A stretch of DNA of 26,009 bases from Nitrospirota bacterium. GTDB lineage: Bacteria > Nitrospirota > UBA9217. The notes under the pieces were generated by a model. That model was not told the origin of the DNA and did not search any database. It worked only from the letters and a program-made list of their open reading frames with translations. Positions 1 to 26,009 of the stretch are shown piece by piece. Within the stretch, counting starts at the first letter, position 1. The number at the start of each line of letters is the position of its first letter. The stretch covers positions 1-26,009 of the forward strand of contig DASPSR010000014.1 in the NCBI GenBank assembly GCA_035623825.1, in the 5' to 3' direction. Position numbers and translations under genes: made by a program.

Positions 1-141
1 ATCCGGCTGAACGGGGGGATCATCGTGCGGCCTGAGTACCGGCATGACTGGTCGAATAAGAGGTCCTTTGATATCGAGAACGGCGCCCCCACGAAGAAGT
101 CGCAGGATACGCTCGCACTCGGCGTGATGTACAGATGGTAG
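1..141 (+). CDS. C-terminal fragment of a probable outer-membrane beta-barrel/porin (BBP2-like); 5' end outside the window
   Basis: Not in the ORF track. Frame 1 reads IRLNGGIIVRPEYRHDWSNKRSFDIENGAPTKKSQDTLALGVMYRW* (TAG 139-141). It has amphipathic strands, an RxEYRxD motif and a terminal Y-x-W beta-signal. Family name is from recall. Confidence 0.7.
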   Translation: MRLNGGIIVRPEYRHDWSNKRSFDIENGAPTKKSQDTLALGVMYRW

Positions 142-146
142 GAAAA

Positions 147-536
147 ATGAAGACCATTGTTAAAATGCTCATTGCTGTGCTTATCTTATGCACCGGTGCA
201 CCCTTGCTTGCGAATGCCGTTTCCTGGTCCCCCTCGGAAATAGAACGTGAAGAGAAGGCTGCAAAGGGGATCATGGAGAAAAGTGCGGTCGTGTGTCTTT
301 TCCAAAGCGGTACAGCGGATGTCAAAAAGGAGATACACGTCAACGATATACTTATCGTTTACCGTGAGAGCCGGTCCCATCAGCTGCAGGAGGTCGGTAA
401 AATCAGGGTCCTTACCTATGTTGGTGAGGATTACCTGAAGGGTGAAGTCGTGGAAGGTGAAGTGAAAGCCGGCGACATCGCGAAAAAGGGCGATGTCGCC
501 AGCCTCATCATAACAGAGAGCGAAATATGCAAATAA
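147..536 (+). CDS. Exported hypothetical protein, 129 aa
   Basis: ATG 147 lies 5 nt after the upstream stop. Signal peptide MKTIVKMLIAVLILCTGAPLLANA, then a beta-rich C-terminus (VGKIRVL...GEVKAGD). Confidence 0.75.
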   Translation: MKTIVKMLIAVLILCTGAPLLANAVSWSPSEIEREEKAAKGIMEKSAVVCLFQSGTADVKKEIHVNDILIVYRESRSHQLQEVGKIRVLTYVGEDYLKGEVVEGEVKAGDIAKKGDVASLIITESEICK

Positions 537-679
537 GAGAACCACGGTGATTCCACCTCCTCACCAGGCACGATAATTGCCGTTTCGGTCAACAGTCAAA
601 TAAAGGGAATACTCGCCTCCGATCTCGCAAACCGTCTCTTCATATCCTGAACGCCTCCTGCGGCAGCTTTTTGTGTCAA

Positions 680-745
680 GTTTAATACCTTACAATTTAC
701 ATATTTTTTTTTGCACAGTGCAGGGAAAATATGCGAAAATAGAAT
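680..745 (+). promoter_or_regulatory. Putative kdpDE promoter region: T-rich possible KdpE box and -10 element
   Basis: TAGAAT at 740-745 with a poor -35. T-rich tract with TTTAAT, CTTACA and TTTACA at 681-701. TGCAC-A-GTGCA palindrome at 712-722. Match to the E. coli KdpE box is loose. Confidence 0.3.
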
Positions 746-781
746 AGTCGCAAGTATCGGCAGAGGAGTCCGATAACGAAC

Positions 782-3478
782 ATGGAAGAACGAAGACCTA
801 GCCCCGATGAACTTTTGGACCGGGTGCGCAGGGAAGCCGAGAGAAGCCGGGAAGGGCAGCTCAAGATCTTCTTCGGCTCGGCACCCGGTGTGGGAAAGAC
901 CTATGCCATGCTCGAGGCTGCTCGGCAGAAGAAAAGCGAGGGCGTGGACATTATTGTCGGCCTCGTCGAGACACACGGCCGCAAGGAAACTGAGGCGCTC
1001 CTCGAAGGACTGGAACTTTCCCCCCGTCGTATCGTCGAGTATCGAGGCACGGTGTTGAAGGAATTCGACCTCGATGCCGCTCTTCGCCGTAAACCCTCTA
1101 TCATTCTCGTCGATGAGCTCGCCCACACCAACGCCCCCGGCTTGCGCCATAAGAAACGCTGGCAGGATGTCTACGAACTGCTCGGCGCCGGGATTTCGGT
1201 GTATACGACTGTGAATGTGCAGCACTTGGAAAGCCTGAATGACATCGTGTCCCAGATCACAGGCATCAATGTCCGGGAAACTATTCCTGATTTCCTCCTC
1301 GACCGGGCCGATGAAATAGAGCTCATTGACCTGCCGCCCGACGATCTCCTTCAGCGCATGAAAGAAGGAAAGGTCTATATGCCTGAGTTGGCTGCGGTTG
1401 CCGTCGAAAATTTCTTCCGAAAGGGCAATCTGATCGCGCTTCGCGAGCTAGCCCTGCGCCGTACCGCCGACCGGGTCGACGAGCAGATGCAGATCTACCG
1501 GCGCGACAAAGGGATCACTACCATCTGGCCGGCCGGGGAACGAATCATGGTCTGCGTCGGAGCGAATCCCCGCTCGATCCGCTTGATCCACGCGGCTAGG
1601 AGGCTTGCTGCAGGGCTGCGCTCTGAATGGATCGCTGTGCACGTTGAAGCACCTGCACGAGTCCGCCCTTCCGAGGAGGATCTCAAGCAACTGGCCGACT
1701 ACATGCGGTTGGCCGAGAGCCTGGGCGCGGAGAGCGTGACACTCTCCGGCCAGCGCATGAGCGAAGAGATCCTCACCTATGCGCGCAGCCGGAATGTGAC
1801 CAGGATCATCGTGGGTAAGCCGACGCACGCCCGCTGGAAGGACAAGATCTTCGGCTCGCCGTTGGACGAGATCGTGCGTGGGAGCGGCACTATCGATGTG
1901 TATGTCATAAGCGGCGACGTGGCCGAACCCCATCTGCACCAGGAGCCGAAGGAGAGGCCTCGCACGTGGCGCAAGAGAGAGTGGGTCGGGAGTTTTCTCA
2001 TCGTGTCAGCCTGCACCGGCATTGCTCAGCTTCTGTTTCCTTATTTCGAGCGGCTGGACATTGCCATGGTATACCTGCTCGGGGTCGTGATAACGGCAAG
2101 CCGGACCAGCAAGTGGCCATCCCTGTTCGCTGCGATCCTCAGCATTGCCGCCTTTGATTTTTTCTTTATCCCTCCCTATTATAGCTTTGCCGTCAGTGAC
2201 ATCCGATATTTCATTACCTTCATCGTGATGTTCATCGTTTCCTTCGTGATCAGCAGGCTCACGCTTCGGGTCCGCCAGCAGGCAGAGGCAGCGAGGCTGC
2301 GGGAACGCAGGACTGCCGCCCTGTACAGTCTAAGCCGAGACCTGGTCAGAGAACGGGGGGCGAAACGGCTGAGCGAGATCGCCGTAAAGCATATCAGCGA
2401 GATGTTCGACAGTCAGGTTGCCATCCTTATCCCCGATGACCAGAACCGCCTTACGCCCACAGCGGGTGGCGCCTTCGCTTTTGCCCCGGACCAGCAGGAA
2501 CTGAGCGTTGCACAATGGGTATACGAACACCGTCAGCCCGCAGGGCTGGGCTCCGACACGCTGCCCGGCGCGAAGGCGCTGTATTTGCCGCTGGTCGCCT
2601 CTGCCGGAGCCATCGGCGTAATCGGCATCCTTCCGAAAACAGCTACGGACGGATTCGAGCCGGAGAAATTTCACTATCTCGAGGCCTTTGCGAATCAGAC
2701 CGCGATTGCCATAGAGCGTTCCTTCCTCGGCGAGGCGGCCCAGCGCGCCCTGCTGAAGGCTGAAACAGAAGGCCTGCGCAATACGCTTCTCAGCTCCATA
2801 TCCCATGACCTGCGAACGCCGCTATCGGCGATCACCGGCGCCGCGACCACGCTGCTGCAGCGCGATGTCCTGATCGACACCGAAAGCCGCCTCGATCTGG
2901 TCAAGACAATCCAGGAAGAGGCGGAGCGGTTGAACCGCTCAATCAAGAACGTGCTCGATATGACGAGGCTTGAATCGGGTGCGATTGCGGTCAACAAGGA
3001 GTGGCAGTCCCTTGAGGAAATCGTGGGCGTGGTGCTTAATCGGCTCGGAGACCGCCTGAAGGATCATCCGGTGACGGTGAAGCTTCCGGGGAACCTCCCG
3101 CTCATCCCCTTCGACGGCCTGCTGATCGAACAGGTCCTGGTGAACCTGTTCGATAATGCCATTAAATACACTCCGAAAGGCACACCGCTTGAGCTTTCGG
3201 CGTCTGAGTCTTTTTACACGGTGACCGTATCTCTGGCCGACCGCGGTCCCGGCATTCCCCCGGGAGAAGAAGAGCGCATTTTTGAAAAATTCGTGACCGG
3301 CCGGGTAACGGGTGGCGGCGTCGGCCTCGGGCTGGCTATTTGCCGCACCATCATCACCGCCCACGGCGGCAAGATATGGGCGGAGAACCGGGAGGGCGGC
3401 GGGGCGGTGTTCCATTTCACCTTATCCTCGGCAGGCCTGCCCCCGCCTCCGAAGAGGGAAGAAGAGGTCAAGGCCTGA
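782..3478 (+). CDS. kdpD: K+-sensing histidine kinase KdpD
   Basis: N-terminal KdpD domain (GSAPGVGKTYAML, VDELAHTN, KRWQDV), Usp-like domain, four TM helices, GAF-like region, H-box SHDLRTPL, N-box NLFDNAIKY, DRGPGI and GLGLAI. Confidence 0.97.
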   Translation: MEERRPSPDELLDRVRREAERSREGQLKIFFGSAPGVGKTYAMLEAARQKKSEGVDIIVGLVETHGRKETEALLEGLELSPRRIVEYRGTVLKEFDLDAALRRKPSIILVDELAHTNAPGLRHKKRWQDVYELLGAGISVYTTVNVQHLESLNDIVSQITGINVRETIPDFLLDRADEIELIDLPPDDLLQRMKEGKVYMPELAAVAVENFFRKGNLIALRELALRRTADRVDEQMQIYRRDKGITTIWPAGERIMVCVGANPRSIRLIHAARRLAAGLRSEWIAVHVEAPARVRPSEEDLKQLADYMRLAESLGAESVTLSGQRMSEEILTYARSRNVTRIIVGKPTHARWKDKIFGSPLDEIVRGSGTIDVYVISGDVAEPHLHQEPKERPRTWRKREWVGSFLIVSACTGIAQLLFPYFERLDIAMVYLLGVVITASRTSKWPSLFAAILSIAAFDFFFIPPYYSFAVSDIRYFITFIVMFIVSFVISRLTLRVRQQAEAARLRERRTAALYSLSRDLVRERGAKRLSEIAVKHISEMFDSQVAILIPDDQNRLTPTAGGAFAFAPDQQELSVAQWVYEHRQPAGLGSDTLPGAKALYLPLVASAGAIGVIGILPKTATDGFEPEKFHYLEAFANQTAIAIERSFLGEAAQRALLKAETEGLRNTLLSSISHDLRTPLSAITGAATTLLQRDVLIDTESRLDLVKTIQEEAERLNRSIKNVLDMTRLESGAIAVNKEWQSLEEIVGVVLNRLGDRLKDHPVTVKLPGNLPLIPFDGLLIEQVLVNLFDNAIKYTPKGTPLELSASESFYTVTVSLADRGPGIPPGEEERIFEKFVTGRVTGGGVGLGLAICRTIITAHGGKIWAENREGGGAVFHFTLSSAGLPPPPKREEEVKA

Positions 3479-3480
3479 CG

Positions 3481-4188
3481 ATGTCGGAAGAGAAAGAACT
3501 TATTTTGCTTGTTGAAGACGAGCCGCAGATGCGGCGCTTTCTCCGAATAACGCTCCAGAGCCAGGGCTATCGCCTCGTAGAGGCGGCTACTGCCCAAGAG
3601 GGCCTGATGCAGGCGACGACGCGTTGTCCCGATGTGGTGCTCCTCGATCTGGGCCTGCCCGATCTCGACGGTCTCGAGGTCACTAAAAGGCTGCGCGAAT
3701 GGACACAAACGCCCATTATCGTCATATCAGCACGGGAACAGGAAATGGATAAGGTCAAGTCGCTCGATGCCGGCGCCGACGATTATCTGACAAAACCGTT
3801 CAACGCAGGAGAGCTTCTCGCAAGGATACGCGTCGCCATGCGACACGCGTCCAGAAGAAATACTGACAAGCAAGAGCCGGTCTTTGCCCTCCTGAACCTG
3901 CGGGTGGACCTGTCGCAGCGTCAGGTATTCGTCGATAACAATGAAGTGCACCTTACCCCCATCGAATACAAACTGCTGACGGTGCTGGTCCGCCATGCAG
4001 GCAAGGTTATCACCCACAGCCAGCTTCTAAAGGAAGTATGGGGCCCCGCTCACGTGAACGAGGTCCAGTATCTGCGTGTCTACATGACGCAGCTCAGGCA
4101 TAAACTGGAGGCCGACCCCGCGAGGCCGCGTTTACTCATGAACGAGCCGGGGATCGGTTATAGGCTAAAATGCGATCCCGAAGAATGA
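3481..4188 (+). CDS. kdpE: OmpR-family response regulator KdpE
   Basis: Start at ATG 3481, 2 nt after the kdpD stop; the track's start at 3340 overlaps kdpD. Motifs VEDE, LDLGLPD, GADDYLTKPF, LTPIEY, YLRVYMTQLRHKLE, EPGIGY. Confidence 0.96.
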   Translation: MSEEKELILLVEDEPQMRRFLRITLQSQGYRLVEAATAQEGLMQATTRCPDVVLLDLGLPDLDGLEVTKRLREWTQTPIIVISAREQEMDKVKSLDAGADDYLTKPFNAGELLARIRVAMRHASRRNTDKQEPVFALLNLRVDLSQRQVFVDNNEVHLTPIEYKLLTVLVRHAGKVITHSQLLKEVWGPAHVNEVQYLRVYMTQLRHKLEADPARPRLLMNEPGIGYRLKCDPEE

Positions 4189-4372
4189 GCCGGGGTAGAC
4201 AAAAGATTTATTGCATGTACGACTTGGTCCAAGAAGCAACCTTTCATGCTCATTGCGCAGGCAGGCGCTCAAAAACATAACAGGAAGCATTTTCTGGACG
4301 GTCCTATGGCAGAGCTGAGGCGCAACCCTAACACAATAGAATCAGCCAGATAGCTTTGGGGCACCCTTCTCC

Positions 4373-4401
4373 TTGCAATGGCAGTGTCCTTGCTATATAA
4401 T
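4373..4401 (+). promoter_or_regulatory. Sigma70-type promoter of the KimA-like gene
   Basis: TTGCAA (4373-4378), 17-nt spacer, perfect TATAAT (4396-4401). Confidence 0.7.
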
Positions 4402-4487
4402 TGAACTGTCTCCATGGAGAGTGTATCGGTGGCGCAGCCGCATGCAACGCTCAACTGCATGAATATTCCGATAAGACCGCATATTGT

Positions 4488-6488
4488 ATGGACCAACCAC
4501 AGAGACCCTCACTTACCCAGCGGTTAAAGACCCTTGTCTTCGGCGGGAAGCATGACATTGAGGATACGTCGCTTTTTCACAGGCTGACCCTCATTGCGTT
4601 CTTCGCATGGATCGGGCTCGGCGCCGACGGCCTTTCGTCGTCCTGCTACGGCCCGGAGGAAGCGTTCCTCGCCCTCGGCAGCCATACCTATCTGAGCATC
4701 TTCGTCGCCATCATGACAGTCCTTACGGTCTTCATCATCTCTGCCAGTTACTCGCAGATCATCGAGCTCTTCCCCTCCGGTGGCGGCGGATATGTCGTGG
4801 CGAGCAAACTGCTTTCTCCCAATGCCGGCATGGTCTCAGGATCGGCGCTGCTCATCGATTACGTGCTCACGATCACCCTGTCCGTGGCGAGCGGTGCCGA
4901 CGCCCTTTTCAGTTTTCTGCCGCCACAGTGGCAGCCGTACAAGCTTGCGCTCGCCGTGTCCGGCGTCATCGTCCTGACCATGATGAATATACGGGGGGTC
5001 AAAGAATCAGTGCTCCCGCTCGTGCCGATTTTTCTTACCTTCGTCGCGACCCATGCGTTCATCATCGTATATGCGATCTTCTCGCACCTGGGCAACGTCC
5101 ATACAGTCATTGACGCAACGCGGGCCGATCTGGCCCGGTCGCAGATGGAACTCGGCACGGTCGGCATGCTGCTCATGGTTCTGCGAGCCTACAGCATGGG
5201 CGCAGGCACGTATACCGGCCTGGAGGCGGTGAGCAACGGCCTTCCCATACTCCGGGAGCCAAAGGTCAGGACCGGAAAGCGCACCATGCGATACATGGCA
5301 ATATCGCTCTCGGTGGTCGTTATGGGTCTGATGGTCGCCTACCTCCTGTACCGCGTTGCGCATGTTGAGGGCAAGACCCTGAACGCCGCGCTGTTCGAGA
5401 AGATGACCGCCGAATGGGGGCCAGGAGGGAACATCTTCGTGTTCGTGACGCTATTGTCCGAGGCCATGCTGCTGTTCGTTGCCGCCCAGACAGGTTTCCT
5501 CGATGGTCCGCGCGTACTCTCGAATATGGCCCTCGACCGATGGTTCCCCACCAAATTCGCCATGCTGAGCGACCGTCTGGTGACCCAAAAGGGGATCCTG
5601 CTCATGGGCGGCGCATCACTGGTAACGATGATTCTTGCCGGTGGATCGGTTTCGTATCTCATCGTCCTGTACAGCATCAACGTCTTCATAACCTTCTTCC
5701 TGTCTCAGCTTGGCATGGTGCGCCATTGGTGGGAGGTACGCGGCAAGGAAGCCCACTGGGAGAAAAAGCTCTTCATCAATGGCGTGGGCATGGTGCTCAC
5801 GTTCTTCATCCTCATATCGGTTACGTTCGTCAAGTTCTATGAGGGCGGCTGGATCACCTTGCTTCTCACAGGAACCCTGGTCGTCATCGCCTTGCTGACC
5901 AAGCGGCACTATCGGAATACGTTCCAGATCTTGAAACGGCTCGACGAGCTGGTGACTGTAGCGGAAGCTTCCTGTCCGGCTTTTCCCGGCGAACAGGGGA
6001 CGCATAAGGAGCTGAAGGTGAAGTACGATCCCCAGGACAAGACGGCCATCCTGCTGGTGAACGGTTTCAACGGCCTCGGACTCCATACGCTCTTCAGCAT
6101 CATCCGCCTATTCGGGGGGATCTTCAAGAACTTCGTGTTCATCCAGGTGGGCGTCGTTGACGCCGGGAACTTCAAGGGAGCCGAAGAAGTGTCCCATATG
6201 AAGGCCGAGGTACGGATGGAATTGGACCGTTACGTGCATTATATGCGGTGTCACGGATATTATGCGGCGGGTTATGTATCGTTCGGGAATGACGTCGTTG
6301 ATGAGGTGGCCCGCCTCGTGCCGGAGATCCTTGAGCGCTTTCCCAACGCGATCCTCTTCGGCGGGCAGCTCGTGTTCCCCAGAACCACATTCCTGTCAGG
6401 CGTTTTCCACAACTACACCATCTTTGCGGTCCAGAGAAGATTTTACAGCCAGGGCATTCCTGTCGTTGTCCTCCCTATCCGCGTTTAA
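4488..6488 (+). CDS. kimA: APC-superfamily permease, KimA-like K+/H+ symporter with C-terminal cytosolic domain
   Basis: About 12 TM helices. KimA-like motifs DGLSSSCYGPEE, FPSGGGGY, DYVLTITLSVASG, TGLEAVSNG and FYEGGW. Adjacent to kdpDE. ATG 4488 preferred because the TTG at 4401 overlaps the -10 box. Confidence 0.85.
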   Translation: MDQPQRPSLTQRLKTLVFGGKHDIEDTSLFHRLTLIAFFAWIGLGADGLSSSCYGPEEAFLALGSHTYLSIFVAIMTVLTVFIISASYSQIIELFPSGGGGYVVASKLLSPNAGMVSGSALLIDYVLTITLSVASGADALFSFLPPQWQPYKLALAVSGVIVLTMMNIRGVKESVLPLVPIFLTFVATHAFIIVYAIFSHLGNVHTVIDATRADLARSQMELGTVGMLLMVLRAYSMGAGTYTGLEAVSNGLPILREPKVRTGKRTMRYMAISLSVVVMGLMVAYLLYRVAHVEGKTLNAALFEKMTAEWGPGGNIFVFVTLLSEAMLLFVAAQTGFLDGPRVLSNMALDRWFPTKFAMLSDRLVTQKGILLMGGASLVTMILAGGSVSYLIVLYSINVFITFFLSQLGMVRHWWEVRGKEAHWEKKLFINGVGMVLTFFILISVTFVKFYEGGWITLLLTGTLVVIALLTKRHYRNTFQILKRLDELVTVAEASCPAFPGEQGTHKELKVKYDPQDKTAILLVNGFNGLGLHTLFSIIRLFGGIFKNFVFIQVGVVDAGNFKGAEEVSHMKAEVRMELDRYVHYMRCHGYYAAGYVSFGNDVVDEVARLVPEILERFPNAILFGGQLVFPRTTFLSGVFHNYTIFAVQRRFYSQGIPVVVLPIRV

Positions 6489-6676
6489 GATTAGATCCCG
6501 ATCCTTATTGTTCCGGCGAACTTGAGAGGACTGCGAGTATCGTCATCTGTGCGAGTTATATTTGCTGCCTCCAAGAAGGCCAGATACTTGTTTCCGCTCT
6601 TTTTATATAGCCATTACCTTTCTTCTTTACGTTACTTATCCCATTCTCAATACCTTTCGAGGAGTGGGATACTTAG

Positions 6677-6976
6677 TTGCCCACTTTGGCAAAGCGGCTG
6701 ATTTGCCCGGTCTCCAGCGTGACGGTGGACCTGAGGAACTACCCTGTGCCGGTTCAGTTAGAAGGCGGGGAAGGTTCTGAAACCCAGGTTTATCCACGAA
6801 ACGGAGAGGATTATATTCGGGAGCGAGTTCTTCCATGTGGATGCAGTGGAACCTGGATGTGCCACAGCATGTTCGATCAACAAGAGTGCCTCCTACATGG
6901 GTGCGATCCGGGGTGTGCGAAGGGTCTTTACTACATTGGTTCTTGCTGTTACAATATAGATAGAAAATCCCGTTGA
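6677..6976 (+). CDS. Hypothetical Cys-rich protein, 99 aa
   Basis: Open frame filling the gap, 9 Cys, TTG start. GAGGAG lies upstream at longer than usual spacing. No family recognised. Confidence 0.45.
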   Translation: MPTLAKRLICPVSSVTVDLRNYPVPVQLEGGEGSETQVYPRNGEDYIRERVLPCGCSGTWMCHSMFDQQECLLHGCDPGCAKGLYYIGSCCYNIDRKSR

Positions 6977-7035
6977 AGCTTTTCAGCAGCCTGTAAAGGC
7001 TTGAGCACAGTCGGGTACAAGAGGGGGATGCAAAG

Positions 7036-7434
7036 ATGTTAAAAAGAACCGGTGCTGCCGCGTTTGTGTTTATGCTGTTCATCTCGTCCGCCGCTGCCGA
7101 AGAACGGCTCGGTGTAGCTGTTTATCCTGGAGCAAAATTCGATCAAGCCCAGACTAAATTGCTTCAGGCTTCCCTGTCCGTTGAAGGGGCCGCGTACCGG
7201 ACCAACGACGATATCGCGAGAGTTATAGAGTTTTACCGGAAGCAGGGGCTCTTGTTCTTGAAGGCCGGAAGCCGGTCGAAAGAGAGTGCTCGATTCAAAA
7301 AAACCGATACCGGTGTAGATGTGGTTGTACAGAACCCGTCGAAGAACTCGAATATAGGTGCGGAGATGAAGGGTACTCTTATTCTGATTTTCAAAAAAGA
7401 GGAGAAGGGGAATAAGCCGGAATTGGCGATTTGA
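7036..7434 (+). CDS. Exported hypothetical protein, 132 aa
   Basis: Purine-rich RBS (GAGGGGG), signal peptide ending in AAA-EE, and a YPGA...TxD...VxxFY pattern. Confidence 0.8.
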   Translation: MLKRTGAAAFVFMLFISSAAAEERLGVAVYPGAKFDQAQTKLLQASLSVEGAAYRTNDDIARVIEFYRKQGLLFLKAGSRSKESARFKKTDTGVDVVVQNPSKNSNIGAEMKGTLILIFKKEEKGNKPELAI

Positions 7435-7570
7435 TTTCGGCAGTCTCGCGCTGAATTTTGAGTCAAGATGCATTTCAGATTCTTTGCATAATGCGAATAG
7501 CTGGACGAGAGCGGCTATCTAGGAGAGCCCCATTCGAGTGGCTGTCAAGTCGTGAAAATTGTCTCATGTG

Positions 7571-7592
7571 AAAAACGGTGGAGAAGCACCGT
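7571..7592 (-). terminator. Possible intrinsic terminator for the minus-strand small gene
   Basis: Minus strand reads ACGGTG-CTTCTC-CACCGT-TTTT, about 90 nt downstream of the stop at 7681. Confidence 0.4.
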
Positions 7593-7680
7593 GGGACAAT
7601 CGTGCACGCGCTGTGTTTCGGCAAATGTCGGGAATTTCAGGTAAACCCCTTTATTCGGACCCCGTCAGCGGACTTTTCCT

Positions 7681-7836
7681 CTATTTCCGTCTCGGGCAGT
7701 TCATGACAGTACACCGAGCGCAATTCTCCTCGTCGTCTTTTTCCATGCCGAAGGGGATCGTTTCCCCGCATTGGCAGACCCAGAAGCCGGATATACTCGT
7801 TCGCAGTTGTTCATCGCAAAACGGGCAGACAAGCAT
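7681..7836 (-). CDS. Small Cys-rich probable metal-binding protein, 51 aa
   Basis: Not in the ORF track. AGGAGG (7850-7845) lies 8 nt before the ATG. Translation: MLVCPFCDEQLRTSISGFWVCQCGETIPFGMEKDDEENCARCTVMNCPRRK*. Confidence 0.8.
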   Translation of the reverse strand: MLVCPFCDEQLRTSISGFWVCQCGETIPFGMEKDDEENCARCTVMNCPRRK

Positions 7837-8055
7837 TGTGGCTTCCTCCTGATCGCAATGATACCCGCCTCTTCAGGCGAAGAGGTATGATCTATATCAC
7901 AGGCAACTGATTGTACGTGGAAGCCTTTATGACACGGCACTTTGAATTGCTGAGCATGTGTCTGCCGATCGTCTGACGATAACCTCTTCATGCCGATAAA
8001 CTCATGAATCGTCTTCTCCGCTCCTCCAAGATGCTATAAGCGAAGACAAGACGGC

Positions 8056-8084
8056 TTGCCATTTGGTATTTCACGGGATATATT
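8056..8084 (+). promoter_or_regulatory. Sigma70-type promoter abutting the mpg start (leaderless layout)
   Basis: TTGCCA-17 nt-TATATT, then 6 nt to ATG 8091. No Shine-Dalgarno. Confidence 0.55.
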
Positions 8085-8090
8085 TTCCCT

Positions 8091-8672
8091 ATGGCCTTTC
8101 ATCGAAAACGTACTGCCATTCTGAAAAAACTCGGGCATCCATTCTATCAACGTGATGCAGAAAAGCTTGCCCGCGGCCTGATCGGAGCGATTCTTGTCCG
8201 TCGCAGCCGTGGCAAAGAATACCGGGCGCGCATCGTGGAAACCGAAGCCTATATCGGTCCCCATGACCGCGCATCCCACTCTTCCAAGGGCCGCACGAGG
8301 CGCAATGAGGTCTTGTTCGGGCCCGCCGGCCGCGCCCACGTTTACCTGATCTACGGGATGTACGAGATGTTCAATATTGTAGCGGGCAAAACAGGCGGCG
8401 GACAGGCAGTGCTCATCCGGGCAGCTGAGCCCCTTGATGACTGGAAGGTCGATCTCTCAGGGCCGGGCAAGCTCACGCTCGCGTTCAAGATCACACGTTC
8501 CATGAACGGCATGGACCTGACCAAGGGCACGCTGTACATTGCGCGCAATCCTGGCTACCGGCCACGGATAAAAAGGGCGAAAAGGATCGGCGTGGATTAT
8601 GCCGGGGAATGGAAAAACAAACTGCTCCGCTTCATCGATGACAAGAGCAAGGCGGTGGTTAACCACAGATGA
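8091..8672 (+). CDS. mpg: DNA-3-methyladenine glycosylase, MPG/AAG family
   Basis: RIVETEAYIG, DRASHS, FGPAGRAHVYLIYGMY, AVLIRAAEP, GPGKL, RIGV. Confidence 0.95.
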   Translation: MAFHRKRTAILKKLGHPFYQRDAEKLARGLIGAILVRRSRGKEYRARIVETEAYIGPHDRASHSSKGRTRRNEVLFGPAGRAHVYLIYGMYEMFNIVAGKTGGGQAVLIRAAEPLDDWKVDLSGPGKLTLAFKITRSMNGMDLTKGTLYIARNPGYRPRIKRAKRIGVDYAGEWKNKLLRFIDDKSKAVVNHR

Positions 8673-8980
8673 AGCCATTATCTCTTCCCCATGACTTCAT
8701 ACTAAAGGAACTTCATCCGGTCTCGCCTGGGGGCCGGATGGCATAATCCTCCGCTCCTTTCATCTCCTCATCCACGACCGTTTTGCCAACCAGATTGGCA
8801 GAGCCGGCCCGCCCTATCGCCTCCGCGGCATCCGTATCTTGACGGCAAGTACTACGAGTTCGCCGAACGTCGCTGAATCGTCGAAAGGTCCGACGCGGGC
8901 GTTGGGCTTCTTTGCTCCCATTCGACTAGTTTGTCCTGACTGCGCATGCCGACCATGTATACGACCTGAGGGATTAAGTC

Positions 8981-9008
8981 TTGACAAAATGCTCGCATCC
9001 ATTATAGT
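8981..9008 (+). promoter_or_regulatory. Sigma70-type promoter abutting the DUF2156 start (leaderless layout)
   Basis: TTGACA-16 nt-TATAGT, then ACCTCC and ATG 9015. No Shine-Dalgarno. Confidence 0.6.
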
Positions 9009-9014
9009 ACCTCC

Positions 9015-9869
9015 ATGCAGACCGAGAAGCTGGGCCTCGAACACGAAGATCTCCTCCACCAAAAACTCCGTAATATCTCTGTTCCGCTGTCGGAATACAC
9101 ATTCCCGAACCTCTATCTCTTCCGCAAGAACCATGAGTACGAAGTGATGCTCGACAAGGAGGTTTTTATCCTCGGCCGCTCGTACGACGGGCATGTATTT
9201 CTCATGCCCACGGCGGACGTGCGCACGCTGGACATTGGATACCTCAAGGAGCTTATGCGCGATGTCGATTTTCTTTTCCCGATCCCTGAAGAGTGGGTTC
9301 CGGCATTCAGCGCGGATGAGTTTGAGATAACATTCGCAGAAGGCGATGCGGACTACCTCTACACCGTTCAGAAAATGAGCACTTTTGCAGGCAGAAGACT
9401 GCACAAAAAGCGAAACCTCCTCAAACAGTTCATCGAAGCACATGCGCACGACGCCAAGCCGCTTACAAATAACCGGCTTAGTGATGCACGTTTCATCCTG
9501 AAAGAATGGCTGGCGATGACGAATATGAACGAAGATGAAACGGATCACGCAGCCTGCCTCGAGGCGCTCGGACTGTATGAAGAGCTTATGCTCTGCGGCG
9601 GGATCTATTACGCCGACAGCGAACCCGCAGGGTTCGTGCTTGGCGAAGAACTGAACGAGGAAACATTTGTCCTGCACTTCGCGAAGGCCCGGACGAAGTT
9701 TAAAGGCGTTTATCAATACATGTTTAACAATTTTGCAAAGATCCTCCCGCCCAAATATAAATACCTGAACCTTGAGCAGGACCTGAATAGGGAGAACCTC
9801 CGGATCTTTAAATCATCCTACGTCCCGGATCTGATGCGGAAAAAGGCCCGGGTACGTTTAAAAAACTGA
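9015..9869 (+). CDS. DUF2156 / phosphatidylglycerol lysyltransferase C-terminal-like (GNAT-fold) soluble protein
   Basis: SEYTFPNLYLF, DYLY, GRRLHKKRN, VLHFAKA, GVYQ, YLNLEQDL...LRIFKSSY.P. No TM segments. Confidence 0.85.
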   Translation: MQTEKLGLEHEDLLHQKLRNISVPLSEYTFPNLYLFRKNHEYEVMLDKEVFILGRSYDGHVFLMPTADVRTLDIGYLKELMRDVDFLFPIPEEWVPAFSADEFEITFAEGDADYLYTVQKMSTFAGRRLHKKRNLLKQFIEAHAHDAKPLTNNRLSDARFILKEWLAMTNMNEDETDHAACLEALGLYEELMLCGGIYYADSEPAGFVLGEELNEETFVLHFAKARTKFKGVYQYMFNNFAKILPPKYKYLNLEQDLNRENLRIFKSSYVPDLMRKKARVRLKN

Positions 9870-10228
9870 ACTTTCCGGATCCCTTCAGGTAATGCAAATG
9901 TCTGTCAGGTACGTATCTCTTAATGCCGCTCTCCCAGTTGGCTATGATCGTCTGACGAATATAGAGACGGATAAAGCACCGGATTCGATTTGGTCGATGC
10001 CTGATCTTAAGCACATCGCGCGTTTTTTCAGCGTGGGGGAGAGAGTTAAAGAACCCGCAGCGACGTTCGGCATAAAATTGACGATGCAGGATGAAGAGGG
10101 CGTGTTAAACGGAAAGGCAAGCGCCATGGTTTTTACCGTCGCTTACCTGGCATTATCCAGAAACAGGCCGCTACATGAGGCTCAGATTGTATGGTGCTTC
10201 CGGAGCGTCTTTATTTCACAATAAACTG

Positions 10229-10256
10229 TTGATAGCGGAATTGAGCGATATATAAT
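10229..10256 (+). promoter_or_regulatory. Sigma70-type promoter of the MoeB/ThiF gene
   Basis: TTGATA-16 nt-TATAAT, followed by a GGAGG RBS before ATG 10287. Confidence 0.55.
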
Positions 10257-10286
10257 GCGCACTCATGCGGGGGAGGAATCGACGCC

Positions 10287-11021
10287 ATGTTGCTCTCAGA
10301 GAACGAACGGGAAAGATATTCGAGACAGATGATGATGGAGGGCTGGGGCGAAGAAACCCAGACGAAGCTCAAGAAGTCCACGGTGTTCATCGCCGGAGCA
10401 GGCGGACTCGGGTCGCCGGTGTCGATCTATCTTGCTGTTGCCGGCGTGGGGAACATGAGGGTGTGTGATTTTGATTCACCGGACTGGTCGAACCTCAACC
10501 GTCAGATACTCCACGACCACACGAGAATCGGAACCAATAAAGCGATATCCGGCAAGATGACGCTTGAGAAGTTGAACCCCGATATCAAGGTCACCGCAAT
10601 CACGGATAAGATTGTGGCAGAGAACGTGGACGATCTCGTAGGAAACGCCGATATCATTCTTGACTGCATGGACAACTTTCCAACGCGGTATCTCCTGAAC
10701 GAATCGGCCATCAAGAAAAAGATCCCGCTCGTGTATGGCAGCATCTGGGGAATCGACGGGTGTCTTTCGTTCATCCGATCCCCTGAGACGCCATGTCTCC
10801 GCTGCATCTTCCCCGAGGCGCCGCCCAAGGAGGTCTTTCCCGTACTCGGCACCACACCGGCAGTTATTGGATCGCTTCAGGCATTGGAAGCCATTAAGTT
10901 CCTTGCCGGCATAGGCACTAACGTCATGGGTTGGCTTCTTGTTTGGGAGGGCGGCACGACGGAATTCAGAAAGTTCAAGATCCGGAAAGACCCCGATTGC
11001 CCGACGTGCGGGGGAAAATAA
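10287..11021 (+). CDS. HesA/MoeB/ThiF-family (E1-like) adenylyltransferase
   Basis: RYSRQ, GAGGLGSP, DFD, SNLNRQ, DCMDNF, and Zn motifs CLRC and CPTC. No rhodanese domain. moeB and thiF cannot be told apart here. Confidence 0.93.
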   Translation: MLLSENERERYSRQMMMEGWGEETQTKLKKSTVFIAGAGGLGSPVSIYLAVAGVGNMRVCDFDSPDWSNLNRQILHDHTRIGTNKAISGKMTLEKLNPDIKVTAITDKIVAENVDDLVGNADIILDCMDNFPTRYLLNESAIKKKIPLVYGSIWGIDGCLSFIRSPETPCLRCIFPEAPPKEVFPVLGTTPAVIGSLQALEAIKFLAGIGTNVMGWLLVWEGGTTEFRKFKIRKDPDCPTCGGK

Positions 11022-11242
11022 AACGAATCACCTCAGACAATGTGCGAAGATAATGAGCGGGGCTCGGAATGGTTCACGATCTCTGCGGCGCCACGATGGC
11101 GGATTGGCTTGTGTTTCTCCACAATGTGATTATCCAAGGTCCGGGCTGAGAAACCGAACGGGCAATCGTGTCTATAGAATTATTTTGATATTGAATGAAT
11201 GGAGGGTTGCCAATACAGGATAGTTCATTAAGTTGCATGTAC

Positions 11243-11293
11243 TGGTAATTTCACCACCTTTTTGTTGACAGTAACCGAAAACAGGGTTATTAT
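11243..11293 (+). promoter_or_regulatory. Sigma70-type promoter of the signalling operon with two candidate operators
   Basis: TTGACA (11265-11270)-17 nt-TATTAT (11288-11293). TGGT-N6-ACCA at 11243-11256. TAACC-N8-GGTTA at 11272-11289. Confidence 0.6.
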
Positions 11294-11364
11294 TGATAGT
11301 AATAAAGTAGCAAATTGCCCTTCTTTGAGTGATTATCTTTGTCATAACACCATTCTTTCAGAAA

Positions 11365-12282
11365 ATGACTAAATTCGCCATAGTGCTTTATACTTGCTTG
11401 ATACTTATATCGGGAGGATTTGGATGCGATACGGGCAAACAGGCGGCGCCTCCCCGAAAAGCACCGGAAGGGCAACAATTACTGATCGGGCTTATTCCTG
11501 AGCAAAATCTGTTCCGGCAGATGGAGCGGTATGAGCCGCTTGCCCGGTATCTCTCGCAGAAAACCGGGATGCAAATTGCCTTGAAAATCCTTCCTCACTA
11601 CGGTAACATTATTGACAATTTTGTCTCGGGAAAAATAGATGGAGCGTTCTTTGGAAGCTTCAGCTATACGCTTGCTCATGCGAAGTTCGGCGTCCAGGTG
11701 ATTGCCCGGCCCGAAGACCGGGACGGGAAATCGACATATCACGGCCTCATCTTTGTGAGAAAGGACAGCGGGATCAAGTTCATTCAGCATATGGCAGGGA
11801 AGAGATTTGCCTTTGTCGACAGGGCCACGACAGCCGGCTATCTCCTTCCCCTTGCCTATTTCAAACAGCACAGGGTGGACTACAGGTCATACCTCAAGGA
11901 AATCTATTACACCGGGACCCACGAGGACGCGATTTACGATGTCCTGAACAAAAAGGCCGACATTGGAGCCGCGAAAAACACCGTCTATGAGAGGCTTGCG
12001 GAGACCGACAGCAGGATAAAGGGAGAGCTTGTCATCCTCGAACGCTCACCGGACGTGCCGGAGAACGGACTCGCCGTACGACAGGACCTCGATGAAGCCG
12101 TGAAGCGGAAGCTGACGGAGGTTCTCCTGAACATGCAGAACGACGCCGAAGGACGTTCAGTCCTGGAAACCTTCGGCGCGCGCAAGTTCATTGCAACATC
12201 GGATGCAGACTACCAACCAGTTTACAGGTACGAGAGGGAAATCGGCCTGAACCTCGCCACCTATGATTATCGGAACGAATAA
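11365..12282 (+). CDS. PhnD-like (phosphate/phosphite/phosphonate family) substrate-binding protein, probable lipoprotein
   Basis: Signal ending GGFGC, IGLIPEQN, YHGLIFVRKDS, GKRFAFVDRATTAGYLLP, GTHEDAI. Alternative GTG start at 11329. Confidence 0.88.
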   Translation: MTKFAIVLYTCLILISGGFGCDTGKQAAPPRKAPEGQQLLIGLIPEQNLFRQMERYEPLARYLSQKTGMQIALKILPHYGNIIDNFVSGKIDGAFFGSFSYTLAHAKFGVQVIARPEDRDGKSTYHGLIFVRKDSGIKFIQHMAGKRFAFVDRATTAGYLLPLAYFKQHRVDYRSYLKEIYYTGTHEDAIYDVLNKKADIGAAKNTVYERLAETDSRIKGELVILERSPDVPENGLAVRQDLDEAVKRKLTEVLLNMQNDAEGRSVLETFGARKFIATSDADYQPVYRYEREIGLNLATYDYRNE

Positions 12283-13739
12283 TGAAGAAAAAGATCATCA
12301 TAGGATTGAGCGCTTTTTCCCTTATATTTCTCTTGAGTTCGGTCTATACTATTGCGACCATAGAGCATGCAACGACGAAAATGGACAACCTGATCAGGCT
12401 CCATCAGGTCGAGATCCTGAGAGAGCATCTGCTGATACAGATCAAACGGACGCAGTCCGACATGTACCTGAAGGGGACCCCTTACGCCCGGAGCATCGAT
12501 ACGATCGTGAACCACATGAGGACGATGGGCGATATCGTCACCATGTGTTTTTCCTGTCACCACGCCGAGCCCGTGGCGAGGAGACTCACCGATCTCAAAG
12601 GAAAGGTCGAGGATTACAAGATCAACCTCAGCAGAGCTCTCACCATGAACGCGAATGCAAAGAGACTTCGTGCGGAAGAGGACCATGCTTTTCAGGTCGG
12701 TACGGAACTTATCGACGAGGTGGAAAACATCACTCAAATGGCGAACGTGAAGCTCGAGCAAAAGACACAGGCTGCATCCCAGGAGATTACCCGCACCAAG
12801 ATCATGCTCTACATCCTTGTTGTGGCGGTTCCCGTCGCTGTCATTGGACTTTCCATCCTTTTCATTCGGGGATTCACCACGCCCGCTCACGAGATTCTAT
12901 CGGCAACGAGACAATTGAAAAAGGGCGACCTGAGTTACCGGATTGAGGGCCTGAAGGATGAGTTCGGTGAGGTTGCCGCATCATTCAACGAAATGGCGGA
13001 GTCGATCAAAGATGATTACCTCAAGATGCAGTGGGCGGAGCAGCTCGTGGTGCTCGGGGAGATGGCGGGAGGACTGGCCCACGAGATCAAAAACCCCCTC
13101 GCGGGAATCAAGGCGTCCATGGAGGTGCTCACCATGGACACGACCCTCACTGAGGAGAACCGGGATGTCCTCCTGAAAGGGGTGGAGCAGATCAAGAGGA
13201 TAGAGGTACTCCTCAAGGCACTCCTGAATTTTGCCCGGCCGCCGAAGCCGCACTTTATGCCTGCTGATGTCAACAGCGTGCTTGATGTCACGATCGGCCT
13301 TGCACTGCGGCATCCCCAGTTTGCAACAAAGGACTCCAAGACGATATCGGTCGTCAAAGACTACGATGAGCGTCTTCCGAAGACGATGGCGGACCCCCAG
13401 CAGCTCCAGCAGGTGTTCATGAACTTGCTTCTGAACGCCGCTGATGCCATGCCGGACGGCGGTACGATAAGCGTTCAGACATCGCACGACGACTCGGTAC
13501 GATCCCTTCACATCCAGATCATCGATACGGGAAGCGGGGTCGACGAAACGGTGGTTGACAAGATCTTTCAGCCGTTTTTCACCACGAAACCGCAGGGAAC
13601 GGGATTGGGACTCGCCATAACAAAACGCCTCATTGAGCAGCATGGTGGAAGCATTAACGTCAAGAACAATCATGCAAAGGGGGTGGCATTCATGATCACG
13701 CTGCCTATCCGCGACAGGGAAGAGGTGCAGACCATATGA
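12282..13739 (+). CDS. Sensor histidine kinase with periplasmic CxxCH motif, HAMP, HisKA and HATPase domains
   Basis: TM1, periplasmic domain with CFSCH (12546-12560), TM2, HAMP (DEFGEVAASFNEM), AHEIKNPL, NLLLNAADA, FFTTKPQGTGLGL. TAATG overlap with the upstream gene. Confidence 0.95.
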   Translation: MKKKIIIGLSAFSLIFLLSSVYTIATIEHATTKMDNLIRLHQVEILREHLLIQIKRTQSDMYLKGTPYARSIDTIVNHMRTMGDIVTMCFSCHHAEPVARRLTDLKGKVEDYKINLSRALTMNANAKRLRAEEDHAFQVGTELIDEVENITQMANVKLEQKTQAASQEITRTKIMLYILVVAVPVAVIGLSILFIRGFTTPAHEILSATRQLKKGDLSYRIEGLKDEFGEVAASFNEMAESIKDDYLKMQWAEQLVVLGEMAGGLAHEIKNPLAGIKASMEVLTMDTTLTEENRDVLLKGVEQIKRIEVLLKALLNFARPPKPHFMPADVNSVLDVTIGLALRHPQFATKDSKTISVVKDYDERLPKTMADPQQLQQVFMNLLLNAADAMPDGGTISVQTSHDDSVRSLHIQIIDTGSGVDETVVDKIFQPFFTTKPQGTGLGLAITKRLIEQHGGSINVKNNHAKGVAFMITLPIRDREEVQTI

Positions 13740-15124
13740 GGGCTCCAGCAAAGATTTTTCTCATTGATGACGACGAGCTGATCATTTCCATGCTTTCGAG
13801 GGCTCTGAAGACCGAAGGGTACGATGTCCGTGCGCTCACGAGCGCGCGGGATGTGGTGAGCGAGGTCAAATCATGGGTGCCTGCGGTCGTCATGCTCGAT
13901 ATCCGGCTACCCGAACGCAGCGGGATCGAAATCCTCGAAGATATCATGAAGAGCGGTGTCCACACTCAGGTCATCATGCTGACGGCGGATGACACGGCGG
14001 AGACCGCGGTGAAGGCCATGAAGCTCGGTGCCGTGGACTATCTGACGAAGCCGTTCAACATCGATGAGGTGAAGATCGTCATCGGGAACTACGTTGAGCG
14101 GGCTAGGCTGCACCAGGAAGTCGACTATCTCAGAAAGGTCAATTCTGAGTTCTTTGATCGCGAGCTCATCGGCGAATCGGAAGCTATCAAAACAGTCAAA
14201 ATGGAAATTTCAAAGATGGCGAACGCCCGCGTTTCCAGCATTCTCATTACGGGAGAGAGCGGGACCGGCAAGGAGGTCGTTGCACGATACTTCCATCGCC
14301 TCGTTTCCGGTGATAACACATCGCGGCGGGTCCCCTTCCTGGGGGTCAACTGCGCCGCCCTGCCCGAGCAGCTGCTCGAGAGCGAGCTCTTCGGCTTCGA
14401 GAAGGGATCGTTCACTGACGCCAGGGCCGATAAGAAGGGGGTCTTCGAGCTTGCGAACGGCGGCACCATACTTCTTGACGAGATTGGTGATATGAATCCG
14501 AATCTCCAGACCAAGCTATTGCGGATCCTGGAGGAACGGACGGTACGTCATATCGGGGGGAAAGACGATATTGCCGTAGATGTGACCGTTATCACCACGA
14601 CGAACAAGAATCTCGCCGAGGCGGTCGAGAGCGGCGCATTCAGGATGGACCTGTTCTTCAGGCTCAGCACTTTTTATCTCCATGTCCCGCCGCTCAGGGA
14701 GAGAAAAGAGGATATCCCGCTCCTTGCCACGCATTTCCTCACATCCCTGGCCACACGATATAACAAAAAGAACGTTAAAAGCTTCTCTCCGGAGGCCGAG
14801 GAGTTCTTGGTTTCTTATGGATGGCCGGGGAATGTCCGCGAGCTCAGGAACGTTGTGGAACGGCTCGTGGTGCTCGAAAGCGCCGAGGTCATTCTTCCGC
14901 AGCATCTGCCGGACTGGCTTACAGGGCGATCAGTTGCCGAACCGAGGCAGTCAAGCGGCGGGTTTGTGCTGCCGGAGGCTGGGATATCACTCGATGACGT
15001 GGAAAAGGATCTTATTATACAAGCTCTGGACCGTGAAAAGCACAATAAGGCACGGGCGGCAAAACTCCTGCGCATCAGCTACGATACGCTCCGCTATCAG
15101 GTAAAGAAACTGGGGCTGGAGTGA
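13736..15124 (+). CDS. NtrC/AtoC-family sigma54-dependent response regulator
   Basis: REC domain, GESGTGKE, ESELFG, GSFTDA (GAFTGA loop variant), LLDEIG, FRMDLFFRL, WPGNVREL and a Fis-type HTH. ATGA overlap with the kinase. Confidence 0.96.
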   Translation: MRAPAKIFLIDDDELIISMLSRALKTEGYDVRALTSARDVVSEVKSWVPAVVMLDIRLPERSGIEILEDIMKSGVHTQVIMLTADDTAETAVKAMKLGAVDYLTKPFNIDEVKIVIGNYVERARLHQEVDYLRKVNSEFFDRELIGESEAIKTVKMEISKMANARVSSILITGESGTGKEVVARYFHRLVSGDNTSRRVPFLGVNCAALPEQLLESELFGFEKGSFTDARADKKGVFELANGGTILLDEIGDMNPNLQTKLLRILEERTVRHIGGKDDIAVDVTVITTTNKNLAEAVESGAFRMDLFFRLSTFYLHVPPLRERKEDIPLLATHFLTSLATRYNKKNVKSFSPEAEEFLVSYGWPGNVRELRNVVERLVVLESAEVILPQHLPDWLTGRSVAEPRQSSGGFVLPEAGISLDDVEKDLIIQALDREKHNKARAAKLLRISYDTLRYQVKKLGLE

Positions 15125-15137
15125 CGAGAACGACGTC

Positions 15138-15908
15138 TCAATCAGGCATTTTCTGAGGACCCATGACACGGGCCATTGCTTCCTGGGGCGGGATAAATTG
15201 GATGCCGACCCTGAACAAGCTGCTCTGATCGACGATCATGCTCCACCGGACTACACCGGCGGCCTGCTCCTTGATGTTGCTGAATGTGATCACATGCCCG
15301 GGCGCGAGTGGAGACATCGTCAGCATGCCAATCCCGGTATCACTGATATCGAGAACTTCCGCGCTGAGCCGTTCTCTTTGGACTGCATTGCCGTTCATGC
15401 CGGCCAGGGTCCCTGTCGAAAAGGTTATGGCTTTTGCCGTGAACCTTCTTTGGCACCGCCGCTTGTCATTTGTCAACCACTTCACGAATGATTCATAGTC
15501 CCGGTACGCAAGCGCGTCGTTTCTGTACGCGGGCCCCTTCCCCGCCAGGATCTTGTCTAGCGATTCCTTGACTATCTCCAGATCGAATGGTTTGGAAAGA
15601 AACAGGGACGCATTCTCCTGAATGAATCGCATGGTCGTGTCGTCAAGATCGCTCCCTGTCATTATGATGACCTTGGTGGCCGGAGAAACTTGTTTGATCG
15701 TTTTCATGATATCGAGACCGTTGAGGTCGGGGAGATGGATATCGAGAAAACAGACGTCATAGAATTGGGAGGCAATCTCTCTGAGCGCCTCTGTGCCGTT
15801 CTTAACGGTCTTCACCACAGTCTTGTCGTTTTGGAGCTTTGATGAGAGCGAATAAAGAATCAGATTTTCATCATCAGCTACCAGGATTTTTTTTATCGGC
15901 TGATCCAT
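15138..15908 (-). CDS. Response regulator with REC and C-terminal PilZ domain
   Basis: REC residues ADDE, FLDIHL and SKPF. PilZ signatures RRCQRR (RxxxR) and DISDTG (DxSxxG), plus GVVRW...VGIQF. Confidence 0.88.
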   Translation of the reverse strand: MDQPIKKILVADDENLILYSLSSKLQNDKTVVKTVKNGTEALREIASQFYDVCFLDIHLPDLNGLDIMKTIKQVSPATKVIIMTGSDLDDTTMRFIQENASLFLSKPFDLEIVKESLDKILAGKGPAYRNDALAYRDYESFVKWLTNDKRRCQRRFTAKAITFSTGTLAGMNGNAVQRERLSAEVLDISDTGIGMLTMSPLAPGHVITFSNIKEQAAGVVRWSMIVDQSSLFRVGIQFIPPQEAMARVMGPQKMPD

Positions 15909-15966
15909 CGTTGATTCGGGAGTTTCTTGAAAAATGTGAGAACGAAATTATCCTTACAAGATGTTC

Positions 15967-15982
15967 AGCAAGTATTGTACCA
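15967..15982 (-). promoter_or_regulatory. Sigma54 (-24/-12) promoter for the REC-PilZ gene
   Basis: Minus strand TGGTAC-AATAC-TTGCT with exact GG-N10-GC spacing, 58 nt before the ATG, and an A/T tract upstream. Confidence 0.75.
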
Positions 15983-16095
15983 TTTATTTTTTTATGAAGG
16001 TATTATAGCATTTTTTTGTTTTATAGATTTTACAGGCTTTTACAGCCACGGTCGTTAGTGAAACAACTTAAGTACTCGAGAAAATTTCAGAGTAT

Positions 16096-16131
16096 AGGGA
16101 AATTCACCAAATTGTGGTGGTGATTTAATCG
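16096..16131. promoter_or_regulatory. Candidate tandem enhancer (bEBP binding) sites
   Basis: AGGGAAATTCACCA (16096-16109) and TGGTGATTTAATCG (16118-16131) are offset by 22 bp and resemble TGGTAATTTCACCA at 11243. Confidence 0.4.
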
Positions 16132-16462
16132 CTTCCTGTACAAATATAACAGATGAAATCGGAACATAACCTCTTGATTCTTGATTGCAATAAGTGTATT
16201 ACTATACCTTGTCATTATCCTGGTTCATCGTAATGCACAAGATGAGACTGAAAGGAGAAATGACGAAGGCGGGTGCGGGGATGCTTTTTTGCTTTTAATC
16301 ATGATTTCAAGGAGATTGAAAGTTTCCGTTCAGCAAAAATAATACTTTCGATGCGATGTCCTTATATTATTGCCTTTTCATGTACGATTTTTAACGTGCA
16401 GCAACATCACGCGAATTTGAAAAAACAGTCATTTCCCTGGGACCTTCTTTTTTAAACTACAG

Positions 16463-16478
16463 TGGTATGATCATTGCT
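16463..16478 (+). promoter_or_regulatory. Sigma54 (-24/-12) promoter for the glycosyltransferase/TPR cluster
   Basis: TGGTAT-GATCA-TTGCT with exact GG-N10-GC spacing in the intergenic region. Confidence 0.7.
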
Positions 16479-16770
16479 AATATTTTGGACGCATTTGAAA
16501 GGCCGCTCATCTTATCGGACGAGATCCAAATAAGTTCATCTAGGGCCGATACCCATTTTATGGTGTCAAAAAGCACCTAGACCCGCAACTGTTCAATATC
16601 GAATGGACGGGACAGCAAAAGACCCTGTTCATGCAGCCCAAACAGATTGAAGAAAGAACCGATCATCCGGCTGACACCATAATCCTGCCATCTGTGCGGG
16701 AACGAAGGGCAGTAAGTACGCCGGCCTGATGCATGCAGGTGCAGGGTGCAAGCGAGGAACACGATCGTAT

Positions 16771-18594
16771 ATGACCAAGGCAACAGAACGGCATAACACG
16801 GCTTACCCAGAAGGAGGGCTGGCACAAGGGCCTTCTCTCAATAAATATCGATTGTTCCAGCTCCTGACCATCATAGCGATGTCTTGTGCGGTCTATAGCA
16901 ACGCCATCCGTAACGGGTTTGTCTACGACGACATCCCCCAGGTGGTGCAGAACCCGTGGATCAGAGAGGCGCGGTTCGTCAAGGAGATATTTTCCACCAA
17001 TGTATGGGCATTTCAGGGAATCAGCACCAACTATTACCGGCCCCTTATGCACATCAGCTTCATGCTGAGCTATTATCTCTTTGGTCTCGCACCTTGGGGA
17101 TTCCATGTGGTGAATATCCTGCTCCATGCCGGCGTTGCCGCCCTGGTACTTCTCATCTCCTCCCGGCTGCTTCGGACGGCCGAACCGTCAGCATCTTTGT
17201 TTTCCCGTTCCCTTCCCTTCCTCGCGGCCGTCCTGTTCGCTGTCCACCCTATTCATACCGAAGCCGTCGCCTGGATTGGGGGTGTCACCGACCTCTGTTT
17301 CAGCCTGTTCTTTCTGCTCGCACTTTATCTGTATATCCTCTCCACTGATAGGGGCGCCCATCAGAGGGGCCTTTACCTTCTTTCCGTGGCGTCCTTCTTT
17401 CTCGCAACCCTCTGCAAAGAGCCGGCCCTGACCTTCCCTCTCATACTTGCTGCATACGACTACGCCTACAGCAGGGAAGCGCTCCGGCCCCTGGATTATC
17501 TGAGAAGATATTCCCCCTATCTGGGAGCTGCAGCCGTCTATTTCATTCTGAGGGCCAATGCTCTCGGCGGATTTGCGCCAGTCAGGCGTCACGGCGAGTT
17601 GAGCGCTTATGAATACCTGATCAATGTCTTTCCCCTGTTCAGGCAGTATATGGGAAAGCTTCTCCTGCCGTCACATCTTAACGCCTACCACGTTTTTTTG
17701 CCGATCTCATCCATCTTTGAGCCGAACGGCCTGCTCTCCCTGGCAATAACCGTGGTCTTCGTCGGCATCATGCTGCTGGCCTTGAAAAAGAGCAAACCGG
17801 CTTTTTTCGCCCTTGTCCTGGTGCTGGTGCCATTGCTGCCGGCCCTTTACATCCCGGGTGCCGGTGACAACACCTTCGCCGAGCGATACCTCTATCTTCC
17901 GTCCGTCGGCTTTGTAATGCTTGTTGCTCTCATGGCGGGGCGGGTCGTGCAGCAGGAGCCGCGGCGGTCTTTCCCCCTGGCAGCGGTCCTCGTGTTCTTC
18001 GCCGTGAGCTATTCCTTTGGTACGGTGCAGAGAAACGGCGTCTGGAAAGATGATGAAAGCCTCTGGCGCGACGTGGTGCAGCATTCTCCGAACAGCGCGG
18101 TGCCCCACTACAATCTTGCTTGCGCCCTGAATGCACGGGGACGGATCGACGAAGCGATAGGGGAATATCAGGCAGCCATCAAGATCCAGCCGGCAGTCGT
18201 TGCCTATACGAGCCTCGGCGCGGCCTACCAGTCAAAGGGACTCTTCAACGAAGCCATAGAACAGTACGAACTTGCCGTGCGGCTGCAGCCAGGCGATGTC
18301 AATGCCCGCACTTTCCTCGCGGCTGCCTACGCAGAGTCGGGCGCACTGGACAAGGCCATAGAACATTTTCGTATCGTGGTACAGCTGCAACCGGATTCCG
18401 CAAACGCCCAGTACGGCCTGGGGAGGGCGTACCTCGAAAAGGGGCAGCTTGAGGAGGCCATATCCCATCTGCGGTCCGCCGTGCAGCTTGATCCTGATGA
18501 ACCGCTATTCGGCAACGCTCTGGATATGGCGTTATTGTTGCGAAAGCCGGCTAACCGACAGGGCGGCAAAGCCGGAAGCGTGGCGGGGGAATAA
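16771..18594 (+). CDS. TMTC-like GT-C membrane glycosyltransferase with about 4 C-terminal TPRs (paralog 1)
   Basis: FVYDD after TM1, YYRPL, FAVHPIHTEAV, CKE, AERYLYLP, RNGVWKDD..LW, then TPRs. ATG 16771 follows GAGGA; alternative start 16729. Confidence 0.88.
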   Translation: MTKATERHNTAYPEGGLAQGPSLNKYRLFQLLTIIAMSCAVYSNAIRNGFVYDDIPQVVQNPWIREARFVKEIFSTNVWAFQGISTNYYRPLMHISFMLSYYLFGLAPWGFHVVNILLHAGVAALVLLISSRLLRTAEPSASLFSRSLPFLAAVLFAVHPIHTEAVAWIGGVTDLCFSLFFLLALYLYILSTDRGAHQRGLYLLSVASFFLATLCKEPALTFPLILAAYDYAYSREALRPLDYLRRYSPYLGAAAVYFILRANALGGFAPVRRHGELSAYEYLINVFPLFRQYMGKLLLPSHLNAYHVFLPISSIFEPNGLLSLAITVVFVGIMLLALKKSKPAFFALVLVLVPLLPALYIPGAGDNTFAERYLYLPSVGFVMLVALMAGRVVQQEPRRSFPLAAVLVFFAVSYSFGTVQRNGVWKDDESLWRDVVQHSPNSAVPHYNLACALNARGRIDEAIGEYQAAIKIQPAVVAYTSLGAAYQSKGLFNEAIEQYELAVRLQPGDVNARTFLAAAYAESGALDKAIEHFRIVVQLQPDSANAQYGLGRAYLEKGQLEEAISHLRSAVQLDPDEPLFGNALDMALLLRKPANRQGGKAGSVAGE

Positions 18595-18599
18595 GCATA

Positions 18600-20426
18600 A
18601 TGACCGGTGGCATTGAGCAAAAAAGGACAGGCAACGTATTGTGGCTGCAGATAGCGGCTATCCTTCTGGTAAGCGTAGCCGTGTACTCCAACGCCGTCTT
18701 CAATGGTTTTGTGTCTGATGATTCATCACAGATAGTGGATAACCCCTGGATTAAAGACATAGGGCACCTCCCGGAAATATTTAGTAAAAGTGTCTGGAAC
18801 TTCCAAGGAAGCCTTTCTAATTATTACCGACCGCTCATGCATATTATTTTTATGCTGACTTACCACCTTTTTGGGCTGGCCTCATGGGGTTATCATGCGG
18901 TCAGTATCCTGTTTCACGCCCTGGCCTCGGTGCTTGTCTTCCTTATAACATCTAAACTTTTCAGGCAGTCTCGTCGCCGGATTTCCACTTCTGTTCTTAC
19001 ACCCCCGCTCATGGCCGCACTGTTATTTGCTACCCACCCCATCCATACGGAGGCAGTAGCGTGGGCATCGGCAATGCCTGAGCTGTCATTCACCTTATTC
19101 TTTCTCTTGTCGTTATATTTGTACACGCTCTCTTTTTCAGAAAATAACGCGGTATCCTATAACGGTAAGTTTCTTCTTTCCTTGGGAGCATTTTTCCTAG
19201 CCTCGCTGTGCAAAGAAACAGCCTTGACGCTCCCCATCATTCTGATGGCCTATGACTATGCTTTCCAAAATGGCCACCTCGTTCGCCGTCCAATGGAGGC
19301 GCTGAAACGTTACGTGCCTTTTATCCTCGTTGCCGGAGCTTACTTCCTGTTACGCTTTGGCGCCTTGGGCGGATTCGCACCGGATGCAAGTCGTCCCAAA
19401 ATAGACATCCAACAATTTGTCATCAATGTGTTTCCGCTGTTCGCGGGGTATCTTGAAAAAATGATCATCCCGGTAAAATTGAACGCTTTTTATATCTTCC
19501 ATCCCATCGAATCCATATTTGATACAAGGGGCGTCATCTCCCTTGCAGTCTCATTGGCGTTCATTTCATTTGTCCTTGTGGCTGCAAAGAAGGACAAAGC
19601 AGCCTTCTTCAGCCTTGTCCTGATCGGGATACCACTGCTCCCTGCCCTGTATTTCCCTGCAATCACGGGCAGTGTGTTCGGGGAACGATACCTCTACCTT
19701 CCCTCCTTTGGGTTCGTACTCCTGCTGGCGTTCTGGATCGATTGGGTCGGGGCCCGCAAGGAGAAATGGCTTTCCGTCACCGTAACCGGCGTCTTTGCCG
19801 CTTTGCTTTGTTTTTATTCCTTCGTGACGGTGAGCAGAAATGCCGTGTGGAAGGATGAATATACTTTTTGGACCGATACAGTGAAAAAATCACCGGATGG
19901 CGCGATACCCCATTACTGTCTGGGAACCGCTTTGCTGTCGCTTGGCAGGGTGGACGAAGCTATAGACCACCTCGAGTCCGCCTTAAGCCTACGGCCGACT
20001 TTGGACACTGAGGCGCGCGCACACAACAGCCTCGGGGTGGCGTACGCCAAGAAAGGATTGCTCAATAAGGCAATCGAAGAATTTTCAATCCGCTTAACAA
20101 TGGACCCCTATAATGCCATTATTCATACCAATATCGGGCAGGCCTATGTGGATTCAGGTTCAACAGATAAAGGTATCGAACATCTGCAAATCGCCTTGAC
20201 GCTAAAACCCGGGTTTGTCTCGGCCCATGAGAACCTGGGCATGGCTTACATGAAGAAGGGCTTGATAGACAAGGCAATCGAACAGCTTGAAACGGCCCTA
20301 CGATTGGAGCCCGGCGTTTCGAGGTATCACGCCAATCTTGCGAATGCCTATGAAATGAAAGGCTGGCATGAGAAGGCAGAGGAGCAGAGGCGCGCGGCAG
20401 CGAGCCTGATGAGGGGGGAAGAGTGA
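18600..20426 (+). CDS. TMTC-like GT-C membrane glycosyltransferase with about 5 TPRs (paralog 2)
   Basis: FVSDD, YYRPL, FATHPIHTEAV, CKE, GERYLYLP, RNAVWKDE..FW, then TPRs. Collinear with paralog 1. Confidence 0.88.
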   Translation: MTGGIEQKRTGNVLWLQIAAILLVSVAVYSNAVFNGFVSDDSSQIVDNPWIKDIGHLPEIFSKSVWNFQGSLSNYYRPLMHIIFMLTYHLFGLASWGYHAVSILFHALASVLVFLITSKLFRQSRRRISTSVLTPPLMAALLFATHPIHTEAVAWASAMPELSFTLFFLLSLYLYTLSFSENNAVSYNGKFLLSLGAFFLASLCKETALTLPIILMAYDYAFQNGHLVRRPMEALKRYVPFILVAGAYFLLRFGALGGFAPDASRPKIDIQQFVINVFPLFAGYLEKMIIPVKLNAFYIFHPIESIFDTRGVISLAVSLAFISFVLVAAKKDKAAFFSLVLIGIPLLPALYFPAITGSVFGERYLYLPSFGFVLLLAFWIDWVGARKEKWLSVTVTGVFAALLCFYSFVTVSRNAVWKDEYTFWTDTVKKSPDGAIPHYCLGTALLSLGRVDEAIDHLESALSLRPTLDTEARAHNSLGVAYAKKGLLNKAIEEFSIRLTMDPYNAIIHTNIGQAYVDSGSTDKGIEHLQIALTLKPGFVSAHENLGMAYMKKGLIDKAIEQLETALRLEPGVSRYHANLANAYEMKGWHEKAEEQRRAAASLMRGEE

Positions 20427-20582
20427 TTCAAGACCCGAAAAAATCAATTAAGGCCTGCGGTGACCTGCTGTGAACAAGAAGATGACACGGCATGCGATCA
20501 GCCATGACGGGATATGAGCAGGAAATGAAGGGCAAGCCGTAAGACGTTCCGACCCAAAAAGGACCGGAACCAGGGTTTCTCT

Positions 20583-21728
20583 ATGGCCAAGGGAAAATTA
20601 AGAGAATTCACTGTTTTTATGAAATACGCGACGGTCGGGGCGGTGGGGACTGCGCTGGACGTGGGATCGCTCTACGTTTTTGTCGATTTTCTGCACATTC
20701 CCGTTCTCGTGGCCGCAGCGATTTCCTTTATGCTTGCCGTTGTCAATAATTTCATCATGAACAAGATCTGGACGTTCCGGAACAATAGCCGCAATTTTAG
20801 GAAGCAGTTCATAAAATTCTTTATTGTGTCGGTAATCGGGCTTATTCTTACAGAAATCTGCATGGGTGTGTTCGTTTACCTTCTGGACATTTGGTATATC
20901 GCATCAAAACTCGCGACCTCGGTCATCGTATTGACCTGGAATTTTCTTGCGAACAAGAACTGGACGTTCACCGAGAAGGTCCGCCCTCGTCCCTCCGTCG
21001 AACAGTATGATTATGCCCTTACGATAGTGATCCCGGCTTTCAACGAAGCAAAACGCATAGAAAATACGCTCGAAGCCGTTCACCGTTATTTCGAACGCAA
21101 AGGCATCAAGCGGGAAATCATCGTCGTCGATGACGGCAGCAGCGACAACACCGCAGCGGTCGTGAACGCACTGGAAGCGAAGATCCACGATCTGCATTGT
21201 GTCCGCTATTTCCCCAATCGAGGGAAGGGGTACGCTGTCAAGAAAGGAGTGGAAAGGAGCCGAGGCGAGTATATCCTGTTTACCGATGCGGACAACTCGA
21301 CGCCGATCGAGGAGTTTGATAAGTTGTATCCTCTGCTGCCTCACGCCAAGGTAGTCATCGGGTCCCGCTATATGGCCGGCAGCGACGTAAAGATAAAGCA
21401 ACCGAAATACAGGATCCTTCTCGGCAGACTGGGGAACTTCCTCATCCAGGTTTTTCTCTTTGATGATATAAGGGACACCCAATGCGGGTTCAAGGCCTTT
21501 CAGCACAGGGCAGCAGAGGAGCTTTTCAGCCGCATGAAGGTCAACCGGTTCGGATTCGATATCGAGCTGCTGGCTATCGCATACCTGCTGAAGTATTCTG
21601 TACGCGAGGTTCCGGTAAACTGGTATAATTCTCCCGTGAGCAGGGTCAGGCCGATCAAAGACGCGCTTCGAACGTTCTCGGAGTTGCTCTATATAAAACT
21701 GAATCTGATGAGCGGACGGTATGAATAA
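20583..21728 (+). CDS. GtrA-like flippase domain fused to a GT2 polyprenyl-phosphate glycosyltransferase (Dol-P-Glc synthase-like)
   Basis: N-terminal 4-TM region (KYATVG...NNFIMNKIWTF...WNFLANKNWTF). C-terminal IVIPAFNE, VVDDGSSD, NRGKG, FTDAD, GSR, DTQCGFK and FDIELL. Confidence 0.92.
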   Translation: MAKGKLREFTVFMKYATVGAVGTALDVGSLYVFVDFLHIPVLVAAAISFMLAVVNNFIMNKIWTFRNNSRNFRKQFIKFFIVSVIGLILTEICMGVFVYLLDIWYIASKLATSVIVLTWNFLANKNWTFTEKVRPRPSVEQYDYALTIVIPAFNEAKRIENTLEAVHRYFERKGIKREIIVVDDGSSDNTAAVVNALEAKIHDLHCVRYFPNRGKGYAVKKGVERSRGEYILFTDADNSTPIEEFDKLYPLLPHAKVVIGSRYMAGSDVKIKQPKYRILLGRLGNFLIQVFLFDDIRDTQCGFKAFQHRAAEELFSRMKVNRFGFDIELLAIAYLLKYSVREVPVNWYNSPVSRVRPIKDALRTFSELLYIKLNLMSGRYE

Positions 21729-22779
21729 GGATGGCAACCGTGCAGACGAAGTCTCCGACGCGGGCGGAAAAGGCCCTTTAGCGTACAGACGGCTCGTGCG
21801 CGGGAATCAGAAGGCGCTCCGTGCAGCGAATAGCGCAAGCACGCAGTATGCGGGATGCTCCGGCGCTGGCGCTCGAATCCTGTTGGCCATCGTTATGATT
21901 GCCGTTCTGGCATCGGGGACATTCTTACGGAACAGGGTCTGGCGGAACAGCGTGCGTCTATGGGAGGACGTCGTAGAGAAAAGTCCGACAAAGGCGCGAC
22001 CCCATTATCAAATCGGTTTTTACTACGACAGGAAAGAACGCCTGAACGAAGCGATGCGGGAATACCAGACCGCCCTTCGGCTGGGGCCGGATCCCCTATC
22101 CGACCGGGCGCATAATAATCTCGGCAACATATACGGGAAACAGGGCCGGTATGGGGAGGCGATACGCGAATTTATGGCTATCCTTGCAGACAACCCCAGC
22201 GATTCCGCTGCGCATACCAACCTCGGCATCATTTACGCGAAGCAGGGACGCTCGGACGAGGCGCTCCGGGAATTCCAGGCTGCCACTCAAAGCGATCCCA
22301 AAGACGCCGCAGCGCATTACGCTTTCGGGAACGCATACCAGGAACAGGGACGCCTTGACGAGGCAATGCGTGAATATCATGCCGCCCTGCAACTCAGATC
22401 GGATTATGCTGATGCGCATAACAACCTCGGGTTGCTGTACGCAGAGCAGGGACGTTTTGCTGAAGCGATCCAGGAATTCCAGGCTGCAATAAATAACCAG
22501 CCTGAAAGTGCGGAAGCATACAACAACCTCGGAATCGTCCTCGCGGAACAGGGCCATTACGATGAGGCAATCCATTCGTTTCAGCTAGCGCTCCTGCGCG
22601 GACCTGAAAACGCCGAAGTGCACAAAAATATCGGGATCGTGTACGTCCGCCAGGGGCATCCCGAAGACGCCATACGGGAATTCCAGACTGCACTTCGCAT
22701 CGATCCCGGACACGCCGGCGTCCGTTCCTATCTGGAGAACGCGTACAAAGAATTACGAAGTGATCGCAGTATCAAATGA
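21721..22779 (+). CDS. Single-TM TPR protein corresponding to the C-terminal part of a TMTC-like protein
   Basis: One hydrophobic helix, RNRVWRNSVRLWEDVVEKSP, then 7 TPRs. No GT-C domain. Start uncertain. Confidence 0.85.
   Translation: MNKDGNRADEVSDAGGKGPLAYRRLVRGNQKALRAANSASTQYAGCSGAGARILLAIVMIAVLASGTFLRNRVWRNSVRLWEDVVEKSPTKARPHYQIGFYYDRKERLNEAMREYQTALRLGPDPLSDRAHNNLGNIYGKQGRYGEAIREFMAILADNPSDSAAHTNLGIIYAKQGRSDEALREFQAATQSDPKDAAAHYAFGNAYQEQGRLDEAMREYHAALQLRSDYADAHNNLGLLYAEQGRFAEAIQEFQAAINNQPESAEAYNNLGIVLAEQGHYDEAIHSFQLALLRGPENAEVHKNIGIVYVRQGHPEDAIREFQTALRIDPGHAGVRSYLENAYKELRSDRSIK
22059..22691 (+). repeat. TPR-coding internal repeats, 102-nt unit
   Basis: GGAATTCCAG(G/A)CTGC at 22269, 22473 and 22677 (204-nt spacing), with a variant at 22059. 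Confidence 0.8.
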
Positions 22780-22837
22780 TGCCGCCTCCAGGAGCGATAT
22801 CTGGTGGGATGAATTGCGGCGGCCGCAACCGGGAACT

Positions 22838-23953
22838 ATGAATAGTCGAGTAACGACACTTATTGCCCTCTGCCTGCTCCTCCTGTCCTGTGGTACAGGC
22901 CGTGCAGAAGAGTACGTGTGGAGTTTTGACAGGGGCGCTGATGCATTGCACTGGAAGGCTCTCAACGCGTCACCCGAGGTCACAGCAGCCGGCTTTTCCC
23001 TGGTCCGGCGGGATGAACCGTTCTGGTTTGTTTCACCTCAGAATCTCAATATTTCTCCCGGGCTTTCGTATGCAGAGTTCAGGCTCAAGGCCCCTGAAAC
23101 CTATCTGCGCGGGTATCTCATCGTGAAGACACGGGATGCCAGAAGTTGGGACGAGGAATTCACCCTGGGTCTGCCCGATACGTACCATGTCTACCGCATC
23201 AACATCCAGAAGGACAACAAGACCGGATCCCCCATTGACGCTATCGCATTCTCGTTCGGCGGCGTTGACCGTGTCTACATTGACTACGTCAAGATCTATG
23301 AACCATCGCCCGTTCAGCTCATTGCAGTCTATTGGGGAGAGTTCTGGAGCGTACCGTTTGCAAGCCCCTCAACCGTCAATTTCATCGAAACACCTCTGAT
23401 CGGGGATTATCCGTTCGTGGCACCGCTGTATGTCCTTCTCCTGGTCGTCGCGCTCTGTATGGTCGCCCTGCACAGGCCGGTTGCCAGGCAGTCGGTCGTG
23501 AAATCCCTCATCCTGGCATGCGTGGTGGCAGGGCTGCTGTTCGCCTTCCGGATGGATTATGGCTGGTACATGCAGTGGAGAGCGGACGGGTCATCGCTGG
23601 GTCAGAGAAGCGTTGATGAACGGATATCCCGAGTGGACGGCACGGGAGCATACGATTTCGCGCAAAGCCTGAAAAGAATCGTCCCTCCCGGCGCGACAGT
23701 AAGGATTTACGCCGGGACCCTTCAGGGCAAGGCGGGGATTCTCGAGGGCAAGGTCAGATACTATCTCCTTCCCGTGAAGGTGTCCGAAACCGCTCGGTAC
23801 ATAGCCGTCTTCAAGGACCCCGCTGTTTCCTACGATCCGGCCAAAAAATCACTGTCGAGAAACCACGAGATCGTGGCTCGGGATATAGAGCTGGTAACGT
23901 CCCTTGGCAAAGAAGGTTTTCTCTACAGATCCTCGGAGGGCGGCCATCCATGA
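22838..23953 (+). CDS. Hypothetical membrane protein with N-terminal exported domain, two TM helices and a C-terminal domain
   Basis: Signal or lipobox MNSRVTTLIALCLLLLSC, an aromatic beta-rich region ending VYIDYVKIY, and two TM helices. ATGA overlap with the next gene. Alternative GTG start at 22760. Confidence 0.8.
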   Translation: MNSRVTTLIALCLLLLSCGTGRAEEYVWSFDRGADALHWKALNASPEVTAAGFSLVRRDEPFWFVSPQNLNISPGLSYAEFRLKAPETYLRGYLIVKTRDARSWDEEFTLGLPDTYHVYRINIQKDNKTGSPIDAIAFSFGGVDRVYIDYVKIYEPSPVQLIAVYWGEFWSVPFASPSTVNFIETPLIGDYPFVAPLYVLLLVVALCMVALHRPVARQSVVKSLILACVVAGLLFAFRMDYGWYMQWRADGSSLGQRSVDERISRVDGTGAYDFAQSLKRIVPPGATVRIYAGTLQGKAGILEGKVRYYLLPVKVSETARYIAVFKDPAVSYDPAKKSLSRNHEIVARDIELVTSLGKEGFLYRSSEGGHP

Positions 23954-25389
23954 CGATCATGATGCTCGCATATGCTTTGGCGGTGCCAGCCACGACCGGG
24001 TTCCTGTTCGTCACCTGGTGCACCGGTTCAGAAGCCGGTCCGGGCGCCTTGGAGCGGCTCGTCCTCGGCTTCGGCATCGGCACCGGGATGATCACATTCG
24101 AAACGTTCCTTCTCGGGCTTGTCCGGATACCTTTGAGCAGTTCGGTTATCGCAAGCCTGCAGATCGCAACGGCGATTCTTCTCGGGTATCTCCTTTACCG
24201 GTCAGGAACACCTTGGCGGCGGCTTTTCGGACCTGCGGCTGCAGGTTCTGATTCGTCGTTTGCGTCAGCGAAGCACCTGGAACGGATCGTGATCCTTGTC
24301 CTCACCGCATGGGTCATCGCAAAGGTCCTGTTCGTTCTGTACGAGGGTTTTACCCTGCCGGAACACACGTCGGACAGCTGGGAACAGTGGAGTTCAGGCG
24401 CTAAATTCTTTTTTTACGAGAAAGGTCTCGCTCTTGATTCCGGGAATGAGCATTTTTTTGGAGCGGGCTATCTGAAAGTGCCGCGATATCCCCTGAATGT
24501 CCCCCTCATGCAGGTCTGGGTTTCTCTCTGCATCGGGGAAGCCAATGAAGTGTACATGAAGATATGGAATTCACTGTTTTTCATATGCATGATCGGCCTG
24601 CTTTTCCTTACTCTCCGAAAGAAAACATCCCTGATGATTGCGATTCTTGCCTCCTTCTTCCTTTCGACCGTTCCGCTGCTCACCTATCACGCGCTCGTCG
24701 CATATGCGGACCTGCCATTGAGCTTCTACGCCCTCTGCGCCATGGTCTCCTTCTGGGATACCATCGACGCCCTTGGGAGCGGACGTGTCGGCCGTGCCAG
24801 AGGTCTGCTCGTGCTCATGGGCACCTTTGCAGCGTTGTGCGTATGGACGAAGATGGAGGGCCTGTTCTTTGCAGCGGCCTTCTCCGCATCTCTGGGGCTC
24901 TATTGTCTGGTGAAAAAGATTCCGGTCAAGCAGGCCATGGTGTTTTTCGCTCCCCCTGCTCTCGTCACCGTGCCGTGGTATGTCTTTTTGCACAGCATCA
25001 ACGTCCCGGTAAGCTACGGCGAGGTCGGGCAGCTGGGCACAACCATCGCAAAGGGGATTCATTTCCAGGTCCTTCCGGTCATAGCAGAGCAGGTCCTGTT
25101 CTCGGCGAATTTCAACCTGATCTTTTTGTTCCTGACGCTGTTGGTCATCGCCGGATACCGGAGGATCGTGGCATCCAACCTTGTATATCTTTATGCGGCG
25201 TTGCTCTCCGTCATGGCGATGTTTCTTGTGCTGTATCTGGGCTCGGAAACGTATCGGTGGGTCCTGAACCTGACAGCGGTCAACCGGAACATCCTGACCT
25301 TCATCCCGATGTCGTACTATGTGGCGGCACTGACTGCCGGCAGGATTCTCGCGGGAGAGGCGCCGCCGACCGCGGATCTGGGAAAATGA
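23950..25389 (+). CDS. Polytopic membrane protein, probable GT-C (ArnT/PMT-like) glycosyltransferase without TPRs
   Basis: About 12-13 TM helices. Loop motif DSWEQW..AK, YPLNVP, YADLP, WTKMEG and a late NR. Confidence 0.75.
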   Translation: MTIMMLAYALAVPATTGFLFVTWCTGSEAGPGALERLVLGFGIGTGMITFETFLLGLVRIPLSSSVIASLQIATAILLGYLLYRSGTPWRRLFGPAAAGSDSSFASAKHLERIVILVLTAWVIAKVLFVLYEGFTLPEHTSDSWEQWSSGAKFFFYEKGLALDSGNEHFFGAGYLKVPRYPLNVPLMQVWVSLCIGEANEVYMKIWNSLFFICMIGLLFLTLRKKTSLMIAILASFFLSTVPLLTYHALVAYADLPLSFYALCAMVSFWDTIDALGSGRVGRARGLLVLMGTFAALCVWTKMEGLFFAAAFSASLGLYCLVKKIPVKQAMVFFAPPALVTVPWYVFLHSINVPVSYGEVGQLGTTIAKGIHFQVLPVIAEQVLFSANFNLIFLFLTLLVIAGYRRIVASNLVYLYAALLSVMAMFLVLYLGSETYRWVLNLTAVNRNILTFIPMSYYVAALTAGRILAGEAPPTADLGK

Positions 25390-25461
25390 AACCCCAAGAG
25401 AGGGCTTTTTCACCCTGCAAAGCGAATTTTGACCATGCCTCGGAGGAGCCGCACCGGCGAT

Positions 25462-26009
25462 ATGAAGAGCAAACCGCGGAACAATGACCAGCACGTTGAT
25501 TCTCGATGGCTGAAATATGGCAGGAACCCTCTTGTCCATGTCGCCCTGATAATCATGCTCACCCTTGCCGCCTATTCCAACACCTTTCATGTGCCATTCC
25601 AGTTCGATGACCCGCGCAGCATCAGCGAGGTCCCCTTTGTCAGGGACATACACCAGTTCCCAAATCCCCTAATGCTGCAGCGTGCCGTAGGATTCTTTAC
25701 GTTTGCCCTCAACTACTGGCTCCATGGTACTGACGTTGCCGGTTACCATATCGTCAACCTCGTTATTCATATCATGAATGCGTTCCTCGTATACGCACTC
25801 GTAGCTCTGAGCTTCCGGACCCCGATCCTGCAAAGGTCTTCGTTGATGCGGTATGCGAAGCAGATAGCCCTTTTCACAGCCCTGCTCTTCGCCTGCCATC
25901 CGATACAGACCCAGGCTGTAACATACATTGCCCAGCGCTTCGCCTCGCTAGCGACGCTTTTTTTCCTGCTGAGCCTCGTCGCCTATGTCCGGTCGAGGCT
26001 TCCTCTCGG
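25462..26009 (+). CDS. TMTC-like GT-C protein (paralog 3), cut by the window end
   Basis: Not in the ORF track. GGAGGAG upstream. Reads MKSKPRNN...AYSNTFHVPFQFDD...FALNY...GYHIVNLVIH...FACHPIQTQAVTYIAQR and stays open to the end. TPRs not visible in the window. Confidence 0.88.
   Translation, partial: MKSKPRNNDQHVDSRWLKYGRNPLVHVALIIMLTLAAYSNTFHVPFQFDDPRSISEVPFVRDIHQFPNPLMLQRAVGFFTFALNYWLHGTDVAGYHIVNLVIHIMNAFLVYALVALSFRTPILQRSSLMRYAKQIALFTALLFACHPIQTQAVTYIAQRFASLATLFFLLSLVAYVRSRLPL

Follow-up and report, generated by a model that had tools for sequence, protein, structure and literature searches.

The operon at positions 11365-15124 (forward strand) of the 26,009-nt Nitrospirota sequence analysed here (the window) on balance probably encodes a three-component envelope sensor, in which a docked lipoprotein, a four-helix-bundle kinase carrying c-type heme and a sigma-54 activator would serve two divergent promoters. 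The ORF list and Pfam placed three overlapping genes in this region, encoding in order a PhnD/PtxB-family lipoprotein, a sensor histidine kinase and an activator of the sigma-54 type. The binding-protein stop and kinase start overlap in TAATG at 12280-12284, the coupling noted in the original prediction, and the kinase stop and activator start overlap in ATGA at 13736-13739. Lipoprotein, kinase and activator are thus a three-component system co-encoded with stop/start codon overlaps.

11265-11293, +: candidate sigma-70-type promoter ahead of the operon, TTGACA-17-TATTAT, 11/12 consensus match
11365-12282, +: PhnD/PtxB-family periplasmic binding lipoprotein (PF12974), 305 aa
12282-13739, +: sensor histidine kinase, 485 aa, with TM1, periplasmic domain, TM2, HAMP, HisKA and HATPase_c (ORF and Pfam)
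13736-15124, +: sigma-54-dependent response regulator (REC, AAA+ and HTH_8; Pfam)

The promoter candidate, chosen solely by consensus match, scored highest across 10900-16800. An alternative upstream start of the binding protein, GTG at 11329, is possible.

Pfam detected HAMP, HisKA and HATPase_c in the kinase, and two hydrophobic segments (residues ~5-27, preceded by an N-terminal KKK, and ~174-195) enclose its sensor domain.

12354-12806, +: periplasmic sensor domain, residues 25-175, predicted four-helix bundle (AF2 model)
12399-12425, +: LHQVEILRE, residues 40-48, helix 1 (conservation)
12546-12563, +: CFSCHH, residues 89-94, putative attachment site for c-type heme, where helix 2 ends (homologue conservation)

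The sensor domain matched nothing in Pfam at E<=1 and no PDB sequence at E<=10. Its AF2 model (pLDDT 89.2) contains helices at 2-62, 72-89, 96-121 and 126-199, and the top Foldseek matches were helical kinase and chemoreceptor sensors (E 0.015-0.06). Relatives formed at least 239 representative clusters at E<=1e-3. According to the model, the domain is a four-helix-bundle family without a Pfam model, with CxxCHH as its hallmark.

The binding protein matched Phosphonate-bd (PF12974) at 1.5e-67 in Pfam and scored above the cut-off of TIGR01098 (175.7 bits, cut-off 112) and below that of the PhnD equivalog TIGR03431 (197.1 bits, cut-off 261.1). Its PDB sequence matches included PtxB (5jvb, 2e-32), 5o2j (2e-30), ArrX (4.5e-19) and AioX (2e-16), and ArrX was the top fold match of its AF2 model (pLDDT 90.7; TM 0.91 on the target). 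The lipobox Cys21 is kept in at least 85% of 68 orthologues; the translation has no Cys beyond it, as originally stated. The predicted replacement of the PhnD STSG by TTAG was also evident in the alignment to PtxB and HtxB.

11827-11838, +: TTAG, residues 155-158, in place of the S-T-S anion-binding loop

Residues 152-160 read DRATTAGYL, opposite ASTSSHL in the two aligned PtxB chains and NTSG in HtxB. Among 37 orthologues, A157 and G158 occurred in all and T155 in at least 90%; in the pocket, Y101, G184 and H186 were invariant and Y79, T155 and D199 were present in at least 90%. When the AioX pocket positions were mapped through the PtxB alignment rather than by direct AioX alignment, the Tyr, His and Asp positions were found to be kept, the second Ser was replaced by Ala157 and a Cys106 equivalent was missing. 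According to the available part of PMC5908839, two Tyr, His, Asp and the first Ser/Thr bind oxyanions in PhnD and AioX. We infer that the binding protein carries a small oxyanion.

Synteny was counted over informative loci in species-representative genomes. The binding-protein gene lies directly upstream of the kinase in 68/75 loci, the junction being a stop/start overlap in 53 of 67 and the remainder falling within 14 nt, and the activator follows the kinase in 56/63. This arrangement spans Nitrospirota and MAGs labelled Deltaproteobacteria, Deferrimicrobia and Acidobacteria. In seven of the 75 loci the binding-protein gene is absent and CxxCHH is retained, indicating that the kinase does not strictly depend on the binding protein. 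The 18 window ORFs (those of about 110 aa or more) contained no ABC permease or ATPase domain in Pfam, in agreement with the original reading. Of 674 ORFs in the window and 80 loci, six carried ABC ATPase signatures; most of these are of exporter size and none lies closer than 4 kb. No importer-type ABC genes occurred near the operon in the neighbourhoods covered. By gene order the binding protein is tied to the kinase, coupled to it across phyla with no importer-type genes nearby.

The proposed modelling of the complex bore this out. Binding protein plus sensor domain gave an ipSAE of 0.74, against 0.00 for the best of three controls, with at least 94% of contacts shared between runs and partner pLDDT of at least 89. 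In calibration the ipSAE mark was reached by 116/157 solved complexes and 2/215 mismatched pairs; our runs used our own alignments and a riding heme, and the calibration set differed in both. A resemblance to binding-protein/kinase pairs of solved structure could account for the pass. In the model, residues from both lobes at the cleft mouth of the binding protein (45-53, 74-78 and 179-188) are predicted to sit on the conserved tip of the kinase bundle farthest from the membrane (residues 72-80 and 113-128). Kinase contact residues S117, R118, T121, A124 and R128 are 94-100% conserved, and the conserved contacts on the binding protein are P45, N48, F50, L76, E179, Y181, G184 and T185. Across 48 loci, in which kinship inflates all such values, binding-protein and sensor-domain distances correlated (r 0.61); the partial correlation given the activator was 0.38 (permutation p 0.001) for the sensor domain and 0.20 for the catalytic part of the kinase.

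The binding protein might instead be a degenerate, ligand-free structural co-receptor that stabilises the kinase dimer, leaving heme as the sole sensor. The change of the S-T-S loop to T-T-A, the seven loci lacking the gene and the absence of a transporter partner from the window and the 80 neighbourhoods are in keeping with this; however, the oxyanion-pocket residues (two Tyr, His, Asp and the first Ser/Thr) are conserved and the predicted contact covers both lobes at the cleft mouth, as expected for reading closure. We regard this alternative as unlikely. In the favoured three-component reading, oxyanion-driven closure of the binding protein would alter its grip on the bundle tip.

CFSCH occupies kinase residues 89-93 (window 12546-12560), followed directly by a second His, and is periplasmic because it lies between the two hydrophobic segments, where the original prediction had put it. 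The conservation check proposed there was clear: CxxCH stood at alignment position 89 in 120/120 homologues among the matches listed and was found in 149/150 listed representatives of 50%-identity clusters, nearly always as CxxCHH. The single exception (P0257), a fragment of 160 aa, departs from the family beyond about residue 60. C89, C92, H93 and H94 were invariant in 77 full-length representatives, with a sensor-domain mean column identity of 16%. Eleven different residues occupied the position between F90 and C92 among the homologues listed, the free variation to be expected where constraint acts on the heme-binding positions alone. On sequence grounds the motif is no chance feature, and a conserved CxxCH in an exported domain is what marks c-type heme attachment. 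Among cytochrome motifs, CxxCHH with its second His is not the most frequent.

Residues 40-48 of helix 1 were 99-100% conserved in 79 locus sequences, and H41 was present in at least 90% of distant representatives; His41 is probably the distal ligand candidate, its geometry relative to the heme being judged from helix lengths only. A c-type heme would thus be bonded to Cys89 and Cys92, with His93 as proximal and probably His41 as distal ligand; it would lie in the half of the bundle nearer the membrane and may report the redox poise of the periplasm, or a diatomic gas.

The sensor might also be a conventional four-helix bundle whose CxxCHH binds a metal or acts as a thiol/disulfide redox switch, with the remainder of the system unchanged. 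None of the Pfam cytochrome models matched the sensor domain, and the invariant His94 plus His41 could build a Cys2His2-type metal site, but C-x-x-C-H with a freely varying second x is a c-heme signature, and the domain is periplasmic, where Cys pairs are normally oxidised. Moreover, neighbouring genes in the family's lineages include many multiheme cytochromes, and maturation machinery is therefore present in those lineages. We consider a metal or thiol site quite unlikely. With heme as the cofactor, the heme and binding-protein inputs would meet at helix 4, TM2 and HAMP to determine how active the kinase is; integration of heme and oxyanion signals by the kinase is what we infer from these features, as originally proposed.

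The activator contains Response_reg, Sigma54_activat, AAA_lid_14 and HTH_8 in Pfam, and its match to the AtoC model (1.7e-124) was below that model's cut-off. The canonical sigma-54 contact loop is GAFTGA. The activator has GSFTDA, and its orthologues have GAFTDA (43/58) or GSFTDA (11/58), with Phe and Thr kept and Asp at the fifth position. Downstream of the activator gene, the following features were identified.

15138-15908, -: convergent REC-PilZ protein, a second receiver and likely direct target (Pfam and motifs)
15967-15982, -: sigma-54-type -24/-12 element TGGTACAATACTTGCT, about 59 nt upstream of the REC-PilZ start, 1 mismatch
16104-16123, no strand: inverted repeat TCACCA-N8-TGGTGA between both promoters, candidate activator binding site (conserved block, A6)
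16463-16478, +: second, divergent sigma-54-type element TGGTATGATCATTGCT, 2 mismatches
16729-18594, +: first gene of a TPR-membrane-protein/glycosyltransferase cluster, facing the TGGTATGATCATTGCT promoter (TPR repeats)

The REC-PilZ protein matched Response_reg at 2.5e-25 and PilZ at 3.9e-4 (21.2 bits, cut-off 22.5); with RxxxR at residue 150 and DxSxxG at 187, it probably binds c-di-GMP. TGGTACAATACTTGCT is conserved in the three nearest relatives (L001-L003), with such sites at the same position in many loci, and TGGTATGATCATTGCT is conserved in L001 and L003. Sigma-54-type matches were not more frequent in the whole window than in shuffles (16, shuffle mean 11.4), and the case for these putative elements comes from position and conservation, not frequency. 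The inverted repeat, allowing one mismatch, had 12 matches in 812 kb, where we estimate about 2 at random, and nine of the 12 lay 377-980 nt past the activator gene; with up to two mismatches, its density was 0.21 per kb in this zone versus 0.04 per kb elsewhere. As sequence patterns, REC, Sigma54_activat AAA+ and HTH_8 domains together with a -24/-12 promoter and an upstream site are those of an NtrC/AtoC-type system. The phosphorylated activator, bound to TCACCA-N8-TGGTGA just downstream of its own gene, would fire two divergent sigma-54 promoters, which in the window face the REC-PilZ gene and the TPR/glycosyltransferase envelope cluster. The TPR gene family also follows in L001-L003, and control of this cluster by the kinase-activator system is possible.

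A convergent REC gene was present in 36/52 informative loci, with a PilZ part in 15 of those. As raw counts, multiheme cytochrome genes occurred downstream in 26/52 loci and upstream in 15/47; an NHL protein was found downstream in 13/52. The cytochrome of locus L079 matched OmcS over its full length (4e-127). In relatives, the matching promoter layout faces genes for NHL-propeller proteins and multiheme cytochromes, some of them full-length OmcS homologues; in many, the promoters face the REC gene, in some with an OmcS homologue behind it. On account of these promoter targets, the operon family appears usually to control electron-transfer proteins outside the cytoplasm. No cytochrome gene lies nearby in the window or in L001-L003, so this link is made by family and not by the window locus. 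The original prediction had included neither these likely outputs (sigma-54 promoters, REC-PilZ, and OmcS-type and NHL genes of relatives) nor the helical-bundle family.

More tentatively, a putative new heme-c four-helix bundle and the docked PhnD-type lipoprotein may form a two-input receptor and dedicated sigma-54 switch for OmcS/NHL/multiheme clusters in uncultured Nitrospirota, Desulfobacterota-like, Deferrimicrobia and Acidobacteria lineages, which would tie expression of extracellular electron transfer to periplasmic redox poise and an oxyanion. The operon family is a testable candidate switch for OmcS-like cytochrome and NHL clusters outside Geobacter, and the promoter and operator pair is defined and usable for reporters. 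The extracytoplasmic covalent-heme sensors described so far have PAS-like and Cache folds. If true, heme on a four-helix bundle would be a third scaffold, and its family, for which Pfam has no model, numbers 239 sequence clusters or more. A docking binding protein and a cofactor on one sensor domain would, if true, be a compact integration of chemical and redox signals.

The closest known system is AioX-AioS-AioR (also ArxXSR and ArrXSR), and the original analogy with it holds at the level of architecture. In the available parts of PMC5908839 and PMC8050422, AioXSR, ArxXSR and ArrXSR have a transporter-less PF12974 protein co-transcribed with a kinase, joined in AioXSR and ArxXSR by an AtoC-type sigma-54 activator that works at an RpoN promoter; the window operon likewise combines a PF12974 protein, a kinase and a regulator. 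An AioXSR/ArrXSR/ArxXSR-type regulator of arsenic respiration, or part of a phosphite/phosphonate (PtxB/PhnD) transporter that scavenges phosphorus, is nevertheless highly improbable: PtxB is the top sequence match, ArrX the closest fold and the operon form that of aioXSR (PMC5908839), but the PhnD equivalog score is under its cut-off, adjacent importer-type ABC genes were not found, and aio, arr, arx, ptx and phn genes, arsenite oxidase and arsenate reductase among them, were not found in the window or conserved neighbours. The AioX pocket consists of Tyr88, Cys106, Tyr131, Ser161, Ser163, His192 and Asp210 in the part of PMC5908839 available, with Cys106 binding arsenite, whereas the window protein lacks this Cys. 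The AioS sensor is sCache-like (PMC8050422, in part), unlike the predicted four-helix bundle with CxxCHH. AioXSR-type neighbours are molybdoenzymes, whereas those of the window and its relatives are REC-PilZ, TPR/glycosyltransferase or cytochrome/NHL genes.

In TorT-TorS, a binding protein docks on a helical kinase sensor domain. The N-terminal domain of LytS with XylFII (5xsd and 5xsj) was among the top sensor fold matches, at weak Foldseek E values of 0.02-0.04. Common to XylFII-LytS, TorT-TorS (cited as a binding protein-kinase system in the excerpted PMC8050422) and, by prediction, the window is a transporter-less binding protein that regulates a helical periplasmic sensor. XylFII and TorT are sugar and TMAO binders from families unrelated to the PhnD type, and their kinase domains lack a cofactor. 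The predicted topology and top fold matches also agree with NarX/NarQ, Tar, PcaY and Adeh_2942; four antiparallel helices between two TM segments are seen in the model and its look-alikes. Atlas look-alikes carry 4HB_MCP_1, TarH or CHASE3, and the window sensor matched no 4HB_MCP, TarH or CHASE3 Pfam profile at E<=1. NarX/NarQ, Tar, PcaY and Adeh_2942 differ in binding ligands directly at the dimer interface, without a covalent cofactor.

GSU2505 of Geobacter sulfurreducens is presumably an NHL-repeat protein. It is listed as hypothetical (PMC10599522) beside the GSU2507 kinase and the GSU2506 sigma-54-dependent regulator, which adjoin omcS (GSU2504), and GSU2507 affects cytochrome expression (PMC11077965, PMC10599522 and PMC3495685, all in part). 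GSU2507 is annotated as a Cache_1 and HAMP kinase and GSU2506 has a PAS domain (PMC10599522); the available text reports neither a PhnD-type protein nor a heme motif, and the likeness is one of genomic logic, not of the sensor. A conserved CxxCH in an extracytoplasmic sensor fused to signalling modules is common to the window kinase, the PAS-like GSU0582/GSU0935 and Cache_heme (DUF3365/Tll0287) (PMC3831638 and PMC12889525, excerpts). Those sensors are alpha/beta PAS or Cache folds, for which the excerpts describe no docking binding protein, whereas the window sensor is modelled as all-helical and matched neither DUF3365 nor any other Pfam family at E<=1.

ORF calling combined with Pfam scanning identified three co-directional genes at 11365-15124, so the three-component feature is real. 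Its parts, with the promoter match ahead of them, are as follows:

11265-11293, ahead of the first gene: sigma-70-type match TTGACA-17-TATTAT (11/12, the best of the region)
11365..12282, plus strand: binding protein, 305 aa, full-length Phosphonate-bd (PF12974, 1.5e-67)
12282..13739, plus strand: kinase, 485 aa, with HAMP, HisKA and HATPase_c
13736..15124, plus strand: regulator, with REC (receiver), sigma-54 AAA+ and HTH_8

The stop and start codons overlap as TAATG between the binding protein and kinase genes and as ATGA between the kinase and regulator genes. The kinase has an N-terminal hydrophobic segment preceded by KKK, followed by a Pfam-less domain of ~150 residues, a second hydrophobic segment, HAMP, HisKA and HATPase_c. 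The details on which the original prediction was built were confirmed: CFSCH lies at kinase residues 89-93 with another His next to it, TTAG occupies residues 155-158 of the binding protein, the binding protein lacks any Cys beyond the lipobox, and the window ORFs scanned with Pfam include no ABC genes. Its interpretation, in which a PhnD-like lipoprotein and a heme c kinase integrate an oxyanion with a redox or gas signal, is supported as far as computation reaches. The analysis extends that claim by an unmodelled family of sensor domains, a predicted docking site and a set of identifiable promoter targets.

Upstream of the module, the window encodes a protein with the C-terminal domain of phosphatidylglycerol lysyltransferase at 9015-9869 and, at 10287-11021, a MoeB/ThiF-type adenylyltransferase. 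Only the closest loci have homologues of these genes upstream, and nothing seen tied them to the sensor. A KdpD-type kinase (782-3478) and an OmpR-type regulator (3340-4188) precede an APC-family permease-like ORF with a long C-terminal extension (4401-6488, 695 aa), and a sigma-54-type element, TGGCAGTGTCCTTGCT, stands directly before this ORF at 4379-4394.

The periplasmic sensor domain of the kinase (residues 25-175) gave no Pfam matches at E<=1 and no PDB sequence matches at E<=10. A word-indexed protein search with kinase residues 1-200 returned 557 matches at E<=0.001, and an exhaustive HMMER search with residues 25-175 against 1.84 billion cluster representatives found only 239 at the same threshold. 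The conservation of CxxCH in homologues, which had been proposed as a check, held in both: the motif was present at position 89 in 120/120 matches listed of the 557, and in 149/150 representatives listed of the 239, 148 of these motifs being CxxCHH. The sole representative without it among the 150 listed is a fragment of 160 aa whose sequence diverges halfway. Among 77 full-length representatives with a mean column identity of 16%, C89, C92, H93 and H94 are invariant, and each of H41, R47, L50, Q58 and G140 reaches at least 90%; in the close-homologue alignment of the 120 matches listed, the second x of CxxCH is taken by eleven different residues. All 77 carry HAMP, 65-66 a histidine kinase, 17 receivers and 5 GGDEF. 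On this evidence, the domain is a portable input module. It forms a conserved family of its own, with CxxCHH as the hallmark.

AlphaFold2 (23-row alignment, pLDDT 89.2) placed helices at residues 2-62, 72-89, 96-121 and 126-199, and the predicted fold is a four-helix bundle whose outer helices are longer than the inner hairpin formed by helices 2 and 3. In Foldseek, the top matches were the helical sensor of the kinase Adeh_2942, LytS-N in complex with the binding protein XylFII, NarQ and PcaY, all generic helical and weak (E 0.015-0.06). Look-alikes in a protein atlas, namely 4HB_MCP, TarH and CHASE3 clusters at 0.94, are likewise generic; shuffled proteins reach 0.94 in 4-10/100 cases. By helix lengths, the CxxCHH that closes helix 2 in the model should stand level with the invariant helix 1 block LHQVEILRE (residues 40-48). 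Therefore, we infer that His41 is the natural candidate for the sixth ligand of the putative heme.

The score of the binding protein exceeded the cut-off for the phosphate/phosphite/phosphonate subfamily model but stayed below that for the PhnD equivalog. Its nearest PDB sequences were PtxB (2e-32 and 2e-30), followed by HtxB, PhnD, ArrX (4.5e-19) and AioX (2e-16). The structural model (pLDDT 90.7) superposed best on the arsenate sensor protein ArrX (TM 0.91 on target, rmsd 2.2 A), with the folds of PtxB, AioX, HtxB and PhnD close behind. The lipobox Cys is conserved in at least 85% of 68 orthologues. Y101, G184 and H186 do not vary among 37 orthologues, and each of Y79, T155 and D199 occurs in at least 90% of these 37. 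Pocket positions were matched by way of the PtxB alignment and of the residues given in PMC5908839, which names two Tyr, a His, an Asp and a first hydroxyl residue for the pockets of PhnD and AioX. The conserved positions coincide with these residues; Ala takes the place of the second pocket Ser, and the Cys specific to AioX is absent. The most economical reading is an intact anion pocket.

Complex modelling, also proposed originally, was carried out with two copies of sensor residues 25-175, two hemes and binding-protein residues 36-305, using paired 37-row alignments. The ipSAE values were 0.74, 0.74 and 0.73, compared with 0.00 for the best of three controls; this mark was reached by 116/157 solved complexes and 2/215 mismatched pairs, a calibration from which our own alignments and the ligand riding along depart and in which likeness to solved complexes can yield a pass. 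Contact agreement between runs was at least 94%, and partner pLDDT at least 89. The predicted interface comprises residues 72-80 and 113-128 of the kinase, corresponding to the membrane-distal tip, and, on the binding protein, residues 45-53 and 74-78 of one lobe and 179-188 of the other, around the pocket His186. Such a contact bridging the cleft mouth is what a cleft-closure reading would lead one to expect, and on either protein the predicted contact residues belong to the best-conserved positions. Moreover, binding-protein distances co-varied with sensor-domain distances (partial r 0.38 given the regulator, permutation p 0.001), the value for the catalytic domain being 0.20. Since kin share history, this co-variation lends weak support to the contact.

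To place the module in other genomes, 185,579 species-representative genomes were scanned by pattern, yielding 166 confirmed relatives, of which 80 loci (cited below as L001, L002 and so on) were kept. The diverse alignment offered no stretch conserved enough for a genome scan, and a five-sequence alignment was used instead; all 80 loci thus share the peptide pattern LH[QK][VA]E[IF]LR[EK], and the set is biased to closer relatives. Their sources are Nitrospirota/Thermodesulfovibrionia and MAGs carrying the labels Deltaproteobacteria, Desulfobacterales, Syntrophorhabdales, Deferrimicrobia, Acidobacteria and, in a few cases, Chloroflexota. Where enough flanking sequence was available, no more than 60 nt separated the end of the binding-protein gene from the kinase start in 68/75 loci, with an overlap of 1 or 4 nt between stop and start in 53/67, and the sigma-54 regulator came next after the kinase in 56/63. 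A convergent REC gene followed the regulator in 36/52 loci, 15 of the 36 including a PilZ part. The locus binding proteins are 49-77% identical to that of the window, far more than we would expect for unrelated family members. ABC ATPase signatures appeared in only 6/674 ORFs of 81 regions, every one at least 4 kb away.

The binding-protein gene is missing in seven loci that retain CxxCHH (L013, L014, L024, L031, L063, L074 and L075); in three of them the kinase gene follows an S-adenosylmethionine synthetase gene. No position cleanly separated kinases with an adjacent binding protein from those without (72 vs 7 sequences); the sole trend, lower conservation of tip residues 117, 118 and 124 in the latter (5/7 vs 94-99%), comes from sequences too few and too redundant in part to carry weight. 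Two to three paralogous modules occur in one MAG in three cases (L014, L022 and L060; L030 and L037; L045 and L063), which suggests diversified inputs.

Beyond the regulator gene, the window contains the following features:

15138..15908, convergent: REC-PilZ gene, 13 bases after the regulator gene, receiver Asp pocket residues intact
15967-15982, minus strand: sigma-54-type element TGGTACAATACTTGCT, ~59 nt upstream of the REC-PilZ start
16104-16123, between both elements: inverted repeat TCACCA-N8-TGGTGA
16463-16478, plus strand: sigma-54-type element TGGTATGATCATTGCT, facing the TPR membrane-protein/GtrA-GT2 cluster
16729-18594, 18600-20426 and 25429-end: three paralogous membrane proteins, each with TPR repeats at the C-terminus or with the shared N-terminal membrane part
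20583-21728: GtrA-GT2 fusion, a glycosyltransferase

The PilZ domain carries both RxxxR and DxSxxG. In the closest loci, L001-L003, the TGGTACAATACTTGCT element and the inverted repeat are kept, and TGGTATGATCATTGCT is kept in L001 and L003. With at most one mismatch the repeat occurs 12 times in 812 kb, and 9 of the 12 fall 377-980 nt past the regulator gene; when two mismatches are allowed, its density there is ~5x that found elsewhere. The spacer between the divergent promoters also holds a block at 16264-16296, CGAAGGCGGGT, followed by a T-run and shared with L001-L003. Rfam gave no matches in the window; for the 15900-16800 spacer it returned nothing but sub-threshold miRNA noise. At L009, a stand-alone PilZ gene (L009:7950-8309) lies behind a plus-strand sigma-54-type element, and the convergent protein also aligns to the window REC and PilZ parts (residues 6-239); the putative c-di-GMP link recurs here in another gene arrangement.

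A soluble TPR protein and two membrane proteins without a family are also encoded within 16729-26009, and this region resembles a cluster for envelope or protein glycosylation. In distant loci, a minus-strand sigma-54-type element precedes the REC gene and a plus-strand one precedes the next operon, which encodes NHL-repeat propellers and multiheme cytochromes. A downstream cytochrome with at least three CxxCH was found in 26/52 loci and an NHL protein in 13/52 with enough downstream sequence, and an upstream cytochrome in 15/47; cytochrome enrichment near the module is an impression, not a statistic. Twelve loci share a cluster of ~430-aa six-heme proteins, whose L079 member (L079:8865-10163, minus strand) matches the filament cytochrome OmcS over its whole length (E 4e-127 to 6ef8). 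These full-length homologues, in L079 and 11 further loci, come from MAGs labelled Deltaproteobacteria and Deferrimicrobia, and their genes lie between the sigma-54 regulator and the REC gene, with the NHL-propeller gene divergent. Loci with an adjacent cytochrome are spread over all parts of the kinase tree. In it, the window groups with L001-L003 in a supported clade that has no adjacent cytochrome and is sister to two loci with one.

We found no description in the open-access literature of the whole module, of a helical-bundle heme c sensor or of a heme c sensor with a docking binding protein. Periplasmic heme c sensors with PAS-like folds are cited in PMC3831638, and ones with Cache folds are described in a 2026 preprint (PMC12889525), whereas the domain here is modelled as a helical bundle and its heme is putative. 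Regarding the predicted likeness to AioX-AioS-AioR, the operon logic is shared (PMC5908839 and PMC8050422), but the module falls outside that group by its missing Cys, its sensor fold and its target genes. An arsenic sensor was rejected, since the AioX-type Cys is absent, the sensor is modelled as helical and no arsenic genes were seen in the window or among the conserved neighbours. In G. sulfurreducens, the kinase and sigma-54 regulator GSU2507/2506 adjoin omcS and affect cytochrome expression (PMC11077965 and PMC10599522); identity with our module was rejected because GSU2507 is annotated there as a Cache_1 kinase (PMC10599522), and the two are alike in logic only. A phosphorus transporter was dismissed on the PhnD equivalog score and the lack of importer-type ABC genes nearby. 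In XylFII-LytS and TorT-TorS, helical kinase sensors are regulated by transporter-less binding proteins, as is proposed here, but neither carries a cofactor.

Follow-up and report, generated by a model that had tools for sequence, protein, structure and literature searches.

A candidate sigma54-dependent gene cluster for extracytoplasmic glycosylation in an uncultured Nitrospirota bacterium

Organization of the gene cluster

The window analyzed, a stretch of 26,009 nt from an uncultured Nitrospirota bacterium, carries seven co-oriented genes (ORF1 to ORF7) on the plus strand downstream of a sigma54-type motif. The first-pass annotation had described a co-oriented cluster of TMTC-like GT-C genes, a GtrA-GT2 fusion, a TPR-only gene, a membrane protein gene, and a fourth, different GT-C gene, and all of these elements were found on the plus strand. 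From ORF1 to ORF7, the successive intervals are 5, 156, -8, approximately 58, -4, and approximately 40 nt (negative values are overlaps). This spacing is consistent with a single operon, and the overlaps and short gaps suggest that the cluster is co-transcribed. Terminator-like sites were not enriched (15 vs. 11.3 ± 4.0 expected).

The order ORF1-ORF3-ORF4-ORF5-ORF6-ORF7 is retained in four relatives (loci L001, L002, L003, and L005), in which ORF6 is 74-80% identical, and no ORF2 orthologue was found at the equivalent position in any of them. The parts are rearranged but remain together in L004 (ORF6 59% identical) and in L014 of Thermodesulfobacteriota (37%). Full-text literature searches found no characterized bacterial homologue, in agreement with the earlier statement that no biochemical characterization of such a bacterial locus was known.

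TMTC-like proteins ORF1, ORF2, and ORF7

ORF1 (16771..18594, plus strand) encodes a TMTC-like GT-C candidate with 11 transmembrane (TM) helices and about six periplasmic TPRs. The longest ORF spans 16729-18594, and alignment with relatives indicated ATG 16771, preceded by a conserved GAGGAA, as the likely true start. The membrane domain carries FVYDD after TM1, and the Pfam TPR matches are C-terminal. ORF2 (18600..20426, plus strand) is a second paralogue of the same architecture, sharing 45% identity with ORF1 over 606 columns and containing FVSDD, YYRP, HPIHTEAV, KETALT, and PLLP. ORF7 (25435..26009, plus strand; listed as 25429-26007 from TTG 25429) belongs to a third TMTC-like gene, more divergent than the other two, of which only the N-terminal part falls within the window; it carries FQFDD and HPIQTQAV and is 27% identical to the N-terminal part of ORF1 (E = 2e-17). 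In L001-L005, the orthologues of ORF7 are full-length (711-767 aa) and have TPRs at the C-terminus.

An alignment of 59 sequences of the ORF1/ORF2 family revealed the invariant residues D67/D68, Y103-R104-P105, H176-T177-E178, K230-E231, P368..P371, and E385..Y389, which belong to the motifs D-D, YRP, HPIHTE, KE, PxxP, and ExYxY; the Arg of ERxxY is kept in at least 90%. In the AlphaFold2 model of ORF1 (pLDDT 88.5), these sets lie, in order, in EL1, EL1, EL2, EL3, TM9, and EL5. The 11 TM helices of the model are arranged in a 1-6-4 layout followed by the TPRs, and the first and fourth outer loops are large, which corresponds to the description of TMTC/POMT in the available part of PMC6801728. 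Five of the seven TMTC motifs given in the available part of PMC7801869 are kept by ORF1 and ORF2 (M1, M2 in part, M4, M6, and M7), the invariant ORF1 residues occupy the loops assigned there to these motifs, and the 9-residue string LFAVHPIHT is common to ORF1 and a segment of human TMTC3 reproduced there. However, both ORF1 and ORF2 have L-N in place of the metal-binding "DW" motif of TMTC proteins.

Relatives of ORF1 numbered 3188 at E <= 1e-3 among 8000 scored, and at the same threshold the TMTC-like family comprises 124,542 representatives. Of 30 feature matches in the ESM Atlas, 17 were clusters with PMT_2 in 21-30% of their members (score 0.98), and one was a eukaryotic TMTC_DUF1736 cluster (score 0.94). 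Among the 120 ORF1 relatives listed, four carry PF13231 and three bear the JGI name "protein O-mannosyl-transferase". None of 14 N-terminal domains of TMTC-like proteins matched Pfam TMTC_DUF1736 even at E <= 10, just one touched PMT_2 (E = 0.069), and a profile of the 14 domains matched nothing in the PDB at E <= 10. The profile-profile comparison with the ORF6 family was weak (probability 2.4%; with 151 sequences 12.6%, E = 0.0023). The structure search that had been proposed as a check of the GT-C fold was successful for ORF6, as described below, but the ORF1 model returned TPR structures only among the matches listed and no GT-C fold was recovered, so that the assignment of ORF1 to the GT-C fold depends on its motifs and topology.

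The claim of three TMTC-like GT-C genes retaining DD was therefore upheld for the motifs and the 1-6-4 topology, but strict TMTC family membership was not, because the TMTC_DUF1736 match and the DW motif are both missing. The ORF1, ORF2, and ORF7 proteins are TMTC-like putative transferases, similar to the TMTC enzymes by which cadherins are mannosylated in animals.

Putative donor synthase ORF3 and TPR protein ORF4

ORF3 (20583..21728, plus strand) encodes a GtrA-like four-TM domain (PF04138) fused to a GT2 polyprenyl-phosphate hexose synthase (PF00535). Pfam placed GtrA_DPMS_TM at residues 14-129 (6.5e-27) and Glycos_transf_2 at residues 147-315 (3.9e-30), confirming the fusion, and the motifs VVDDGSSD and FTDADN are readable in the sequence. 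The best PDB match was the P. furiosus Dol-P-Man synthase (5mlz, 3.2e-24), followed by ArnC and the GtrB-type sll0501; both domains of the archaeal enzyme are matched by ORF3, but their order is swapped. The two domains and the 5mlz match support the earlier proposal that the locus possesses its own polyprenyl-phosphate sugar synthase. Both domains are present in 117 of the 120 ORF3 relatives listed, and 33 of the 120 carry the automatic JGI name dolichyl-phosphate beta-glucosyltransferase, not mannosyltransferase. In a survey made from the ORF6 side only, an ORF3-type GT2 occurred in 14 of 37 loci across several phyla.

ORF4 (21721..22779, plus strand) encodes a membrane-anchored periplasmic TPR protein. 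Pfam TPR matches, among them seven TPR_2 stretches, agree with its former designation as TPR-only, but a single N-terminal TM helix is also present at residues 51-69. ORF4 aligns with ORF1 from residue 420 on (37% identity, E = 3e-32) and, on this alignment, is the equivalent of the last TM helix and TPR module of a TMTC-like protein. Its orthologues were found in L001, L002, L003, and L005.

The ORF5-ORF6 pair

ORF5 (22838..23953, plus strand; longest ORF 22760-23953, likely start 22838) encodes a protein with a signal-like N-terminus, a variable periplasmic domain, two TM helices, and a conserved C-terminal domain containing YYLLP. Pfam gave nothing at E <= 0.01 and just a weak TgpA_N match at E <= 10 (E = 0.054, 12.9 bits vs. 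a cut-off of 30), NCBIfam gave no family at E <= 0.01, and the Atlas search returned solely "hypothetical" clusters.

ORF6 (23950..25389, plus strand) encodes a multi-TM protein with no Pfam match, even at E <= 10. When its AlphaFold2 model (pLDDT 87.4) was searched with Foldseek, the best PDB match was ArnT (5ezm, E = 1.2e-4, TMq 0.50), followed by AglB, Pmt4, Pmt1-Pmt2, and PglB, and nearly all matches after ArnT were GT-C structures. The model thus identifies ORF6 as a compact ArnT/PMT-like GT-C, lacking a large periplasmic domain and different from the three TMTC-like proteins, as originally claimed. PF13231 was detected in 17 of the 88 ORF6 relatives listed, mostly more distant ones, and PF02366 also in three of these.

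The ORF6 ATG overlaps the ORF5 stop codon by 4 nt, and this overlap is conserved in relatives. Of the 34 loci with upstream DNA, in which this could be assessed, 22 have an ORF5-like gene alongside the ORF6-like gene; the two are adjacent in 21, and in L004 one TMTC-like gene lies between them. Complex prediction for ORF5 and ORF6 gave a score of 0.81, compared with 0.00 for the best of three controls. In the calibration, 58 of 80 solved complexes attained this mark, as did 2 of 110 mismatched pairs; these counts apply only approximately, since custom alignments were used for the ORF5-ORF6 prediction. At least 95% of the contacts agreed between runs, and the partner pLDDT was at least 78. Included in the predicted interface are the YYLLP motif of ORF5 and, in ORF6, the periplasmic loop that carries the invariant residues D142 and K152. 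ORF5 is a predicted partner subunit of ORF6.

Upstream region and neighboring regulatory genes

The sigma54-type -24/-12 promoter motif TGGTATGATCATTGCT is located at 16463..16478 on the plus strand, with GG-N10-GC spacing, approximately 290 nt upstream of the ORF1 start. A second pattern match (15967..15982, minus strand) faces a divergent response-regulator/PilZ gene. These were the two matches to TGGYAYN5TTGCW in 26 kb (0.05 expected; 0 of 100 shuffles reached two), and both sit in the 820 nt of intergenic DNA that precede the cluster. The plus-strand motif recurs at the orthologous position of L001 (4333-4348) and L002 (4230-4245), nearly base-for-base amid otherwise diverged DNA, and the minus-strand motif is also kept in L001 (3817-3832) and L002 (3697-3712). 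Between the two promoters lies the inverted repeat TCACCA-N8-TGGTGA (16104..16123), a candidate activator-binding site that is unique in the window (one copy vs. 0 expected); it is also kept in L001 and L002 but occurs in none of the other 35 loci.

Three regulatory genes adjoin this region, and their synteny with the cluster extends to L001 and L002. A HAMP histidine kinase (12282..13739, plus strand; Pfam HAMP, HisKA, and HATPase_c; 79-81% identity to its orthologues in L001/L002) is the putative partner of a sigma54-dependent response regulator with receiver, AAA+, and Fis-type HTH domains (13736..15124, plus strand; Pfam Sigma54_activat 2.9e-60, Response_reg, and HTH_8), which is a candidate activator of the cluster. 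The divergently transcribed response regulator (15138..15908, minus strand; Response_reg 2.5e-25; 75% identity to its orthologues in L001/L002) also matches PilZ at its C-terminus, but weakly (3.9e-4) and under the curated cut-off. Sigma54 control of the cluster, as proposed at first, is plausible: the motif is kept in two of three relatives with upstream DNA, and the sigma54 activator gene adjoins. A third sigma54 motif occurs 3' of the ORF7 orthologue in L001-L005, preceding the next operon, which may be co-regulated.

Proposed function of the cluster

The cluster is probably a sigma54-dependent operon for a self-contained extracytoplasmic glycosylation machine. At the cytoplasmic side of the membrane, a nucleotide sugar would donate a hexose to polyprenyl phosphate, a reaction assigned to the ORF3 GT2 domain, and the GtrA-like four-helix domain fused to it may help to move the lipid-linked sugar to the periplasmic face. 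Four GT-C transferases on the periplasmic side would then draw on this donor, namely ORF1, ORF2, and ORF7, each with an 11-helix catalytic domain, DD after helix 1, and its own periplasmic TPR array, and the compact ORF6, which would act as a heterodimer with the two-helix ORF5. The free-standing membrane-anchored TPR module ORF4 could serve as an adaptor.

It is possible, but rather unlikely, that the cluster is a three-component-type system decorating a glycan or lipid (LPS/lipid A, exopolysaccharide, or another envelope glycoconjugate) and not proteins. In such a system, the lipid-linked sugar would come from ORF3 and be transferred by ORF6/ORF5, and the TPR proteins would have polysaccharide export machinery as their target or would be its scaffold. 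The set of GT2, GtrA, and GT-C is a hallmark of glycan-modifying systems, the known examples in the available part of PMC11127046 modifying O-antigens and other glycans, and the neighbors of the ORF5-ORF6 pair are epimerase, GT4, NeuB, and GT2 genes in L006 and GlmU- and GlmS-like genes in L007; however, domain and family searches of the cluster genes did not reveal any gene for polysaccharide assembly, be it for a flippase, a polymerase, an ABC exporter, or another component. ORF6 is structurally closest to ArnT, a lipid A transferase, whereas the motif set of the TMTC-like proteins is that of the TMTC-type protein O-mannosyltransferases. The TPR parts score against the polysaccharide-export TPR proteins PgaA, BcsC, and PrsT, all below the curated cut-offs, but their top matches in the PDB are TMTC and OGT, and three paralogues with their own TPR arrays plus a free TPR module suit protein recognition better.

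It is unlikely that the sigma54-like motif is not a working promoter, with a sigma70-type promoter or read-through acting instead and the two-component system regulating something else, e.g., only the response-regulator/PilZ gene. A sigma70-like site with 10/12 matches is present at 16316-16343, the motif is far from the start codon and absent upstream of the L005 cluster, and the inverted repeat is nearer to the minus-strand motif (approximately 120 nt upstream of it) than to the plus-strand motif (approximately 340 nt). Nevertheless, the two exact matches, their shared location, the conservation of the plus-strand site, and the further site ahead of the next operon in five relatives argue for sigma54.

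That the genes are mere neighbors, with ORF3 and ORF5/ORF6 forming a housekeeping module and the TMTC-like genes being unrelated paralogues or non-catalytic TPR scaffolds, is very unlikely: chance adjacency is possible because the TMTC-like family is huge, the syntenic relatives lack ORF2, and beyond close relatives the ORF5-ORF6 pair has housekeeping or sugar-nucleotide genes around it and no TMTC-like genes (these occur in only 9 of 37 ORF6-centred loci), but the order is kept in four relatives, the parts stay together when reshuffled in L004 and L014, the spacing suggests co-transcription, and the expected catalytic residues are invariant across the TMTC-like family.

The proposed protein glycosylation machine would most likely attach sugar to Ser/Thr residues of envelope proteins, which would be chosen by the TPR arrays. 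The obvious candidates come from the sigma54-preceded operon directly downstream, which is known from relatives only and whose position is past the end of the window. It encodes an NHL propeller, multihaem cytochromes with six CXXCH motifs (19-21% Ser+Thr), a YncE-like propeller, and a large protein (at least 688 aa, 22.7% Ser+Thr); the candidate acceptors among these are the Ser/Thr-rich cytochromes and the large Ser/Thr-rich protein. In this uncultured Nitrospirota bacterium, one cluster thus seems to provide both the lipid-linked sugar and the four membrane glycosyltransferases that would attach it extracytoplasmically.

Gene organization of the cluster and its surroundings

The stretch appears to be a genome fragment from an uncultured Nitrospirota bacterium, and the host is presumably a Gram-negative member of this lineage. 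Among the matches listed, the closest relatives of each cluster protein were Nitrospirota or Thermodesulfovibrionales proteins from metagenome-assembled genomes (MAGs). The part of the window 5' of the cluster carries kdpD/kdpE-like, permease, DNA glycosylase, LPG_synthase_C-like and ThiF-like genes, with the KdpD-type sensor kinase and the KdpE-like regulator (782-4188) at the window start. The ORF of the KdpE-like regulator as listed overlaps kdpD by about 140 nt, and its true start is therefore probably later. The stop of a gene for a PhnD-like periplasmic binding protein (11329-12282) coincides with the start, at 12282, of a HAMP histidine kinase gene (12282-13739). Genes for an ABC permease or ATPase were not seen alongside, so the PhnD-like protein may be a ligand-binding partner of the kinase sensor and not part of a transporter. 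A sigma54-dependent response regulator gene (13736-15124; candidate activator of the cluster, below called the activator) and, on the minus strand, a response regulator gene whose product matches PilZ weakly (15138-15908; RR-PilZ) come next. Assignment of the activator as the PEP-CTERM regulator PrsR was rejected, as its score of 366 bits lay below the cut-off of 502.6 and also below its own AtoC and NtrC scores.

An AT-rich intergenic region of 820 nt is followed by seven co-oriented genes (ORF1 to ORF7) that reach the window end. ORF1 (16771-18594, with 16729 as a less likely start) and ORF2 (18600-20426) each encode a membrane domain of about 430 residues with C-terminal TPRs. ORF3 (20583-21728) matches Pfam GtrA_DPMS_TM and Glycos_transf_2, and ORF4 (21721-22779) is a TPR protein that aligns with the last helix and the TPR part of ORF1. 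ORF5 (22838-23953) matches no known family, ORF6 (23950-25389) has multiple TM segments and no Pfam match, and ORF7 (25435 onward), cut by the window end, comprises the first ~190 residues of a TMTC-like protein that is more distantly related. Within the cluster, ORFs on the antisense strand or in alternative frames had no Pfam match and were set aside as shadow ORFs. The first-pass annotation had listed at least three TMTC-like genes with a DD pair, a GtrA-GT2 fusion, a membrane protein and a fourth GT-C, and ORF, Pfam, alignment and fold evidence confirmed these contents. Its TPR-only protein is indeed a TPR protein (ORF4), but one N-terminal TM segment is also present.

TMTC-like proteins ORF1, ORF2 and ORF7

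TMTC1-4 (CAZy GT105) are eukaryotic Dol-P-Man-dependent protein O-mannosyltransferases of cadherins, and to our knowledge TMTC enzymes come from eukaryotes only. ORF1 is 45% identical to ORF2 and 27% identical to ORF7. In all three, D-D directly follows the first helix (motif M1; FVYDD in ORF1, FVSDD in ORF2, FQFDD in ORF7). The accessible part of one TMTC study assigns M1 (DD) and M2 (SHKSYRP) to EL1, M4 (KE[T/Q]xxT) to EL3, M5 (DW) to the fourth outer loop, M6 (PxxP) to TM9 and M7 (ERxxY) to EL5 (PMC7801869). The invariant columns in a 59-sequence alignment of the ORF1 family were D67/D68, Y103-R104-P105, H176-T177-E178, K230-E231, P368/P371 and E385/Y387/Y389, and R386 was kept in at least 90% of the sequences. 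M2, M4, M6 and M7 read YYRP (just the YRP part of M2), KEPALT/KETALT, PLLP and ERYLY in ORF1/ORF2, while the ORF7 orthologue of the related locus L002 has KEIAFT and EHRLY and lacks YRP and PxxP. Nine consecutive residues, LFAVHPIHT, are common to ORF1 and the human TMTC3 segment printed in the accessible part of PMC7801869.

In the AlphaFold2 model of ORF1 (pLDDT 88.5, pTM 0.86), a large loop bearing short helices separates TM1 from a block of six helices, and another large loop (helices 293-312) leads on to four helices and 12 TPR helices, which gives an 11-TM 1-6-4 layout with a C-terminal TPR array. The accessible parts of the literature describe the same 11-TM layout for TMTC and POMT (PMC6801728; layout also PMC7801869). 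In the model, the invariant residues of ORF1 occupy the loops to which that part of PMC7801869 assigns M1, M2, M4, M6 and M7. Feature searches with ORF1 in the ESM Atlas pointed to clusters with PMT_2 on 21-30% of members (17 of 30 matches) and, in one match, to a eukaryotic TMTC_DUF1736 cluster. Among the matches listed, 4 of 120 ORF1 relatives carried PF13231 (PMT_2) and 3 of 120 the automatic JGI name 'protein O-mannosyl-transferase'. The PF13231 matches and the Atlas neighbours lend indirect support to a GT-C fold of the TMTC-like proteins.

Other searches were negative or gave weak matches. At E <= 10, Pfam PF08409 (TMTC_DUF1736) was absent from ORF1, ORF2, ORF7 and all 14 N-domains scanned, and the membrane domains had no usable Pfam match. 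M5 is not kept: both ORF1 and ORF2 have L-N in its place, and proteins of the ORF7 type have L-D-Y. Against the PDB, the ORF1 N-domain gave just one chance match by sequence (E 1.8) and the 14-sequence N-domain profile gave none; the fold search with the full-length ORF1 model was swamped by TPRs and returned only TPR structures among the matches listed, which bear on the TPR part and not on the membrane domain. A solved TMTC-like membrane-domain structure was thus found neither by these sequence searches nor among the listed fold matches. The hhalign comparison of the TMTC-like N-domain with the ORF6 family was weak (probability 2.4% with 14 sequences; 12.6%, E 0.0023, with 151 sequences); the 151-sequence alignment was colinear across 192 columns and paired conserved K(E) and N positions of the two families.

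By motif in the sequences and by topology in the model, ORF1, ORF2 and ORF7 appear TMTC-like. Because the TMTC_DUF1736, DW and PDB sequence and profile tests were negative, the hhalign comparison was weak and the fold search listed TPR structures only, we class them as TMTC-like GT-C candidates outside the Pfam-defined TMTC family, and the first-pass designation stands in this narrower form. Like TMTC1-4, they join an 11-TM N-terminal domain to an extracytoplasmic TPR array, have DD, YRP, HPIHTE, KE(x)xxT, PxxP and ERxxY motifs in corresponding loops, and exist as multiple paralogues with differing TPR arrays. Unlike TMTC1-4, the cluster proteins have no TMTC_DUF1736 match, have L-N in place of DW (ORF1 and ORF2), are bacterial and periplasmic, would use a bacterial polyprenol as donor lipid, and are encoded together with their own donor synthase.

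Of 1.84 billion cluster representatives, the 14-sequence N-domain profile matched 124,542 at E <= 1e-3, and 53,429 still matched at E <= 1e-30. Among the matches listed, this family is annotated almost wholly as 'TPR repeat protein'. The accessible part of PMC7801869 states that TMTC homologues occur 'even among prokaryotes' and that TMTC catalytic activity was first inferred by modelling.

ORF3 as a predicted lipid-linked sugar synthase

The best PDB match of ORF3 was the dolichyl-phosphate mannose synthase of Pyrococcus furiosus (5mlz, 3.2e-24), followed by ArnC (E 6e-10 to 7e-9) and the GtrB-type sll0501. Both the GT2 domain (residues 145-345) and the four-helix GtrA/DPMS membrane domain (residues 11-129) align with 5mlz in swapped order, the membrane domain being N-terminal in ORF3 but C-terminal in 5mlz. 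The GtrA-GT2 fusion was shared by 117 of 120 ORF3 relatives among the matches listed. Whereas 5mlz is a mannose synthase, 33 of these 120 bear the automatic JGI name dolichyl-phosphate beta-glucosyltransferase, which warns against presuming mannose as the sugar.

ORF6 and its predicted partner ORF5

A Foldseek search of the PDB with the AlphaFold2 model of ORF6 (pLDDT 87.4) returned ArnT 5ezm at the top (E 1.2e-4, TMq 0.50) and then 5f15, AglB, Pmt4, Pmt1-Pmt2, PglB and ALG9. The model matches to ArnT, AglB and PMT structures indicate that ORF6 is the fourth, different GT-C proposed initially, of a lineage distinct from the TMTC-like proteins. Searches of the PDB gave no match with the ORF6 sequence and one chance match with its profile. 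No Pfam match was obtained at E <= 10, hence neither PMT/PMT_2 (GT39) nor a MIR domain. Among the matches listed, PF13231 was found on 17 of 88 ORF6 relatives, chiefly those more distant from ORF6, and was accompanied by PF02366 in 3 of the 17.

Lipid A aminoarabinose transfer by ArnT (GT83) and ArnC is comparable in that ArnT is the best structural match of ORF6 and ORF3 matches ArnC structures. Unlike ArnT, ORF6 is shorter (479 aa), is without the periplasmic C-domain, has no sequence-level match to ArnT or any PDB chain and has ORF5 as its predicted partner, and no arn genes lie nearby.

ORF5 and ORF6 overlap by 4 nt and are translationally coupled. They were chosen for complex prediction as a conserved, coupled pair in which ORF5 has no family. 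The prediction scored 0.81, against 0.00 for the best of three controls. In the calibration, this mark was reached by 58 of 80 solved complexes, compared with 2 of 110 mismatched pairs, counts that hold only roughly for the custom alignments used here. At least 95% of contacts were common to the runs, and the pLDDT of the partner was at least 78. The predicted interface comprises, on the ORF5 side, two helices and a conserved YYLLP motif (Y308 and P312 invariant in the ORF5 family alignment) and, on the ORF6 side, helices and a periplasmic loop (135-156) with invariant D142 and K152. The prediction supports binding of ORF5 to ORF6, short of proof; such a heterodimer, in which a bacterial GT-C has a small subunit as its dedicated partner, would be unusual.

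Conservation of the cluster in related loci

A genome scan with the ORF6 family yielded 37 loci, which were annotated by BLAST and iterated local HMMs. The order ORF1-ORF3-ORF4-ORF5-ORF6-ORF7 was kept in four close relatives (L001, L002, L003 and L005; ORF6 74-80% identical), in which the ORF7 orthologues are full length (711-767 aa). In L001 and L002, the genes for the kinase and the activator and the divergent RR-PilZ gene are present as well. In L005, the ORF6 orthologue (10001-11441) is split into overlapping ORFs (10001-10303 and 10194-11441), owing either to a frameshift or to an assembly error. None of the four relatives has an ORF2 counterpart, and ORF2 is therefore taken, from this comparison of sequences, as an extra paralogue of the window. 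It may be a later insertion. The G+C content is about 0.50 in the ORF2 region and about 0.56 in ORF1.

The same parts in a different order were found in L004 (59%) and in L014 (37%), a locus of Thermodesulfobacteriota. The most constant association was that of ORF5 (its C-terminal half) with ORF6, present in 22 of the 34 loci having upstream DNA, adjacent in 21, and extending to Patescibacteria and Omnitrophota. Beyond the close relatives, the pair lies among housekeeping or sugar-nucleotide genes. Tandem duplicates of the ORF5-like/ORF6-like pair occur in two Thermodesulfobacteriota-type MAGs (L014, 5033-9212; L019, 6184-11377). In another locus (L008), IS21-type IstB and Mu-like transposase genes (12460-14786, minus strand) lie about 1 kb downstream of the pair. 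TMTC-like genes were found in 9 of the 37 ORF6-centred loci and an ORF3-type GT2 in 14. The association with GT2, on whose recurrence the initial proposal depended, was surveyed here from the ORF6 side.

Promoter region of the cluster

The sigma54 consensus TGGYAYN5TTGCW had two matches in the window, against 0.05 expected. One (16463-16478, plus strand; GG-N10-GC, TGGCAC-N5-TTGCW type) faces the cluster, and the other, the exact match TGGTACAATACTTGCT (15967-15982, minus strand), faces the RR-PilZ gene and lies about 60 nt upstream of it. Both are conserved in L001 and L002, whereas the upstream region of L005 differs and has no sigma54 motif. The promoter elements at 16463-16478, their conservation and the activator gene (13736-15124) make the sigma54 control first proposed for the cluster plausible.

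An inverted repeat, TCACCAAATTGTGGTGGTGA (16104-16123; TCACCA-N8-TGGTGA), lies between both motifs, is unique in the window and is conserved only in L001 and L002; its sequence makes it a possible binding site of the activator. A sigma70-like site (16316-16343, 10 of 12 matches) is a candidate alternative promoter. Within the ORF1 leader (16490-16770, about 290 nt), several blocks are shared with L001 and L002, and there is a perfect inverted repeat of 11 nt (16558-16568/16672-16682). Rfam gave no hit in the whole window and, at E <= 1, just a below-threshold miRNA model in the intergenic region. A consensus fold of the leader from two sequences, too few for this purpose, was uninformative.

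Candidate acceptors encoded downstream in relatives

Directly behind the ORF7 orthologue, L001-L005 have a third sigma54 motif, which precedes a further gene set (L002, 13790-21410; also L001, L003, L004 and L005) that lies outside the window. This set encodes, in order, an NHL-type beta-propeller, one or two six-CXXCH cytochromes (Ser+Thr 19-21%), a YncE-like propeller whose signal resembles that of a lipoprotein, and a protein of at least 688 aa (Ser+Thr 22.7%) that gives the impression of an outer-membrane barrel. The set looks like a porin-cytochrome conduit. Its products, known from the relatives and from beyond the window, are natural candidate acceptors. A literature search on cytochrome glycosylation in Nitrospirota found nothing relevant.

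Proposed function and significance

The best-supported model is that the cluster encodes a polyprenyl-phosphate-hexose dependent periplasmic glycosylation system. The donor would be made and used as in the GtrA/GtrB/GT-C three-component systems described in the accessible part of PMC11127046, and acceptors would be chosen via TPR arrays as in TMTC or OGT. The cluster differs from both precedents in its fused GtrA-GT2, four GT-Cs, free TPR module and predicted GT-C partner subunit.

Three-component systems (GtrA/GtrB/GtrC) include those for O-antigen glucosylation in Shigella/Salmonella and the pentofuranose systems of PMC11127046. As in these, a GT-C (ORF6) is encoded together with a GtrA-family membrane protein and a GT2 synthase of the polyprenyl-phosphate sugar type (both in ORF3). 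In contrast to these, GtrA and GT2 are one protein, and the GT-Cs number four rather than one; three bear TPR arrays, and one has a dedicated partner subunit by prediction. The context is neither O-antigen nor phage, and a sigma54 motif lies upstream.

Actinobacterial Pmt (GT39) and Ppm1 perform bacterial protein O-mannosylation and, in the accessible parts of the sources, are the one bacterial precedent for the proposed chemistry (PMC8698208; 10.1101/2023.08.23.554508). Going by the same parts of these sources, they combine a polyprenyl-phosphate-sugar-dependent GT-C for secreted proteins with a dedicated donor synthase, as is proposed for the cluster. Unlike Pmt, ORF6 falls below Pfam PMT/PMT_2, which only distant relatives reach, and has no MIR domain by Pfam; in addition, the TMTC-like enzymes bear TPRs and the host belongs to the Nitrospirota lineage.

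The protein glycosylation system that the first-pass annotation had envisaged is favored by gene content, TMTC-like motifs and topology, and the donor synthase, while the missing TMTC_DUF1736 match and DW motif speak against it. The protein acceptor, the sugar and catalysis are inferred. The main rival explanation, which we consider rather unlikely, is that the acceptor is a glycan or a lipid and not a protein; the locus would then be an elaborate yet ordinary envelope-modification system. As for protein glycosylation, no characterised bacterial TMTC-like enzyme was found in the full-text literature searched, which leaves most subscription journals outside its coverage, and neither was a locus of this kind, as had been supposed.

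The protein acceptor reading can be extended to a specific and speculative proposal, unlikely to hold in full. A Nitrospirota sigma54 regulon would couple the first bacterial TMTC-type protein O-glycosylation pathway to surface proteins encoded directly downstream. This pathway would comprise a lipid-sugar synthase of its own, three GT-Cs guided by TPRs and an ArnT-like GT-C of two subunits. The acceptors would be the Ser/Thr-rich multihaem cytochromes and the large Ser/Thr-rich protein of the porin-cytochrome-like operon. If this is true, animal cadherin O-mannosylation would have its prokaryotic root in the very large bacterial family (~1.2e5 sequence clusters), which would also provide a tractable model of TMTC enzymology.

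In summary, a very large bacterial family with TMTC motifs is represented here in an operon that also encodes a donor synthase; in relatives, plausible acceptor genes lie next to it. The cluster is a compact system that could be expressed to test whether bacteria have TPR-guided protein O-glycosylation, which sugar and acceptors are used and how a TMTC-type active site works. It gives concrete and testable access to an enzyme family that is very large and uncharacterised.
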